NCBI RefSeq assembly: GCF_964204865.1
Contig: NC_135264.1
Span: forward strand, 13,888,001 to 13,952,000
Length of the DNA: 64,000 nt
Direction: 5' to 3'
Source of the DNA: Styela clava
Taxonomy: Eukaryota
Shown: positions 1 through 64,000 of the stretch, one piece after another
Layout: the number at the start of each line of letters is the position of its first letter
How positions within the stretch are numbered: position 1 is the stretch's first letter
Position numbers and translations under genes: made by a program
Notes under the pieces: generated by a model
Databases searched by the model: none
Told to the model about the DNA's origin: nothing
What the model saw: the letters and a program-made list of their open reading frames with translations, nothing else

Positions 1-978
1 ATGACGATATAACAGTATAACAACGGTATTGTTAGTATAACCTTCATAAACCATAATTTTCATTGTTAAACACACAGTTTGGGGCAATAAATTTCGGTAA
101 AAAACCCCAGATTATCGATATTTGGACATCAAATTTGGCAAAAGTCAAAAACAAACGATTTGTTGACTAATAAAATGTTCTTTCTGTATGATTTATGACA
201 AAACAGGAAAAATTATCAGTTTTAGAGCAGCGCCGAAAAACAGATGCCGTTTTCCAAATCAGAGAATTTTTTTTCTATCTATACCAAATATGTACCAGGG
301 ATAAAACAGGCTCAAAATACCAGCTTTGTCACCATACAAGCTTAGCAGATCGTACATCAATTTTTTGCCACCGTAATCTTTTCCATAGAAGGTAATTATT
401 AATCTGAGATAATGCTTTGGGTTGTAAATCAATTTAAAATGATAATAAACATAAAGTAATATATTTTTACCAAGAAACATTATTATTTCGTTATGTGTTT
501 TATAGGCTTTTTCTAGCAAAACAAATTTAATCATCTCAGAATATAATAATTAAGATTTCAATTTTACTTTATAAACATGGAAAGAGGGTTAAAAAAAAAC
601 TTTGAAAAATATCATCCATTTTGGCTTGAATTTAACAGCATTAGAATGAAAAAATTAGCCATATCTCCATTTCGAATATCAGAATTATATTGTTAATTTT
701 AGGAAAGACATCCCCCATATTGTTATTTATAGTATCTACTAGTAAGTATGGCAATAAAACATACCAATGATCTTAAAATAATCGTACCATGCTATGTTTG
801 CGAGCACAAATAAATCACAAATGGAATTATGCAATCAATTAACGCAATGCAATTAGCCATGCATGTAATTGGTAAAACATTTGCTGGACACAAGCATGCT
901 ATTAAGAAAAAAAGTAAATCAACCTGAAAAGCATTAGCATTATAAATAAAACTATTGTTAATTGTAGACTATCCAAGT

Positions 979-1240
979 CACGGTTTCCCAAACTTTTTGG
1001 GGCGCAGACCACTGTTTATGAATCTTATTTATGACGGGCCGCTATCAGTATCAATTTATGTGCCTAACCTGAAAGTCTAAATCAACACATGCTATCGTTG
1101 AATACTGGCAGGCTAACGACAATTCGATAAGATTATGAACTATTTATATACGTTTCAGACCCTTTTCATATCGTTGCGGACCCCCTGTGCAGTCATCATT
1201 GACCCCCAGAGGTCTGTGGGCCCCAGTTTGGGAAACCCTG
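979..1240. mobile_element. hAT-like MITE
   Basis: TIRs CACGGTTTCCCAAACT / AGTTTGGGAAACCCTG; imperfect 8-bp TSD atccaagt/atctacgt; internal homology to 61377-61685 in opposite orientation. Confidence 0.7.
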
Positions 1241-1823
1241 ATCTACGTTATATACTTCTGATACTATCTAGAAAAATTCAGTGGTCCCAAATACATAGCA
1301 TCAAAAAATCATAATCAGGAACACTGCTTAGCTTACAGAATATTAATGTTAATTATATTAAAAAAGCGCTATTAGGTTACCCTACATTATCTCTATTATT
1401 ATGGACGAAGTATTACTCATTCTTCATTACACAAAATTTGTTGAGTAACGTTATGTTACATTTTCAGCGCTCTTAGACCATTATTTTTTATAACAATAAG
1501 AATATTTTTCTTGGGGCTGATTAATAAAACTAAGCATAAGAAAATATCAGAAAAAAAAATTCAGAATTGAATGAAACGTTCGATAAAAATATCTTGAAAA
1601 TAAAGTACCGGTAATCGTTTGTTGTTGATTGAATAGCAGTGATTTGAAGTCTTTCCAAACTTAATTCGTTAATTTTATTTTAGTATTTGCTTTCTCAAAA
1701 AACAAACAAATTTTTTTCACAATATCCTGTTATACTATAAAAACTATCCAGAATATTAATAAAGCCAAAAATTGTTAAAAATAATATCGCCTAAAAAAAT
1801 TTGAATTTACAAGTAAAACTTAC

Positions 1824-4800
1824 CATGAAATTTTACTCTTCTGTTCTGTTCTTGTGAGCTCAAACTGAGAGGGCTGGGTCCATTGTGCGTATGTCTACGT
1901 GAACGGTTGGGGCTCGGTAACCCTGTGTGCCCGCAAAGCAAAAATTAGTACAATTCACCAACATAAAAAACGGGGTTAGTGTACCACATTAACCACCAGG
2001 AAATCACAAAAATACATTATTGGGGAGGCCGATCAAAATAAAAAAATAAGAATCATGAATAGCAAAACCCAATTCTAACAAACAGATAAGTAAGCTACAA
2101 ATTTATAATAATATATTTTAAATAACTTGCCAAAAAGAAATCACTATTATACTTTATGTGCACCTCAAAAAATAAAATTGCCTTCAATTATAACATGGAA
2201 TTTTGAGAATTTTTAATCAAGATATAAGAAGGAACAAAGAAAATTAATCAAATAGCAATATCTTGGGATATTTTAGAATGGATTTGCACGTTAGTGAGAC
2301 AAATCTAGTTATATATTAGGAACAGAAAAAACCCAATACCGTCCGCTTCTTATTGAGTTTAACACCAGTTTGCAATAAAAAAAAAACACTAAAAAATCTT
2401 ATAAAAGTCATTATAAACTAACACTGCATTACTTTTTCTTCACAATACAAACAATTGGGTGAATTCCAATATTAATTTTTTTTACAACCATATCCGTGAT
2501 TGCGTTTAGCATAGCGATGTCATTGCATTATTTTTATGATAATAGTTAGTTCACAGACGGAATACGATATAATATGGATCTCCGTATTGCTGGACTTATT
2601 TATGATTATCACTATGGAATATGGACATAACACTGCACCACAGTTGTCCTAATTTATAGCGATGTAATAGTATGCTTTTATACCAAAGAAAACTTAACAA
2701 ATGGGACAATTTGTATATTTTGAGAATTATGGATAACAAATTTATTCACAGGATCTGTTCAGATAGGAGTTTTTATTCAATGAAATATGAATGGAAAACC
2801 TAAATAAGTGACATTGAAAATTTTTTGGAATAAAAACGGCAAATTATTTTAGATTTTTCATTTAAACAGATAAAACAATTTTTCGAAGTCAGAGTTCATC
2901 CAAGGTCACAAATTCTTGAGCATCTTCGTACATTGGCCAGACATTGAACAAATATGACATCTATCTTCCATACTTGATTGGTAAATAACTTGCGAGGCAG
3001 ACCCAAAACAATTTCAGTCACGTATTGTTTATAAAGCCTTAACGCAAACGAGAGTATGCATGACTAAATTATTGGGAGAAATGTGATTATGGAAAGTAAA
3101 AAACGCACGAATTGTTGCAAGGAAAGCCTGATTTAATGGTGCACAAACAATAGTGCCATATACAAACAAAAAAACTTTTATTAGGAAATTCACGATTTCT
3201 TGGGCTCAGTAATTCCTATGCCATGTTACATAATTATAATAACAAAAAAGGTATACAAAAAATTGGGCAAAAATAATTGAGAATTTTGAACTAGACAAAC
3301 AATATTAATTGAAGTCAGTTCAAAAAACTAATCAATCAATTTAGGCAGCAGATATTCTATCAAAGAGTATTGAGAAAAGGACTTCTGTCAAGAAGAGTCT
3401 GACAAAAAATTGATTACAATCATACCACCAATCAGACAAAAAGATAGATCGAACAAAGGCAAAAAATAAGTTTAACTCCTATCAAGCTTGGAACAATATA
3501 AATAGACATGGTTATAGTAATCGAAACATTTCATGAACCTGCAAGATGACATGATTTTTCGTTTCATATGAACTCTGTAAGAATTTCATCCTAGACGACT
3601 GAAACGAAAGTGAAACTACGCTATTCAAAGTCATAATAAAACAGTGCTTACAGGATTTTCTTCTTGCTCAGACATGGTACGACTTCTCTCGGAGTGAGCG
3701 AGTTAAATAAAAAATTTCTCTTTTGGACACTTGAAGAAGCATCATAATCATGAATTTCTTTTTTCATAGTCATTAATAAATAATTATAGTTATTATTATG
3801 ACTATTTTGGAGCAGATTAAAAAAAAAATTTTCTCTTCTCAATTATAAAATTATTATTTTTTTTATTCTGACCAAAAGCACTACCACTAAGAACTCAAAC
3901 TCTGAGGGCTAAATAATGTCTTTTATGACTATAGCATCTTGTTTAACTATTTATAAAATGTAAAAATTTTCTTGGAATTTTTAAAATATTTAGCCCATGT
4001 GTATATCTGGAATTTCTTCCACTTTGCGTATCAAAACATTATTAAATATGCAAATGCAAATAGCTACTCATTTCAAAGGATTTGGATGTCTAGTAAATGC
4101 TAAAAAATACTAACCTTTAACCTTATTTCTTAAGCTTCGTCTCGTCTCTTTTCTTGGAACATCCTGATCGGAAAATACTTTCTGTTTTCCTTTCTTACAA
4201 CTATTTCTCTGGCAGGAACAGCTACTAATATCAACTGGTTCTTTGTGACAATCATCAACATTTTCTTCATGACTTCCTTCTGAGAGTCTCTCTATTCCAT
4301 TAGCACAATTTAGAACTGCACTACGTAATTTAGTTCTCTCAATTTTTTTCCTTGTATAACTGTTCTCCTCTTCTAATATAGAGTCTAGTTCTTTCAAAAT
4401 TCTACGAATTCTGACTGAAATACTACAACTGGTATCTTTCTCCATCGTGTTGTCTGCTAAAAAATATTGAGTCAACTATACAACCTCAGATTATCTTTCT
4501 ATTTGAAATTTAGAAAAAAAACTTTCCCAATGATAGATAAATATATTTCAAAGAAATTTGCTCAATGTAAGATCGACCCCCTTTACTTAAAAAGCAAATC
4601 ACTGTATTAGAAAAAGTTAATTCAATTCCTAAATTAAATTTGAACACCGTATACATACAGATTGTTTTGAATCCAACTTTACCTATTGCACAATATTACC
4701 ATAATGAGTGTACATAATAGTAATAAAAAACCACACACAAAAGCCACTTTGGTTGGTAAATATTAGGACAAATGGCACATTATCACCAATAAGAGTAAAG

Positions 4801-7800
4801 TAACTCTGACACCAATACGATTTAAGAGAGCTGATTTCAGTGAGTCAGTTTGGATGAGTGATTTCGAAAACTTAACAGCACCCAATCAAATAATAGTAAA
4901 GGCAGAGATAAAATCAAACAAATCACATATATACCGGTAGATGAAAATGGACCTAATCGAATAACTTTTGACATTATTTGGTGCTACTGTAGCGAGTCTA
5001 GGTCTACCACCGCATAGAGCGAGATGTAACTCAAGATAGCACTTTAGCGTGGGATTTACTTCCCTAATAAAACCCTTTGCTTCTATGCATTTAATTTAGC
5101 AATAAACACTTAATTTGTACATATTTTTGAAATAACTTGGTAATTTTAACTATTATAACGGTATACCTCATAGCCTACTGCATTTGGATAGCCAATATAT
5201 GGTAGTTGTAGTAACGCTATAGCATCCTCCCCTTAGTTTAATATTACAGGTACCAAAATCTTAGGTAATATGAATTCTAATATAATATAAGGACTAAAAA
5301 ATTAAAAAATTAAGACAATAAAACTATGTATTTATGAATGAACCAACTTCAGTAATCAAGAAAAAATCACAATATAAATAATATAATGATTTATTGTATC
5401 ACAAAATCAATCGATAAAATCTGAAAAATTTAAAATCAAATTCTCAAAAAATTGTTGTGGACTTTTCTACATACAATACACAATATAGCCAATACATTCC
5501 CATGCAGTGGACAAGCCTTCTAGGCATTGCTAAAGATTCACTACACCATGCACACATGCGACAAGTGCATTACAAAACAACCCACTACGTTATAAGAAAG
5601 TTTCTAAGTTGCTACGTTATAATGAACTTAAAAAGAGCCACCCCACGATAAGGCAAAATATTCGAATATCAAATGGAATATTGTAATGGCTTTCAGTTTC
5701 AACTATTCAAATATCTGATAACAAGTCAATTTACTTTGACATGGCACTGGAGCTAACATGAGCGAAAGCGCAAGAATTTTCGCAAGACTCTCGCAAGCAG
5801 ACCGAAAGTGAAAAATCTAATATGGTAGTCGTCATCTTTATGATATGGTGTGTCCTTGTCTAATTTCATTGTCAATTTGATATCGTTTAAATTTGTTAAA
5901 AAGAAATAGCAAGCAAATTTAAAAACAAAAGTTTGCGATCAGTTTTGAGAATAATTCAGAAACATCAACAAATTTTGCCTACCCTAGAGATAATTTTTAT
6001 CAATTCAAAATAGGCTATATCGAACTACCAGTAGAAATAACAGCATTCAGGTATAGCTTGCATTAGAATGCGCGAATGATTCATCACCAGAAGAAAAAAA
6101 CAATTTTTTTTGAATCTATTCATAAATATTTTCAGTATATGAATGCATTGTCATTGAAATGGTATTATGGAACTCCATAAGCGCTCATGTGCATGAGTAA
6201 GGATGCCTATATACGGCAATTTAAAGATCTTCAGGACTAATATTAGTTTCTGAACTGTTTTTCCGCCATGTGCTTTTTTTCAATCTTGATTTTTACCACA
6301 AGTATAATATGCAATATACAGGGTGTCCATAAAGTCCCTTTACAATTTCAATTTTGTTATGAAGTCAGTTCTCAATACATATTAACCAGGTTTGTTATTT
6401 TTTAATCAGTAATTGTTTAATAAGTATTTTTTCTTCATTTAGGAGAACCAAAACAAAATATGGTATTGATAAATTCCCTTTGCAATTTTGAAATTTTTTA
6501 AAGACTTTATAGACATCCTATATTACGATATGAAGTGTAAGAAATAGTATTTACACCAAAAATTCCCTCAGTGTCAAATGCAATTCACTGTGACAAAGAA
6601 TCATACTAACTGATAAGAATAAAACAATGTCTCACCTCCTCCTATGTGTGGATTCATGTTTGATGCAGAATTGATATTCCCTGTACTTCTTGCTTGGTTA
6701 TAAAGCATAGAGGCAGGTGTTTGTAATGAACCTCCTTGCTGATTCTGAACAAATAGAGAAAACAACGATGAAGTGACAATAATATTACGATTTTTTCAAT
6801 TAATCAAGGAGACTAGAAACAAGGTTTCTAAGATTGTGCCAGGGTAGTTTGCCCCCTCAATAGGTTGGCAAATGAAACTGAAAATTCATAAAAAATTTCG
6901 CATTTCAAGACTACTAAAGCCAAATTAACTAATCCAAATGCATACTAAATAATATTATTATACATGTAATGCAAAATATATTGTATATTAGAATATGGTC
7001 AACAAATAATTTGGAATGTATTTGAATATTAGATTCATATTAGACAACTCCTTTCAGCTTGGCCCATGCTTTGCTATGAGTTTTTATAGAAAGATGGACT
7101 GAGTAATGTAATGCTATTTCGACTTTTTTCGAGATATCTAGCTCATCAGATCTTCATTGTTATCAAAATAATTTCAAAAACACGGACCATGAAGAATGTG
7201 AATCATCATTTGAGCAGCAAATATAAATATCTGTCCGATAAATAAATACGCAATTGGGAAAACAAGATGCAGTGCAGTGGCCAAATAGTCAAAATAGAAC
7301 ATGATACAACAATTAAAAGCAAAAAAGAAATATATTATGTCAGGCCTCTTCAAATCATTCTTTAGTAAAAAAGTATTATGATGGAGAAGTCCAGAATAAA
7401 GAAATTAAATCTAATCAATTGTATCTGATATTTATACTTTTTAAATGGTCAACTTAGCAGCACAAATAGCAACATTCTGGGACAGATCGAAATGGAACAG
7501 CCAAATTACACAATACTATAAAGAGACATTTTTTTCTAAACCTTTATAACACATATGTATATTCAATACACATTCAATATTTAAATGCTCTAGTTTCAGT
7601 ATATTGTCTTTGGAATCAAAATAATTTCAATTCATATTAAAAGTCAGATTACGGTAAGTTCAACTTTCACATATATCGCTAATATAAACATAGATAAATA
7701 AATATACCTGAGGCATTTGTTTTTGCTGTTCATCATAATCAATTGGATTTGGCAAAGGAGATGGAATATGGAGATTTGTTAAATCTGAAAGAAGTCAAAT

Positions 7801-10800
7801 ATAGTTAGTTAAGCATTAATTTCTTCAATTTAAAATACCATGTATATGGAAGATTGCTCTTAAAGTGAATCAAAAAGAGGAGAGTTAATGAGAGAGTAAT
7901 TAAACCACAGACACATTGACAAATTAACTTTACAAAGTAGAAACTTAAATCAAACTGCTGATAAAGTTAAGTACATAATCAGTCTCACATCAGTCAGTGA
8001 ACCACCAACTTTTATAATATGGACATGAAACTAGCTACCAGTCAGACGTTGAAGACAATACTGTGTATGCCAGCCTTCTTTGATAGAATATTAGGCATGC
8101 ATAGTTAGCTCAATTTTTTTCTATTTCTGTATCAGGACTTTGATCATTGAAACCAATAAAAATGTGAAATTCCGACTCCTAGGTAATCCAGACTCTGGAT
8201 AATTCAAAATTTTGAGTCCGACTGAAATTGGCCAAATTGCCAAACTCTGCCTACACAGCCCTGGTCTGCTCATCAGATCTTCATTATTATCAAGATTATT
8301 TCAAAAACACGGACCATGAAGATATAAGTTCATCATTTGAGCAAATAGAAGGTGATTTTGGAATCATATTATGACAGGGCATGTATTTACTGGAGTTGGA
8401 CCAGGAGTCGTATTTTCAAACTCCCAGAGATAAAGTCGAAATCCTGAATTCCCCAAAGTCAAAATCTCAGGCATCTAACGGTGATAAAGAATGATTGAAT
8501 GATAATTTCATATGACAAAATTTTTTCAAAATTAGATCTTCTCGGAGTTCAAAGTCAAAATTTTGTACAACCAGGAGTTGATTAGAATTTTACGAATCCC
8601 AGTTTGCAATATAGAACATAATTAAAAAATAACAAACATTTCGGTTATGAACCAGTGTAAATGTACTGATATTTCACTTGTAATTCATTCCTCAATGGTC
8701 ATGTTAATTAAGCGTTTTACCTGGCAAAGATCCTGTGTTATTTCCGATCTGAGTAACGTGTGATAGTCCTGGTTGGTTGGTTGGTGTTGGTGGCATTCCT
8801 TGCCTGTGGTTTGTACATTCCGCTGTGTTTTGTAGAACACTGAAAACAAGTAAAGGAATAAGTAATCATTGCTATGATAGGCCATGGTATCAACCAGTTT
8901 TGACCAGTTTCCAAAAGTTTGGTTGAAACCAGAATTTACCGAATTCGTTAAACAATGTTATGGAATTGCTGTGGCCCAAACCCACAACGTATAATTATTG
9001 TAAGAAGGTTGCATTGGGTTAAATCCTGAGCAGAGGAACTTCAGTAAAGCTGATTCCCAACTGTTTGCTCATCAGATCTTCAATATTATCAAGTAATTTC
9101 AAAAACACGGACCATGAAGATAGAGATTCATCATTTGAGCGGATGCAGACGACTCGGGAATTCAAATAATAGAATTTCTGAGTAAATCCTTAGAGATTGT
9201 TTTGAATATGATATATCGGATATCGAATATTTGAAGTAAACATTGTTTTTGTTAACGGTTGAATGAAGTCAATTTTAATGCTTATATTAATATACTTTCA
9301 TATGAAAATATTCTAATTTATTCCCAAATCATAAATTACTTTATCAAACATATCTGAATATTTGATTCGTTTTGGACCTCCCTGGGTCCAGGTATGTCAA
9401 ATTTTGGATTAATTTCTATGAATTTCAAAAGTGTTCAAATATTCGAGTTTTTTTTAGACATCCCCGTAACTTTTTCACAGCATGTAACGCATAGTAGATT
9501 AGTAGGTATACATTTATTACAGCATTTTTCTACAAATGAGGTGCCTCATCATGGGCCATATTTTTAGCGAGTACCTTCAGGCACAATGAGAACTAGCATA
9601 GTGTATTTCCGGTCTGGACAATAGAAAGTAAATAAGTACTCCAAAGTCTGTAACTAATACTTAGGCATATTTACGTTCTGTGGTATTTAGCTGGCTTTAT
9701 CAGATTAAATATTTATTGATGACGTTTAGTTTCGTCATGATGACTATTTAAGGAGTGTCAATAACATTTATGCGCTAAAAATAGAACCCACAAACTTATT
9801 GAAATGCGCATTTTGAGCGGGAAAAAAAACTTCATAGAAAAAATTTCCACCTCACAGGCGACACGAAATGGGAAATTGTATTTAAATTTGCATTTAATAA
9901 CGATATTTGCTGAAATCGTGACATGAAATATTCCTTACCACGAAAACATACTCAAAAGTTCGTAGAAAAATAATATAAACAATAGTAAACATATGTTTAA
10001 TTATAAGTAGGCGGTAGATTCGAATTACTAGTAGAGGTTCAGATAATCTTAATTGTTTTCGTAAATTATATACTCCTTTATATCTTGAAGCTATTCTTCT
10101 TTTAATTCTATAACAGGAAATTTTTACATTTACAATCATTATTATACTCATTTTATTCCGCATTAATTAAAATTGCCAAGTGCAAAAGGAGAGGTACCGG
10201 TAGCTAAATGCATTTATCAGTTGGGGTTACACAAGACTCCCATCCTTCTGCTGTGTCATTAGTGGATTGTATGCATATATTACGAAGATGCTGTAGTAGG
10301 AAAAAAGATGACTATACTATTAAATTTATTAGGAATCTTGTTGTAAACTTCTTGTCCAAGGAAAGACGTTATAAAAATACATTTGTGTTAGTGTGCAGCA
10401 AGACTCTACACATACTATCAATACATTTATGATGTGTAAATATGAAGTCCAAATAACTCACCCCATATGAGAATCTTCACATGATTTAGGTCCATTAGGA
10501 GCTTGTAAATGTTGATGAAATTTCTCAGCATCCAGAACTGATTTAGACATCGATGTATCCATCAAATCTGAAGAAATGATCGAAATTTGTGTCAAATATA
10601 TAAATGTGTTGATGAGAATAAATGAACATAATTGCTGACCCTCCATACAGGGTTACATAAAACACTGCTTTCCAAAACTACAATACATAACACATGTTGA
10701 GATTTTAGCACTTTTCCGCCCTTCCCACCCAAGGAGAAGAAAATTGATATAATGACTTAATCACATAGTAAACCACATACTTTAATTTGGTTGTAAGTCC

Positions 10801-13800
10801 AAGTTGGATATGTAAATGCTTATTATTCCAAATACATAGACTTTTGAGTTGACTAAATTTTGTAGCCGCAAAAATGAAATTTCTAAATACTATTGTAGCA
10901 AGGTAGCCAATCCATTGGGATGTTAGTACCTGTACTGGCAATAAAATATCGTTTCATCATCGATACATATTAAGTAGATAAGATTCGGCCCTGCCAAACA
11001 CAGCTTAATATTATTAAGGCTGCTTGCTCCTTTTCATAAACATCATAAACGAAATTTTTTTTTGATGAAAGACTTGAAAAGTGTACATATGAATCCTTTT
11101 GCTAAATTGTTGTTAATTGAAAAAAATCATTTTCAACTATTGGACCAATTGATTTCAATTTTTCAGTTATCCGTACTTAATAGGCCACCATAAGACTGAT
11201 TACTCTTATTTCTTCAAATTTCTCTGAACAGTATTCATGGCCTATGGAAAGGAAACTCTTCATTTTGTTATGCTTGTCTACTGAGCTTTTGAACAAAATC
11301 TGTGCTCAGGTAATGCCTTAGAGCAGAGTTCCCAAACTTTTCCTTGTTTGTTTATCTTATTTTTGACGGACCCCCCAAGGGTCAACCTGTATTTTGTCAT
11401 CCTATTGGTAAGAGCTGAAAATGCTGCCTAATACATGTGTGTCATTACAAAAAGCAATAAAATTTTATTGTCTTCACTGACAGCAATTGATACCAGGATT
11501 CGCCCACAACCAAAAAGACCCAATGGCTTTTTGATTAGAATCAATCATTAAAAATCGATCAGACTCTTTTCATATTGTTGCGCACTCCTGGTGCAGTCAT
11601 CACGAACCCCAGTTTGGGAGACCCTGCCTTAGAGTACCAGCGTGCAACCTTCGTGTCCACATATTTTGAGCATTGCTCTCTCGTTTAAAAATAAAATTCA
11701 ATTCACCTCTTCTGGGTTGTTGAGGCATCGCTGATAAATGTCCAGGAACATTGTTGAAATTGGAGAAAGGTGCTTGCGAGTTTGGATTCATCACACTCTG
11801 ATGTAACGCTGAATCCGAGTTCGTCCTAGACAGGGCAAAACTATCGTTTCACACATGCCCATATAGAGGTTTACGGGGGTTGGGGGCGTGGTCAGGATGG
11901 AGCGGGTGGGGTCACAATAGGTTAGTAAGCAATGTATAGTTATTTTAAATTGAGGGTCAAAGGTCGAATTAAGGATAATTTTTTCATAAAAGTTTAAGAC
12001 AATTTACCACAATAAAATGTATTTATATTATAATAACACAAATGCATGTTGCGACATTTAAAATCAAAACACAGAATATGTGATCCGTTTAAAATTAGAT
12101 TAAACATGCAAATTTTTGAATTTAATAAAAAACAAAAAATTGACCAATTTTAAGTAATTATTTCACATTTGTTTTTTGAGTTGGAATAGTCATCAAATTA
12201 TGATAACATCAATTTAGTATTTGACAAAACAATTATAAATCAGCCACCAGAGTTAGTTCAAACAAAAACGTTTAACAACAAATACAAAGCATGATGTAAA
12301 TGGTTCGTGGAATTAAGACATTACGAGCAAAATTATGTGACCGAATGAATTTTGACAAGGGTGAGACAGGGTTGGTGACCAGGTGGGTGATAATTAGGGG
12401 TGCAGGTTTGCAAGCGGGTGCAGGTACGGGCAGGCAATGATGACGACACGCAAAATAGAAAGCAAAATAAAGCATGTGTAAGTTAGATTGTAAAATTAAG
12501 CAAGCAAAACAATCATATTAAACTACCAACGAACTACAAGCATTCACTACACAACTAAATAGAAGTGATGTCCAGATATGCATTTAGCATAATAAAAAAT
12601 TTGGATTAAAAAATACTGCAAATTCATATTTATAACCATGATAATGAATTTTTGAAATTTAAAAATAACCAAACTGATAAAATTGTGGTAATTTTAGAAA
12701 TTCAATAACTGTTTTGAGTTCTAGAATATTGTGCTAGACAAATTTGCAATCTTGCGACAATAATATTTTGTACGCTCTGGCATATATTCTTCAATAACAC
12801 AAAATAAATTTAGAATCGAAATCGAAAATGATGATTATCAGAAAGCTATATCAACAACCAATGACTACATAACATGAAACATTAATCTGATTTTCCGAAA
12901 GATGGTAACAGCCCTAATAATCATGCAAAAGAAACCACTGGACAAAACTGCTATAAAGCAAATAAACATTAATAAACACTATATTGATTTTCTACTACTA
13001 TTTAGTATATAGCTTTAGTATATACAGAATCACCATTCCGTCTTAATTGAACATAGATTTGGAATCAACTTGTGTAAGAAAGATACCTGTGTATAGGAAG
13101 AAAGTGAACTCTAAAGATATATTAATAGTTTTTTGCATTTTTTCAAGTTTGAAACAATTAAAAACATACTATATAATATCTAGTAAATAAGATTGTAATT
13201 TAATTGATATATTGTTTGAATTTGTCATACCTTTTTATGTTCCATTATTACAAGACACAATACTAGTAAAATCAATAAAATTGTTTACATAACGATTACT
13301 GTATAAAATAGAATTTATGGTGATTAGGAAAATGCTGAGTGCACAAATAAAGCATTTATGTATCAATATTCTATGAGAATGTGCAAACAATACTGCATAC
13401 AAGAATAGGGAAAGAATGTTCGTCAACTCTTGATCCGGTAAAAATTTATCCTATAGTTTAGTACTGCAAAATTTTTGGTCCCCTTTTTGAGAACGATTTA
13501 GCGAATTTTGTTTCAAGGAGATTCGAGCAACTTCAGTGAAAATATGTTGACAGCTAGTTTTAGCCTATTCAATCCAAGCTTTTTCATTTATTCTGAAGAA
13601 GAATTTATCCTAAAACTTTGATTTATATTTATATTCATGAGACATGACTGAGACTGCAAAATGAAAGTCAAAGTCAATTTCATTTTATAAATTATATGCA
13701 GTACTTCTAATACAAATAGCGTTATTTTAGCCAATACTTAATTAACAATCAACATTTAACAAAGCGGGCTATATTACAATTTTGTTGCAAATAGATACAT

Positions 13801-16800
13801 TTATTGAAATCAGATTTTTGAAAGATGAGATAATTTATATACCGGTTTATGCATGATAATTTCTAGTCGGAGAGAAAACTTGATAGTGAATCTTGATCCT
13901 CCTCCCCGTAAAAAAAGAGGTTTTCGTAACCAGTTGACATAATCAGTTAGTTAATTCTTCCTAATAACCATAAAAAATTACCATAAAATTTCCATTATAA
14001 TCTGGCAATTTTTTTTTTTTTCATGATTTAACACCCGATGATAAGAATAACAAATTTGAAACCTAATCTAGAATAAATTAAATTCAGTGGCATTAGGGCC
14101 AAAAAAATCCCATAAAACACAATATGGGGTATACTTGACATAGTTTTGAATTTATAGCGTGATAAAATATACACAAGTCTTAATGAATGCATTAAGCCCG
14201 TAATAATCGATAGAGTCATCCATGCATACAATACAAAAAGGGTTGAGGGCATAGATAGATAAATCATTTTTTACAAAATGGAAAAATGGAGAATTTGTGT
14301 CCCGAAAAATCACTATTTCTTATCAAGGCAATCTTTCGAAACTTAAATAAACTAGAAATTTTGTTTTATTCTTAGAGTAATGAATTGATGATATAACTCA
14401 TTTTATAAAATTTGAAATGAATAATAATGGAATTGAACGCTTTGCAGATAGATTTATTAAGCGTCTTATCCCAAACTACAATTAATTGTTACATGTAAAT
14501 ATATGCCAGTATGTTCAGATTAATAGAAATTTTGTCTTATTCGTAGAGTAGTAAATAGATGGTATAACTCATTTTATAATATTTGAAATAAATAACAATG
14601 GAATGGAACGCTTTGCATAAAGAAGTATAATCGTCTTATCCTGAAGGACAATCGTTTCATGTAAAATATATACCAGTATGTCAGACTTCAAAAATATCCA
14701 AAACACGATAACTAGAGCCCAAATTCTTTATCCTAGATATGTTAAATTGATTCAGTCCAAAACAGTTCAAGAGCATATAATCTAAATCTATTCATTTTTA
14801 ATGAAGCGTTGAATGCAAATTAGAATTTATGTAAAATCGCACATCTGGCATCATAAATGAAGGGCGTGAAATATTCACAATCAAAAAATATCATATAAAA
14901 TCTTTTTGAAACTGAAACAGTATGTGTAAGGATTATATTGTTTCTAAAATACTCTTCAGTACATTGAAAATCAACGTTGCACATAAGATATTCTGGTAGC
15001 GACAGAATTTAAATAATACATGCAAATCTAAGCTATAAACGCCAGACTCGCGATGCGCTTAGTGGTAATAAGATATGCAATGAAATCAATACATTATATG
15101 ATTGATTTCTGTCTAAAAAAAGCTAAAAGACAGTTTTTTAAACGCTTATTATAGGATATTTCTGCAACATAACGTTTACTGATTTACATTTACAGATGAG
15201 TAATTAGGGTAATTAAACAATGATATTTTAATTGTAACAAGAGCATATGAGCATTGTAACAAATTGTATATGTTACAGATGAAATTCTCTATCATAATAT
15301 ATATATATATATATATATAAATATTATATTGATATTAGTATAATACTCTTATCAAGAAATAAATGTTTTTTAAAATACCGACTGTAGAAAAATTTATTAT
15401 AGTATAAAATTCATTTTCGATAAAGTAAATTTTACGTGATGACAGATTTTTAAATCGATTGGATCACAAATCATAAATTGCATTCTTTGGACATTTATTT
15501 TTATGCCATTATATTATCAAGGCAAGGTGCTAATTTAGGAATTGGAAGCATTATAAGTATTTGAGATAAAAATAAAACATTCTATTCTTCAACTAAATCT
15601 AAACTATATTATGATTCGAATATTTTTTCGATTTAGACAGATTCAAATATTGGAGGTAGCTTTCTTTGTTTCAACCTAATGGTTGTTTAATAATATACTC
15701 CAAATCATACAACATAAAGCAGTGAGCACCTATCTTAACCGAAGTCTTTTGGGAATACGACGATGTCAAACCAGAATGGTGCACAATGTCATAAAATAAA
15801 TTAAGCTATTTGGACACCTAGATATACAGGGTGTCCATGAAGTCCCTTTACAATTTCAATTTTGTTATGAAGTCAGTTCTCAATATATCTTAACCGGGTT
15901 AGTTGTTTTTTCAATCAGTGAATGTTAAAGTATTTTTACCTTTTTAATACTTCTGTGAGGCCAAAACAATATATGAAATTGACAACTTCCCTTTGCACTT
16001 TTTAATTTTTTTTTTTTAAGAATTCATGGACGCCTTATATATATGTATGTTTATATTATAATTTTAAAACGAATAGATTATACAAAAAAACTCATTATTT
16101 GGAAATACCAGTAACTCTCACAGAATTTAGAACATACAAAAAAAATAGAACCTAGATTACGGATTATGCAGTACTTCAAATTAACTCTTTATTCGGTCAA
16201 TGACCACAAAGCAATAAAATGATGACTCATGTCACGTTGAACACATCATGTTCACATTGTTAAAACAAGTTTTCTATTTTGAATACATTTTGGAGCATAT
16301 TTTATTATAAAAAGGTTTGTTTTTATCATAAATAATATTTTAGAATATCAAAAATAAGTATTCTATTTTAAATACATTTTCCAAATCAAGTATATTATTA
16401 GAAAACCAGAGATATTCTACTCAGTGCTGCAGAAAAGTTAGGTAAATCATTATTTGATTTATTTTATTTTTAAGAATTTCTCAAAAACAAAATACTAAAT
16501 CATTCATAAATACAGAAAATAACCAATACCGAATGTATTGAAGTATTTGATCCATTTAGATATATCCAATGCAGTAACGCTTTTGTATAAATTGTTCCAT
16601 TGGCATAGTTCTGAACAAACTAGATGAAGTAATGTTGAACTCCAAAAGATGTATCTGTTTTGAACTGTGCTAAGGATGCGTAAATCTTATAATTAGGAAT
16701 ATTATCTACCTCATCAAATGTAATGTAATTAATTGACTTAATTATGATGTTTAAATGTAAGCTTAACAATGATAGATCGAACCTCTTAACATTGCAAAGA

Positions 16801-19800
16801 ATTAAATGTTATATTCCAGATCTAAATGATTAAATATTTTATAATACTTTGTTGTATTAATCAATTTGGTGTAATAAAAGTTAACTTTACAATATGAAAA
16901 GTTGATAACTTGACACAGAGAAATTTGGAAATTTCCTCAACTGAAATGTCACATAATTCTATAATAATATATGTGACAATGATATTCCTTAGGAATCCAA
17001 TTTTTGTTACTGATTTTGAATTTAGAATGGCTTAGGACTGCAGTATTGAACTGAATCATATAAGTGATGAGAACATGTTGTAACACACGTATGAATGATA
17101 CAACGTAATTTAGATGTGTAAATGCGAACGGACAAAAAAATTAACTTGATAAATTATATTTAAACTTGATTCACTTCAAAGATTAAGAAGGTAAATCTGT
17201 TTTCCAATAAAATTTTAGTGCTTTTTTATGACGATTTTGGAGAAAAAAAACAAACAACATTTAGGCTATTTGGAATCAAAATTAATTGCAATGTTGAATT
17301 TAAAAAAAAACATCTATTCTGATTCATAGACGAAACACAAACACGCTAATAGTTCCAAGTAACATTGCCAAAAAGCCTCCATACAATGTTTGAAAGAAAA
17401 TCAACAACTTCTATTGCTATCAAAGTTGCTCACATTAAAATCTATCACTAATGTCATGTTAGATACCTCAACATAAAATAATTAGGTTACACCATAATTT
17501 GGCTTTGCTAACTTTAAAAAACATTCGAAGGATTTGATATTACTTTCGAATTTAAAATAAAAACACTGACATTTAATTACTACTACAATTTATACCTGGA
17601 CAAAACTGCTAGCCATAATTTTTATGATTTTCATTATACAGTTCAACAACAAAGAAACACGAACTTAAACAAATTATTTCAAATCAAGACTGAAATTAAC
17701 ACAAGCATATTCAATTAACTCTACATACAATAATGTTATGTTGTGACTACGATTATACAACTACAAGACTAGCAAGCAGATGAAACTGATCAAATGCCAA
17801 AGCAATCTACGTATGAATACAATACAATTACTACATGTACCTTCTCCAACTGGTATCGGCAGGAGGTGACAAATAGGGCCCGCTATACGGCCCACCGGGC
17901 ATTCCTTCAACGTGACGAGGATGTCGGTTCTGAAAATCTGGCCTCCTATACGGCCTTGGACGAGAGTCAAAGCGCACTTGGTGGCGCATATGTGGTGGCT
18001 TAAAATCCTCATACATGCCCTGAAAAAAATCATAAAACAGAAAATTGAAACTATAAATCAGAATAATGTACTAGCATGCAAGTCATCTCACAAGATGCAA
18101 CCTATTGTCAACCACTTCATATAAAATTTGTGAATTGAACAGACTTTTGAACTGAATTTTCTCCCAATTTGAAGACACTATATGTTTTGTGTTGAGCATA
18201 TATCCAATTTCCACAAAGCATTACAATAATGATAATATCTGCCATTTTACAATCTATAAATTCTCTATCGAATTCTCTGATATTACTCGACCCTGTTGTT
18301 TATTTGTAACAAATATGAGCTAATTGTTAGTTACTCTAGCTGAAAAATAGTTCTAGGATCAATTTCCTGAATCTCACTCCTGCAAACTTTATAGAAGAGT
18401 ACATGCTTGGTCTGGTCTATTACAATTTGATCAATTTGAAAATGAAATCAGTAAATCGTGACTTTCCAGAACAACACCATGTTAACCAAACACAGTGATG
18501 ATGTCAATCACGCTTCATTGATTAAAAGTTAAAATGAGTTAAAACTAATTCAAGAAGATTGACCTATACCTTAACATCAAATGTCCAGTCACAAAAAAAT
18601 GAGAACTTCTGACTTACCTGTCGCATCTGCATTTCCATCGGTGGTCCAGACATTTGATTAACATTTGGTAAAGATCCTCCAAGATATGAAGGCCTGAGAA
18701 ATGCTTGTGGATGGGGATGGAGACGTTGAGGTTGCTGAAAAGCAAAGAGGTCACATGATTAAATAGTTGGGAATTGTAAAACCATGCCCAAGATCTGCAA
18801 AGACTGTGCGATATTTGCCATTATAATATTATGACATGTAGTGGTAGTCGTTTTTAAATTGCACATATTTCCAGTTTATTGTGAAGCTCTATTTCGCGTT
18901 TTTTGCAATAAATTGAGAGACCATGGCAGTCTAGTAATAAATGGATTCTAATACATTGTTATAACTGCCGTCATGAAACTTTAAAATGTCAAACAAAACA
19001 ACAAAACGAATCGTGAAAATCCTACACACTATTAAGTGCGTATTTAATAGTTATTATTAGCTGTTGAGTAGCTCCCCAGGTTCAAGTAAAATATATCTAT
19101 GAATAATGAAAAAATACAACATTTGTCCCTAAAACGAGGACATTTGGGTACAGTGGCAAATCTTCAAGATATCATTATGTTTGCAGCAATAAGTATCTCT
19201 ACGGACAATGAATGTTATGCGAACGAAACTAATTCTCATCGATCGTTTCTTGATCACAGAGGTAATTTTTTCCCTGTGGAACATATCGAAAATTTAATTG
19301 CGACATTTTAAGATTTCAGCTAATTGTTTTTGCTAAAGATCTTGAACGCTACGGTAATTTTTTTTCAAGGAATCTAACGGTGACGTTTATAGACTTCTTT
19401 TCCTTTCAGTTTATTGTGCAGTACCAATTTGAAAATTTGTGGCGATATGGAGGCTCCACACTGTCTCCTAAAGAAAGATAGGGTTTGCATCCACTGTTAT
19501 AATTATTGTCTTCAAATATAGGGGTTATTGTTACGTACTGAATGAGTTTTTTTTAGTCTATTGCACAATACCAGATTGCTGATTTTGTTACGATATGGAT
19601 AGGTACATGTTGCCAGACTGTCCTGCAAAGAAGGGGTTTGTATTCATCATTATATTGAATGTCTGAAATATAGGGGTTATTATCAGAATAAAAGAATAGT
19701 GCTATCCTGTATTGTGCGGGTATATTTCATGATTTCCATGACAATGTGCAATCCCAGAATCTTTCAGTTTTGTAAGTAGTGTAATGGGTTGAACAATTGC

Positions 19801-20845
19801 GAGGGTCTTGCAAAAATTTACCAGCTACGGACAGCCCGATAGAGTCGGAGAGTAGTAAGCCAAAACGGGTCTAGTATAGTTTAGTACCACAGGTACTTCC
19901 AGCGGGCGTAGCATAACGAATTTTGCATATGTTATTCCTAACCCCCACCTGTCTATGTCATCCAAAAATTACGTCACTGCGACGTCGCCATCACGTCATA
20001 GGTCTTGCCAAAGTATAATTACGATCGGCCGAAATGACATCTGCGCCGCCGATAACGAACTCGCTAAAGCCGGCGAACTCTCTCCTATCGTGATCGTTGT
20101 GACGAGAAAACGAGAGATAGCTTGCTCGATTTCGGGTGCTCGTCTGCGCGTTTTGGACGACCATTCGCATACTTTGGTGGGCATTATTACGCCACTGTGA
20201 CGTCGAAATGACGTAATTTTTGGGTGACGTAGTCAGGTGAGGGTTAGGATTGACATATGCAAAAATTGTTGAGCAAGGTCAACTAGAAGTGCATGTGGTA
20301 CTAAACTATACCAGACCCGCCAAAACGCAGATTGGCAGAGTTAAACAATCTTCTTGAAACAATAACTGCAGTACTGTATCATCATAAGAATTGATAAACT
20401 TTGACAGCGTAGTGAAACTGAGACCGACCAATGCAAACATGTAATACATTGTGTCAATATATTTAAAATCAGAGACTAATACAGCAATATCGCCGTTTAT
20501 TTGTATTTCAAGTGTAATCAAATGTAAAAAAAAATTGAAAGGTGTAAGAATTAATGACCTCTGCGCTAGATCGAATACATTCGGGGTCTGCGTGCCCGAT
20601 TTGGCAATAGTACTGTAGTAAAACAACTACAGATATTGCCATTATTTTCATGGGCGTGCTGATTTTGCGTTTTTTCGCCAAAACAAACGATGAAAAATGA
20701 TGAAATATCCATTAAACGTAATTAAACTTGTGCTTACCCTTGTAACAGAAACTTCTTGCATAATCCTTTCAAAAGCAGCCGTTTCCTCGGCTTGCTTTTG
20801 ATTGTGTAAAGCAATTTTTTCCGAAAATTTTCGGGGATTCGCCAT
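1824..20845 (-). CDS. CRTC1: CREB-regulated transcription coactivator (CRTC/TORC), 5' nine coding exons; gene continues beyond the left edge
   Basis: Phase-consistent GT-AG exons: 20845-20738 ([45 protein letters not shown]-binding helix), 18734-18618 ([11 protein letters not shown]), 18019-17841 ([11 protein letters not shown]), 11825-11707 ([18 protein letters not shown] site), 10567-10462 (GPKSCE), 8839-8721 (NNTGSLP), 7784-7708 ([16 protein letters not shown]), 6744-6636, 1922-1824 ([13 protein letters not shown]). Probably the single pro-orthologue of CRTC1/2/3. Confidence 0.95.
6319..6520. mobile_element. Tc1/mariner-like MITE
   Basis: TA-CAGGGTGTCCATAAAGTC ... GACTTTATAGACATCCTA-TA; close copy at 15827-16037. 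Confidence 0.7.
7141..7215 (-). ncRNA. SNORD18: Box C/D snoRNA, U18/SNORD18-like, copy 1 (CRTC intron 7)
   Basis: Minus strand reads GCTCA-A-ATGATGA(C box)...CTTCATGGTCCGTGTTT-TTGA(D')...TGATAA(C')...GAT-CTGA(D)-TGAGC. Terminal stem GCTCA/TGAGC. The 12-nt guide is complementary to the conserved LSU rRNA segment AAACACGGACCA. Confidence 0.88.
8267..8343 (-). ncRNA. SNORD18: Box C/D snoRNA, U18/SNORD18-like, copy 2 (CRTC intron 6)
   Basis: Same C, D', C', D boxes and identical guide TGGTCCGTGTTT; terminal stem TGCTCA/TGAGCA; only the spacers differ from copy 1. Confidence 0.88.
9067..9140 (-). ncRNA. SNORD18: Box C/D snoRNA, U18/SNORD18-like, copy 3 (CRTC intron 5)
   Basis: Same boxes, identical guide and GCTCA/TGAGC terminal stem; flanking intron sequence is unrelated to copies 1 and 2. 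Confidence 0.88.
10265..10406. repeat. Degenerate copy of the same repeat (ribozyme core deleted), again with an inverted partial segment
   Basis: GATGCTGTAG segment plus AAATACATTTGTGTTAGTGTGCAGCAAGACTC. Confidence 0.6.
11324..11626. mobile_element. hAT-like MITE
   Basis: TIRs CAGAGTTCCCAAACT / AGTTTGGGAGACCCTG with perfect 8-bp TSD CCTTAGAG. Confidence 0.8.
11843..12523 (-). promoter_or_regulatory. Very long AG-exclusion zone with branch-point motifs upstream of CRTC exon 4
   Basis: No CT dinucleotide on the plus strand (no AG on the transcript strand) between 11843 and 12523. CTAAC at ~12482-12486 is followed by a pyrimidine tract; ACTAAC at ~12252-12257; perfect TACTAAC at 11921-11927. 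Confidence 0.8.
14353..14686. repeat. Diverged ~170-bp tandem duplication in CRTC intron 3
   Basis: TAGAAATTTTGT..TATAACTCATTTTATAA..GAACGCTTTGCA..CGTCTTATCC..CCAGTATGT occurs at 14353 and again at 14524. Confidence 0.8.
15827..16037. mobile_element. Tc1/mariner-like MITE (same family as 6319-6520)
   Basis: TA-CAGGGTGTCCATGAAGTCCCTTTACAATTTCAATTTTG... matches the 6319 copy. Confidence 0.7.
19921..20264. mobile_element. GC-rich foldback/MITE-like element with ~65-bp inverted ends in CRTC intron 1
   Basis: TTTTGCATATGTTATTCCTAACCCCCACCTGTCTATGTCATCCAAAAATTACGTCA is mirrored by TGACGTAATTTTTGGGTGACGTAGTCAGGTGAGGGTTAGGATTGACATATGCAAAA. Confidence 0.7.
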
Positions 20846-20889
20846 CTTTATCAGCCGACCTCGCAAACGATGATGCCAGAATGAAGCGC

Positions 20890-20962
20890 CGGCCAATCAG
20901 TGAGCGTAGTGTTTATCACGTGACTATAGAAAATCACAAACAGATATTATCAATTCCGCGAG
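20890..20962 (-). promoter_or_regulatory. Putative CRTC proximal promoter
   Basis: CpG-rich patch directly upstream of the ATG, with CCAAT (20893-20897), E-box TCACGTGAC (20916-20924) and a TCTCGCGGA motif (minus strand, ~20954-20962). Confidence 0.45.
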
Positions 20963-22685
20963 ATAGCAGCAAAGATTGAATGAACTCGCTAAGGTCATTA
21001 TCACTGATTATTCGATATTGTCGCGACGCGACTTGTGCTTGAGTTGACATTTGTACTAATTTTTGTTTACATTTTGGGTGCATAAATATGAGTTTCAAAT
21101 TTGTCAATAAAGTACAAAATAAATTCGCAAAAAAGGGAATTGATCAAGAAGAATTTGCCTCTAAAACAGAAAAAAAAAATTTACAGTCATAGAGCCGAGA
21201 ACATGGTACACAACATAGTAAGTTGCCTGGCTAGATGGAGGCGCTGTTTACAACGTTGCTGAAATCTTTTTGGCCATCGTTTTAACAATTATTTTAGTTG
21301 AACAAATGATAATTAATGTTAAATGGTGGATGGAACTATTTACATTGCGAATAAATATCCTTGTCTTACACATTTAGAACCAGTCGGGGATTTGCTAAAG
21401 GCTTCTCTATTTTAATATTGCCTATTCAACAACGGTGGAGGATTTTGACTTCTTTTGTTGAAAGTCTGTAATTCCGATTCCCGAGTCAGGAGAATTAAGA
21501 ATGTCGACGATTTTGAAAATCCTACTTCAATGAAAACATACCAAACTCCGAAGCCTTGTTTAGAGTTCTTTAAATAAAATATGTTTGAGATCTTGTACAT
21601 TAATGTAAAGAATTACATACTGTTCAAATCCCACCCCAATGTTAGTCACCGAAGAAGAGTCACATTGACTCTTGTGCCAGTGGAAACACTTCCAACAATA
21701 ACATAAATATTCACAAAATTTTCTATCTTTACACTGTTTAAACTCATAAACGTGCTTTCGGAATGGTTACATAAAAGAGCTACCTCAGTCTTTTCTTTCA
21801 ATACTAGCGTTTCATAGATCTGTGCGCAATTTTCATCACTAATTTCGATCTACCAGAAATATACACATCACACGAGATAAAATGTGATTTGGTTATTTAT
21901 TGATAACCGTTGGTAGCTCTCTTCCAAGCACAAATAATCCACAAAAAGCAGATTTTAATTTGTCATTTTTATTAAACATATATAAGCAATTATTTGATAA
22001 AAATTAACCACTAACGAAGCACGAGAAATTAAACGAGTTTTCAGTTGAAATTAGCATAAACAGATAATAATACACATCAGAATCGTCAACCTTGTAAAAC
22101 ATTTTATCCATTGAACATCGATATATCAAAACTGTTGTCAAGATGGGACATTTACTGAATTGCAAATTACAAATGAACTTTCACTCCAAGTATGTATGGT
22201 ACCCAATAGATACAAATACATGACGAAACTATTGTCAAAATGGGACGTTTACTGAATTGCAATCAGCTAATTCTAGAGACTAGGTTTATTCGAAACGAGT
22301 TACAAATAGAATTTTACTCGAAATATGTACCAAATATTATTCAAATAACAAGATTAGACTCGTCATACTTGGTATGTAAACACTGCTAAAAGATATGGAT
22401 ATTGTACTGAATTTTAATTTGAAATTAATGTAATTTTGAATATATATTTTCAGTTAATTATTTTTAAAAATCTGTTTTCGATAAAAACGTGTAATTCATT
22501 GTATTCTGAATTATTTTTAAGTATAATGAGAAAACCTAAAAAGGATAAGAGTTATTTTGAAGTCAAAATTTTATTTGCGTTCATCTGGCTTTACAAGCTT
22601 AAACAATAAGTACGGTTCGATTAAAATTATGTGATCAATAACTAATAGCTAAAATTAAATTTTTTCGGTCCAATGAATAACATGT

Positions 22686-25600
22686 TTATGCATATCCTTG
22701 GTTTTTCTTGATAGCTTGGCACATACAGCATGAAAATATGAGTCCCAGAATCTAAAAAGAAAAATAATGATAATTCATAATCATATAATAAAGCATTTTT
22801 ACATACCATAGAAGTTATTGTTGATATAATATATTGGGCTCACATGGGTAGGCCGAGATCTTTTGGACACAAAATGGGCCTATGGATAGTTTCGCCAAAT
22901 TATTGTTGTTGAAGTAATTGTTCTTGTTGTTAGGAAAAATGGCTGAATCTAATGGATCAATCAATTACACACTTCTGGTATATATAACTGGAAGACGTCG
23001 CTAGAAGGTAATTAGGCTACGTTGTATTTTTTTTTCTGATTTCCTCATTTTACAGTCAGGCCTGACATTTCACCAAAAATGTGTTGTTTTATTTTAACAT
23101 TTGAAAATTTTTTTTTTTCAATTTTGTCTGTTCATCTTGTTGCGAAAATAGGGGTATTAAAGGGGCTGATGAAGAGCCTTTTATAAAATTTCTGCAGAGT
23201 TTTATTCACCAAAAATGTGTTATTTTATTCAAATCAAAGAAGATTTTTAATGTGCATTGCCTGACCACCGCATTGCTTTCAATGCCCTTTGTTGAAAAAC
23301 AGAGGCATAAAATATGTCCAAACCAAACTTACCTCGATTAGCCCAATGGCGAGCCCAATTCCAGCGATGATTTCCATGTTATCAATCACAAAGTCTGTGA
23401 TTGCCTTCTGACAACTCTGTAGGTACAAAAAAAAATTTGAATATTTGAAAATTGAAAAAACGAATATCATTGTAAGTAGCAATGTCATCTTAATAAGAAA
23501 AACAAGAGACCAACGTTATGATATATGCACACGAAATTCAAAACGAATTAGTATTAATTTTTTTACAGTACTGATTGTCTGACCACTGAATCGTTGAAAT
23601 ACGATTGGATTTGCTCAAAAATGACCTTAACTGGGTAGTTTGGGCAGATTATAACTTAGACATGTACAATTTTGTGGTCTTCGGTAAAATGTCGTATGAG
23701 TGCTATAGGAATATTAGCGCAGCATGGATTTTTTGCGCTGCGTCCCGGTCGTCAGATGATATTGGGGTATCAAAACTTTGTATTTATGGCGTAAAGGTTT
23801 TTGGGCACTCCAGAAGTATTGTACCAATATGGAGGTAACTAATTTTGTTCGCCTATTTTACATCAAATTGTGTAAAGGGACTGAAACCAATGGGCAGGGG
23901 GTATATTCACTTGGCTAACACAGACAGTCACCGAACTCGTAATGGAATTAAACTAAGGAAAATCGGAATAAGATTATGGCCTAACCCTATCCTGGTACAA
24001 ATACTTCGGGAGTACCGGTTTTTATAATATGCTACGTCAATGCGTGCGAGAATATGTCAATGCTTGCATCTACGGACATGTAAAAAATGATATATGCATC
24101 TTTTTCATACACCATTATATCAGTTTCTTTAACTGCAACAAGGAGCATCAATATTAGAAGAAGGACTCTGCCGTTCCACCCGTGGCAAATATGTACGACG
24201 AAAAGTTTGGAAAAATATCTAAAGTAACATACCTTGGTGAATATAAAGTCGTACGTTTTATTTTCAGTTGGAGTACATTCGGTCGGGTAAGCCTTACATA
24301 TTGTGGCATCGGTATAAGCAGATGGATCACATTCACAGCCGTACGGATTATAAGGTGATATTTCGCCTTTCCAGTCTTGGCAGGTGTTGTTAGTCTTGCC
24401 GCAGCATTGAAACTGTAGAATTTTTTGATAAAAATAATATGAAATCATTGGAATTCATCTCAAAAACAGAATCAAATTTTAGTTACTCTTGCTTTTTCGT
24501 AATCTTAATTTTATAGAATTGTCTCAATTAAACCAATTTTAAAAAATACATACCGCCTGCTCTATATCTCTGTAAGCGTCTGCATTACTTTGTTTTGACA
24601 GATCAAACGCATCCAAGCTTGTGGCAACCGCGTCGTCGATCTAAAAATTAATAACAAATGCTTTAACTGCTTGTGTGGTCACAAAAGCAATGCACCGGCT
24701 AGATCTAATACACATTCTCCTAATAGCTGTATCTACATGTATAACGAGTTTGGATGCATGTATGACATTGGCTATATATGCATATTTGATTGTCTCTATA
24801 TGTATATTAGTCGGCTGGATATGCATATTTGGCTGTATATTCATAGCACGTTATCAACCCTATATCGGGACTCCTTATCTCCACAAGATGATTCTCCTAA
24901 CCTCCGATTAGATGTGACTTCCTCCCTCATCTATATCGGATTTTCTCTCTCAATTAAGAAAAACGAAAAATTCAAAATAAACACTACATATAGGCCTACA
25001 TATACTTACGTCGTTAAAATTAGCCAAAGCCCAGATTCCAACAGCAACTTGTAAAATGACCAGGACTAGCACACAACCAAAATACTGGAAAAATAATAAC
25101 ACTAAGTTTACAATTTAGAAGCACAGAGCGCAATTATACTAGAATTTAATAAAATCTCCAGTGGTTCCCAATCTTTCATGACTCGTGCTGCTGTTTGCAT
25201 AATAACTTTTCTCGAGTCAATATAAACTACAGTAAAACTGAAATCAGAAATAAACGTAGCCTACCAATCCCAGCAGACACGTATTTTCTTTCGATGCTCC
25301 ACAGCAACCAAGAAAGCCCAGAAGAAATGCGGCAGAGCCAGCTGCTATTAAAACATACGCTCCTGCGGATAATGAAAAATCAAAGGTAAAACAATTCAGT
25401 TTGTCAAAGTCACAGTCAATAAAATCAAGGTCAGCTTATTTACACAGCACACCTAATAGTCATTAGCGTACTTACGTAATGAGCACACGTACGTACCTTG
25501 CACGTAATTTCAATTTTGTTTTTATTTAAAAAAAAATCCATTTATGATTTCATAATATATTTCACGGAGAACAAAAAAACAATTATTGTGTTATAATGTA

Positions 25601-27307
25601 TGACAGTCCAATATGACGTCACAACAAATTCTTCACGACAGTAAAAATTACATAAACGACATTGTATTATGACGTCACGCAGTACAGAAGTACAGAACGC
25701 CAGGGACTTCACTATAAAATATATTAAATTTGGAGGATTTTCCACCCCTGCTGCCTCCCGTAAAATATCATTACATTTGATATAAAATGACAATATGAAA
25801 CATACCGCTTTCATATATCGTTATCCCAACCACTTCAACGTGTTCATTGCCGGTTTCTACGAGCCATATTCCAACTCCGAGTACAGCAGCACCACCGAGC
25901 TGAAATTGGAGCAAAATAGAATTCACAAAAATGCAGAAATTAGGTATGGAAATAACTTGTACAAGCGATGATTTATTGATGTATTTCATTTAGCCGACGC
26001 CATTAATAATAGCTCGTTATGAAATCCATCTGGTTAATGTTTGATTCACTACTTCTCTTCTCGTCCTGTCATAAATTACAAATATATAAGTGGATGAGTA
26101 TGCACTGCGTGCAGGGATAATGTAATTGCAGACATAAAAAAAGAAATCATAAATTTAATCCAGAATTCGACGATGTTATTGATTATTTAACATTTGTAAC
26201 TCCCATAGTTTTACACTGATTGTTCAAATATGCATGCAACTGCTTTTCGTGTTATAGTTGAACTATGTACGTCTGTAGAAGTCTGACCTTAGTCAGACGA
26301 AACGCTACAGAAATGTACTTGTGTGAGTGTGCAGCGAGACTATTGAATCACTTAGGATAAAAAAGAAAGTTTGAAATAATGTGAGTCCATCACATTGTAA
26401 GCATTCGAACATGTGCCTGATATTTTCTTCAATTTAAAATGAAACATGGAAAAAAGCTTTCTCCCTTTAACGATGCTATTGTACAGTGGAATGTTGTATA
26501 TATATATATATACAAAATTCGTAAAAAGATCTATCAAATCTTCGTCGTAGATAAATAACAAGAGGGAAAATAAATACAAGAACAAAAGTTATTGAAGTGT
26601 TCCCATATACTATAAAATAGTATCTCAAATATCGGTTACCATAGGACTCCGAGGAAAAATGAAAAATCGCCTTCTAGTTGTGGCAACTGACTATGATGAA
26701 TCCCAATGGTCGTATCGTTGCCTCCCGGCCATAAACCGAAAGCAATTTTTATGGCGCTCCGAATGTATGTGCACCAAGATGACGCACAACATGAACCCTA
26801 ACCTGGTACACTTAATATGATCAGGTTGTGCGCCATCATGGTACGCATACTTCGGGAGCACCTTTTTTATTTATAATTAATCTCTATATATATGTATGCA
26901 TATTTAGTGTTTTCTTGATTTGGCAAATAAAACAAACTCTCTCGAGTTTTTTTCTCCTCTTTTGCGTACTGAACAATCAAAATTGATAAGTTTATTTCTG
27001 GTGCAGGAAAGCGATTTTCCGAACAACATCAGAAATTTAGAAAATAGCTCCACATATACATTTCGTGCCCAGTTAATAAAAGAGTGAAAAGTATTTTATC
27101 GTCCAAATAGGGTTAACTGGCAATATTAAAGTAATTTTATTTCTGTTGCTTTTTTTCGCATTGATGACTGAATGTAATTTAGTTAACGAAATAATTATCT
27201 CTCTCTCTTTCTTGAAAAATCCAATTTGAAGCCAGGAAAAATCAACATACCCACAACACAAAATTGAAAGCAAAAAGAAGATACTTCGCCATTGAGAACC
27301 AGCACAT
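22686..27307 (-). CDS. Tetraspanin, 8 coding exons, ~246 aa
   Basis: Exons 27307-27251 ([19 protein letters not shown]), 25899-25806 ([13 protein letters not shown]), 25362-25265 ([19 protein letters not shown]), 25084-25010, 24640-24554, 24412-24233 (FQCCG, large extracellular loop), 23416-23333, 22751-22686 ([21 protein letters not shown]). Four TM helices plus the CCG motif. Candidate polyA signal at 21968-21973. Confidence 0.95.
23804..24016 (+). mobile_element. ~215-bp GG..CC MITE family A (Merlin-like by termini and TSD length)
   Basis: TIRs GGCACTCCAGAAGTA..TGTACCA / TGGTACA..TACTTCGGGAGTACC; TSD ggtttttg/ggttttta. Confidence 0.75.
24694..24845. repeat. Degenerate ~21-bp minisatellite (TTGGCTGTATATGCATATG-like)
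   Basis: Repeated TGGCT.TATATGCATAT units; same unit as 56749-56920. Confidence 0.6.
26221..26357 (+). repeat. Copy of the hammerhead-bearing dispersed repeat with a mutated core
   Basis: Collinear with 35040-35174(-) but reads CTGTAGA and GAAACGCT, so two conserved core positions are changed. Confidence 0.7.
26753..26862. mobile_element. Short (~110 bp) palindromic MITE sharing family-A TIRs
   Basis: GGCGCTCCGAATGTATGTGCACCAAGATG...CATCATGGTACGCATACTTCGGGAGCACC; TSD atttttat/ttttttat. Confidence 0.7.
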
Positions 27308-28623
27308 GATTATTGTTAAATGTTTCTATTTAGTAAAACTAAAATTTATATTTCTGCAGAAAATAAGAAAATTAATATTATAAAAAAATTCTAGCCATAT
27401 GATTTATATATAGCCTATAATAAAAATCTTAATTTCAAAAAAATCCTAAAATTGAAGTAATTTCGAAATTTATGATTTTGGTTTAGTGCAAGAAATGCAA
27501 GTGAGACTGAAAGTTGTTGCGATAACAATATAATAACATCAGTATAACCAAAAACTTGGATTTCGCTGATCTGCTTCAAGTAGTCCCGCGTCTTTCGAAA
27601 GTTACTGTTGCGTAATTCACCACAATCACTCGAAAGAGTTACAGTAACTCTTAGCATTTGAGTGGTTGCCATAACTACGAACAGAGATGAGTCATTCTCC
27701 TTCACTTTGGAGTGAGCGCGCGTTAACTTGCTCTGAGAAAGTGCTCTTTAAAATGAAATAAAAAATAAAAAAGTCAAATGAAAATCATAATCAACGATCC
27801 TTTTCAACGAAGAAATCTAAGCTTAAAAAAGACATGAACTGAACTATTCACGTACAGAAAAACATTTGCGCGTTAAACAAAATTTCTCGGGTTTTACGTT
27901 ACTTACTGACATAAGACTGAGTAAATCAACTAAGTTTTTAGAAATGAAACTTAAAGGGACCTTTTGTACTAACTCCCCGCCACAAATGCAAAAATGCGAG
28001 ATTCGATGAAACACCTTAGTAATTATTCAGTCAGGGCTAGGGCGAGGAATGATTTGAAACTTTAAATTACCAGCGCAATCTGCATTGCTAACCCTAACTG
28101 AAAAGGTAATTACTGGTTATTTTGTATAAGCTGAAAGAAAAAGTTAAAAGTCATATATATATATATATACATGGTTGGGGTGCGTTCACTCTGCCTATTT
28201 GTTAATGGAAAAGCATGCATTGGATATCGTAGAAAAATCGAAACGGCTATATTGAGTGCTCAAAATATCAAACTTTTCCAAATTTTATTTTATAACTTAT
28301 CGTCTAACTCTAAAGTCTAAACAAAATTATATTTTTCCAGACGATCAGTTTACAACACTATTGTTTTGTTGATGAAGTCTGAAGTTAAAAAATAAAAAAC
28401 GGTGAAAATTCGATGCAAAGTATTTAACCACTCAAAACATTATAATAGGAAAATTTAAAGAAAACCGTATATTACTCAAAATATGGGTATAGCTACTTAA
28501 AGCATCTACTTTTTAAATATTATTTTCCGAACGACTGTGTCATATATCACAACAGTTTAGTAAAATGTCAGTTCACTTGTAGTGTAATCTTTCACCTTAC
28601 TTTTAGATACATAAACCACTTTC

Positions 28624-28734
28624 GAACCTCCTGAAGTATGCGCACCAAGATGGCGCACAACCTGAACTCAGGTTGTGTACTAGGTTAGGGTTCAGGGTTA
28701 TGCGACATCTTGGTGCGCATACTTCAGGAATACC
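28624..28734. mobile_element. Short palindromic MITE (same subfamily as 26753)
   Basis: CTCCTGAAGTATGCGCACCAAGATG / CATCTTGGTGCGCATACTTCAGGA; TSD ccactttc/ccactttt. Confidence 0.7.
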
Positions 28735-30861
28735 CCACTTTTGCCTTATATTGAATTCCTAATAAACTGTGCGCTGCAACTAGGTTGCTTCTTCTGTTTG
28801 TAGGTGGTAATTAATATTGATGCCGCTTCCTCTATTAGCGCGAAAACTTGTAAATTTTTAATGAACTTTATTAATATTTTAGTTTTCCTCGACAAAACGG
28901 AATTCAATATTATGATTTTCTCGCTGCGACAAGAAGAGATTTTGTTTTCGGTTTCAGGGTATTTACGAATTAGTAGATATCTTTTTATATGAAAGGGTAG
29001 TAATCTTTAAAACAGAATTAGTCAACTTTAATACAGTAAATTGAAATTATTGTAAGATTAAAATTGTTGACTAAAAAATATAAAAATCTTATACTACAGA
29101 ACTACATTAATGAAAAACAGGAAAAAATCTTTGAACCAAAGAAAAATTCAGATAAAATTTTTTATTTCTGACTTTACCAAATATTATCTATATGCACCGT
29201 TAACTGTAAGCTGGTAAGTTCTAATGCCTGAAAGCACATTTACACAGTGATAAGAGACAATCTGTTTCCTGGAAAACAAAATTAATTACCAACTGCCCAA
29301 AGTAAACGATATATCGGAGCTATGTTTATAACCTTTTACATCATGTATGTTATGAGGGTCTCGCAGTGGCGGGTCACATTCGACCGAGGCTATTTCGACC
29401 GTTTCAGTATCTCAGAGTGTAGATTGATATTTTTAAAAAATGAATCATTTATTTCGCACACAAGGCGGGAGTCACGAGATTTTTACGAAATACTATTAAT
29501 TATTGTCTAAATGCAGGACAATATTAATCGCTAAGTAAATTTGTCTTCGTCTCAAAATTTCAACAATATGTGTACTTTGTCCCTACGTTGCTACAATATT
29601 GCAAAACGTTCTATTTCAAATCTTACAATTTCATATATATTATATCTTCTTTCGTTTTACAGCCAAAAACAGACTTCTACGAAAACTAAGAGAGTTTAAC
29701 TAACACACAAAGGGCAATTCGCGCAAACGTTCTGTTCTCTTGATTATGTTTCAAATAACCTTAGTTCGGTATTTAGTCAACCTGTTCGTTTTGTCATTTT
29801 TTTTGTTCTACTAGAATGGCATTTATTTATACATTTGCTTTAAAATGCTCTACAAGAAGTAGCCATTTCTGATTTGGACGTAATGAAATTAGGTGGATGA
29901 ACTCCAATTGAAAATATTTTGTTTCTTTTGAAATTATAGTGAAATCACTGCTCGACTGTATGGAGTTTTGTACTGAACGTTGAAAATTTCATAAAATTCC
30001 TTTTCCACTCCATGTGAGTGAGTAGAATTGAGATAAAAATGATTGATCTGAGCGGAGGACATAACTATTTGTTGGCGTTATAGGGTAAAGTTATGCGAGG
30101 TCCGGATTATTCAAAGCAGATGTGTGAAAAATTCATCGTGAAAAATATAAGAAGGCGCGCTACTTTTGAAGCCATGTCGCACACAAACACAATTTTAATG
30201 AAACATGATGATATTTTCCGTAAACTATCTGCAAATTGGAAACCTTCGATGTAATTTTCTCAAATATCAATGAGAATAAGAATTATTTATTGGAATAAAA
30301 GTTACATTGATAGAAGAAAACGCTAAATGTTTGTTTGGCCATGTCACTGACCTTTGCTTGCTTGGTACTAAAACTATATAATTTATGACACCAGCTCATG
30401 TGATGAAATATTTTAATTATTCAGTCTCTTCTATGTTCAATCTTTTCCTAGATGTTTGATCAACATAACGAGCTAATTAACTTCGATAGCAAGGTGTATC
30501 ATCTACTAGATCTAGAGGAAACGCCTTTCCCGTTCATTAAAAAAATAATCAGAAGGAGAATAGATTGGAAGACGAATTTTACCGTTTGTTACGTTTATTT
30601 GTTTATAACGTTTACGTTTATAAGATACCAGCGTTGAATACAAGTCCCTGAAGCACGAGTCACGTGACATGGGCCATCCGATTCGAGTGTGAAACCAAAG
30701 ACGAGTCAAACCAATCTCTAAGTTAAATTTTGCTGACGGATAAATGAAGAGCGGCCAAAGTTATTGTATTCAAGTGACTCAAATCACTCCGAATTGTAAT
30801 AAATGTTGTCCTATCAACAGCTGATCGACATTGAATTAAGGGACCTTACTCTAATTATCGC

Positions 30862-31056
30862 GTATACTCTCGTAGTATGTGCAACAAGATGGTGGGCACC
30901 GGGTCGTAGTATGTGTACCAGGTTAGGGTTAGGCCATAATTTCAGGTACAAATACTACGGGAGTCACTTGACTAGTCCCCTAACTCGTAATAGAACTAAA
31001 ATGAGGAAAATTGGGATGAAATTATGGCCTAATCCTAACCTGGTACACATACTATG
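30862..31056. mobile_element. Family-A-related MITE variant B (internal inverted GGTTAGGGTTAGGCCATAATTT arm)
   Basis: Collinear with 62693-62879. Confidence 0.65.
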
Positions 31057-31814
31057 CCACATACTAGTTCGCGGAATTGTATTTGCCAAGTTAGACCAAA
31101 ACAGCTGGCGGGTCCGGACAAACGGAAAACGTGTGTTTTCATAAGTCTTGAGAGTAAAATAGTTCAAAGCTACGAAAAATTGCTATGTATATGATACAGA
31201 AAGATTCTTTTATTTTTTTACATTTTAAAAGGGAGGGGTTCCGACCCCCAAAACCACCCCCTGTGCTTACGTATGGGTTACCTACCCAAAGTCTTGTTAT
31301 GAGAGTTCTAATATTTCTATCAAAAACTAACTGAGTACTAAACTGCTCTCGATACCAAGCATAGATTGGTAACTAAACGAACGTACGTGGTACTGCATAT
31401 TTTTTTTCAATGCTTTTCTTCGAATTATTAACACCACTATGGAACCTGCCATCTATATAATTAGGACGTCGTCAATATTTATACAAACACACAAACAATT
31501 TTGCTTGTTTAATGATGATGACGAGTCACGAGTGAGTATGACGCGCTAGGTATTTCAATACTTTTATCACTATATGATATTTAATATACAAACGAATAAA
31601 TCAGTTGAAATCCTGAACACATAATAAACTATTTAATTAAACTGTAGAAAAACGAAAGTGTGACTTATGCATAACACTAGTGAAGGATCCATTAAAGATT
31701 GAACAAATAAAGTAGTTTTATGCATAGGGAGAGAGGGAGGAATGAAGATTTCAAAATACGCAAAGGGAGGAATTTAACAAAAAAGTTTGGGAACCACCAT
31801 GATAGTTTCCTACG

Positions 31815-31999
31815 GGCGCTCCAGAAGTGTGTGTACCAATATGAAGGTAACTAGTTTTGTTCGCCTACGTTACATCAAGTTGTGTGAAAGGACTGAAACT
31901 TATGGACAGGGGGTATGTTTACTTGGCTAACACAGACAGTCCACGAGCTCGTAATAGAACTAAAATAAGAAACATCGGAATAAAATAATGGCCAAATCT
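31815..31999 (+). mobile_element. MITE family A, 3'-truncated
   Basis: GGCGCTCCAGAAGTGTGTGTACCAATATG...CACAGACAGTC...AATAGAACTAAAATAAG. Confidence 0.75.
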
Positions 32000-33193
32000 A
32001 TGTAGCTGTAGGGCTTATTTTCAGAGCGAGTGTGTGGAATAATTCATATGCTCACTGGTTTCCGCGTATGTTTAGACAATTACTTTAAAATTGCAGTGCA
32101 GTTTATCTTGTTTTTATTCATAATTTTATCGCTACTCAGTGACCTATTTTTGTCTGGCGAAATTAATCTCATAGATATCTTTCATTTTTATTTGTTAAAT
32201 TTTAACCCAACCAATTTGTGCGGGTAAAATAGGAGAAAGGGAATAATATGTCACGAGTGGCACAATTGCTACTTGATTTTAACATGAATAGCGTTCTATC
32301 AGAAATGATTTTTGTATCTTGTCAATGATTTAGACATCAACCGTCTGTAAGAGAAATATCCCCCTTCTTAGATGAAATTTACACAGCACTAAAATATCGA
32401 GTTTAGCAAATAATGTTAATATTTCGTGTCTCGTGCCAAGAGATGAAAGAAACATGGGTGTTGACTAGGTAAAATAAAGAGACACAACGTAATACATGCT
32501 GTAGTTATAAATCATAACGAAGCGCCCTGTAAAAAATGGTATTCAAATATAACCATATATTCTATTACGTCATAAGCACACTTTAGCAAACCGAATACAG
32601 TGCTATTTATATGTCCCATATGTAGTGAATATCTTTAAACAGTACGGCTAAAAATAAATTTTATTTAGATGAGAAGGCACTTGCATTTTCGTGAGACATT
32701 TATAACTCATAGTATAAAATCGTTCATAATTATGAAAGACGATACGCCAATGTACAAATTCGGGAATAAACATTGATCTACATTCTACATGAACCGACTG
32801 AAAAGTGAAACCCTCTCATAAGCATGATGTAAAAAATAACTATGAGTAAATAAGGACCAATGCTTACAACATTCGGTGACACCGAAATTGCTCTTTTTGA
32901 CATTTTCAACAAGTTTTAACAAAAACTTTTATTGTGAAAATAACAAATTAATTTTTGAATGGTTATTGTCTATTTTATCATATAAATATAACATCACAAG
33001 TTTCAAACAAATATTAACACCTTTTCATTAAACATGGCGGCTCAGAGTAGTAAGTTGAATATTACTTTGGAAATTTTGAAAACTGAAAGTGGTTAACCGC
33101 AAATTTCCCGACCCCACTAAATTCAAAAAATATTCGATTGAAGCTTGAACTGATCACAAAATCAGGTAACATGTGCCATCTGGTCTAAAACAG

Positions 33194-33397
33194 GGTACTC
33201 TCGAAGTATGTGTACCATGTTAGGGTTACGCCATAATTTTATTCCGATTTTCCCTATTTTAGTTCTATTACGAGTTCGGGGACTGTTTCTGAATATAACC
33301 CCTGCCTATAGGTTTTTGTCCCTTTTACACAACTTGATGTAAAGTAGGCGAACAAAGTAAGTTACCTTCATATTGGTACACATACTACTGAAGCGCC
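33194..33397 (-). mobile_element. MITE family A
   Basis: Reverse complement of the 23804 copy. Confidence 0.75.
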
Positions 33398-34080
33398 CAC
33401 AACAGTAATGGCTGAGATTGATGTTTAAATAAAAAATTACTGTCTAATGTTTGTAAATCCAAGCTGGTCTGGTTTAAACCCAATCTGTGACGAAAACCCT
33501 GTTTCTAGACTCATTACTCTGTGTGCATGGGATTTGTCTGCTTGGCGATAAATTGGGAAATGAAATTATTTCGTTTCGCGTGCACGAGTTTTTAAAATTA
33601 TATATACTTACGTCTTAAATTTATCATATTACCTTTGCGTTATCCCACATAGTCGCAACATGATAATACACAAACGCACCACGCTAAAATTCAAATTTTG
33701 AGATGAAAACCAAAACTGATCGTATATTGTACTATGAATATATATTGTAACATTAGCCAACAATATTCAGAAATGAACAGGGATACGTAAAATAATTTAT
33801 CGCAAAAATAGGTTTATAAACTGTTATTCTGAAAGCAAGCACACACTTGAAAATTCACAATAATTTCTGGAGATTTACAAAAGTGTATTATACGGGTTAA
33901 ATTTCATATCCATACCATACTTCGAGACATTTTATCCCGTTGATAAACGAAAACGTGTAGGATAATCGTTTTCGATCTATGCGTGGTTGAAAACCGAAAG
34001 ATACAAAGGTTCGAGAATAGGTTTCTGTATATAAGTACGGAATCGTCTTTTAATTTGTATTTGTGAGCTTGTTTGAGTTC

Positions 34081-34293
34081 AGTAATCCTATAAGTATGCA
34101 CCAGGTTAGAGTTAGGCCATAATTTTATTCCGATTTTCATTATTTTAGTTCTATTACGAGTTTGGTGACTGTCTGTGTTAGCCAAGTGAATTTACCCCCT
34201 GCCCATAGGTTTCAGTTCCTTTACACAACTTGATGTAAAGTAGGCGAACAAAATTAGTTATCACCATATTAATACACACACTTCTTGAGCGCC
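34081..34293 (-). mobile_element. MITE family A
   Basis: Reverse-complement copy; forms an inverted pair with 34419-34638. Confidence 0.75.
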
Positions 34294-34418
34294 TCAATGT
34301 GTATGTAGACTTGTAATTAGAAATAATGAATAAAATAAAAGCATTCGTTTGGGTCATTAGTGGATCTTATGACTGACTACATTTGTGCATTTTTTTAAAG
34401 ATCATTTATTGTTTTTTT

Positions 34419-34638
34419 GGCGCACCAGAAGTGTGTGTACCAAAATGGAGGTAACTAATTTTGCCTTTTTCACATCAAGTTGTGTAAAGGGACGTAAGTA
34501 GGCTACAGTATATGGGCAGGGGGTATATTCACTTGGCTAACACATACAGTCCCCGAACTCGTAATAGAAGTAAAATACGGGAACTCGGAATAAAATTATG
34601 GCGTAACCCTAACTTGGTTCACATACTACGGGATTACC
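34419..34638 (+). mobile_element. MITE family A
   Basis: GGCGCACCAGAAGTGTGTGTACC...CATACTACGGGATTACC. Confidence 0.75.
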
Positions 34639-34986
34639 CTTTTATTTATTATTATTTTAACACATGTAAGTTTTTAAAACAACGATATATGTATGTGGGA
34701 AGTATGAATCATCGTAGCTTCCGTAAGTGTCAGTCACAGACAACACGCAAAAGGGCTCACATAACAAGACAGTGAAAGTGTTTACGAAACACATATATGA
34801 CTTGGTAAAACTGAACTTGCGAGTATTAGTTGTTTTTCATGTATGGGGGAAATAGGATGGCAACAAGAGCAGAGTTTGTTATATTCTGGCTAAAATAACA
34901 CCACACACGCAGAAACAGCATATCAGATACGTTTATGATTTGTTTTTTTGCAAGACTATCTCTTTCTTCTATGCTTTTGTGTCGAT

Positions 34987-35250
34987 GGGTCCGTATGTAT
35001 ATAATGCAAGGATGCTGTAGCAAGAGTGAAGATAACTATGCTACGTGATTCAAGAGTCTTGCTGCACACTAACACAAATATATTTCTGTAACGTTTCGTC
35101 TGACCAAGGTCAGACTTCTTCAGACATACATAGTTCAACTATAACAAGGAAAGCAGTTGCATGCATATTTAAACCAATGTGCAGCAAGACTCACTTAGGA
35201 TAGTTATAGTTACTATTGCTACAGCATCCTTGCAGTATATACAAACGGAT
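34987..35250. repeat. Hammerhead-bearing repeat (34987-35174, minus) plus inverted partial copy (35178-35250, plus)
   Basis: TGTGCAGCAAGACTC...TTGCTACAGCATCCTTGCA occurs in both orientations flanking the ribozyme. Confidence 0.7.
35086..35128 (-). ncRNA. Minimal type-I hammerhead ribozyme (Penelope-like-element type), best-preserved copy
   Basis: Minus strand: UGU-CUGAAGA-A-GUCUGAC-CUUG-GUCAGAC-GAAAC-GUU-ACAG. Intact CUGANGA/GAAA core, perfect 7-bp stem II, loopless palindromic stem III, short stem I UGU/ACA. Confidence 0.75.
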
Positions 35251-35473
35251 CTTAGGTCAGATGCGTTTTTTAGCGAATATGTTAAGCCAAAGTGTGTGTC
35301 TGTCGGTGTCGTCAATAATTTCAAGTTAACTAGTATTACGCTGTTAAATTGTGAAATATGAAATCTCAAAAATGCTAGATGCATTAATATATATATTTTT
35401 TCATAGTAAATACTTAAAGTATAACCCAGAGTAACACGTATAGCATTTGTTTTTAATATCTACAAAGCTAAAC

Positions 35474-38400
35474 ATGAACTTGCTGCTAAGGAGTCCATAT
35501 TATATCACTTTATTTGTCTGGTAAGTCCCTCATTTTATTAAAAGAATTGTTAGCAGGCAGAATTCAAAAATAAAAAAATAAAATTTTCTTTTGACAGCTT
35601 TATGTATTTGTCGCAAACAAGTTGGGCAATAATAAGTAAGTAAAATGAAATATTTTGATTTAGTTTATATGAAATGTCTTTTTTATAATACATGTTTTCC
35701 CGACTATCAACTTCCGTGTTTATTTATTTTACAATGGCTAATCAGCAAGATGCTAATGGAGATGTAATAATCAGAATTTAAGCACTTTTTTTCAGATTTT
35801 CGAGCTGTTTGTGAACAACGCAAAACTTGGTTATAAATCATAAAAATTAGTCTTTTTTGTCTTAAGAGCTTAAGTTATACTGCAGCACTCAAAAACGTTC
35901 ACGGAAGAATTACAATAGGCTATGCTAAATTAGTTGATTTCTCTTTATTCCCATCTGCTCGGATAATTTCATACAAAGCATTATTTTGTAAGATGCCAAA
36001 CAGTTGGAAAGAGCCAAAGTACAATAAAATCCTATAACTAAAGAAACAACACGTTGCTTACAATGGTAACAGATTGAAAAATAGTTTTCGAACCAAGGTC
36101 CGACAAAACATTCTTCGAATCGTCTTTTCCCCTCTGGCACCAGCGCATTAGAATCCAAGCAAAATCAGAAAATAATAACGAGTTGGTGGGTAAAAAATTA
36201 TATGATGATTTTGTTTAATTTTAGGTCCACATTGTACAGATAAATTTTCTGAATGTAAAAAGTTGGTCAACTTGTGCAACGATAATGGAACGGCTGGAAA
36301 TAATATGAAACTATATTGCACGGCAACGTGCAATTTCTGTCCATTAGGTAAGTGTGTTTCTTTATAGCATATTATCTCACTTACCATATTAGGCTCATAG
36401 GCTATCGCTTCACTGTATAGTCAATCTATAGCAGTGGTTCTTAAGCATTTTCGCACTTTTCCCCTCTCTCTTAGCTGGTTACTAGATTTACCCCAATGTA
36501 CTTCACGATGCTCATTTATCGAAAACGAAATTAGCATATTAGTTCATTACATATATTCATTGTGACGACTGCTTTCTCTTTTTCGCAAAACTTGGTTATA
36601 TTCATTCAATTGCTGGCACAGTAGCAGATATTGCACAACGAATATCAGAGACAACGTTAAATCAAATTGGTGTTTCAGATTTGTTTTTTTTTATTGTTTT
36701 TACTTTGGATTTATTTACCTCCTTCATTTTATTCGATCACCTACTATTTTTCTTATTTTGTTTCTCCGCCTTCCTTGACAATTCGACATAACATGAATAA
36801 ACTTTTGATATTATAATACTAATAGCTATGATTTGTGTTTTCAGATAAATGTTTTGAAAATAATGGCGGATGCGAACAACAATGTCATTGGGATGAGAAG
36901 ATTAACTACTGCACCTGCAATGTCGGATTCAAACTCAATGCTGACAACAGGACCTGCAGCGGTAGGCACATGCAACATGGTGTTATGTTTTGCAAATTCC
37001 GTTTTCGTAAACTGTTTTTTGACCCTAATTCGGACCTCAGCTGATGTTGTGTTTCAACTTAAATTAATTGGAATGTGTATAACAATCACGGAATTTGCAT
37101 ATGCAAATACTGTTACATTTTGAGACTAATAAACACACATACATACAAGTTTTACGTTTCAGATATTGACGAATGTGAAGACAATTCCACTGAAGCGTGT
37201 CCAGGATTGTCACGTGACCATTGCAAAAACACCGTCGGTTCATACACATGCGCAACTTGCTCGCATAATAACGGATATATGATGTCTTATAAACGGAAAA
37301 CGTGTTGCAAAGTCCACAAAAGTAAGATTTAGATTCAAAAATTAGGTAACCAATATGAGAGAAGAAGTTTAAGGCCACCTATTTCAGTATATATATATAT
37401 ATATTCCTCCCTTCGCCTATTTTGAAACTCATCCATCACTATTTGCCAAGTCATTTGTAAGTTTTAAGTAGTTTATAACGTGCGTCTAAATAAGTATTAC
37501 GGCGGGACTTTCCAACCCTATTTCGATGTGGACCTGAGTCGTATGAACCTCCAAGTGTTTACATGAGATATCCACGTTAAATCACTTGCTGTTTATTTTA
37601 GTGTACTCAGTATTACTCCTGGGGGTCCATCTGGGCCACGCCGGGAAGCGCTGTATTACGGTAATACTTGAAAACTACAGAATACCAGTAATACCACATC
37701 AAATATAAAGAAAAATTCTACCGGAAAAAAATCCTTCCCGGAATAAATTCCTCTTCGATTAGGAAACGTGTTCATACAGAAATATGAAAAACATACGCAT
37801 CCTAATTTATTTCAAGGTACCTGTGGCTACGATAGCACAATGGCGTCTCAAATCCAGGAACCTCATTGGAAGAACATGCGAATCTATGGGGGATTGAGAG
37901 CCGAAGAGGGAAGATGGCCCTGGATGGTAAAAAGATTGCCTATTTATCATTTCATTTAGTATTATTTATACGAATATTTGATGATACAGTAATTTATTTA
38001 TTGTAATACCAGAGATAGCAAAGTGGCCAAGGCATATGTGACCACTATAATAACTTCATACATGGCAGTAGTCGGCCGTAACTTTACTCAGAGATTATCT
38101 ATCACTTCTGGGTGGAGATGTGGGCTCGCCAATATGCCAGTGACGAAATAATTCAGTCGTTTAGTTATAAATCAAAATTTGGACATAAGGAACATTTATT
38201 TGTGTCCATATTTCCACCGAATGCAACAGTTGAAAAATGTCGCTCTAAGATGAACTTAGCAAACTTTATTATAAAGATAAATTAAAAAATATTGTTCACG
38301 GAATATCATTTCCCAAATTTCAGGTGCAATTAATCTCAACTCCTGAAAATCTAGAACCGGGTATATGCGGAGGATCTTTACTTAGCAAGAAGTGGGTTGT

Positions 38401-41400
38401 TACTGCGGCGCATTGCTTTCGGTAAGTTGGGACAAGTAAAGAAAGCCGAAGTATTGCAAAATTTTGCTCGAAAAGTCGTTTGCAAATTTAGCAATAAGAA
38501 TTCGTTTGCAAATTTAGCAATAGGAATAACGAAGAAACGAGTAGAATTTAGCAATTTAAATTAATAAAAACTAGGTTCTCCATCTTTTTGGATTTAAATA
38601 CCTCGTTTCATTTTTGACTTTACCATGGTTCTATCTTTCTATTAACGTTTGCTGTCGTTGTCTTTTATATTTGAAACGGCACACTTCCGTTCATTCAATC
38701 TTAGGATAATATACTACATCAGAAATAATCTGACGCATGGCATTACTGAAGTTAAAATATCGGAGAAAATTATATATACTCCAAAGCGGTGTTATCGATA
38801 GTTTTTTGACGAAAGTCTAGTAGGATATTATTTATTCGTATATTGCTGAACATATATACATTATACCTGTCGAATTGATTTCTTTTGCTATTTCAGGAAC
38901 AAATATTCGTATCCTATAAACACGTGGACAGCAATACTTGGTACAAGTCAAAACTTTCTGAATATGAGATTGATATCTGACGGGTTAGAAATAAGAATGC
39001 TGGAAGAGGTAATGACAAGGCATTGGTATGGGATTTGGGTATTTTGTTAGGAAGTTGTAAGTAAGTGAGTTGTGAGTTAGAACGTTCAAGGATCTGAATT
39101 CGGAACCTAACTTTGAAATGTTTAGAATCGCGATGTGAGGTGGAATTATTAAGATAAAAAACTGAATTTAAAATATAAACTGAACAAAGTTGATTGAGAT
39201 TTTTTTTGCTCGAGTTGAAAGCCGCAAAGTAAAAATAAACCGTTTAACCGGGGTTGGGGGTCGGATGTAGATTATCGAGGAGCTTGACTAGATAGTAAAA
39301 CAAAATGATCGGACATTCAAATTATCAATAGATAGAAAACTATGGAAGCTTTCATAAAACAATCAAGGATTCGTTAAGAACTCTAGTTAGATTACGTCTG
39401 GGGTCCCGGTAAATTAACAGCTGACAGTTTTTCGCGTTTGAACATCGCTGCACGATTTTATCGATTTTGACAACAGCTCCGACGGTCTTGTCAATAAATT
39501 ACGCGGATACACAATCTATTTATTGTGTCAATTTGCTTAATAAATATATATATTCCCCAAATTTCCAGGTTATTATACACCCAGAGCACAACCTTTTTTA
39601 TCATCACGACATTGCGTTGGTCAAGTTGGAATCCCAAGTCAACTATAGTGATGTCATAAAACCGATTTGCTTACCGTGCTTAGAGACTCCACAAGAGGGA
39701 GACATGTGTTGGACTGTAGGATACGGGAAAACAGGTTAGAAAAACCTTTACAAAATATGATTATTCGACAGTCTGTTTTTTTAATGTTCATGTCGTAACA
39801 AAGTTATTCTTTCTAGCCTAAATGTATATTATTGTCATTCATGTCACCACCCAAATATAGAAAATAATTTTAGTACATCATAAATTTTAAGATGATCAGA
39901 AAAAGTCAATGAATATCATGAAATAAATTCAAACACATTCCTTAGTGAGAACGGTTGGAACTTAACAATATTTTCTCACAGTTTATGCGATACCATAAGT
40001 AAATTGTAAATGCGGTGGCCAGTGAATAGATCTTGAAGAGGCATCATGACTAGGCTTACCATATTTCTGAAGCAAAAAACCGGGACGGCACGGATCGGAC
40101 AAGTCAACCTTGGTTCAAATCCAGGGGCTTAGTAATAGTTTTAAACGTGTTCCACACCATCTTATCAAATCTTACCAAATCCTATTAAAATATCCACTAT
40201 TGGTCTTTGCTTCAAATATTGGAAATCGTTCAACTCATTAGAAAAGTTGCATTTTGTTTCCGTCATTTTGGTGATTCAACGACAGTACAGTTGGGTATTA
40301 AATTAACGCATGGTTCATATATACTTAATATCATAACTATTACATAACAATTTTTCTCTCTATCTGAACTAGTGAAATGAGACGCAAATCAGTGGTAAAT
40401 CGGCTGCCTCCGTCGAAAAACAAAAAAACAATTTTGTAATAGTATCAAATAGAAAAATGATCCATGAATGCCATAGGGGAAAGTGGGGCACGTTGGGACA
40501 TGGTGCACAGTGGAAAATCAGCTCTCACACTGATACTATATCCGCAATCCTGTCCGCGGTTCGATGTTTCAATCCGCCCTTTGGTGAGTTACAACGTCCC
40601 CGCGAACGGACAACGGAAGGGTAGTGCGGCGCAAGCTATGAAGTGAAATTGATTTTGGAAGGTTGAAACTAAAATTTCACCGTTCCAGTATTTTCTTTTT
40701 TCTACATTGGACTTTCCAACATGACAAACCACCGTCTGATATTATTCAGCTTTAGTCCACTGCAGAATATTCATAACGTTGGCGAGTGGATGTGCCTTCC
40801 AGATTTCGCTGTGGGATAGTCTGAAAATATTTGTTGCCTATGAGGAACAATGGACCGGGGCACAGTGGGACTTGCCCTACAGTGCACAATTCGACATTGT
40901 TTGATACAATAAGTGCTTAGAGACCTAGATATGCGGTATATTAAGTGTAATATTATGGTTTCTTTTGACCCATGGCCCAATATGGAATATATTCGAGAAT
41001 CAATAATATTTCCAGATTTAGATTCGAGGGAAGAAATAATCAAATTTGTTTGCGAAACTTTTTGTCTGATATCTGAACTATTTCAGTTGAACATTGATTT
41101 TAAAATATTAAAGCTTCAAATTTGAAGTCTCCCTGTTCTTTAGACGATTATGCTGATTAATTGCTTATTTTTAAGGGCATACTTCGTTGAATTTTGACGG
41201 ACTGACCCATGGGGCCCCAGGGTCTGTCCGAATGTGCCCCACAAGTTGGGTACAGTGGGACACTTGACAGACGTTTTTCAAAGCATTTTGGTAGTAAGAT
41301 GTGTGTCGCAAGAAAATTTCTTATTCACTGAATGTAAACTACATTTACCCCTCTATACATTAGTCCCGCCAACTTAAGGGAATATGCAGAATTAAAGGCT

Positions 41401-43340
41401 CAAAATATGCAAAAGAAAAAAAGTGTCCCAACCTTCCCCACTTTCCCCTACTGCAAAACCGGGACATTTAAGTCTATCGCCGGGACGGCAGAAAAACATC
41501 CTAAAACCGGGACTGTCCCTCAAAACCGGGACGTATGGTAAGCCTAATCATGACATCACGTTCCTTATATGTAAACTCCCCCAAAAAAGTAGACTTTATT
41601 CTGATCAAAATTCTAATGAAGCATTGTTTTTCAACGCTCCTTATTTAGATGACAACAAAGATTCGGGAGCATTACGCGAAGTAGATGTACCAATAGCTTC
41701 GATGAAAAGTTGTTCCAAGGTATATGCAGATAGTGGAAGAATATTGCAGCAAGATCACATGATCTGTGCCGGACATAAAGAAGGGGAAAAGGATGCGTGC
41801 AACGGTACGTTATTATTTTGCCGTCGACTCCGGGCTCTGTGCCAAGTACAGCGAAATTGCATAAATGGGTGTTTTAATAACCATATAGATACATAGTCTG
41901 AAAAAGGCAATTTTTTGTTATACCGTACCTCGGAACGGTAAATTGATATCCAACAGCCTACCTTTTCAATGTGCCCCCATTCTCCATGATTTAGTTTAAA
42001 CAATCAATAGACTTCCTTAACTCCATCATAGCACATTATAAATTTGCAATAACTTCACAAAAATAATATAGTTAGAGTATTCTATGTTAAGGCGACTCCG
42101 GAGGACCTTTAATGTGCCAACGAAAAGACTCTTGTCAATGGTACCAAGCTGGTATAGTTTCGTTTGGCAAGGGTGGTTGCGGACTGAAAGGGGTGTACGG
42201 AGTCTACACCAGCATGAAAGCACACCAGAGGTGGATAAGACGGCACATAGGGGAGGAAGCAACGAATGACATCTGTAAGTAGTGATAGGAAAAAAAGATG
42301 GGCGCTCCAGAAGTATGTGTACCAATATGGAGGTAACTGATGTTCGCCTTCTTTACATCAAGTTGTGTAAAGAAACTGAAACTTATGGGCAGGGGGTATA
42401 TTCACTTGGATAACACAGACAGTGCGCAAACTCGTAATATAACTAAAATAAGGGAAATCGGAATGAAATTATGGTCTGACCCTAATCTGGTACACACACT
42501 ACGAGAGTACCGAAAGAAGTATATAGACTACGCCTTGGAATGACTATCTCCCTACTTTAAGTATGCTCTGTACTGCAGTTACCATGGTTATCTATCTTTC
42601 GGTGTTCCGAGTTCGTTTTACAATACAATACAAACTATCTTATTTTAGGCCCCGAAAACGCTTGTCAAAATCTCTCTGACAACGATCCTAAATGTTCATC
42701 GATGATCGAGCGATGCACAAAATTTCCCGATTATATGAAAACCAATTGTGCAGCGACCTGTTGCAGACTGAAATATGGCACAAGTAAGGAAATTATAAAG
42801 TTTTTTTAAATAACATTCAGAAGGTTGATTTTGGAGTGGAGTGTCTAGCCTACGATAGGGACCAAAAATCCCAAAACGAAATATTGTGATTAAGCCTTAA
42901 GATATGAACGGAGTAAATATACATCCTTGAAACATAAATACATTTTCTTTGGCTTTGGTTATGAGTTCATGTCTGGCTATTCGAGACTAAGTCATAGAAA
43001 ACTAATATATCGGAATAACCAATGTATACATGATTTTAAGACTATATACACTAATATGTATTACAAAATCAACAATGCCACTTATAGTACTGCGCTTTAG
43101 TTTAGATTACCAACTCATTATTTCTTTCTATTTATATCTATCATACGCTTACAGAACCTTTTATATTGTCTCTTTCTCTGCCTTATTTTGACACAATATT
43201 TATTCAATATAGGACCGAGTCAATGTCAAGACGAACCAACGTTTCAATCCACATGCAGAAAGAATATTAAACATTGTTCAAGTTCTATTTTTTCAAGTTT
43301 TATGAAGAAACATTGTAAAAGAACATGCGGAATTTGTTAG
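35474..43340 (+). CDS. Secreted multidomain trypsin-like (S1) serine protease: signal peptide-ShKT-EGF-cbEGF-protease-ShKT-ShKT, ~523 aa
   Basis: 13 phase-consistent exons: 35474-35520, 35598-35635, 36225-36347 (ShKT), 36845-36961 (EGF, CFENNGGCEQQC), 37163-37321 (DIDEC cbEGF), 37817-37926 (activation site R|IYGG), 38324-38421 (TAAHC), 38897-39008, 39569-39734 (DIAL, PICLP), 41649-41804 (KDACN, Asp189), 42092-42274 (GDSGGP), 42649-42783 (ShKT-like), 43213-43340 (ShKT, MKKHCKRTCGIC*). Confidence 0.93.
40051..41546. mobile_element. Non-autonomous hAT-like element in a protease intron, carrying a nested element
   Basis: TIRs TAGGCTTACCATA / TATGGTAAGCCTA, perfect 8-bp TSD ATCATGAC, subterminal CCGGGAC repeats. 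Confidence 0.85.
40474..41450. mobile_element. Nested ~1-kb TIR element
   Basis: TAGGGGAAAGTGGGGCACGTTGGGACA / TGTCCCAACCTTCCCCACTTTCCCCTA, with internal GTGGGAC(A) repeats; no transposase ORF. Confidence 0.75.
42301..42511 (+). mobile_element. MITE family A (protease intron)
   Basis: GGCGCTCCAGAAGTATGTGTACCAATATGG...CTACGAGAGTACC. Confidence 0.78.
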
Positions 43341-43913
43341 TTTAGTATATTTTTGAAAGTTAATAAAATACCAAAAAGGATAAATTTTGCTACAAGTGAA
43401 ATTACACAAGGAAGATTTGTTGGTGTTTTGTTAGAAATATTAGGATTTACATATTATATTTATCCTAAAAACGAAACCCGAGAAGACGACATCATCATAT
43501 TGCTAACAACGGCCTCTTGTCTGGTTACCATAGAGCCAGTTATTTTTTTTTATTTCATATCCATGGACTTAACAATAAAACATAGTCATTTCAGCACATT
43601 TAACGTACCGGTATGTTACATATAGTATGTCATAGAGATAAGTAGAAAACCCTCTTATAACACACCGATATCTTCAGCTACTGAAAATGTGAAGATGATC
43701 AGTTCGATTGTTGTGGAAAAAAAGTAATTTTAACATCACCAGTAACAACAATTTACCAATAGGATCTAAAAAAAAATGCAAAAAGTTTTTCTGAACACCC
43801 CCACAGGGAGTAATTGTATCTCTCTGTTACCAACACAGTTCAAGATAAGAAGCAAAATTGAAATTCGCTCAATAGTCGCTACCTTAACCACTTCGCCTCC
43901 CAATCAAGTAGAA

Positions 43914-46900
43914 TTAATAATAGTCGTCGTAGTAATCATCCTCATAATTATCTTCCTCCTCTTCGACGCATCCCGGAAAATCGAGATCGCCAACGTAAAA
44001 TCCCTTCAAATCGGACGGTGAATGGCAAAGTGTTGTGTCTGCGTCTCGAAGCATGTCACCAGCCGTGTCTCGAATCAGCATCATTCCACAGTCACAGAAT
44101 ATGGGATTCCCGGCCAAGTAAAGGGAATAAATGTCACTGGAATGAATGCAGAAGAAAATGAGAACAATGCAGAACGATAGAAGTTCCTAAATCCCTGCCC
44201 AGTTGCGGTATTGCCGGTACCGATGAAAATTGGGAAATTTAAATTGGGAATACAGAAATAGGAATATTTAAACCAGAAATGGGTCCAGCGGTTATACGAT
44301 CTATAAAATTTGTAGCTATAATCCAGTCCTAACTTTGAATTGGGTTGCCGAGACTAACTCAACCTTCCACTGCTTGATTGTTACTTATCGATCTTAAGAT
44401 CGGTAAGTATGTTAATAGGTATTTGTCTGTCTGTATTTCTGTTTGTCTGTGTGTTAGATGCACGCGATATCTCACGAAAGCGAGGTTGAATCTGCTCCAA
44501 ATTTTGCATGTGCATTTATCATAGCTCGGATCAGAAGCCTATTGATTTTGGATGAATTATCTCTTATAAATAGCGAGTTAATAAGTAATTAGTGATGGGA
44601 CACACGGTGTCACTATGGAGTAAGACCACTGTTTTGGGGGATCCCCTAACCTTAGATCGATAAGTCTTCGGTTTCTAACCGATATTCTAATTTATTTCTT
44701 GCCATTGTTGTAAACTGCTCGTCTGAAGAAGTCTGACGTTGGTCGAACGAAACGTTACAGAAATACATTTGTGTTAGTGTGCAGCTGGATTCTTTAATTG
44801 GATAATATAATCCAGTCACCTGAGTCACGGCTCATCCATGTCTCGAGGAAAGTTAATCTATGAGTTGAGTTTTTATAATTTCGAGTCACTTTATTTAGAT
44901 TATTGGAGTCAATTTGAGTGTTTGATAAATGGAGACTCTGGTCCAACTCGTGTTGAGTCAGTGAGTTGAACCTCGAGCGCCCCCCTTACCAAGACTGATA
45001 CAAACATTAGGTCGCGATTATATCGCGGAGCGAAAAGTTTTCGTAATTTTCAACACCGTGAAAAGAATTATTGTCGGGACATTAATTCGGAGAGTTTTGC
45101 GTTTGTTGCTTATGTATATAACTATCATTAATGTTATAAACCTTGAAACGTAAAAAGCAGATTCTACAGTCTACACTTCTTGAGATTTTTAAAACTGTTT
45201 TATTTTAAAAAGCTTAAGAATTAAATAGTGATCTTCTTATTTAATCATTCTATATAAAACTTACCGCCTACTGAACAAAACGTCTATCGATTCTTTTCGT
45301 AATATCTTAATGCGGTTGTGCTCCAGTCTAATCTGATGTTGACCATGCCACCTCACGCCAATCTGTCTGAAAGCCTTTTGCCCAATGAACTCTATCCTAT
45401 TGTGACGTAAACTAAGGAAAGAGATGCTGGGAAGGTGAGCGAACGATCCCGGCAGAAGTTGGGTGATTTGGTTGCGGTCCAAGTCCAAAATCTGTAACAT
45501 AGTAGTAAATCGAATTTGTTAGAGAGAGGATCCTAAATTAAGTCTACATAGTCAGCGAAAATATATAGGAATAACTACGCAGATTATATCGGGCTCGTTT
45601 CTTATGCTCTCCTATCACTTTGAACAATATGTAGCCCACGCGGTTTTTCTTTGATTTAATGTCCCCATTATTAAGAATAATTTATTAAAATTATTATAAG
45701 GTTACTGCTACCATTTCGTTTGGGAAACAAACAAAGCGTATTAACGCGAATTGTGGTAAATTAAATACAATTGTGGTTTTGGTTTGCACTTGAGTGGTTC
45801 GCGTAACCGCTGAACGGTAACGGCTTCCTCCACCACTAAATCCATACATCTGAAACAAATAATTGGTTAACTATCCCCATACCCGACATGGCTGGTAACC
45901 GGTGTAGATGCCGTGGTAATTATGGGTCATATGAACGACTATAAACTATATAAACTATATCCGTTTTCCTCTCACCACGGTATAGGAAAATCATATCCTA
46001 TTATCTCGAATAACACTTTAAGAGTTTCGGTTACAAAGAAGTTACATTAATCTCGTCAAATTTGACGGCCTATAATACAGTATATATATACATAACAGCA
46101 AAGTACATACAAATTGTACTATGTAAATTAGTAATACTTTACACTCACTTGTAGTTTTTTTAGATGTCTGAAAGCAACGGGATGAATTTCTCGAATTGAG
46201 TTATTTGCAAGGTTCAGAAACTCAAGTTTTTTCAATCTTCTGAAACTTCCTTTCACCGGTGACTCAATATGATTGTTACTCAAATCAAGTCTCACAAGGC
46301 GCGGTGGGAACTGAATATCTGAAATCGGGAAAAAAATCAGAATATCAGAGCTTTGGTCACGCTTATACTTCGTATTGTCTAATAAATGCCACACAGGTTT
46401 TAAAATGGCGGCCAATTGATGCCTTTGAAGCTACTTTACTGTGATAAGAAATGGAATCTTTTTGGTCCGTAAATACCCCAATAGGATATGTCAAGTATCG
46501 GCAACTCTTACTGCATGGGTGTGCAACCTGCGGGAAAACTGTGCTGCCCGTGGAGAAGTGTCAATTTTGAATTATGTGCCCGCGAAACAAGGTTTTGAGT
46601 AATTCGGTACGTGCGAGGAATTCCAAACCTTTGCGTTGCGAAGCCTATACCTGAGCCCAATTTATTATCTATGCATATGGCTTTACAGTGGTTTAATTTA
46701 ATTAACAGCTAGCCCTTCTGTATCAAAGGTTGCGTATTCCTGCCTTACTGCACTGCCTATCTATTTTAAAACCTGAAATATTTTTCCTAAAAAATCACAA
46801 ATCATAATTATAACATTTGCTTTATGCTTGCAGTTTGTATTATGTCACTAGTCAAAAATGCCAATATATTGAGATTGGGATAAACGTGTTCATCTTCTTA

Positions 46901-48923
46901 TAAAAACATGATTTCGCCAACTGTAACTAGCAAAGGAGAGTTTATAACTTAACAACTATGAACATACCGTGCAAAAATGTCAAATTATTATGTCGAGCCT
47001 TCAAGATCTTCAATGCCGGTAGAAGCTTAACCATCTCCTCCAGAGGAAAGTAACAAAGTCGGTTATTGTCGAGGTTGAGGAAGTCGAGAAATCTGAAAAA
47101 AAAAATAGAAAAGTTGCAATTGCATTTAAAACAGTACACCATTTTATAAATGTTATCCGAGCGAAGTTAGTCAAATTGCCTTTGCTGTTTTATTTTAATT
47201 CGTTCGAACGCTTTTCTATTCTTTCACGCTTGGCCACCTTCCTTATGTTTGTCGTCGATTGCAAACTCGGTTCTCTGAGGCCGCAGCTACCGGTATAGAT
47301 GCGCGACCTTCTCATTCATGTATTCACGCATTGCTCTATTGTTAGAATTAGAAATGAACATTTAAACCATAGATTTGTCCGGTTATGTGATAGATTAAAA
47401 TTTGTAGCCGTCTTCCACAAAACTAAAAAGTAGTTCGCAGGACAAGTTTCTTCTTTTATGAATTAATCTAATTATACGCTGGGCAAAAAGAGCAAAAACA
47501 GGCGTACAAATCCGAATGAATCGACCCAGTTGTTAATACACATTTACCTCATAGCTTTAGTTATCTTTAGACTTCTGATTGAATTCTGCGACAGGTTCAA
47601 TTTTTTCAGCTCAAAGAAACGTGAAAACATGTCCAAGGTTATGTGTCCCATGTTTTCTCCAATGATAGATAATCTGTAAAAAGGAGTACAACGGCTCGGT
47701 TTAAGCTCTATGCTTTTCAATGAATCTGGCAACAGAAACGAGCTCGATTTTTTCCGCGTAGGAAATTGATGTTTGACGTGGTCCTCATCTAGTCGAACCT
47801 CAAATATTATTTTGTATTAGGCCCACAGACGAAACAATACACTGACCTTGTACAGAAGTTTATACCAGGAAAAACGATAAGAAGCTTAATTCCACGACCT
47901 CCCGTTAGGGTACCATTCACCAGTACAAATCGAGTATAATATTAGTTACCTTCATTTGTTCCAGATGCATGAATGGACTTGAAATATTGTTACATTAAAT
48001 ACATATAGACTACACTACAATGTTTAAAATACTCTCTACTATTCTCATTGAAGTGTTTCATCATAATATATATATATGCTTAAAATTCAATTAAAAATCA
48101 TGCAATAAGATTGGACCTACAAAATGATTGATATTACTGCAACAGTCTGCAAGTACAAGTCTCGCGCGCTTGTGTGCTATTTGCAAAATCGTTATCATAA
48201 TGACGAAAGCTAATATAAGTTTACTTTATACATGGTCGAAACCTTTATATCCGCCGTTCACACATTTCTCTCAAAATAAACTCGCCTTGTGGTATTAACG
48301 GGAAGAACATCAAGTCGATCAGCAACGTTAGCATTGAAGCAGATGAAATCAACTTCACGACAGAACAATTCTCCTTTCTCTGAAAAAGTCAATATTTCAT
48401 TAAGAATCTCATTTTACTGAAGACAAGATGTGCAATTGCCCTAAAGTAAATAGATACGACAGTCCAACAAATATCGAGCCTATAGCAAAAATGTATCACA
48501 TAAAGTTCACATGTTGAGAAAATAACATTGTGCATCTTTGATTATTAAAAAATAGACAATGCAGAATAGGACCCTCGGCGCCTAAAAACGGGTTTTTGCT
48601 CTCAAATACAGCACAAATTTATTAAAAAATGACTTATTTCTTGCTGTTGTTGTTGCAGACCGCCACCGCCTACAACGGTTAAACCGAACTCACTCATCTG
48701 GCTACACATTAATTTGCTCTGGACATGAGTGGACTTCCATATATTTAAATTTCATATATTTACCAAAATCATACTTTCGCTTACCTTTCAAACAATCCAC
48801 ATCTCTGCAGTAGCATCTTTCTGGGCAATCTTCAATGGGCATTGGAGGATATCTCTTACTTATGACATCACCAGCGAACAACACAAATGTAGCAACTACA
48901 AAAATTATAATCTTCATCGCCAT
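43914..48923 (-). CDS. Secreted leucine-rich-repeat protein (signal peptide, LRRNT, ~9 LRRs, LRRCT, acidic Tyr-rich C-terminus), ~367 aa
   Basis: Exons 48923-48785 (signal peptide, CPERCYC), 48379-48286 (GC donor), 47673-47548, 47092-46968, 46318-46149, 45491-45265, 44136-43914 (LYLAGNPIFCDC...CHSPSDLKG...CVEEEEDNYEDDYYDDYY*). No TM segment. Confidence 0.9.
44381..44692 (+). mobile_element. DINE-1/HINE-like non-autonomous Helentron
   Basis: Subterminal IRs ACTTATCGATCT (44383-44394) / AGATCGATAAGT (44654-44665), partial IR next to the 5' copy, (TGTC)n microsatellite, 3' hairpin TCGGTT-TCT-AACCGA (44668-44682). Confidence 0.75.
44718..44760 (+). ncRNA. Minimal hammerhead ribozyme, second copy (LRR gene intron, antisense)
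   Basis: CTGAAGA-A-GTCTGACGTTGGTCGAAC-GAAACGTT-ACAG; core intact, stem II partly mismatched; followed by the same AAATACATTTGTGTTAGTGTGCAGC tail as the other copies. Confidence 0.6.
46514..46742. mobile_element. hAT-like MITE
   Basis: CATGGGTGTGCAACCT / AGGTTGCGTATTCCTG; TSD tcttactg/ccttactg; related to 51878-52172. Confidence 0.65.
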
Positions 48924-51269
48924 GTCTAGTCCTATTGGATCTTAAAAGCGCCGATTAAGATAGCGAAAATGTAATGCGTATGGCGATAGCGACACAAACG
49001 GTGTAATAAGCTGCTAGGTATACGAATATATAGATAGCGACCACTTGTCATGCCAAATACCATTCAGTCAGAGATCCAGAAAATCGCATGTCTTTTCAAC
49101 AAAAACACGACAGGCGTTTTGCAACGGTGCAAATCGAGGGTGACGCGGTTTCCGATTGCTGCGATACACCCTCGTTTTTGGCAACGGTTTTTGGGTATAA
49201 TAACAGGTTTCGGCGATGGCGAGACGCTCAATTAACAAATGGACCATAAAGGCAACAAACCACAAATATAACATACCAGTAACCGTCAACAGAAGAATAT
49301 GAATAGAATTTTTGCTCTAATTAAAGGCATTGGAACGACTGCCATTGAAATTTTGGTTCATTCCAAGAAGACAAGACTGGATAATAATTAGTTGGGGAAC
49401 TTGCATTATTAAGTTATTGACTAAATTTCAATACCAAATCTGGTAACGAGTCCGTCTCCATGATTGAGCCATTTTACCTTCATTACAGAGCAAAATGCAC
49501 ACACCTTTCAAACTTATCCTCACGACTTCAGAGTTTGAGAATATTTTTGATGACGTCAGGGAAAATTTCTGTCAGACAACAAACTTCAAGAAACATCTGA
49601 ATATGATTACACTACTAAGTATTCAAGCACAAGTTTTCGTATTTTTTTTACGAGATTTTTCCTCCACCGACCGATATTTAGTGGTCTGTAATGCACCATA
49701 ATAATCATGTTTGTTTTTAACGTCTCCTGGAATTTCGATGGTCGGCATAGACTTCGGTGCGATGTCAGTTTGTAATCTACTCATGATCGAAATACCCATG
49801 TTCGAAAAAATTCTCATAAGACTGAAAAAGTTGGAAGGTTTTTAAGAAAGGCACTGGTGAGAGCAGCTTGATCAAGACTGTTTGTATATTGACCTAGCTG
49901 CATTTCTCGGCCAAAGACGAGCGTTAAAATCCTACAAATCGATGGATAGAAAAACGAGCCACAAAAATTGCATTTTATAACGAACTCATTGAAAACATTA
50001 TATTGCTTTGAATCAAAACTCGCGGCAGCGTTAATTAAACAAACATGCAATAACATCATAAACAGCTCAGAACGTGACGTCATCAATAAATGACGTCACC
50101 GAAGTAGGATACTGATAGAACTAATTTAATTGTACAATAATATCATAAAAATTACGTCGTAAACGTAAGATATCATAAAAACGGGAAATCAAAATAACAA
50201 TGCTGCCGTTTACTAGCAGCTCTTAATTACGTCATAAAATATTGACATCATGAAATGTGAAACTTAGGGGATTGGTGCAACTATATTATGAGAATAATAA
50301 CAAAGTCTCTGAGGTGAAGCAATAATGAAATAGAAGACAAATTCTTAGAAATGATCAGTGCCAGTGCCCACTAGGGAAAGGGGCAACATTTTGTTCCCCC
50401 CAGGACCCACTTTTAGAATTGTACTTACAAGGAAAATAGGAATTTTTAGAAGTTGAAATTCATCTGACAATTGGGAGAAATATATGAAGACATTCAGAAA
50501 GTTGAATTGTTCCGAAAAAATCACCCACTGGTAGGATAAACATGATATACCTATAGGAAATAGGGTCCAATTTACTTATTGCCAAGCATTCGACTGATAT
50601 GGTTTCAAATAGGGGCCAATTTGATCTGATTGAATTTGATTTGATCTGTTGAATCAAATACCACAAAATTACCATTAAATTTGAGTTGTTTTTTTACAGT
50701 TAGTACAATAATCAGGAATCATGGTGTCAAGATAAATTGCAACTTGATTGTCAAATTTTTTTTATGTTTAAAAGCAAAAAAAAGATTATCAATAATACAT
50801 GCATTGACGAGCTAAGCCCTCGAACAAAAACAGATAATTTTTTTCTACATTAACCAGTCGTAAAAATGATGCTTCAGGAGATAGAACACATACAAAGCTT
50901 CATTTTTATAATGCTTACACATATTTTTTAAACAAAAAGTAATCGAGATTAGATATGTTTGCTCGATGATAAAGCTCACTGTTCGATATGTGCATCGGTC
51001 TATTTGAGAGCGTCTCAAACTGGGCCCTCGGCCTCCTAGTGGGCCATGACATATTTCTTTGAGTGCCACAAACAAAAGCCTTCACTAGGTGCCATTTCGT
51101 GATGACTATATCAATTCAAAATAAATTGTCTTGTCTATTTCTTTGACTGTTATGAATTTATTGTTTCCTTTTCGACTGTTGCCTTTTTTATTGTTAAATG
51201 TGACTTTCAAAATAATTGAGAGAAACCTGTTAAAAACGTAACTACATTGTTATGGAAGAGTGAGAGGCC

Positions 51270-51449
51270 CAGTGGTGGGATTCAGCCAGTTCACACCGGT
51301 TCTATAGAACCGTCTCACGGGATTTTATGAGATCAGCGAACGGTTAGCATTGCTAAAAATAAAAATATGACTTTCTGTAACAGAACTGGCTGAAAAATAC
51401 GACTTTTGTGATGGAACCGACTGATAAAAAAAATTGAATCCCAACACTG
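51270..51449. mobile_element. hAT-like MITE
   Basis: TIRs CAGTGGTGGGATTCA / TGAATCCCAACACTG. Confidence 0.6.
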
Positions 51450-51877
51450 GTTGGGGGCCATGAAGATGTCTTGGTTTGGTGACAGAGATAATGGAAGTTT
51501 GAGAACCCCCAGCCTATTTCTTATCATTTCATTCAAGAACGTTAAAGCCAATAAAACATCTGGATCATAATGGAATATTTCAAATTGAGTCAAAGTGCTT
51601 ACAACTGTCCGATTTTTCATTGCTTTTGTGGATGTGGACTGCTAGAGACTACTGATGATTATTAGATCAAAAAAAACTATTGATCAATCGTGATCTAACA
51701 ATAGAATCAATGTTAATTAAAATATACACGATTAACATCAATTTATCTAAATTTCAAATTTGGCAGAGAAGAACTCTTGCAGGCGCAAAACAAATCAAAT
51801 ACGCAATTTTTTTTCCGAAAAAATAATCATTTCTAATATTTACATTATTCATTACATCGACGTAGCTTGTTCAAGAA

Positions 51878-52172
51878 CAGGGGTGTGCAATCTTTGATAC
51901 AGGAGGGCCAGATGGAAATGACTGACTGAATGTAAATGCGGGCCGGGCTGGTTTTTATTCTTATGACATGGGTTGTTCGCTTCCCACAAGCTAGCTGTTA
52001 GGGCATTGTAATGTCATACGCCGGTATAAGCTTCGCAACGCAAAGGGATGGAAGCAATTGAAAACTCGTTTCACGGGCCGCACATTATTCAAAATTGGCA
52101 CTTCTCTGCGGGCCGCACAAATTTTCCCTGAGGGCCGCATTTGGCCCGTTGACTGCAGGTTGCACACCCCTA
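51878..52172. mobile_element. hAT-like MITE
   Basis: CAGGGGTGTGCAATCT / AGGTTGCACACCCCTA, with GCGGGCCG subterminal repeats. Confidence 0.65.
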
Positions 52173-53523
52173 GTCTACTATATCCATCAGTAGGCCTGTC
52201 TTTGGTTCAAATACCATACCCACCACATCACCCTGGGGTAATAAATTGCGTAGGCAATGTCAAACAGGAAAGGTTACGTTCCTTCTTATCACCCAGCAAA
52301 TAGTAAATTGAGTTGGCAAAGCCACACTGGAAGGATTCCGTAGGTCCCGATCTCACCCAGGTTGTAGGCAATGCCAACCCGGATTCCTATCGTTCGCAGC
52401 TATAGAAGCGCCCATACGTAGCAGTGGCTCTTGAACAAAGCCTTCTTCACAGATAAGGGCGCTCAAAACATAAAAAGTATTTTTTTTTTTACTGAATTAG
52501 TGAACATCTGAATCAGCCATTTTTGAAATAACAAAGAATAAAAAATGAATTTTATGAAACTTGAATTTCAAAAATGGCTTCACATATTTAACAGGCTTTG
52601 TAGTTTCACTAATGGTAATCACCAATTAAAGGCAGAAATGCCCAGTATAGCAGTATTTCTAGATTATTGAGTTAGTAGTTGAATGAAAAGCATGAAGAAT
52701 GCACCATGTACCAAAAATAAAGTCAAAAAAAGAAAAACTAAAAACAGAAAAGAAATGAAGGGAACATCTAAAAATGAATCTTTTTTAAAAAATGCACTTT
52801 TTGAAGGTTTTTGATCATTGATCATATTTATAAATTCAAAATTGTCATGATTCAACCAATATTTTCAAATAAAAAATATCAACAAAAAAAAATTATTAGC
52901 ACAAAGTGGGTTAGGATAAAAATACTAACAAGGCACTTATATTAAGAATTCTAAATACTACTGGAGATAAAATTTGAAAAATGTTCAGAGCACTCACGCT
53001 ACGGCATGAGGAGAGCACTTACTCAGCTTGAGATCAAGAATATAATTTTGTGACATTCTTTCAAAATCATGTTATTGCAAGACAAACATCATTTTTGGCA
53101 ATATATATAAACGTCCGGATTTCACCAAAAAAAACTTTTCAAGGTTTTGTTATAAAAACATGTCATTTTGAGTACGGGTGCTTAGTTCTGACATACGGTC
53201 ATTCCACAAATTGAGATAAATAAGATGTAAATTTGATACTTTTTGCAGTGAAATTACAAGTTACGATTTACAATGATTTTGTTGGAAAACAAAAACTTTT
53301 ACAGAATTCAGAATCAAGAATAATTTAGTGGAATCTGAAATCAAAACTTTTCGAATTAAATAGAATTTAATCAAAATTTATACCGTTTTATCCATGTGCA
53401 AATCCCTCATTATTTGATAATACTTACTTTTAACGGTAGCAATATTGCATGCTACATATAGAAAACAACACAAAGTTGTATTAACTAGTCTGTTATTCCG
53501 AAAAAGCATCCAAAGTTTTAGAG

Positions 53524-53614
53524 CAGTGGTTCACAAACGATGGGATGCACTTTTTAAGATGGGGCGCGAGACTTGACAAATTCTGGCGCGGCTTAAAAAG
53601 TTTTAGAACCACCA
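53524..53614. mobile_element. Short hAT-like MITE
   Basis: CAGTGGTTCACAAAC / GTTTTAGAACCACCA; shares AGACTTGACAAATTC with 54411-54708. Confidence 0.55.
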
Positions 53615-53942
53615 TTCTAGTGCGAATGGCATCGCAGAAAGTTTCCAAAATTTTGGATTCAATTGTTTCGATCTTCGAATAAAACACGATTCTTTAAAAT
53701 ATAGAAATCAAATTTAGTCAAACTTATTTCTGAGATCATAGACATCCCTAATTCTTAGCCACCTTATATTTAAAATGACCAAATTTGGAGATGAGAAAGC
53801 TTGCACCATTATTGACTACCGAGCTACCTTCAAGATATTGGCAAAACATATTAATCAAATACTTGATTTAATAATGCACTCGATTTGGAAATTAGAAGAC
53901 AATTTACATATTTGCGTTATTGCGCAATTTAGTTATAATCAG

Positions 53943-56900
53943 CTACAATGAGGTTATGTATGTAATATTTTCTGGCACTGTAGGGGTTGTGGGGGGAGTC
54001 AATTTTTTCGGTTTTGTCACGCAAGAATCTAGCAACTTTGATCTCACCCTACCAGGAGTATCACTCTGGGTACGATAACGATGATCGTCTTTAGTACCAC
54101 TAGAGGGAGTAGAATGAGTATCTAAAACAATTTCAGGTTCAAGGGTCAAATCTTCCAAACTTTTTGATACAGGAGACACCATGTCGCTCGTGTTGTCCGT
54201 ACTAGAGAGCAGATCGTCCGTTGAGTGAGTGATTGATATATTTGAAGGTGAGCGAGAATGTTTTGTTCGAATTCGTCCGAAACTGAATAGCGATCCGCCC
54301 TGGAGGAAGTTGGTTATTGGAGTACCTAAAATATATTATTTTGACGATGAACTGTTTTTAGGATCAGTGTGACGAAATAAAGGTTGGAGAGACATGCATA
54401 TCCATTATGACAGTGGTTTTCAAACGGTGCGGTGTGCCCCCTTCAATTTTTCAAGGGGCCGTGAAGCTAATTAAAAATAAAACTATTTTTTAGATTTGAT
54501 TTTGCCCGCCTTATTTTGGATATTAACATTTTTTTATTTTGGATATTTATGTTCCATCCACGTACTTTCAACATGTTTTTTGAATAAAACATACTTTCAC
54601 TTTACTATTTGTTATTTATAGCCTATTGTTAGCTAGTTATTCTTGAGGTGGGGCCAGACTTGACAAATTCTAAAAAGTGGGTGTGGGCAAAAAGTTTGAG
54701 AACCACTTCATTATGACATCAGTAATAATTTCCAAAGTTGGACAAATATTCCAGAATCAGTAAAAATCATTAATCTTTCTTACCTAAAACAGACTTGCTA
54801 CGAAGACCTTTTATTGGGGAGTAAGGAAAATAACTCGACAACACATTCAGACTGTTTTGACTCGACGATGACGAATCGAACAGAGAAATATTCTCTTGCG
54901 ACACCGTGTGGTTGAAATACATTCCGCTTACATTAAACGAGTCCTCCTCTCCGCTACTTAGATGGAGGGAGTCATTATAAAGTTTCCGCTTCAACATTTG
55001 AAGCTGTGGAAAAAAAAGGTAAAATTAAGTAACTTTTTATTGAAATTTGAATAACAACTCTCCCTGATATACGAACTACTTGAGATATTATGTCTGCAAA
55101 ATATTTGCTGATTAATTGTAGGTCACCTCCTGTGAGTTTGCAGATTCAAATTCTGTGAAATATGACACAATGCAGGGGAATTGCAAGTTGTAGGAGCTGT
55201 AGAGTTTGGGTTATTGCACATGTTTTCTCGATGTGTTTTTATTTAAGTAAAAGCTAACAGTACGTGTATAGTCTTGTGGTTATATTGAGTCAGCAATGTC
55301 TGACTGCCCTTTTCCAGCCAATGTGCTCGTCTGGTCTTCATGTGATTGGCAATAAAACAAACATTTCACTCTTACTTGACTTTTAATTTATTCATCCTCA
55401 TAACAACATCTATAATTTGTTTATCCCCTGAATTATGTTTTAAGTTTCTTATAGAGGCATCATTATCAGCACGTCCCTGCATTGCACTTCACCCTTAGCA
55501 TAATGAATTAGGCAATGCAGAAACAGAAAGATTTCTAGTAAAGGCGTAAAGAGCTTTTATGAGAGTGATGATGTTGAATTATCGTATAAAAAAGTCGATA
55601 TAAGAACCTGCACCTTATTATGTAAGATGTGTATTTCATCATACAATATAGATTCCTGTTGTAGCATTGCTGCAGGACCTCCACCATATATTTGAGACCA
55701 TGGAAGCCATCGGAAATAACACTGTCGCCAGAACTGTAATTTCCGAATTGCTGTACATGGATAGAGAGGATGAACATGTTCTGCAAAAACAATAATTTTA
55801 GTTTATTTATCGTCGCAAGACTGCAGAGTCGAAGAAAAGTTCCTCCTGATGAAAAAAGACTGAAGCTTTACCATGGGCTAAAAAAATTAACTGCAACTGC
55901 AGGCCTCTTATCCTGATTACAAAAGAATGAGAAAAAAAGTAGACTAAAGATGGTGGCACTTCACCCAGGGTATAAATATTGGGTAAGGAATGTTAAACGA
56001 ATAAATTGGGTAAGCAATATCAAATCCGAAATGATCCCGGTCCACTCAGAGTGAAGTCATTGAAATACCAATGAAAGACTGTTTTTCAATTTAGTCCATT
56101 ATACATTTCTACCGGTATAGAAGTCACAAATTTGGCGCTCCAGAAGTGCGAGTGCCGAGTACCAATATGGAGGTAACAAATTTTGTTTGCCTATGTTACA
56201 TCAAATTGTGTAAAGGGACGGAATCCTATGGGCAGGGGGTATATTCACTTGGCTAACACGAACAGTCCCCGAACTCGTCATAGAACTAAAATAAGGAAAA
56301 TCAGAATAAAATTATGGCTTATCCCAACCTGGTACACATACTACGGGTGTACCCAAATTTGTACTATTCGAGTTAAAAATATGACTATGACGGCATTTGA
56401 ACACCAAATCCCAGTTATTGAATCAAAATATAGTATTCAGGATTCTTTTTATGGAGTAAAAATATCTTTGTGACACCACAATATTACGCACCTGCAGTAT
56501 CAGTCACACGTTTTTGCATAAAAAGATCTTTGAATTTGATATTATATGTTGCGACGTTAATAAAATCATCTGTTGATTCAGGTTGTTCTAATACATTCTC
56601 CTTAGTTTTTTTACGACGCAATGAAAACCTGTTGCAGACAAAGACATCGGAATCAGTTAATTTGAGCTAGATTGGCTTGTCAGTTAATACACCAATTATT
56701 TAGGTAAGGTTAACGAGTGAGCAAGAAATAAAATCAACACTATATGACATTGGCTGTATATGTATATGTTGTTGGCTCTATATGCATATGAGTTGGCTGT
56801 ATGTGCATCTGGCATTGGCTGTAAATGCATATGAAATTGGCTGTATACGCATATGACCTTGCCTATATATGAATATTTAGTTGGCACTATATGTATATGA

Positions 56901-59900
56901 TTTGGCTGTATATGCATATGACAACTCTTTAACTGACTAGGAACTGAAGAAAGCTTGAAGCAAATCAAGAATAACTATAAGTGGCTTATGAAGAAAGAAG
57001 AGTGCATTTTTGCAAATTGGACATTAAATGAAATAACTCATGGATAAGAAATATTCCCAATATTGAAATGAAAATTTTATACGAACATGATCTTGGGAAA
57101 TTAGCATATTCTTTCATGTTATGAAATAACAAAATATAAGATATTAATGTTCGTAACAGCTACAACACGAGGACAAATGTTTTCAAAAAAATTAGAATAG
57201 AAATAAAGAAACCTTGATTTGAGTTTCGGTGAATTTGGATCGACAGGTTTTAACATTGAATCATCGTCCAATCGTTCCGAATGATCGTCACCGTTTACTT
57301 TTTCATTCAATTCCCCGACTTGATCATCATCCTTACACTCGCTGTCGCTTTTTGATCTTGACGGTCGTCGGTCTTTCTCAGAGTCTTGCGGAGATGCGGT
57401 CCAAGTGACTTTTTGCCCTGGCATAAGCGCTACTTTCGGAAAATGGCCTGCTGGGGGTGGTACTTTTCTCAATTGAGGGTTTTTATTCTCTTCTGTACTC
57501 TCACTACTTTCTCTTCTTGTACTTTTGTTTTTCTCTTCTAAGCTCCCACTCTTATTTTTTACTTTGTTCAAAGGGAGAGGATTGTCTTGTTCAATTTTAC
57601 GACGATGCTCTTCTAGTTTTTTGTCTTTGACGCTTGTTTTCTTTTTTCCGTGCGTCGGACTTTTCGGAGATCGAGAATGCAAAGAGGAACCATCGGGTAT
57701 GTCACCATTTATATTGTCACCATCCATCCTATAAACATACAATGAAAACAGTTTAAAGTTTATTTTTTTAAAGCTTTGTAGAGCCAAGAAAACAAACGTT
57801 AGAGATCAGCTGTATGAGGCATCACCCTTAGCGTTAGATAAAAGCTTGCCTTCACTGCATCTCAGATTACCCTGCGTAAGTTCGAATCCATGCATCTGAA
57901 ACGGATTTAATCTGGAATGCATTTAATCCCACACCCTACCTAAACTGGTAACCAGACAATTGGTCATGGTACAACATATGATTAAGCCCAGTGGCGCAGC
58001 CAGAGGGGGTTTTCAGGGTAGAAACCTATTAAATGGCTTGGGTCGGGTTGTGAACCGCGGACCGCCTGTTGCACACTGCACACCCCTGACGCAGATCAAG
58101 GGATGGCAGTTAGTCTCGCGCAATGTAGTTATACTATACATTAATTACAAAATTATATTATTTACTTTTGAAGGTCATCAGTGATATAAACATCGTTTGT
58201 AATAACCCTTTCTTTTCCATCAGAATTATCTGAACTTTCCTCAACATATTTCCTGTAGTTTTCCATGGTTCGCATCCTTGAAACAAAGAATTGTAAAAGG
58301 TTGTAAATATCTGGCAGTTAGTTAAACTTCTAAGTTAGAGCAGGACACACACCTCTAAGTTTGCTTTGGGAAATGGTTAGAGGTGTAGTCAGGAATTTCA
58401 GGAAGTTTGAAACTGGAATTGGAAATTCCAGTACAACGTCTTGTGAAAGAGTCTCGCCTCTCAACAAAAAAAAAGACTTTTTCATCGAAAAGTGATTTTT
58501 TGTTGCGCAAAACATTCAATTCATGACAAATACGAGCATTTAAAAAGTCTTTTCTATCAAAAAATGATTTTTTTTCAATTCAATCAATTCATGACCAATA
58601 CAAGAATCTAAAATTTCTTTTTCATCGAAAGTAATTTTTCTGTTGTGCAAAAACATTCAATTCATGACTGATACAAGCATTTAAAATGTATTTTTCATCG
58701 GATAATGATTATTATGTTGTGCAAAACATTCAATCCACGACCAATACGAGCATTTAAAATGTCCTGCCCAATTTCAAAACTCAATTAAATGACTCTAGCA
58801 CGCCTAACATGAGTCCAACTTACTTGTATAAAGGATTGTTGAATAAAGTCATGTCAGATTTATTAAACTGTGATTTCCAAACCCAAACAGGCAAAAATCG
58901 TCTTGACATTGTTTCAGTGGCAGCTTTGATTGCAAATGAAGGATGCTAAATATAGAATGAAAAGTTAGGCAAAGACAAGAAATTCCATTTGTTAGATATT
59001 TTAAATCCTTCTCTGCAATTGGTTTCTATTTTAAATATACTAAAAAGATTGTGTAATTCAAAATTAGAAGATATATTTCAAAATTTATGTCTTAAAAATA
59101 ATTGGTATTTTTTTCAAAAATTGTTGAAGTTTTGTAGCGAGATCATGATTTACATTCAATTTCGATGAACCAAAAAAAAGTCCTCTCTGCTAGGCAAAAA
59201 GTTGGAAAAAGCAGAAAAATAATTTTTTGTATTCAACTTTTGATACATCAAGGGCTTGCATATTGATTGATCATGTCTCCCAACTTCTGAAAATATTTTT
59301 TTATGATAAACAACGAAAATTAGGCAAAAATTCAAACCTCGGCCGCCATCACACTCTTATGTCTTTGTCTCTCATTATTAAACATAAAGGTATCGAAAGC
59401 GGTCGTGCGTGTCGCATCGTAAAGAACAGTTAAAAATGTTACACTGGGTTCAAATCTTGCTGGATATTGGACCATAAGTTGATAAACACAATCAAGAAAC
59501 AGGAGGAATACGGGTGCCTGTTAAAGAGCAAATATAAAGTCTTGTAGAAAGTCGTTCATATAAAAAATTTTGCAATAATTTTTATACTCTTGTTTTATGC
59601 AACTAGTGTTGGATTGAAGTCCTAAACTAGGGGTCAGCTGCTAGATTTTCATTATATAAAGTATCATCCATTTGACTTTCAATTTTCTAAAAATATATGC
59701 GGCCCGCCAATAGCTTGCAACCCTTAATTTTGGCCCACGAGCAAGTCACTCAGTCATTCAGTTTTTGGTAAATGGTTGATCAAGTCAAACTCGTATTGGG
59801 GCTAATGAGGCAATCCCCGACTTAAGTCTCAGTGTCACTCTCGTAAATGGTGATTGAAGTCTAACTCGAGTAGAGTAAATGTCTCCAGCATCCCATTCGG

Positions 59901-62900
59901 ACTCTTTAGTCAATTCCTGAGTTTCTCAGTGGCGGTCGCGTCACTCAAAGTCATACTCAAGTTGAGTGCCTGACGCCAGCATACCTTTGGGGTTTATGAG
60001 TCAATCCCTGAGTTACCGTAGGTCTCAGTGGCAGTCGTGTCACTCAAGTCTTACTCGAGTTGAGTGCATGACTCCAACTTCGCACTTGGCTGGGTCTTGG
60101 TGTACATAATATGATACTCCAGATATAATTGAAGACATACTAGCAGTCTAGTTTGAAGACCCACCTACAAGCATTAAGCAATGCTGAACCGTAACGATTT
60201 CATTCAATAAAAATAAAATAGCTGCCTATTAAGCAGTGAATCAATACAGAATATATCAAGTAATAATATTTCAGAACGTATTCAGAATAGTTGAATTTTC
60301 AAAAATGACCATACCTGAGAAATAGCTAGAGTTAAACATCAACACTATATTACGACAAATACACAATGTGTTTAGGACGCAGGTTATACTCACAAGTTGA
60401 GTTGTGTCCCCTGCTGAAGACACTGAAGTGACTTGTTTCCCTCGCTTTGTTGGTTGCAACAAGTGTCCAAGTCGATCAAGGAAAGGATGTCCTGCAACCA
60501 CCCATTCTCTTTGTATGAGTGCTTGAATCCCTTCCAATGTTCGACAGGTTGGATCCAGTATTAACTGGACTAAACTGGTTATGGCTGATGAAATGTCAAT
60601 GCCGTCATGCTCTGTAACAGACAGTCTTATATTATTCCTTTAATTTGAAATAATCAGAAGTGATTTGCTTTCATAGAATTCAAAATAAATCTTGTTTACA
60701 CCTGTCGTGTGGGTCTAAATATACTCGATATACCTTTTTTAAAGGGTGGGTAAAAGTGACTCAATCGTTTGACTTAATTGACACAACTGACTGCCAACGA
60801 GAATTTGATGAGAGATAAAAGATAAAATTGGGTCTTTTGAAGTATTATTTGCCACTATTCTATCATACAATAGGAAAATTATTTGATAATCAGAGTAATT
60901 GAATAAAGAAAAAATTTCAATTTTTTATAACTTTTTTCCTGATTCATATTTGCTAAAAAAAAAGTTCTTTCTAAAATCTCAAATATTCCTAAAATCAAGA
61001 AATATTTGAATATTCCTTTTGTTTTGTTTTCAAAATCCTCAGTTGTGGAAATATGAGATTAACAAAATATGACTAAAAATTTGAGAATAGTGGAGATGTT
61101 GTATCCTATTTTTTCAGACAAGCGTGGGATAAGTGGCACACAATATTCTTGAGGAGACACTAACATTGTGGTAAACCAAAGAGTTTCATCCTTACCCTTG
61201 ATAACAACATTCAACTCTCTTTCCCGCAGACATTTTGCTGCCTCTGTTGCAGTTTCCAACACAGTACCAACATATTGAAGCCATTTAGTTGCGTGAAGTT
61301 GGCCATGCCAATGTGTATCTGTTTCCCAGAATTCACTTTCCGTGGCTGCAAAACAGTTTTTATTAGGACTCTAAAGCAGGGTTTCTAAAACTGGGATCAG
61401 CGGACCCCAGGGGGTTCTATGATGACTGCATGGGGGGTTCGCAACAACATGAAAAGAGTCTGAAACACATACAATTAGATCATGATCTTATCGAATTGCC
61501 GTTAGCCTGCTCGTATTTACGGTTGTATGTATTGATTCAGTCTTTCATGAGTTTTATTTCGTCTAATGAAACATTATCCTTATTCGTTGGTTAGGCACAG
61601 GAATTATTACGACATAGGGTGGGGGTTCATCGAAAATAAGATTCACAAACCGGGGTCTGCAGCCCAAAAAGTATGGGAAACCCTGCTTTAGAGAATTTAC
61701 TGCAGGGTTGCTCGAACTGGTACCCCTCGAGGGCCACAGAAGGGTCCTCTTGGGCGGGCTAAAACGAAGCCTTCACTCGTTCCCTACATCAATTTTGAGT
61801 GAAGTGTCTGTCTTTTGTTAAATTCTTTAACTGTAATGTATTCATTTTATGTATTTTTTATGTTTAAACGGTGCATAAAAACTGATTGAAACATGTTACA
61901 ATCAAAACTGAGTATTTTTATACAAGAGCAGTGGGCGACGCACCATGGAAAAGGTTGGGGAACCACATGCATAATAATATACTGATATTAAATGGATAAT
62001 ATAGTAAGACCAAAATAACTGAATAACCCCAATATTTAACACGTACTTAGACTAGTAATAGTATTTCTGATGGGGCTTTCTGTTGGTCCATATAAACAAA
62101 ATAACACTTACCGGGCATACAAATAGACTTCAACTTATGAAAGGATTGTTGCAGCTGCAAACAGGAAGGACATTTATGTTCTGACACGTCAATGACCCTG
62201 TGATAATTAATAATAGGTGATACGTGATAACGTCAATGTAAGGTTATGACTATATAGTAATGAGTAATCAAGATGGCTGGAGCGCATAAGGGCGCTTCAG
62301 AAGTATGTGTACCAATATGGAGGTAACTACTTTTGTTCGCCTACTTTATTTACATCAAGTTGTTTAAATAGAACCCACGGACAGGGGGTATGGGTATATT
62401 CACTTGACTAACACAGACAGTCCCCGAACTCGCAATAGAACTAAAATAAGAATAATCAGAATAAAATTATGCCCTAACCCTAACCTGGTACACATCACAA
62501 AGTACCAAAATTTGGATTTAATCGGTCCCTTAGTTTCGGAGAAAAGCAACTTTTTTCCCAACACGACAAGAATTTAGTAAAAAAACAATCCATAGCCCCA
62601 GTTCGTGACAAGAAAGCATGTTTAAAAATAGCCTACATTGTTTAAATTCATTTTAAATCAAGTATCATACTTCAGTTTGATACAGATTTTAGGGTACTCC
62701 CGAAGTATGTGAACCAAGATGGCAGACACCGGAACGTAGTATGTGTACCAGGTTAGGGTTAGGCCATAATTTTAGATACAAATACTAAGGGTGTCACTTG
62801 GCTAGTCCCCGAACTCGTATTAGAACAAAAAAAGGAAAATTGGAATAAAATTATGGCCTAACCCTAAATTCAGTAACCCAAAAACTATATTCATCTTAAG

Positions 62901-63933
62901 ACTGCTTACTTTATAGGCCTTTTGTTTGGGTCAGCGTCCACAATGGCTTCATGAAATTTATTTTCAAAATATCGTTGTTCAACTTCTGGTCGCAATGTTG
63001 ACGCCCGAACTAATGAACAACCGTTGCTATCAGACCAACACCAACACTAAAAAGAAGAATTTTATCAGAATACGGAACAAGAGAAAAACAGAAAAATTTC
63101 GCAATTCTCCGAAAAGATGGATATTAGGTTGCCATAAAAGAGAGCATTGGTCGAAACAGGATTATTTACTATTTTAAATTCATATTGTAAAATAAAAATA
63201 CACGAACCGGAATTCTTGTTCCAGAAAACTGCTCAGCTGCTGTTGTAAGTTCATTGTCTTTCATTAAAGCTGGAACTACGATGCAAGAACCCATTCTGAA
63301 TCAAATAATGTAGGATATTTTCTAATAATATTTGGGAATTTACACATTTTTTAATAGAATTTGAGGTGAGAGAAAAGATAAGTGTGCAGAGCTAACATGG
63401 GCAAATCCAGCCCGGTGGGCAATTTTATCTGGTCTGCCTGATGCTGTCACAACCAAACTAAACCAAAAATTTGATGTTTTAGCTGGAAAATAGCTCAAGG
63501 AATTTGGTGAGATTGCGATTAAATTGAGTTTGGGCACGAGGCTTATTGTTTTCCAATTTTGCTTTTCTAACACTGTAAATATTGTTCATAAAATGTAACT
63601 TTTTACGTTACACTTACATGGTCCGCCAGTCAAGATAGGCAAAATTTTTAGACCTTGATCCGGAAACCTTGCCTACCTACTCCTTGTGTAGAGAAAACAC
63701 ACATTTTAAAAAGTTCCAGAAAACTATTTTTTTGTTCAATCAAAAAAAGACTGTCTTTGGTATTTGAAAATCTTGACTGCATGAATTTTGACAAATATAA
63801 ATTATTTCTTACGTTGGAAACTCTGTAAACTTCCTATTCACAACTGTAACTCTCCAAAATTTTTTAGAAACAGCACATCTTCGTAGTTCATTTTCCCAAT
63901 CTAATTGCGTTCGATACAGTGGTATTTTGCATG
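53943..63933 (-). CDS. MTMR10: Myotubularin-related pseudophosphatase of the MTMR10/11/12 subfamily; 3' portion (5' exons beyond the right edge)
   Basis: Exons 63933-63813 (DWENELRR..WRV), 63295-63208, 63046-62910 (WCWS), 62197-62112, 61345-61196, 60611-60394 (EHDGIDIS..DPTCRTLEGIQALIQREWVVAGHPFLDR), 59517-59338 (APVFLLFLDCVYQL), 58945-58824 (LFNNPLY), 58276-58166, 57728-57213, 56628-56492, 55780-55614 (WRQCYFRWLP..GGG, 3-PAP region), 55003-54784 (SSYFPYSP), 54325-53943. The catalytic CX5R motif is replaced by EHDGIDI. Confidence 0.92.
54411..54708. mobile_element. hAT-like MITE in the last MTMR intron
   Basis: CAGTGGTTTTCAAAC / GTTTGAGAACCACTT with perfect 8-bp TSD CATTATGA. Confidence 0.8.
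56135..56353 (+). mobile_element. MITE family A (MTMR intron)
   Basis: Family-A body; flanked by the 8-bp duplication CAAATTTG. Confidence 0.78.
56749..56920. repeat. ~21-bp minisatellite (TTGGCTGTATATGCATATG-like)
   Basis: About eight imperfect units. Confidence 0.7.
58505..58762. repeat. ~75-bp degenerate tandem repeat, 3-4 units
   Basis: CAAAACATTCAATTCATGAC.AATAC.AGCATTTAAAA..TTTTTCATCG recurs. Confidence 0.7.
59740..60080. repeat. GTCACTC/GAGT-rich degenerate tandem repeat (similar tract at 44810-44976)
   Basis: TCTCAGTGGC.GTCG.GTCACTCAA.GTC.TACTC.AGTTGAGTGC.TGAC is duplicated; many GTCACTC/ACTCGAGT motifs. Confidence 0.55.
61377..61685. mobile_element. hAT-like MITE (same family as 979-1240, opposite orientation)
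   Basis: CAGGGTTTCTAAAACT / AGTATGGGAAACCCTG; TSD ctctaaag/ctttagag. Confidence 0.7.
62291..62506 (+). mobile_element. MITE family A
   Basis: GGCGCTTCAGAAGTATGTGTACCAATATGG...CCTAACCCTAACCTGGTACACAT. Confidence 0.75.
62693..62879. mobile_element. MITE variant B
   Basis: GGTACTCCCGAAGTATGTGAACCAAGATGG...; collinear with 30862-31056. Confidence 0.65.
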
Positions 63934-64000
63934 CTAAAATATGAAACATTGAAATAAAACTTGATTTTGTGACCGATATTGTATACTTTATGCTTTTTAA

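What the first reader, a model, noticed from the sequence alone, without database searches (positions are those of the whole stretch)
7141..9140. CRTC acts as a snoRNA host: three U18-like C/D snoRNAs, one per consecutive intron
Three ~75-nt copies (7141-7215, 8267-8343, 9067-9140) lie sense to CRTC in introns 7, 6 and 5. Boxes, terminal stem, an internal TCTTCA/TGAAGA stem and the guide UGGUCCGUGUUU are invariant while spacers and flanks diverge, which indicates selection rather than transposon copying. The guide pairs with LSU rRNA GAAACACGGACCA, and the +5 rule points to the A methylated by U18 (yeast 25S Am649 and its vertebrate equivalent). Known U18 hosts are translation genes (RPL4 in vertebrates, EFB1 in yeast). 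A cAMP/Ca2+-signalling coactivator as host would be an unusual host switch linking CRTC transcription to rRNA modification. All three share a non-canonical D' box (UUGA), suggesting intron-to-intron duplication after one insertion.
Basis: partly seen in the sequence, partly recalled or inferred. Interest (0 to 1): 0.75.

Follow-up and report, generated by a model that had tools for sequence, protein, structure and literature searches.

The report
U18 snoRNA genes in CRTC introns
Three real copies of the ancient U18 guide RNA, which directs one methylation of large-subunit ribosomal RNA, sit one per intron in the sea squirt Styela clava's CRTC gene, but this is one of three host genes for U18 in this genome and host changes for U18 turn out to be common.

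Summary
Rfam's SNORD18 model finds three full-length matches above its cut-off at 9068-9139, 8269-8341 and 7142-7214, all on the minus strand. The genome is Styela clava. NCBI's CRTC1-like protein maps to nine exons in the window. Spliced RNA contigs from 4 of 4 runs give exact GT..AG junctions, placing one snoRNA in each of coding introns 5, 6 and 7, sense to CRTC. The 12-nt guide matches this genome's own LSU rRNA. Only spacers vary between the copies, and the flanks are at random level.

The "unusual host switch" reading is only partly supported. The genome holds exactly 13 U18 copies. The other ten lie in two duplicated SAPS-domain (PP6-regulator-like) genes. RPL4 has few introns here and carries none. 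All 13 copies share the UUGA-type D' box. Environmental eukaryote contigs carry similar U18 arrays in RPL4, RPS4 and an SNF2 ATPase gene. This is a new host for a known snoRNA, most likely as a passenger. The mature RNA and the methylation were not shown.

The parts
9067..9140 (-). U18/SNORD18 copy in CRTC coding intron 5 (74 nt). Box C 9128-9134, guide 9103-9114, D' UUGA 9099-9102, C' 9085-9091, box D 9072-9075, terminal stem GCUCA/UGAGC at the two ends.
   Evidence: Rfam RF00093 55.2 bits at 9068-9139. Sequence and elements. Terminal stem -7.7 kcal/mol.
8268..8342 (-). U18/SNORD18 copy in CRTC coding intron 6 (75 nt)
   Evidence: Rfam 54.1 bits at 8269-8341. Terminal stem -10.3 kcal/mol. Covered only by a low-depth intronic contig in 1 of 4 runs.
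7141..7215 (-). U18/SNORD18 copy in CRTC coding intron 7 (75 nt)
   Evidence: Rfam 49.7 bits at 7142-7214. Terminal stem -7.9 kcal/mol. Low-depth intronic contigs cover it fully in 1 run (X5) and partly in 1 run (X1).
8840..10461 (-). CRTC coding intron 5 (1622 nt); snoRNA 3' end lies 227 nt from the 3' splice site
   Evidence: Joint 8839|10462 with CT..AC ends (GT..AG on the minus strand) in 4 of 4 runs. Distances.
7785..8720 (-). CRTC coding intron 6 (936 nt); snoRNA 3' end lies 483 nt from the 3' splice site
   Evidence: Joint 7784|8721 in 4 of 4 runs.
6745..7707 (-). CRTC coding intron 7 (963 nt); snoRNA 3' end lies 396 nt from the 3' splice site
   Evidence: Joint 6744|7708 in 4 of 4 runs.
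20738..20845 (-). CRTC coding exon 1 (TORC_N, CREB-binding N terminus)
   Evidence: Pfam TORC_N E 9.9e-22. 100% to residues 1-36 of P0123, the S. clava CRTC1-like protein.
18618..18734 (-). CRTC coding exon 2 (borders approximate)
   Evidence: tblastn of P0123 residues 31-75. Not checked with reads.
17843..18022 (-). CRTC coding exon 3
   Evidence: tblastn residues 75-136. Its 3' border at 17843 comes from the loose end of spliced contigs placed in the window.
11707..11842 (-). CRTC coding exon 4 (start of TORC_M)
   Evidence: Pfam TORC_M E 6.2e-9. Joints; tblastn.
10462..10567 (-). CRTC coding exon 5
   Evidence: Joints 8839|10462 and 10567|11707 in 4 of 4 runs. 100% to P0123 residues 180-215.
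8721..8839 (-). CRTC coding exon 6
7708..7784 (-). CRTC coding exon 7 (TORC_M)
   Evidence: Pfam TORC_M E 4.4e-5.
6635..6744 (-). CRTC coding exon 8
1822..1921 (-). CRTC coding exon 9 (5' border from reads, 3' border approximate). The rest of the gene lies beyond the window start.
   Evidence: Loose end of the spliced contigs maps to 1892-1921. tblastn residues 317-350.

Best explanation
These are three functional genes for the box C/D snoRNA U18 (SNORD18) of Styela clava, carried as passengers in coding introns 5, 6 and 7 of the CRTC1-like gene.

Inferred mechanism: the CRTC pre-mRNA is transcribed and spliced. On the excised or nascent intron, the box C/D core proteins assemble on the kink-turn formed by boxes C and D next to the 5-bp terminal stem. 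Exonucleases then trim to that stem and leave a 74-75-nt RNA. Its 12-nt guide upstream of D' pairs with LSU rRNA at AAACACGGACCA and directs 2'-O-methylation of the A fifth from D' (AAAC-A-CGG). This is the site homologous to human 28S Am1313 and yeast 25S Am647/649.

Inferred history: one U18 copy, related to the 'type 2' copies in the SAPS-domain genes, came to lie in CRTC and was copied twice into neighbouring introns at the DNA level. The vertebrate host RPL4 keeps few introns in this species and carries none. CRTC supplies 3 of the genome's 13 U18 genes.

Shown here: identity, boxes, stems, guide-target match, host, strand, intron borders, host expression and splicing, copy census, clade structure. 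Inferred: processing, RNP assembly, methylation, direction and mechanism of copying.
For: SNORD18 model matches above cut-off, full length, x3. Box, stem and guide elements are invariant while spacers vary and flanks are at shuffled level. Terminal stems are predicted in 13 of 13 copies (-3.3 to -10.3 kcal/mol). Their sequences differ between subfamilies (GCUCA/UGAGC, UACUC/GAGUA, CUGCU/AGCAG) but still pair. The target 13-mer is present about 1070 times in arrays spaced about 10 kb apart (reversed control 5). Two such places scanned are LSU rRNA (1233 and 982 bits), with context tgaaacacggaccaagg. Host identity rests on TORC_N and TORC_M and P0123, 'CREB-regulated transcription coactivator 1-like isoform X1 [Styela clava]'. 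GT..AG joints around all three introns appear in 4 of 4 runs from 3 studies. The census gives 13 copies, all sense to a host. The CRTC trio is one clade at 94/100 and groups with SAPS type 2 at 99/100. RPL4 shows two large coding exons and no snoRNA at E<=0.1 in 10 kb. U18 and its target are ancient (PMC3511168 table, passages; PMC2655684, passages).
Against: No mature ~75-nt RNA was seen. The runs were long-RNA contigs, the bin holding the intron-5 copy had depth 0 in 4 of 4 runs, and the other two copies were covered only by depth 3-7 intronic contigs. The snoRNAs lie 227-483 nt from the 3' splice site, well beyond the ~70-80 nt that I recall as optimal for splicing-dependent box C/D assembly in vertebrates, so processing efficiency is unknown. 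D' is UUGA, not CUGA. The tree is unrooted and rests on 85 columns, so the direction of transfer (SAPS to CRTC or the reverse) is not shown. The methylation itself is untested.
Confidence: 0.85

Rival explanations
1. The CRTC copies are silent or redundant duplicates. U18 is supplied by the ten copies in the SAPS-domain genes, and the CRTC trio is poorly processed because it lies far from the 3' splice sites.
For: Ten of 13 copies lie elsewhere. Distances of 227-483 nt to the 3' splice site. No mature RNA seen.
Against: In the trio, 63 of 75 columns are invariant and every change falls in a spacer, while 100-nt flanks are at shuffled level. Neutral copies that old would have lost boxes or guide. 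All three score above the Rfam cut-off and keep a terminal stem.
Confidence: 0.08
2. The placement is functional coupling rather than a passenger arrangement. Either U18 output, and so methylation at this site, follows CRTC transcription, or the intronic snoRNPs affect CRTC splicing.
For: Three consecutive introns of one signalling gene are occupied. A listed paper reports intronic snoRNAs regulating host splicing (PMC10324135, search listing and abstract start only).
Against: Two other host genes carry ten copies, so supply is not tied to CRTC. U18 occupies unrelated hosts in other eukaryotes (RPL4, RPS4, an SNF2 ATPase), which fits opportunistic hosting. No complementarity to host introns was looked for.
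Confidence: 0.06
3. The units are fragments of a dispersed repeat or transposon that happen to resemble U18.
For: This genome has retrotransposon tails that mimic box C/D snoRNAs according to earlier scan notes (unchecked).
Against: Only 13 copies in 377 Mb, all at three gene loci and all sense to the host. Flanks are unrelated. No poly(A) tail or extended repeat is visible in the flanks shown. The guide matches rRNA perfectly.
Confidence: 0.01

Closest known systems
Human SNORD18A/B/C (U18) in RPL4 introns
   Same: Same Rfam family with the same guide core UGGUCCGUGUUU in the model consensus. Three isoforms sit in different introns of one host pre-mRNA (PMC3035437, passages). The target is the homologous LSU A (PMC3511168 table).
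   Different: The host is CRTC (plus two SAPS-domain genes), not RPL4. There is no U16 neighbour (no other Rfam match at gathering score in the window). D' is UUGA instead of CUGA. The copies lie farther from the 3' splice site.
Yeast U18 (snR18) in the EFB1 intron (host recalled from memory, not checked)
   Same: Intronic U18 guiding the homologous 25S Am (Am647 in the table of PMC3511168).
   Different: A single copy in a translation-factor host, against three to five copies per host here.
Environmental U18 arrays found here (organisms unknown)
   Same: SNORD18 above cut-off with the UUGA D' box, usually two or more copies in successive introns and sense to the host.
   Different: Their hosts are RPL4 (L028, L032, L061, L064), RPS4 (L033/L041/L048, L053, L056, L060) or an SNF2-family split ATPase (L058, L027, L026, L042, L047). 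None of the 30 loci tested matched CRTC or the SAPS locus.
Trichoplax adhaerens U18
   Same: Conserved guide and homologous target. The authors state the putative hosts are not conserved with human (PMC2655684, passages).

Membership tests
SNORD18 / U18 (Rfam RF00093) | Covariance-model score at or above the gathering score (41 bits), full length | tested here: met
   55.2, 54.1 and 49.7 bits, model positions 1-71 of 71, for 3 of 3 units.
SNORD18 / U18 (Rfam RF00093) | Guide complementary to the LSU rRNA site, ending at D', so that the fifth paired nucleotide is the conserved A | tested here: met
   12 of 12 nt pair with AAACACGGACCA in this genome's LSU rRNA. The guide is identical to the model consensus. 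The fifth position falls on the A of AAAC-A-CGG, read from the sequence.
Box C/D snoRNA | Box C (RUGAUGA) near the 5' end and box D (CUGA) near the 3' end, joined by a short terminal stem | tested here: met
   AUGAUGA and CUGA are invariant. The 5-bp stem GCUCA/UGAGC folds at -7.7 to -10.3 kcal/mol.
Box C/D snoRNA | Canonical internal D' box (CUGA) | tested here: not met
   UUGA in 3 of 3 CRTC copies and 12 of 13 genome-wide. That degenerate D' boxes are common in eukaryotic snoRNAs is recalled, not tested. Environmental U18 genes share UUGA.
Box C/D snoRNA | Stable ~70-80-nt nucleolar RNA bound by fibrillarin, Nop56, Nop58 and Snu13; target nucleotide 2'-O-methylated | not testable with these tools
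   Only long-RNA contigs were available and they show no mature form. Needs small-RNA-seq, RIP and RiboMeth-seq.
Intronic snoRNA of animals | One snoRNA per intron, sense to an expressed, spliced host | tested here: met
   GT..AG joints flank each host intron in 4 of 4 runs. Both the snoRNAs and CRTC are on the minus strand.
Intronic snoRNA of animals | Position about 70-80 nt upstream of the 3' splice site (vertebrate rule, recalled) | tested here: not met
   227, 483 and 396 nt.
CRTC / TORC coactivators (host gene) | TORC_N CREB-binding domain and TORC_M region | tested here: met
   PF12884 E 9.9e-22; PF12885 E 6.2e-9 and 4.4e-5. NCBI names the protein CRTC1-like. TORC_C lies outside the window and was not tested.

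The most novel reading that the evidence does not exclude
U18 is an unusually mobile, dosage-hungry snoRNA that has repeatedly been captured by unrelated, broadly expressed genes and then amplified intron-to-intron. The hosts seen here are RPL4, RPS4, an SRCAP-like SNF2 ATPase, and in Styela CRTC and PP6-regulator (SAPS) genes. In ascidians the move was forced by loss of the RPL4 introns that housed it. As a result, methylation of this conserved LSU A in Styela now depends on transcription of signalling genes rather than of the translation apparatus.
Probability: 0.2. Interest if true: 0.5.

Novelty: new member of a known kind. Interest (0 to 1): 0.3.

Why it matters
It adds a clean, read-supported case to the picture of snoRNA host turnover. 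An LSU methylation guide traced back to the last eukaryotic common ancestor has left its vertebrate host RPL4 in a tunicate and now sits in a CREB coactivator gene and two phosphatase-regulator genes, with three to five copies per host. Together with the environmental RPS4- and SNF2-hosted arrays, it suggests that the one-copy-per-intron array, rather than the identity of the host, is the conserved feature of U18 genomics. It does not by itself show any regulatory link between CRTC signalling and ribosome modification.

Tried and rejected
Relatives.

The CRTC exon-1 search gave 581 proteins at E<=0.001, but mostly short fragments. Only P0123 was useful.

Genome habit. SNORD24 gave 1 match and SNORD15 gave 0, with only 59 and 48 candidates scored. 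This says nothing firm about whether multi-copy arrays are general in this genome.

The count of structure pairs was not used because MAFFT put the 5' stem arm out of register between subfamilies. Stems were computed copy by copy instead.

Exons were searched singly, and NCBI's own protein, returned, was mapped instead.

Literature. Searches returned 3, 18, 416, 4 and 10 papers. In the listing, no title or abstract start concerns CRTC as a snoRNA host; those papers were not read. One search found no paper on S. clava snoRNA hosts. Supplements are closed, so the Trichoplax supplement (host genes) and the Didemnum supplement (SNORD18 loci) may hold relevant details that I could not see. I expect NCBI's automatic annotation of S. 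clava already labels these loci as U18. This is my assumption and was not checked.

A transposon origin is rejected by the census.
Full report
OBSERVATION. The window was scanned against all of Rfam at gathering thresholds. It gives exactly three matches, all to SNORD18 (RF00093, cut-off 41 bits), all on the minus strand and all covering model positions 1-71 of 71. They lie at 9068-9139 (55.2 bits), 8269-8341 (54.1) and 7142-7214 (49.7).

Read from the sequence, each unit is GCUCA-AA-UGAUGA (stem, box C), a 7-nt spacer, UCUUCA, the guide UGGUCCGUGUUU, UUGA (D'), a 7-8-nt spacer, UGAUAA (C'), a 3-nt spacer, UGAAGA-U, CUGA (box D) and UGAGC (stem). Across the trio, 63 of 75 columns are invariant, and the 12 variable columns all lie in the three spacers. 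The 100 nt on either side are 54-58% alike after global alignment, the same as shuffled flanks (means 55-57, sd about 3). The repeat finder sees nothing shared between the three introns except the unit itself.

HOST. Exon-sized minus-strand ORFs on both sides hit TORC_N (E 9.9e-22, window 20651-20896) and TORC_M (E 6.2e-9 at 11603-11848; E 4.4e-5 at 7663-7794). A search of exon 1 alone against 1.84 billion representatives returned P0123, 645 aa and 100% identical over the exon. Its sources name it 'CREB-regulated transcription coactivator 1-like isoform X1 [Styela clava]'.

Mapping that protein on the window gives nine coding exons covering residues 1-350. The rest of the gene lies beyond the window start.

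The species call also rests on RPL4. Its large exon is 100% identical to NCBI's S. clava uL4-like protein, on a contig of exactly the length of this genome's C10.

READS. Four runs from three studies, all kept as Logan contigs and labelled 'RNA?' as a guess, were laid on 6400-12000. In 4 of 4 runs one contig shows the joints 6744|7708, 7784|8721, 8839|10462 and 10567|11707. All have CT..AC ends on the plus strand, which is GT..AG on the minus strand. The runs are therefore RNA, the gene is expressed and spliced on the minus strand, and the intron borders are exact.

The loose ends of these contigs map to 1892-1921 and 17843-17872, which fixes the neighbouring introns at 1922-6634 and 11843-17842. 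Each snoRNA lies inside one of three consecutive introns, coding introns 5, 6 and 7, on the sense strand.

What the reads do not show is the mature snoRNA. The bin with the intron-5 copy has depth 0 in 4 of 4 runs. The other two copies are covered only by intronic contigs of depth 3-7, against 40-362 for the exon contig. Contigs cannot show ends or levels in any case.

TARGET. The 13-mer GAAACACGGACCA occurs 1070 times in the genome (504 forward, 566 reverse; reversed control 0 and 5), in arrays spaced about 10-11 kb apart. Two of these places were scanned and both are eukaryotic LSU rRNA (1233 and 982 bits), one of them next to 5.8S. The local context is tgaaacacggaccaagg.

The guide pairs over 12 nt, and the fifth nucleotide from D' faces the A of AAAC-A-CGG. 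The guide is identical to the consensus of the Rfam model. U18's target is listed as human Am1313, yeast Am647 and Arabidopsis Am660, and is traced to the last eukaryotic common ancestor (PMC3511168, table passage). It is also conserved in Trichoplax (PMC2655684, passages).

THE REST OF THE GENOME. The Rfam model finds 13 matches above cut-off in the 377-Mb assembly. Three are here, five are at C6:1178386-1181659 (minus) and five are at C6:14187101-14190831 (plus). Only 60 of about 72,000 first-look candidates were scored in that search, so I closed the census with exact patterns. Guide+UUGA gives 12 places. Box C, then 8-25 nt, then the guide gives 13. These are the same 13 places, and the reversed controls gave 0.

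The two C6 loci carry SAPS-domain exons (PF04499, E 3.4e-13, 6e-9, 1.9e-4) on the same strand as the snoRNAs. They are collinear at 73-90% identity including introns, so they are an inverted segmental duplication of a PP6-regulator-like gene that already held five copies. Whether the ten copies are truly intronic there rests on ORFs only, because no reads were laid on those loci.

RPL4 (C10) consists of two large coding exons in the 10 kb fetched, with one intron of about 3.2 kb between them. That stretch has no snoRNA match at E<=0.1. Isoform X2 has 23 further N-terminal residues that I did not place.

RELATIONSHIPS. The 13 copies fall into three subfamilies:
- The CRTC type has 3 copies, 84-91% alike.
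- SAPS type 1 has 6 copies, 91-96% alike.
- SAPS type 2 has 4 copies, 89-95% alike.

The order of types along both SAPS genes is 1,1,2,1,2. In a maximum-likelihood tree the CRTC trio is one clade (94/100), and CRTC plus type 2 separate from type 1 at 99/100. That fits one arrival in CRTC followed by two intron-to-intron duplications. Because both sides of the deepest split occur in the SAPS gene, it hints that SAPS is the older host. The tree is unrooted and rests on 85 columns, so the direction is an inference.

Terminal stems are predicted for 13 of 13 copies. They differ in sequence between subfamilies yet still pair, which argues for selection on the structure in each lineage. One SAPS copy (L014:8836-8906) has D' UUAA and the weakest stem (-3.3 kcal/mol).

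IS THE HOST UNUSUAL? In human, RPL4 hosts U16 and three U18 isoforms in different introns (PMC3035437, passages). Outside vertebrates the host is known not to be conserved (Trichoplax, PMC2655684). In the tunicate Didemnum, two SNORD18 copies were found by homology, and hosts are not discussed in the passages I read (PMC8704543).

Since genomes of related sea squirts could not be fetched, I scanned the metagenome collection once for box C..guide+UUGA, which gave 41 loci. Eleven were left aside unread: nine named human-gut and two long contigs, all with the same 42-nt span.
- Of the 30 loci scanned with Rfam, 16 carry SNORD18 above cut-off, 27 matches in all, often two per locus.
- In L028, L032, L061 and L064 the neighbouring exons are RPL4 (tblastn down to E 1e-22; Pfam weak).
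- In L033/L041/L048 (one contig with four copies), L053, L056 and L060 they are ribosomal protein S4 (Ribosomal_S4e E 3.1e-20, 40S_S4_C, KOW).
- In L058, L027, L026, L042 and L047 they belong to an SNF2-family ATPase with a split ATPase domain (SNF2-rel_dom E 9e-30, Helicase_C E 1.9e-14). The SRCAP/Swr1 likeness of this gene is my reading and was not tested.
- None of the 30 matched CRTC or the SAPS locus. The organisms are unknown.

So RPL4 hosting reaches beyond vertebrates, which makes the Styela state look derived. U18 has also taken other hosts, including one outside translation, and it usually occurs as one-per-intron arrays. The UUGA D' box is neither specific to CRTC nor to Styela.

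VERDICT. The emphasis on CRTC as a special link between signalling and rRNA modification is not supported. CRTC holds 3 of 13 copies, two other non-translation genes hold the rest, and host turnover for this snoRNA is widespread. A passenger arrangement is the most likely explanation. This is a new host, and a tidy example, for a known family.

The main gaps are the mature RNA, the methylation itself, and the state in other tunicates. Earlier scan notes (unchecked) list other multi-copy intronic C/D families in this genome, in MYBBP1A, TPGS1 and hnRNP R/Q. I did not test them.

Noticed in passing
G000 C6:1178386-1181659 (L013) and C6:14187101-14190831 (L014/L016): Two SAPS-domain (PP6-regulator-like) loci lie 13 Mb apart in opposite orientation. 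They are collinear at 73-90% identity including introns. Each carries five U18 copies in the same order of subtypes (1,1,2,1,2), so this is a segmental duplication of a snoRNA host gene.
   Followed up: partly
L014:8836-8906: One SAPS-hosted U18 copy has D' UUAA instead of UUGA and the weakest terminal stem of the 13 (-3.3 kcal/mol). It may be decaying.
   Followed up: no
G000 C10:11202000-11211999 (L018): S. clava RPL4 has only two large coding exons in this stretch (residues 24-109 and 107-393 of P0001), with one intron of about 3.2 kb and no snoRNA. This is far fewer introns than the vertebrate gene that hosts U16 and U18.
   Followed up: partly
L033/L041/L048, L053, L056, L060; L058, L027, L026, L042, L047; L028, L032, L061, L064: Environmental eukaryote contigs carry U18 arrays with the same UUGA D' box in introns of RPS4, of an SNF2-family split ATPase, and of RPL4. 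L026 also has a SNORA26 match (41.3 bits, cut-off 40) on the same strand, about 2.6 kb upstream of the nearest SNF2-gene exon I identified.
   Followed up: partly
window 7596-7630: A 35-nt stretch in CRTC intron 7 is 77% like part of the U18 unit, including a 16-nt exact AT-rich match to the intron-7 copy. It is either a relic of a further local duplication or chance.
   Followed up: no
window 8194-8264: One low-depth RNA-run contig (run X2) skips 71 nt directly beside the intron-6 snoRNA, with TC..GG ends. This is probably an indel allele of the intron rather than splicing.
   Followed up: no
window 6448-6488 and about 10366-10407: Two short stretches inside CRTC introns have very high summed contig depth and many different loose ends in all four runs. 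Similar ORF fragments recur elsewhere in the window (15800-15925) and on C6. They look like expressed dispersed repeats.
   Followed up: no
window 4113-4475 (minus strand): A 121-aa open frame inside the 4.7-kb CRTC intron 8 has no Pfam match.
   Followed up: no
L016:4835-4996: A sub-threshold Rfam match to the plant MIR5048 family (60 bits against a cut-off of 160), downstream of the SAPS locus. Most likely a repeat, not a microRNA.
   Followed up: no

What the first reader, a model, noticed from the sequence alone, without database searches (positions are those of the whole stretch)
11826..11842. Tandem 3' splice sites rewrite the CRTC inhibitory phospho-site (CRTC1-like versus CRTC2/3-like)
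Two AGs lie 15 nt apart: ...CGATAG|TTTTGCCCTGTCTAG|GACGAAC. The downstream AG gives [11 protein letters not shown], as in vertebrate CRTC1. The upstream AG is in frame and gives [16 protein letters not shown], placing Leu at -5. That creates the LxRxxSxxxL AMPK/SIK consensus and resembles the ALNRT(S/N)SDSALH context of CRTC2/CRTC3. One gene could thus generate by splicing the two kinase-site variants that vertebrates split between paralogues. The upstream AG is also the first AG after the 680-nt AG-free zone, which a scanning mechanism would favour.
Basis: partly seen in the sequence, partly recalled or inferred. Interest (0 to 1): 0.8.

Follow-up and report, generated by a model that had tools for sequence, protein, structure and literature searches.

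The report
Two-acceptor splice switch at CRTC phosphosite
In the sea squirt Styela clava, the single CRTC gene uses two splice acceptors 15 bases apart, making two proteins that differ in five residues just before the main inhibitory phosphoserine; all tunicates sampled share this switch, which mimics the CRTC1 versus CRTC2/3 difference of vertebrates.

Summary
On the minus strand two AGs (11842-41 and 11827-26) lie 15 nt apart and in frame, at the end of a 682-nt AG-free stretch. They sit at the 5' edge of the CRTC exon that encodes RTNSDSALH.

Transcript contigs from three studies show both acceptors joined to exon 3. RefSeq already lists both products for Styela clava: X1 reads [11 protein letters not shown] and X2 reads WRRTNS.

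The insert is conserved in frame across tunicates (Ciona, Clavelina, Phallusia and three unnamed relatives). Phe -7, Leu -5 and Ser -4 are invariant.

The long form fits the SIK/AMPK consensus LxB(S/T)xSxxxL and reads [12 protein letters not shown], close to ALNRT(N/S)SDSALH of CRTC3/CRTC2. The short form is the CRTC1 and general invertebrate context.

Shark and teleost CRTC3 are also annotated with and without a 21-22-aa insert at the same junction. So is a snail CRTC (12 aa, ending SLS).

The effect on phosphorylation is inferred, not tested. The isoforms are known to databases, but I found no paper on their meaning. Relatives' genomic DNA could not be fetched.

The parts
17841..18019 (-). 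CRTC exon 3, ending ...PPADTSW-R-(AG|). The intron falls after the second base of a codon.
   Evidence: Sequence. Its translation is an exact substring of XP_039257991 (P0003). The loose ends of the RNA contigs equal its last 30 nt.
11843..12523 (-). AG-free stretch at the 3' end of intron 3 (681 nt without any AG on the gene strand).
   Evidence: largest gap in the window (682 against 152), 0 of 20000 shuffles. None of 10 polymorphisms seen in the runs creates an AG.
11921..11927 (-). TACTAAC, a perfect branch-site-like heptamer. Its A at 11922 lies 81 nt from the upstream AG and 96 nt from the downstream AG. A C-rich pyrimidine tract follows (about 11915-11862).
   Evidence: Its use as a branch point was not tested.
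11841..11842 (-). Upstream 3' splice site AG (long form). It is the first AG after the AG-free stretch and has a weak adjacent pyrimidine tract (7 of 20 Y, gaaacgaTAG).
   Evidence: In one search the main contigs of X1 and X5 run 11707-11842 and then continue into exon-3 letters. X7 has a 60-nt contig and X9 two contigs showing the same junction.
11826..11840 (-). 15-nt alternative segment TTTTGCCCTGTCTAG. It codes (S)FALS(R) in the long form and serves as the polypyrimidine tract plus AG of the downstream acceptor in the short form.
   Evidence: The long-form protein is P0003 and the short-form protein is P0151.
11826..11827 (-). Downstream 3' splice site AG (short form, WRRTNS), preceded by 13 of 20 Y.
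   Evidence: In one search the X7 main contig ends at 11827 followed by 15 exon-3 letters, and an X9 contig stops at the 11827 fork. RefSeq isoform X2 is P0151.
11707..11825 (-). Core of exon 4: (R)[39 protein letters not shown].
   Evidence: The joint 10567/11707 appears in all four runs. TORC_M match. Translation.
11816..11818 (-). TCG codon of the conserved phospho-acceptor serine: Ser143 in the long form and Ser138 in the short form, equivalent to CRTC1 Ser151, CRTC2 Ser171 and CRTC3 Ser162.
   Evidence: Equivalence rests on the motif in PMC8057676 Table 2. Phosphorylation in Styela was not tested.

Best explanation
This is a genuine alternative tandem 3' splice site, conserved in tunicates, in the only CRTC gene of Styela clava.

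Shown: intron 3 ends in two usable AGs 15 nt apart. Splicing to the first adds S-F-A-L-S, and splicing to the second gives the ancestral W-R-R-T-N-S. Both mRNAs occur in several independent RNA data sets. The same in-frame insert of 5 or 6 residues, with invariant Phe -7, Leu -5 and Ser -4, occurs together with the short form in other tunicates.

Inferred: the 15 nt has two jobs. It is the pyrimidine tract of the downstream acceptor, and it codes the residues at -4 to -8 of the main inhibitory phosphosite. The long form replaces Trp -5 / Arg -4 by Leu -5 / Ser -4. That completes the AMPK-related-kinase (SIK, MARK, AMPK) consensus LxRTxSxxxL, as in vertebrate CRTC2 and CRTC3. The short form keeps the CRTC1-type WRRTNS. 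The ratio of the two acceptors would therefore set how readily the CRTC pool is phosphorylated, bound by 14-3-3 and kept out of the nucleus.

The long AG-free stretch and the distant branch-like site fit a regulated choice between the first AG reached from the branch point and the AG with the better pyrimidine tract.
For: Spliced joints with GT..AG ends at four downstream introns prove the contigs are cDNA. X1 (2422-nt contig) and X5 (978 nt) read through 11842 into the last 30 nt of exon 3, which is the long form. The X7 main contig (2308 nt) reads from 11827 into exon 3, which is the short form, and X7 also has a long-form contig of depth 18.2 against 47.7 for the main contig. X9 shows the long form twice and a fork at 11827. 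The runs come from three studies.

Public proteins: Styela X1 is 645 aa (long) and X2 is 640 aa (short).

Conservation: Ciona X1 has SFALS and X2 is short. Clavelina has SSFALS, SFALS and short forms. Phallusia has SFPLS. Unnamed relatives have SRFTLS and short forms. These seven form one clade with 100/100 support. W, R, S, F, L, S, R, T, N, S are invariant columns.

The consensus and the vertebrate contexts are in PMC8057676. In 127 vertebrate CRTC2/3-type sequences the insert ends [AQST]-L-[NS].

Outside tunicates and vertebrates, 49 of 52 isoform entries read WRRTNS.
Against: No biochemical evidence exists for either isoform. CRTC1 Ser151, with Trp at -5, is itself an accepted SIK site, so the short form is not a non-substrate.

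F, A, L and S are what a pyrimidine-rich tract encodes in this frame (TTT GCC CTG TCT). Part of the conservation could therefore reflect the splice signal rather than the protein.

Contigs give presence, not proportions, so tissue or stage regulation is unknown.

The DNA of the acceptor region in other tunicates could not be examined.
Confidence: 0.65

Rival explanations
1. Both isoforms are made, but they are functionally equivalent. The upstream AG is tolerated because the pyrimidine tract of the ancestral acceptor happens to be in frame and free of stops. The conserved residues reflect constraint on the splice signal, not on the protein.
For: The 15 nt is 12/15 pyrimidine and ends in TAG. 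It is the only pyrimidine tract close to the downstream AG. F, L, S, P, A and T are the residues that Y-rich codons give, and they are the ones seen at the variable positions (SFALS, SFPLS, SRFTLS). CRTC1-type WRRTNS is a working SIK site.
Against: Leu -5 and Phe -7 are invariant in seven tunicate sequences across a deep clade, while length varies between 5, 6 and 14 aa, always in frame. A pure pyrimidine tract could encode F, L, S or P at any of these positions. The vertebrate and snail inserts are built differently, yet also end in L-[SN]-R-T.
Confidence: 0.2
2. The switch matters, but not through SIK/AMPK recognition at -5. The long form loses Arg -4 (RRxxS becomes SRxxS) and gains Ser residues at -4 and -8. 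It might change recognition by other basophilic kinases, by 14-3-3 or by a phosphatase, or add a priming site.
For: The short form has two arginines at -4 and -3 and the long form only one. The inserted Ser -4 is as invariant as Leu -5 in tunicates, and vertebrates have S or N there.
Against: This rests on sequence only. The one published consensus that the long form completes and the short form does not is the AMPK-related one.
Confidence: 0.12
3. Use of one of the two AGs is splicing noise or an assembly or annotation artefact.
For: The reads tool gave only assembled contigs, which cannot give proportions. Gnomon isoforms are predictions.
Against: The long form is the main contig in X1 and X5, and the short form is the main contig in X7, where the long-form contig has about 40 % of the depth. 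Both forms recur in three studies and in four or more species.
Confidence: 0.03

Closest known systems
Vertebrate CRTC1 Ser151 site ([13 protein letters not shown])
   Same: The short form is identical over [15 protein letters not shown]. The same context is found in echinoderms, a hemichordate, arthropods and molluscs.
   Different: More than 200 vertebrate CRTC1-type sequences were inspected and none carries an insert at this junction. The tunicate gene also makes a long form.
Vertebrate CRTC2 Ser171 and CRTC3 Ser162 sites (ALNRT(S/N)-S*-DSALHT)
   Same: The long form reads [14 protein letters not shown], with Ala -6, Leu -5, Arg -3, Thr -2 and Leu +4 as in CRTC2/3. Shark CRTC3 reads SALSRTNS. 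The insert sits at exactly the same junction, after W-R.
   Different: The vertebrate insert is 20-25 aa (..PW..EEK.PGFRL.S.LN) and is probably a separate cassette exon. That is inferred from three automatic gene models that lose the Arg on both sides of it. The tunicate insert is 5-6 aa made by an acceptor shift. Whether the two share ancestry or converged is open. CRTC2 and CRTC3 are sisters, with CRTC1 outside them, so one gain plus one loss and two independent gains are equally parsimonious.
Tandem alternative acceptors (NAGNAG and related 'subtle' splice events; TassDB, PMC1669710, PMC2878309, PMC3250501)
   Same: Two AGs a few nucleotides apart at one intron end, both used, in frame and conserved. 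Clavelina adds a true NAGNAG-type third form (SSFALS against SFALS).
   Different: The spacing is 15 nt rather than 3, outside the 2-12 nt range used in TassDB2. The inserted peptide lands on the recognition residues of a known regulatory phosphosite.
AG-exclusion zones with distant branch points upstream of alternatively spliced exons (from my own knowledge of the splicing literature; not checked in a paper here)
   Same: A long AG-free stretch precedes an alternatively spliced acceptor. A consensus branch-like site lies 81-96 nt upstream.
   Different: 682 nt is far longer than the branch-point distance requires. No branch point was mapped.

Membership tests
CRTC / TORC coactivator family | N-terminal CREB-binding domain (Pfam TORC_N, PF12884) | tested here: met
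   77.8 bits (cut-off 25) at window 20839-20732. It is the single match in the genome.
CRTC / TORC coactivator family | Middle domain starting at RTNSDSALH (Pfam TORC_M, PF12885) | tested here: met
   34.4 bits (cut-off 27) at window 11827-11753. It is the single match in the genome.
CRTC / TORC coactivator family | C-terminal transactivation domain (Pfam TORC_C, PF12886) | tested here: inconclusive
   no six-frame match, but nothing matched in the tool's 14 control genomes either. The precomputed Pfam entry for P0003 lists only PF12884 and PF12885. The tunicate C-termini align with each other.
Alternative tandem 3' splice site | Two AGs close together at one intron end, in frame with each other | tested here: met
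   AGs at 11842-41 and 11827-26, 15 nt apart, with no stop between them.
Alternative tandem 3' splice site | Both AGs joined to the same upstream donor in RNA | tested here: met
   contigs continue from 11842 (X1, X5, X7, X9) and from 11827 (X7) into the last letters of exon 3. The match to 17843-17872 was verified.
Alternative tandem 3' splice site | Event conserved in related species | tested here: met
   long and short protein isoforms occur in Styela, Ciona, Clavelina and an unnamed relative.
AMPK-related kinase (SIK) substrate motif LxB(S/T)xSxxxL | Leu -5, basic -3, Ser/Thr -2 and Leu +4 around the serine | tested here: met
   The long form [10 protein letters not shown] fits at all four positions. 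The short form [10 protein letters not shown] fits at all but -5.
AMPK-related kinase (SIK) substrate motif LxB(S/T)xSxxxL | Actual phosphorylation by SIK/AMPK and 14-3-3 binding | not testable with these tools
   This needs kinase assays on both peptides or proteins.
Vertebrate CRTC2/3-type insert | 20-25-aa segment ..PW..E(E/K)K.(P)G.(F)RL.S.L[NS] between WRR and RT(N/S)S | tested here: not met
   Tunicate inserts are 5-6 aa (one is 14 aa). Only the last residues, [A/P/T]-L-S, correspond. The long form works like a CRTC2/3 context but is not shown to be the same insert.

The most novel reading that the evidence does not exclude
An alternatively spliced insert placed exactly before the RTNS phosphosite, which swaps Trp -5 for Leu -5, is an old switch. 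It would predate the split of tunicates and vertebrates, and possibly be older, given the snail Pomacea (..GVSLS-RTNS) and the acorn worm Glandiceps. After the vertebrate genome duplications it was partitioned: CRTC1 fixed the short form, CRTC2 fixed the long form, and CRTC3 of sharks and teleosts still makes both. The different kinase sensitivity of the mammalian paralogues would then be a frozen splicing choice.
Probability: 0.3. Interest if true: 0.75.

Novelty: new member of a known kind. Interest (0 to 1): 0.58.

Why it matters
CRTCs are the cAMP- and calcium-sensitive coactivators of CREB. Whether they enter the nucleus is set largely by phosphorylation of this one serine by SIK/AMPK-family kinases.

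Mammals have three paralogues whose sites differ at the recognition residues. Why they differ, and whether it explains their different regulation, is not settled.

Here a single-copy chordate gene makes both contexts from 15 nucleotides. That gives a natural, minimal pair in Ciona and Styela, which are experimentally tractable, for testing what Leu against Trp at -5 does in vivo.

It is also a clean example of one short sequence serving both as a splice signal and as the coding sequence for kinase-recognition residues.

Tried and rejected
- **Metagenome contigs.** Two scans were run. The first found nothing. The second returned 80 loci, almost all first exons of other animals, and none holds a tunicate exon-4 boundary.
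- **TORC_C in the genome**: no match, uninformative.
- **A vertebrate-like cassette inside intron 3**: none found.
- **Papers on CRTC splice isoforms or CRTC in tunicates**: none found.
- **Junction spanning.** The intron is 6 kb and the reads tool takes at most 6000 letters on this genome, so the junction could not be spanned. I relied on the loose ends at the acceptor instead.
- **Joined spliced model.** I built and searched none. Exon 1 was searched by reference, and exons 3 and 4 were only compared as separate pieces. The full-length proteins used are those the tools returned.

Full report
**What is in the sequence**

The gene lies on the minus strand. Exon 3 (18019-17841) ends ...CCAGTTGGAGAAG|gtacat.

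About 6 kb downstream the intron ends ...gtgaaacgatAG|TTTTGCCCTGTCTAG|GACGAACTCGGATTCAGCGTTACATCAG. The two AGs are at 11842-41 and 11827-26, 15 nt apart.

The intron splits a codon after its second base. The downstream AG therefore gives [11 protein letters not shown], and the upstream AG gives [16 protein letters not shown], in frame and without a stop.

On the gene strand there is no AG between 12523 and 11843. This 682-nt gap compares with 152 nt for the next largest in the 64-kb window. About 24 AGs are expected from local composition, and 0 of 20000 shuffles lack AG.

The four downstream introns of the gene all end in TTCAG preceded by 13-17 pyrimidines in 20. The upstream AG here has only 7 in 20 (gaaacgaTAG). 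The downstream AG has 13 in 20, supplied by the 15-nt segment itself.

A perfect TACTAAC lies with its A at 11922, which is 81 nt from the first AG and 96 nt from the second. A C-rich tract follows it.

**What the gene is**

Six-frame Pfam searches of the whole 377-Mb assembly found one TORC_N match (77.8 bits, window 20839-20732). They also found one TORC_M match (34.4 bits). The TORC_M match starts exactly at the Arg codon formed by the downstream acceptor (11827-11753). These single matches point to a single-copy CRTC gene.

A search with exon 1 alone (collected) returned a 645-aa protein that contains the window's exons 3 and 4 exactly. The cluster look-up names it XP_039257991, 'CREB-regulated transcription coactivator 1-like isoform X1 [Styela clava]'. 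The window is therefore from the ascidian Styela clava.

**Are both acceptors used?**

Thirteen public runs hold the exon. I laid four of them, from three studies, on 6650-12600.

All four runs show joints with GT..AG ends on the gene strand at four downstream introns: 11707/10567, 10462/8839, 8721/7784 and 7708/6744. The contigs are therefore cDNA.

The intron is 6 kb and the tool is limited to 6000 letters here, so the junction itself could not be spanned. I read the loose ends instead.

- **X1 and X5.** The main contigs (2422 nt and 978 nt) cover 11707-11842 and then continue with TCTCCAACTGGTATC(G/A)GCAGGAGGTGACAA. This is the plus-strand sequence of 17843-17872, the end of exon 3. These contigs carry the long form.
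- **X7.** The main contig (2308 nt, depth 47.7) stops matching at 11827 and continues with 15 letters of exon 3. This is the short form. A separate 60-nt contig (depth 18.2) covers 11798-11842. This is the long form.
- **X9.** Two contigs leave at 11842 into exon-3 letters, and an 81-nt contig stops at the 11827 fork.

The contigs break 15 letters into exon 3 because of a synonymous G/A polymorphism at 17858 (GCC/GCT, Ala).

Contigs cannot give proportions. Still, each form is the main path in some run, and in X7 the long-specific contig has roughly 40 % of the gene's depth. Neither form is therefore rare.

RefSeq agrees: isoform X1 (645 aa) has [11 protein letters not shown] and X2 (640 aa) has WRRTNS.

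**Conservation**

A word search with the Styela protein, two cluster look-ups and inspection of the sequences gave the following.

| Species | Forms found |
|---|---|
| Ciona intestinalis | X1 [11 protein letters not shown]; X2 WRRTNS |
| Clavelina lepadiformis | WR-SSFALS-; WR-SFALS-; WRRTNS |
| Phallusia mammillata | WR-SFPLS- |
| Unnamed transcript sets (JGI, Logan) | WR-SRFTLS-; WRRTNS |
| One further unnamed model | WR-SSSLFHSNNRFTLS- |

In an alignment of seven long forms the columns W R S. F. [12 protein letters not shown] are invariant, against a mean column identity of 50 %.

In a maximum-likelihood tree the seven sequences form one clade with 100/100 support. The three unnamed ones branch outside the group of the four named species. 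I did not test whether that group represents the three classical ascidian orders.

The insert length is 5, 6 or 14 residues and is always in frame.

Conservation is therefore shown at the protein level only.

**Comparison with vertebrates and other animals**

Table 2 of the SIK review PMC8057676 lists three sites:

- CRTC1 Ser151: [13 protein letters not shown]
- CRTC2 Ser171: ALNRTS-S*-DSALHT
- CRTC3 Ser162: [13 protein letters not shown]

The Styela short form is the CRTC1 context to the letter. The long form, [14 protein letters not shown], has Ala -6, Leu -5, Arg -3, Thr -2 and Leu +4, and differs from CRTC3 only at -4 within [12 protein letters not shown].

A second word search, inspected, covered 127 vertebrate CRTC2/3-type sequences. 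They carry a 20-25-aa insert between WRR and RT(N/S)S that ends [AQST]-L-[NS]. None of more than 200 CRTC1-type sequences carries one.

Shark and teleost CRTC3 genes are themselves annotated both with and without the insert. Scyliorhinus, Pristiophorus and Mustelus X1 read WRR-SIPPWGSEEKPPGLRLISALS-RTNS and their X2 reads WRRTNS. Halichoeres X1 and X2 differ by 21 aa.

Three automatic gene models lose the Arg on both sides of the insert (WR|EQQ...QLN|TNS). This suggests that in vertebrates the insert is a separate cassette exon rather than an acceptor shift. That is an inference, since no genomic DNA was available.

Outside tunicates and vertebrates, 49 of 52 isoform entries read WRRTNS. They come from spiders, scorpions, a horseshoe crab, a termite, sea urchins, a cephalopod cluster, a vent snail and an acorn worm.

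There are three exceptions:

- Pomacea canaliculata X1 and X3: WRR-MYRYLNGVSLS-RTNS (12 aa, again Leu -5 and Ser -4).
- Glandiceps talaboti X4: WR-STWLHNSHDSIPRLLAV-RTNS (Leu at -6 and -7).

No amphioxus or lamprey protein appeared in the lists.

In the tree CRTC2 and CRTC3 are sisters and CRTC1 lies outside them. Two histories are therefore equally parsimonious: an ancestral switch lost in CRTC1, or independent gains in tunicates and in the CRTC2/3 ancestor.

**How it most likely works**

Shown: there are two acceptors, both are used, the event is conserved, and the two peptide contexts are as described.

Inferred: the segment TTTTGCCCTGTCTAG is at once the pyrimidine tract and AG of the ancestral acceptor and, when the first AG is used, the code for the residues at -8 to -4 of the phosphosite.

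The first AG is the first one reached from any branch point in the AG-free stretch, but it has a poor pyrimidine tract. The second AG has a good one. This is a plausible basis for balanced, adjustable use.

Earlier first-stage notes report other long AG-free stretches next to alternative exons in this genome. I did not check those notes.

The long form completes the AMPK-related-kinase consensus by replacing Trp -5 with Leu and Arg -4 with Ser. It should therefore be a CRTC2/3-like substrate, while the short form is CRTC1-like. The acceptor ratio would then tune phosphorylation, 14-3-3 retention and CREB coactivation.

The main rival is that the isoforms are equivalent and that the conserved F, L and S merely translate a pyrimidine tract. 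Against it stand three points:

- Leu -5 and Phe -7 are invariant across a deep clade.
- The frame is kept strictly despite length changes.
- L-[SN]-R-T recurs at the end of the differently built vertebrate and snail inserts.

A second rival is that the relevant change is the loss of Arg -4 or the gain of Ser -4, rather than Leu -5.

**Novelty**

The two isoforms are already in RefSeq for Styela, Ciona and Clavelina, so the splice event itself is known to databases. Five literature searches found no paper on CRTC isoforms at this site or on CRTC in tunicates.

Tandem acceptors as a class are well described (PMC1669710, PMC2878309, PMC3250501).

I therefore file this as a new member of a known kind. 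It has an interesting evolutionary reading that remains to be tested.

**Limits**

- Only assembled contigs were available for the RNA runs, so there are no counts, tissues or stages.
- No DNA of relatives was available.
- There is no biochemistry.
- I built and searched no joined spliced model from the window. Exons were handled one at a time, and the full-length proteins used were those returned by the tools.

Noticed in passing
window 11843-12523 (minus strand): A 681-nt stretch has no AG on the gene strand, against a next-largest gap of 152 nt in the window. Ten polymorphisms seen in the RNA/DNA contigs of four runs fall inside it, and none creates an AG.
   Followed up: partly
window 17858 and 11777: Two synonymous polymorphisms in the coding exons occur among public runs. 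17858 G/A on the plus strand changes Ala GCC to GCT, 16 nt from the exon-3 donor. 11777 C/T on the plus strand changes Ser TCG to TCA in exon 4. The first one breaks the assembly graphs next to the junction.
   Followed up: yes
window 10375-10407: A 32-nt piece inside the intron between exons 5 and 6 is covered by many short contigs at very high depth (about 140-460). Their flanks differ on both sides. It is a dispersed repeat or an abundant small RNA fragment.
   Followed up: no
window 11345-11610: Contigs from several runs enter this intronic stretch and leave it into unrelated sequence. A similar peptide-like frame recurs at 1158-1247. It looks like a transcribed dispersed repeat.
   Followed up: no
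window about 1822-1920 (minus strand): RefSeq isoform X3 (612 aa) skips a 33-aa exon, [33 protein letters not shown]. This exon holds the [11 protein letters not shown] block that is invariant in all seven tunicate CRTCs aligned. It is a second alternative event in the same gene.
   Followed up: no
proteins P0292, P0287, P0288 (Clavelina lepadiformis): Clavelina is annotated with three forms at this junction (SSFALS, SFALS, none). This amounts to a NAGNAG-type acceptor stacked on the 15-nt one.
   Followed up: partly
proteins P0552/P0553 (Pomacea canaliculata) and P0547 (Glandiceps talaboti): A snail and an acorn worm are annotated with alternative inserts at exactly the same junction. The snail insert is 12 aa ending GVSLS. 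The acorn-worm insert is 17 aa ending RLLAV. The snail insert again puts Leu at -5 and Ser at -4.
   Followed up: partly
whole gene / genome G000: Pfam TORC_C was not found by six-frame search, and it is not among the precomputed domains of the Styela, Ciona or Phallusia proteins. It is listed for Clavelina and for non-tunicate CRTCs.
   Followed up: no

Follow-up and report, generated by a model that had tools for sequence, protein, structure and literature searches.

AG exclusion zones were used by Gooding et al. in 2006 to define exons with predicted distant branch points, and in the parts of that study consulted here 165 of 67,334 human exons have a zone of at least 150 nt (PMC1431707). 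For two of these exons the branch point was verified by mutagenesis: PTB exon 11, with a zone of 381 nt and a branch at −351, and GABBR1 exon 23, with a zone of 288 nt and a branch at −275. For nPTB, with a zone of 438 nt, a branch was predicted at −389. 

Distant branch points have also been described for alpha-tropomyosin exon 3 and the SM exon of alpha-actinin (PMC1431707, PMC5378181); there, AGs introduced into the zone are taken as the acceptor (PMC1431707). The distal branches that Taggart et al. (2017) located with the help of lariat reads are conserved and tied to skipped exons and alternative 3′ splice sites. According to the sections of their paper covered here, distal sites and sites in the expected zone coexist within one intron, and slower splicing has been proposed as a result of such arrangements (PMC5378181).

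Here we describe an AG exclusion zone in an ascidian gene, a real and statistically extreme one. It stands directly before an acceptor that is in use, that of the exon with the CRTC phospho-switch. The gene occupies the minus strand of the window, by which we mean the whole 64,000-nt stretch of DNA that was analysed. It is identified as CRTC by its exon-1 open reading frame, which matches TORC_N with 77.8 bits (Pfam cut-off 25), and by its exon-4 frame, which matches TORC_M with 36.5 bits (cut-off 27). The genome holds a single TORC_M locus, found with 34.4 bits. Both TORC_M scores support the claim of the initial annotation that the exon behind the zone carries the regulatory-serine region of CRTC; the segment encoded there is what we take to be the conserved 14-3-3/SIK phospho-serine segment of CRTC proteins. 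Intron 3 is 6.0 kb long and the AG-free zone makes up its last 680 nt. At two other CRTC acceptors for which the value was computed, the AG-free run is 29 nt (exon 3) and 65 nt (exon 5), and three further acceptors of the gene are similar as judged by eye. The features of the region are collected in Table 1.

Table 1. Features of CRTC intron 3 and its flanking exons in window coordinates; all motifs are given in the sense of the RNA, and distances are counted from the exon start at 11840.
Feature	Position	Strand	Remarks
CRTC exon 3	17841..18019	minus	donor GT at 17840-17839
5′ border of the zone	12524..12556	minus	four UAGs in 33 nt, three of them inside GUAGU; AG at 12524, 12535, 12548 and 12556
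Zone without AG in the pre-mRNA (plus strand lacks CT)	11843..12523	minus	forms the final 680 nt of intron 3
CTAAC, candidate distal branch site	12482..12486	minus	branch A 12483, −643
U-rich tract after the distal CTAAC	12450..12481	minus	51% U and 22% C over 12450-12486
C-rich block 1, 44% C	12360..12450	minus	holds CTAAT, branch A 12394 (−554)
ACTAAC, candidate branch site	12252..12257	minus	branch A 12253 (−413)
Single UGCAUG	12105..12110	minus	
TACTAAC, perfect branch-site consensus	11921..11927	minus	candidate, branch A 11922 (−82)
C-rich block 2, 61% C, pyrimidine tract after TACTAAC	11875..11915	minus	holds CTGAC, branch A 11892 (−52)
First AG behind the zone, a 3′ splice site in use	11841..11842	minus	exon start 11840; X2 and X3 contigs run into exon 3
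Second AG, probable alternative acceptor	11826..11827	minus	exon start 11825; 15 nt downstream, behind UUUUGCCCUGUCU
CRTC exon 4	11707..11840	minus	134 nt, shortened to 119 nt if the second acceptor is taken; encodes the TORC_M segment

A stretch of about 680 nt without AG, too long to be due to chance, had been claimed from a first reading of the letters, and both parts of this claim hold up. A count of dinucleotide gaps across the window shows one CT gap of 682 nt on the plus strand, between 11841 and 12523, in a sequence that contains 3046 CT per 64,000 nt and whose second-longest CT gap measures 152 nt. With the zone set aside, gaps of the 12 common dinucleotides reach 208 nt at most across the window, and gaps of 268-537 nt occur for the rare CC, GG, CG and GC only. 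The plus strand of the zone has 83 C residues, which are followed by A (59), G (15) or C (9) and never by T; at the window value of P(T|C) = 0.28 this outcome has a probability of 1.4e-12. The intron's own rate leads to much the same figure: 214 CT in the remaining 5,317 nt of intron 3 correspond to 27.4 expected per 680 nt, and the probability of finding none is 1.3e-12. Shuffling the mononucleotides of the zone 20,000 times gave 23.6 CT on average and never fewer than 8. Read in the sense of the RNA, A precedes G at none of the 83 G residues, against about 24 expected, and the reverse dinucleotide GA, with 17 occurrences, is mildly low against the same expectation. Even across both strands of the 377-Mb genome, the chance of such an AG-free run would still be about 1e-3.

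The depletion is thus specific to one strand and confined to one dinucleotide, and its borders are sharp. On the 5′ side the zone ends in the cluster of UAGs listed in Table 1, beyond which (12600-14399) the minus strand has 5-11 AG per 200 nt at a similar base composition. In a genome sample of 264,000 nt, composed of the 64-kb window and 20 stretches of 10 kb, the CRTC zone is the one AG or CT gap of at least 300 nt, the runner-up being 218 nt long.

How stable would such a state be? Of the 2040 possible single-base changes in the zone, 276 would create an AG. Over about 607 nt of the zone, a contig of run X1 differs from the genome by 7 substitutions, which puts the difference between individuals at about 1%. 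Since so many changes make an AG and individuals differ at about 1% of sites, the AG-free state would be expected to decay without selection. None of the variants listed within the zone, at least 7 substitutions and at least 3 indels with contexts read by eye, creates an AG; for 7 substitutions this would happen by chance with a probability of about 0.36, a number of changes too small to serve as a test of selection.

The zone is unique in the genome. A search of the 377 Mb with the zone on either strand returned the match to itself and no other, even at E<=10. Within the zone there are just short, weak repeat pairs and no tandem repeat; a dispersed repeat of about 230 nt lies in the remainder of intron 3 and none in the zone, which agrees with the earlier claim that it is free of the repeats found in other introns. 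These results bear on the view that the zone is a by-product with no role in splicing, be it a compositional accident, the tail of an old AG-less transposon or the consequence of a constraint on the plus strand. Some large human zones do appear unrelated to splicing in the consulted part of the study that defined the class (PMC1431707), but the odds of about 1e-12 speak against an accident, the plus strand at the zone has no open reading frame of 70 aa or more, and a transposon would be expected neither from the single match at E<=10 and the lack of any notable internal repeat nor from the absence of an A run at the end. Moreover, none of the 6 open reading frames tested in the 1.8 kb upstream of the zone matches a Pfam family above the cut-off. 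We therefore regard a by-product as highly improbable.

Several more specific candidates were discarded along the same lines. A repeat or transposon origin was rejected on the self match, the weakness of the internal repeats and the upstream frames (0/6 above the Pfam cut-off), and an AG-free LINE tail in particular does not agree with a single-copy sequence that has no A run at its 3′ end and no Pfam match among the 6 upstream frames. A structured or known RNA was rejected as well. The stability of the predicted fold does not stand out from that of shuffled versions of the zone (z −0.65; 5 of 20 shuffles were equally stable), and a comparison of 11000-18100 with Rfam yielded 0 matches at E<=1. 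From the same fold score, no structure is predicted that would bring a distal branch near the acceptor.

Evidence on the acceptor itself comes from assembled contigs of X1, X2, X3 and X6, four of 13 runs found for one organism, aligned to 11700-17699. Contig depth is 63-145 in the bin of exon 4 as opposed to 0-7 in 12 adjoining intron bins (11900-14299), and from this contrast the runs behave as RNA. Contigs of X2 and X3 leave the genome after 11842, with 255 and 15 loose letters, respectively, and in both the loose part is the reverse complement of the end of exon 3. These contigs join exon 3 to 11840, which shows that the AG immediately behind the zone serves as a real acceptor. The 30 nt that precede it are purine-rich and no pyrimidine tract adjoins it, yet it is used.

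On indirect evidence, the second AG, which follows 15 nt further on, probably serves as an acceptor too. At least three contigs of 81 nt, from X1 and X6, end at 11827, which is where a fork in the assembly graph is expected if exon 3 also joins 11825.

A sequence variant at 11828 would give the same contig ends at 11827. At least two low-depth intronic contigs (X1, 11916-13018; X3, 12109-12941) run through the zone and across its 5′ border.

A further reading would make the zone the outron of an internal promoter, from which a transcript starting at about 12520 would be trans-spliced to a spliced leader at the first AG and would encode a CRTC without the CREB-binding N terminus. Ascidians trans-splice about half of their genes, and Ciona prefers the first functional acceptor (PMC4691747, PMC11155486, as far as these sources were consulted). 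Against this, the contigs listed at 11842 join exon 3 and none carries a leader, the two intronic contigs cross the 5′ border at unchanged depth, and among the contigs listed there is no sign of an exon or of a transcript start within the zone or at that border. Nor does the portion of the Ciona literature at hand contain a statement that outrons lack AG (PMC4691747). Taken together, we give an outron very little credence.

The anatomy of the zone is easily followed along the RNA. The CTAAC near its start lies 37 nt inside the 5′ border and is followed by 30 nt with 77% pyrimidine, an arrangement from which Gooding et al. (2006) predicted distant branch points (PMC1431707). With the U-rich tract and a C-rich tract reaching to about −520 it may constitute a distal module. 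A central spacer of about 410 nt (411 nt) follows, which is AU-rich, has 13% C and is equally AG-free; CTGAT at −400 and then CTAAT at −255 lie in the spacer after the ACTAAC. The putative proximal module would consist of the TACTAAC and C-rich block 2 with its CTGAC. Downstream of this block come about 35 purine-rich nt, the first AG, a pyrimidine tract of 15 nt and the second AG. The YTNAY motif nearest to the acceptor is the CTGAC at −52, followed by the TACTAAC at −82, and the last 40 nt hold none; the stretch scanned contains 27 such motifs in all.

The initial annotation had named most of these elements, and the CTAAC with its U-rich tract (~12486-12450), the ACTAAC, the TACTAAC and both C-rich blocks are present where it placed them. 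Its reference to regulators of splicing fares differently: one UGCAUG, the RBFOX motif, does exist at 12110-12105, but a single copy against about 0.2 expected from the window rate is within chance, and the same is true of the QKI/STAR motif, for which ACUAAC is present and ACUAAY occurs twice against about 0.45 expected. PTB-type UCUU, with 2 occurrences, is not enriched in the zone. Branch-like sequences are mildly enriched (CTAAC 3 against 0.66 expected, CTRAY 7 against 2.8). A clear enrichment is seen for CACCC, with 5 copies where about 0.3 are expected, and CCC is found 17 times against about 4.7 expected.

Can a splicing mechanism account for the loss of a single dinucleotide over such a distance? 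In our estimate, with a probability of roughly 0.6, the 680 nt are an AG exclusion zone of the kind described by Gooding et al. (2006), kept by selection because branch points far upstream would be in use. After branching, the spliceosome takes the first suitable AG downstream. If a distal branch were used at a meaningful rate, any intervening AG would become a wrong 3′ splice site and would be removed by selection. An absolute, strand-specific depletion of one dinucleotide that ends at a used acceptor is what this first-AG rule predicts for a far-upstream branch, and scanning from such a branch would likewise predict that the first AG is taken without a pyrimidine tract of its own. The second AG, placed behind a good pyrimidine tract, would then probably compete with the first. 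Because the TACTAAC at −82 and the CTGAC at −52 could serve the acceptor unaided, it is the AG depletion by itself that argues for the distal site.

Zones of this class can be recognised by three features: AG is missing for at least 100-150 nt up to a 3′ splice site in use, a branch consensus and an adjacent pyrimidine tract stand close to the 5′ end, and the conventional last 40 nt contain no branch candidate. The CRTC zone shows the first of these with its 680 nt and the second with the distal CTAAC; as to the third, the last 40 nt are free of candidates, although −52 and −82 are still far nearer than −643. We see in it a new and unusually long case of a known class, with a mechanism that is plausible.

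It resembles PTB exon 11, nPTB and GABBR1 exon 23, as far as their descriptions were available, in its long AG-free run up to the acceptor, in the branch consensus and pyrimidine tract near the 5′ end and in the branch-like motifs further inside. Unlike the human exons of Gooding et al., it is found in an ascidian, is known here from sequence and contigs, and has in addition a perfect proximal TACTAAC at −82. Its length is about 1.5 times the longest value found in the parts of that study consulted (438 nt). Among the papers listed in a literature search on AG exclusion zones and distal branch points, no longer zone appeared.

With alpha-tropomyosin and alpha-actinin the locus shares a candidate branch site and a pyrimidine tract far from the acceptor, together with the sequence in between, which is regulatory in those two systems. 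In those systems the zones measure less than about 200 nt and the exons form mutually exclusive pairs; no paired exon was seen in CRTC. Like the introns of Taggart et al., CRTC intron 3 combines candidate distal and nearer branch sites in one intron. It should be noted that 'distal' in that study denotes more than 60 nt, with sites beyond 100 nt binned at −100 (PMC5378181, sections consulted), and that the CRTC candidate at −643 is predicted from sequence.

An alternative explanation within splicing assumes that only the proximal sites at −82 and −52 are used, that the upstream 600 nt are a pyrimidine-rich platform for regulators, and that AG is barred there as a risk of cryptic acceptors or pseudo-exons. 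The perfect TACTAAC with its 61% C tract fits well with this, and so do the excess of CACCC and CCC and the 27 YTNAY motifs mentioned above. The central 411 nt, however, offer no obvious platform with their AU-rich composition and 13% C and are just as free of AG, and the PTB-type motif is not enriched. On balance we hold this explanation to be unlikely. It also shades into the reading with a distal branch and differs from it in degree only, since no cryptic acceptor could be spliced without an upstream branch.

What might a distal branch be good for? Returning to the reading we prefer, in which far-upstream sites are used, possible roles would be a slowed or repressible inclusion of exon 4 or a choice between the two acceptors. 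Skipping of PTB exon 11 shifts the reading frame, and skipping of CRTC exon 4, whether 134 or 119 nt, would do likewise and lead to a stop at the ninth codon of exon 5 (read by eye). Use of the upstream acceptor adds 15 nt in frame directly before the serine motif, so that the choice of acceptor would, as predicted from the reading frame, alter the residues just before the serine. A more complete scenario can be composed from these elements: branching about 640 nt upstream would be followed by scanning of the whole zone to the first AG, and the distal and proximal modules would act as a switch for inclusion of the phospho-serine exon or for acceptor choice. As a whole, this scenario is speculative and its joint probability is low.

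If the site at −643 is used, the distance between branch and acceptor would exceed those found reported in the parts of the literature consulted. The intron would then be a natural substrate to ask how far the second step of splicing searches for an AG, in an animal whose embryos permit electroporation of minigenes. In addition, the exon that contains the kinase-controlled switch of a conserved CREB coactivator would then be linked to an unusual arrangement of splicing signals.

Relatives of the gene were searched with its first and fourth exons. The exon-1 peptide had a sole match among 1.84 billion representatives, a 1527-aa repeat protein that was judged spurious by eye. With exon 4, neither a word search nor a metagenome scan (using the open reading frame) gave a candidate. 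The metagenome scan with the exon-1 frame found 36 loci, and the phospho-site motif is present in 4 of these 36. L054 and L057 appear to be spliced transcripts. L049 and L058 are genomic sequences from clearly distant animals. In both, no intron interrupts the codons of the phospho-site here, and over the 2,560 nt examined upstream AG-free gaps do not exceed 96 and 112 nt, respectively. As both loci are without intron and zone, the intron and its zone are not ancient; their absence in L049 and L058 neither supports nor refutes selection within ascidians. In another locus, L024, the exon-1 peptide is identical and the match to the window covers exon 1 only (89% over 108 nt) and no later exon. 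A word search with the exon-1 frame, finally, recovered 641 TORC_N fragments, among which P0003-P0006 carry an identical or nearly identical exon-1 peptide.

Assembled contigs from four RNA runs (X1, X2, X3 and X6) bear on how exon 4 of CRTC is joined. Use of the upstream AG of the acceptor pair is seen in contigs of X2 and X3, and some contigs of X1 and X6 stop at 11827, by the downstream AG, which suggests that the latter is an acceptor as well. The choice between the two alters the residues immediately preceding the CRTC phospho-serine.

Features in and around CRTC intron 3
Feature	Window position	Placement or description
Two acceptor AGs of exon 4	11826-11842	15 nt spacing, in frame
Three GUAGU motifs in 25 nt	12550, 12537, 12526 (within 12524-12556)	5' border of the AG-free zone
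Dispersed repeat, ~230 nt	15809-16055	within CRTC intron 3

Contigs of these runs also carry sequence variants. At 11777 in exon 4, a plus-strand C>T change is carried by X1 (92 of 210 in depth) and X6 (40.5 of 71.8), and from our reading of the codon, which encodes serine, it is synonymous. A GGGT insertion at 11903-11904 in the X2 contig falls in the plus-strand G-rich repeat of the second C-rich block of the AG-free zone, so the length of this block differs among individuals.

The 5' border of this zone, which forms the last 680 nt of intron 3, is marked by a cluster of GUAGU, a motif that occurs 51 times on the minus strand of the 64-kb window. Because GUAGU is similar to the branch-pairing stretch of U2 snRNA, the cluster could, judging by its sequence, pair in cis with ACUAAC-type sites.

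Searches with exon 1 recovered TORC_N fragments (P0003-P0006, P0122-P0126) from at least four ENA and Logan assemblies, whose exon-1 peptide is the same or almost the same as the window's and is followed by a different intron read-through. Some of these peptides sit on contigs of 0.15-2.8 Mb, and the source assemblies are probably related ascidians. In two distant animals represented by metagenome contigs (loci L049, 7793, and L058, 13216) the CRTC ...RR/xxSDSAL... segment is unsplit, whereas an intron splits it in the window; the position of this intron may be specific to the window's lineage.

The dispersed repeat yielded 2,617 genome candidates at first look, with ~80-88% similarity among 40 scored copies. 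Each of the four RNA runs shows a contig depth of 5,000-12,000 there, hence transcripts are rich in this repeat family.

What the first reader, a model, noticed from the sequence alone, without database searches (positions are those of the whole stretch)
43914..44136. Soluble GPIb-alpha-like LRR protein with a sulfotyrosine-type tail, tail-to-tail with a trypsin-like zymogen
Right after the LRRCT the protein ends in EEEEDNYEDDYYDDYY*: five Tyr among acidic residues, a strong tyrosylprotein-sulfotransferase context. LRRNT-LRRs-LRRCT followed by an anionic sulfotyrosine stretch is the layout of the platelet GPIb-alpha head, whose sulfated DLYDYY region binds thrombin; hirudin-type inhibitors use similar tails. 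The stop codon is only ~570 bp from that of the EGF-EGF trypsin-like protease, which has basic patches (RWIRRH, YKRKTCCKVHK, MKKHCKR). Hypothesis: a linked protease plus LRR cofactor/inhibitor pair for wound sealing or immunity in an invertebrate, also relevant to the proposed GPIb-alpha-like origin of agnathan VLRs. Adjacency alone does not show interaction.
Basis: inference. Interest (0 to 1): 0.7.

Follow-up and report, generated by a model that had tools for sequence, protein, structure and literature searches.

The report
Sea squirt protein with sulfotyrosine-type tail
A sea squirt gene encodes a predicted secreted leucine-rich-repeat protein that ends in an acidic, tyrosine-rich tail, which is likely sulfated and likely grips positively charged partner proteins; it lacks the loop that marks the platelet receptor GPIb-alpha, so the likeness is likely convergent, and binding to the protease encoded next door is possible but untested.

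Summary
A 7-exon gene (48923-43914, minus strand; Styela clava LOC120334180) encodes a 367-aa protein: signal-like N-terminus, LRRNT, about 9 LRRs, LRRCT, then 16 residues with 10 D/E and 5 Tyr. Spliced contigs from 6 of 6 RNA-like runs cover the last exon and read past the stop, so no TM/GPI exon follows. The GPIb-alpha/VLR link fails: the LRRCT has 20 residues between Cys2 and Cys3 (GPIb-alpha 36), so the shared insert is missing; the N-cap differs; there is no stalk; the closest folds are LRG1, LGR4, NGL-3 and chondroadherin. The neighbour is a ShKT-EGF-EGF-trypsin-ShKT-ShKT zymogen, one of at least 106 trypsin loci. Two of the three 'basic patches' lie outside its catalytic domain. RWIRRH does sit on the exosite-II helix, is the most basic of 30 paralogs, and Tyr225 is present, but only 2 of thrombin's 7 basic GPIb-contact positions are Lys/Arg and position 93 is Glu. 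Best reading: a convergent heparin-mimic sulfotyrosine tether on a secreted LRG1/chondroadherin-type protein, partner unknown; the neighbour as partner about 17%. No ortholog was found, so synteny is untestable.

The parts
48785..48923 (-). LRR gene exon 1 (coding part): hydrophobic signal-like N-terminus and start of LRRNT (C33, C37, C39, C44)
   Evidence: hydropathy peak 2.3 at residue 3; contig X1 rec4 covers 49142-48785
48286..48379 (-). LRR gene exon 2: rest of a 6-Cys N-cap (C53, C60); followed by a GC-AG intron
   Evidence: exons 2+3+4 sum to 345 nt, exactly the gap in contig X1 rec4; matches P0001
47548..47673 (-). LRR gene exon 3
   Evidence: (X7 rec23)
46968..47092 (-). LRR gene exon 4
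   Evidence: matches P0001
46149..46318 (-). LRR gene exon 5
45265..45491 (-). LRR gene exon 6
43914..44136 (-). LRR gene exon 7 (coding part): insert-less LRRCT, acidic Tyr tail, stop TAA
43917..43964 (-). Tail, residues 352-367: 10 D/E, 5 Tyr (358, 362, 363, 366, 367), no K/R; predicted disordered
   Evidence: (pLDDT <50 over 354-367)
43341..43913 (.). 573-bp interval holding both 3' UTRs; AATAAA on + at 43362 and 43574, on - at 43554; covered end to end by RNA-like contigs
   Evidence: (X2 rec10)
35474..43340 (+). Neighbour gene, 13 exons, 523 aa: signal-like N-terminus, ShKT, EGF, EGF-Ca, activation site R|IYGG, trypsin domain with H/D/S triad and Asp189, ShKT, ShKT
   Evidence: (P0182, P0183); first ShKT read from its Cys pattern
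42196..42198 (+). Tyr225 equivalent (Na+-site marker)
   Evidence: aligned to thrombin; 3 of 30 paralogs have Tyr
42211..42249 (+). C-terminal helix of the catalytic domain (230-242), net +4; contains RWIRRH
43213..43340 (+). Last ShKT domain; holds MKKHCKR

Best explanation
The gene encodes a predicted secreted LRR solenoid of the LRG1/chondroadherin layout ending in an acidic five-tyrosine tail, which is likely sulfated in the Golgi and likely works as a flexible heparin-mimic tether for basic patches on extracellular partners, and which likely arose independently of GPIb-alpha. Shown: gene structure, spliced transcript, stop, absence of a second hydrophobic segment, insert-less LRRCT, sulfotransferase genes in the genome. 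Inferred: secretion, sulfation, tether function. The partner is not identified: heparin-binding growth factors, matrix proteins, any basic protease of the animal, or the basic outer face of its own solenoid are all candidates, and the tail-to-tail position beside the protease is then most likely incidental.
For: Transcript and stop: 4 of 4 RNA-like runs and X4 and X8 (6 distinct runs, 3 studies) splice exon 6 to exon 7 and cover the stop and 3' UTR. No hydrophobic segment after residue 25 (max 1.1; last 30 residues 0.13). Sulfation context: 2-7 D/E and 0 K/R within 5 residues of each tail Tyr, against 0-3 D/E for the six other Tyr. TPST-type exons: 8 N-terminal and 10 C-terminal among 27 matches; the two checked match only TPST1/2-type chains (7 of 7 hits each). 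Constraint, weak: the 3 coding differences shown in the last exon are all synonymous, one of them Y358 TAT>TAC, and all 12 listed indels fall outside the coding part (8 substitution rows were not shown). Fold: AF2 mean pLDDT 80.9; VIA top rows LRG1 Z 30.1 (rmsd 2.8, 297 aligned), LGR4 29.8, NGL-3 29.1, chondroadherin 28.7; Foldseek TMq 0.59-0.68 for NGL, chondroadherin and LGR4 rows at the top against 0.36-0.47 for the GPIb-alpha rows. Precedent for convergence: acidic Tyr clusters arose independently in fibromodulin, osteoadherin and mimecan and act as heparin mimics; osteoadherin has two sulfated Tyr in an acidic C-terminus (PMC7310474; PMC9372746). Other LRR genes here carry acidic Tyr-rich segments before the LRRNT (L009, L013). 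The solenoid outside the strand motifs is basic (24 K/R to 11 D/E, approximate).
Against: Sulfation is not shown, and sequence-based prediction was inaccurate for SLRPs (PMC7310474). No ortholog was found, so the tail's conservation across species is unknown. The neighbour protease has the most basic exosite-II-position helix of the 30 paralogs examined and Tyr225, a coincidence that this reading leaves to chance. S. clava hemocytes also convert Tyr to DOPA in styelin D (PMC3039461).
Confidence: 0.6

Rival explanations
1. The tail is a dedicated exosite ligand for the neighbouring ShKT-EGF-EGF-trypsin protease: a linked cofactor or inhibitor pair working like GPIb-alpha with thrombin, evolved convergently.
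For: The last catalytic exon matches thrombin best among solved structures (E 5.6e-9), with Tyr225 and the C-terminal helix aligned. Helix net charge +4 is the highest of 30 S. clava paralogs (next +2); 3 of 240 parsed domains in the database hits reach +4, two being this gene. Tyr/Phe225 marks Na+-binding proteases (PMC9669250). Y363-D364-x-Y366 has the i, acid, i+3 spacing of madanin sY32-D33..sY35 and GPIb-alpha Y276-D277..Y279. Spliced contigs of both genes occur in the same runs X1, X2 and X8, and their 3' regions meet.
Against: Of thrombin's basic GPIb contacts R93, R101, R126, R233, K235, K236, K240 (PMC3919161) only 236 and 240 are Arg here; 233 is Ala and 235 Gln; 93 is Glu, 101 His and 126 Leu (numbering by the H91-P92, D102 and C122-L123-P124 anchors, recalled). 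R93E is the charge reversal used to disable exosite II. The catalytic domain is neutral overall (26 K/R, 27 D/E). The whole domain is closer to kallikrein, enteropeptidase and factor XI (1e-45) than to thrombin (6e-39), and its nearest kin are an ascidian expansion with a CQRC..C motif. The genome has at least 106 trypsin loci and 26 further LRR matches, so neighbours of this kind can arise by chance. Tunicates lack a coagulation system (PMC5465252). Runs are of unrecorded tissue, so co-occurrence is not co-expression in a cell.
Confidence: 0.17
2. The tail tyrosines become DOPA/TOPA (or are oxidatively cross-linked) and, with the carboxylates, bind metal or fix the protein into the tunic or a wound plug.
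For: Styelin D of S. clava hemocytes has several DOPA; tunichromes and DOPA proteins are linked to tunic cross-linking and wound repair (PMC3039461; PMC5465252). Terminal YY pairs are exposed.
Against: The context is purely acidic, which is the sulfotransferase context; the DOPA examples read are small hemocyte peptides, not folded LRR proteins. The protein has only five tail Tyr.
Confidence: 0.12
3. The tail is a lineage-specific low-complexity extension with no specific binding role (solubility or charge balance for a basic solenoid).
For: No ortholog; predicted disordered; the core is basic (pI 9.1).
Against: Mixed synonymous codons, no coding indel and only synonymous changes among those shown; five Tyr are not needed for charge; the pattern is unique in the genome.
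Confidence: 0.08
4. The gene is a true tunicate relative of GPIb-alpha and the VLRs, retaining the ancestral sulfotyrosine segment.
For: Same order of modules, and similar distance from last Cys to the Tyr cluster; GPIb-alpha chains are among the Foldseek matches (E 5.7e-11).
Against: No LRRCT insert: Cys2-Cys3 gap 20 against 36 in GPIb-alpha and 30-32 in looped VLRs; 25 of 45 caps in stored LRR proteins have 18-24. Six N-cap Cys against one disulfide. No stalk, TM or GPI. Six coding introns, whereas VLR genes have their only intron in the 5' UTR. GPIb-alpha is reported absent from invertebrates (PMC3308329). Lower TM-scores than other LRR families.
Confidence: 0.03

Closest known systems
LRG1 (leucine-rich alpha-2-glycoprotein; PDB 8h24)
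   Same: Top VIA row: Z 30.1, rmsd 2.8, 297 aligned; soluble LRR protein of like size
   Different: 22% identity; rows within 1 Z are tied, so this is a shape match, not orthology; the acidic Tyr tail and 6-Cys N-cap are features of the Styela protein
Chondroadherin (PDB 5lfn, 5mx1)
   Same: Z 28.7, TMq 0.59-0.66; secreted LRRNT-LRR-LRRCT with a short free C-tail (layout recalled)
   Different: 21-24% identity; its tail is basic and heparin-binding (recalled), the opposite charge
Osteoadherin, fibromodulin, lumican (class II SLRPs)
   Same: Secreted LRR proteins with acidic sulfotyrosine ends acting as heparin mimics; osteoadherin has an acidic C-terminus with two adjacent sulfated Tyr (PMC7310474)
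   Different: They use the SLRP C-terminal cap with an ear repeat (recalled), not a 4-Cys LRRCT; their clusters arose within vertebrates
Platelet GPIb-alpha with thrombin exosite II
   Same: LRR domain followed by a flexible anionic segment with clustered Tyr about 12 residues past the last Cys; the LRR part does not itself contact thrombin (PMC3919161)
   Different: GPIb-alpha has an LRRCT insert, one N-cap disulfide, a stalk and a TM; here the Tyr cluster is the very C-terminus of a soluble protein
Hirudin-like motifs (madanin, heparin cofactor II, complement C4, gigastasin)
   Same: Aromatic-acidic pair within an 8-residue acidic/hydrophobic run (PMC9372746)
   Different: No active-site-blocking segment is evident: nothing follows the last Tyr and the tail has no Arg or Lys

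Membership tests
GPIb-alpha / VLR group | Insert (loop) in the LRRCT | tested here: not met
   Cys2-Cys3 gap 20 against 36 in GPIb-alpha (C211-C248) and 30-32 in looped VLRs; feature named in PMC3308329
GPIb-alpha / VLR group | Stalk plus TM (GPIb-alpha) or Thr/Pro stalk (VLR) after the LRRCT | tested here: not met
   Stop 17 residues after C350, covered by spliced contigs; no hydrophobic segment
GPIb-alpha / VLR group | N-cap with one (GPIb-alpha) or two (VLR) disulfides | tested here: not met
   Six Cys at 33, 37, 39, 44, 53, 60; pairing not resolved (pLDDT <50 there)
GPIb-alpha / VLR group | Anionic Tyr cluster just after the LRRCT (GPIb-alpha) | tested here: met
   Tyr 8-17 residues after C350; GPIb-alpha 12-15 after C264
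GPIb-alpha / VLR group | Closest fold is GPIb-alpha or a VLR | tested here: inconclusive
   GPIb-alpha rows TMq 0.36-0.47, other families up to 0.68; repeat number affects these scores
GPIb-alpha / VLR group | Phylogenetic grouping with GP1BA/GP5/VLR | not tested
   No GP1BA or VLR sequence was held as a stored protein
Sulfotyrosine anionic segments (hirudin-like or acidic array) | Secretory-pathway protein with Tyr among D/E, no basic residues, flexible segment | tested here: met
Sulfotyrosine anionic segments (hirudin-like or acidic array) | TPST enzyme in the organism | tested here: met
   (exon-level; intactness not checked)
Sulfotyrosine anionic segments (hirudin-like or acidic array) | Tyr actually sulfated | not testable with these tools
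   needs MS or anti-sulfotyrosine blot
Canonical SLRPs (classes I-III) | SLRP-type two-Cys C-terminal cap with ear repeat (recalled) | tested here: not met
   CxC-x20-C-x18-C four-Cys LRRCT, aligning with LRRC4B/C, Slit2 and FLRT3 caps
LRG1 / chondroadherin-type soluble LRRNT-LRR-LRRCT proteins | Signal peptide, capped solenoid, no anchor, about 350 aa | tested here: met
LRG1 / chondroadherin-type soluble LRRNT-LRR-LRRCT proteins | Orthology to a named member | tested here: inconclusive
   22-24% identity, tied Z scores; no tree
Thrombin / coagulation proteases (neighbour gene) | Gla domain and kringle or EGF pro-region (recalled) | tested here: not met
   Pro-region is ShKT-EGF-EGF; no Gla or kringle family found
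Thrombin / coagulation proteases (neighbour gene) | Tyr/Phe225 | tested here: met
Thrombin / coagulation proteases (neighbour gene) | Basic exosite II (R93, R101, R126, R233, K235, K236, K240) | tested here: not met
   2 of 7 are Arg; two other basic residues at 232 and 239; Glu at 93

The most novel reading that the evidence does not exclude
An ascidian without a clotting cascade has built a GPIb-alpha/thrombin-like device on its own: a soluble LRR protein whose sulfotyrosine tail docks on the basic C-terminal helix of the Tyr225, Na+-type protease encoded tail-to-tail with it, within a wider sulfotyrosine control system that includes about ten tyrosylprotein sulfotransferase genes and an Arg-P1 serpin with a heparin-cofactor-II-like acidic Tyr N-terminus.
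Probability: 0.15. Interest if true: 0.7.

Novelty: new variant of a known kind. Interest (0 to 1): 0.33.

Why it matters
If the tail is sulfated, it is an invertebrate-chordate case of an LRR protein with a sulfotyrosine tether, at the C-terminus of an insert-less LRRCT, and adds to the evidence that such tails evolve repeatedly; the module order alone then cannot be used to argue GPIb-alpha/VLR ancestry. If it also binds the neighbouring protease, exosite control by sulfotyrosine would be shown in an animal without coagulation, and one synthetic sulfopeptide would test it. As it stands it is an uncharacterised single-species protein with a plausible modification and no shown partner.

Tried and rejected
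Complex prediction of protease residues 107-385 with LRR residues 23-367: verdict 'no answer', score 0.00 in two runs, alignments not used, no sulfate modelled; it bears on nothing. No RNA holder was listed on record; the runs are guessed RNA and are used only because their contigs skip the introns. Run X4 shows no cover of the protease's last exon; contigs cannot show absence. GPIb-alpha and native VLR chains are not among the 50 VIA rows, not among the best 60 of 357 PDB sequence matches to the whole protein and GPIb-alpha is not among the 15 matches to the last exon (an amphioxus VLR-like chain, 4xsq, is there at E 0.29); absence from lists excludes nothing. Ortholog searches: last exon, 1 of 10 candidates (itself); whole protein, 24 hits, others 25-39% over 25-66% of the length; the representative search showed 150 of 64,108 hits, filled by long repeat proteins, so a distant ortholog under 175 bits would be hidden. 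The ESM Atlas gave no result for this sequence. A genome census of LRRCT tails failed: Pfam LRRCT found only 3 places and missed this gene. A first count of helix charge used a wrong window and was redone; a pattern parse of paralogs missed 13 of 30 and was redone by alignment. A T-run at a contig end near 43457 was rejected as a poly(A) mark because it starts with genomic letters. Two of ten LRR windows in the face-charge count were one residue out of register. A paper on serine-protease codon markers was not held, so the TCN codon of Ser195 is not interpreted. Literature: 'ascidian + leucine-rich repeat + tyrosine sulfation' gave 1 unrelated paper; none of the 15 listed of 4,247 holds 'tyrosylprotein sulfotransferase'; none of the 15 listed of 828 mentions Styela clava. 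These searches do not cover most subscription journals or supplementary tables. Microsatellite, mis-annotation and a further TM/GPI exon were considered and rejected.

Full report
Observation. The interval 44136-43914 on the minus strand is the last coding exon of a seven-exon gene starting at 48923. The model gives 367 aa and equals the NCBI protein LOC120334180 of Styela clava (P0001). One 1,427-nt contig runs from 49142 to 43810; the part not listed is 345 nt, exactly exons 2+3+4, which fixes a GC-AG second intron. Contigs of X1, X2, X3 and X7 (4 of 4) and of X4 and X8 join exon 6 to exon 7 and cover the stop and the UTR beyond it: six runs, three studies. These runs are only guessed to be RNA, but they skip the introns. 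No hydrophobic segment follows the N-terminus.

The tail (residues 352-367) has 10 D/E, 5 Tyr and no basic residue. None of 20,000 shuffles reproduces it and none of the other 292 stored proteins has a like window. The exact eight-codon pattern is unique in the genome; a looser seven-codon pattern occurs three times, control 0. Codons are mixed, the three coding differences shown in other individuals are synonymous (one keeps Y358), and the 12 listed indels are all outside the coding part (eight substitution rows were not shown, so this is weak).

What the protein is. AlphaFold2 on a 14-row alignment gives a capped solenoid, mean pLDDT 80.9, with the N-cap and the tail unresolved. The best structural rows are LRG1 (Z 30.1, rmsd 2.8, 297 aligned), LGR4, NGL-3, LRRTM2, chondroadherin and Nogo receptor, largely tied. 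In Foldseek the GPIb-alpha rows have TMq 0.36-0.47, NGL, chondroadherin and LGR4 rows up to 0.68. The last exon aligns with LRRC4B/C, Slit2 and FLRT3 caps. The proposed GPIb-alpha origin of VLRs rests on a shared LRRCT insert (PMC3308329, passages). From the disulfide positions in PMC6058257 (first third of the text) the Cys2-Cys3 gap is 36 in GPIb-alpha and 30-32 in the looped VLRs; here it is 20, within the 18-24 range of 25 of 45 caps in stored LRR proteins. The N-cap has six Cys, and there is no stalk. It is not a member of that group. What it shares is the position of the anionic Tyr cluster: 8-17 residues after the last Cys against 12-15.

Sulfation. Each tail Tyr has 2-7 acidic and no basic neighbours within five residues. 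The genome holds TPST-type exons at 8 (N-terminal) and 10 (C-terminal) places, seven of the latter in one array on C2; the two checked match only TPST structures. Acidic Tyr clusters arose several times in vertebrate SLRPs and act as heparin mimics, and osteoadherin has such a C-terminus (PMC7310474, passages; PMC9372746, passages and section 10). Two other LRR genes of this genome have acidic Tyr-rich N-terminal segments. Sulfation itself is inferred. DOPA formation is a rival in this species (PMC3039461, passages).

The neighbour. The plus-strand gene 35474-43340 has 13 exons with GT-AG introns and encodes signal-ShKT-EGF-EGF-trypsin-ShKT-ShKT, 523 aa, with an R|IYGG activation site, an intact triad and Asp189. 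MKKHCKR is in the last ShKT and YKRKTCCKVHK ends the second EGF exon. RWIRRH is on the catalytic domain's C-terminal helix. Against it: of the seven basic residues that contact GPIb-alpha (PMC3919161, passages) only 236 and 240 are Arg; 233 is Ala, 235 Gln; 93 is Glu, 101 His, 126 Leu (numbering anchors recalled). The domain is neutral overall, is closer to kallikrein, enteropeptidase and factor XI than to thrombin, and belongs to an ascidian expansion. Tunicates lack a coagulation system (PMC5465252, passages).

Linkage. The stops are 573 bp apart and one contig joins the spliced ends of both genes (X2 rec10), so the 3' regions overlap or abut; contigs are unstranded and show no single transcript. 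The other neighbours look like a CRTC-type gene, a tetraspanin and a myotubularin-related gene (names from recalled motifs). With at least 106 trypsin loci and 26 further LRR matches, one such adjacency needs no special cause. The LRR gene is single-copy and no ortholog was found, so synteny could not be tested.

Mechanism. Most likely (0.6) the protein is secreted, its tail is sulfated, and the tail acts as a flexible polyanion that captures a basic patch while the solenoid binds something else; the solenoid's outer loops are basic, so tail-to-core contacts are also possible. The neighbour as dedicated partner is 0.17, DOPA chemistry 0.12, no specific role 0.08, GPIb-alpha/VLR homology 0.03.

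Verdict. A real gene and a real, non-random tail; a new variant of a known kind (soluble LRG1/chondroadherin layout with an osteoadherin- or GPIb-alpha-type anionic Tyr end). The searches found no description of it; no supplements were read, and ascidian proteomic tables could bear on tissue and modification. The scan's earlier notes hold nothing on this sequence. Interest 0.33.

Noticed in passing
L021:3729-9998 (G000:C6, about 11.909-11.915 Mb): A serpin gene with an exon encoding an acidic Tyr-rich segment (DEYYEDY) in phase before the serpin domain and an Arg at the likely P1: a heparin-cofactor-II-like layout (comparison recalled) in an animal without thrombin. Splicing not checked with reads.
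   Followed up: partly
G000:C2:20.150-20.226 Mb; C16:7.32-7.33 and 8.877 Mb; C4:4.62 Mb (L024-L029): About ten tyrosylprotein-sulfotransferase-like genes, seven in one tandem array; vertebrates have two (PMC7310474). Intactness and substrate not checked.
   Followed up: partly
window 48286-48810 (minus): Six-Cys N-cap with what looks like an internal duplication (YCRDVDC / FCREVDFIC) split across exons 1 and 2, followed by a GC-AG intron.
   Followed up: partly
L031-L055 (G000:C3, C5, C9, C19): A large trypsin expansion sharing a CQRC..C motif after GDSGGP, in tandem arrays; residue 225 is Pro in 24, Tyr in 3, other in 3 of 30.
   Followed up: partly
L009 (G000:C5:24.126 Mb) and L013 (G000:C1:17.905 Mb): Other LRR genes with acidic Tyr-rich segments before the LRRNT; L013 also has a Thr-rich stalk and a TM segment, a layout closer to GPIb-alpha than the gene studied here, though with an insert-less LRRCT.
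   Followed up: no
window 43341-43913: The two 3' UTRs appear to overlap or abut, and this interval is highly polymorphic between runs.
   Followed up: partly
P0183 versus window 36845-37321: An older database model of the protease reads through the EGF region in another frame and lacks both EGFs, and P0182 lacks the signal and most of the first ShKT; the window supports a full 523-aa frame.
   Followed up: yes
window 20650-20900, 23280-27750 and 53900-61400 (all minus): Flanking genes resembling CRTC, a tetraspanin and a myotubularin-related protein (names from recalled motifs).
   Followed up: no
L019 (G000:C18:16.487 Mb): Third hit of the acidic-Tyr pattern, in a short open frame; gene not identified.
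   Followed up: no
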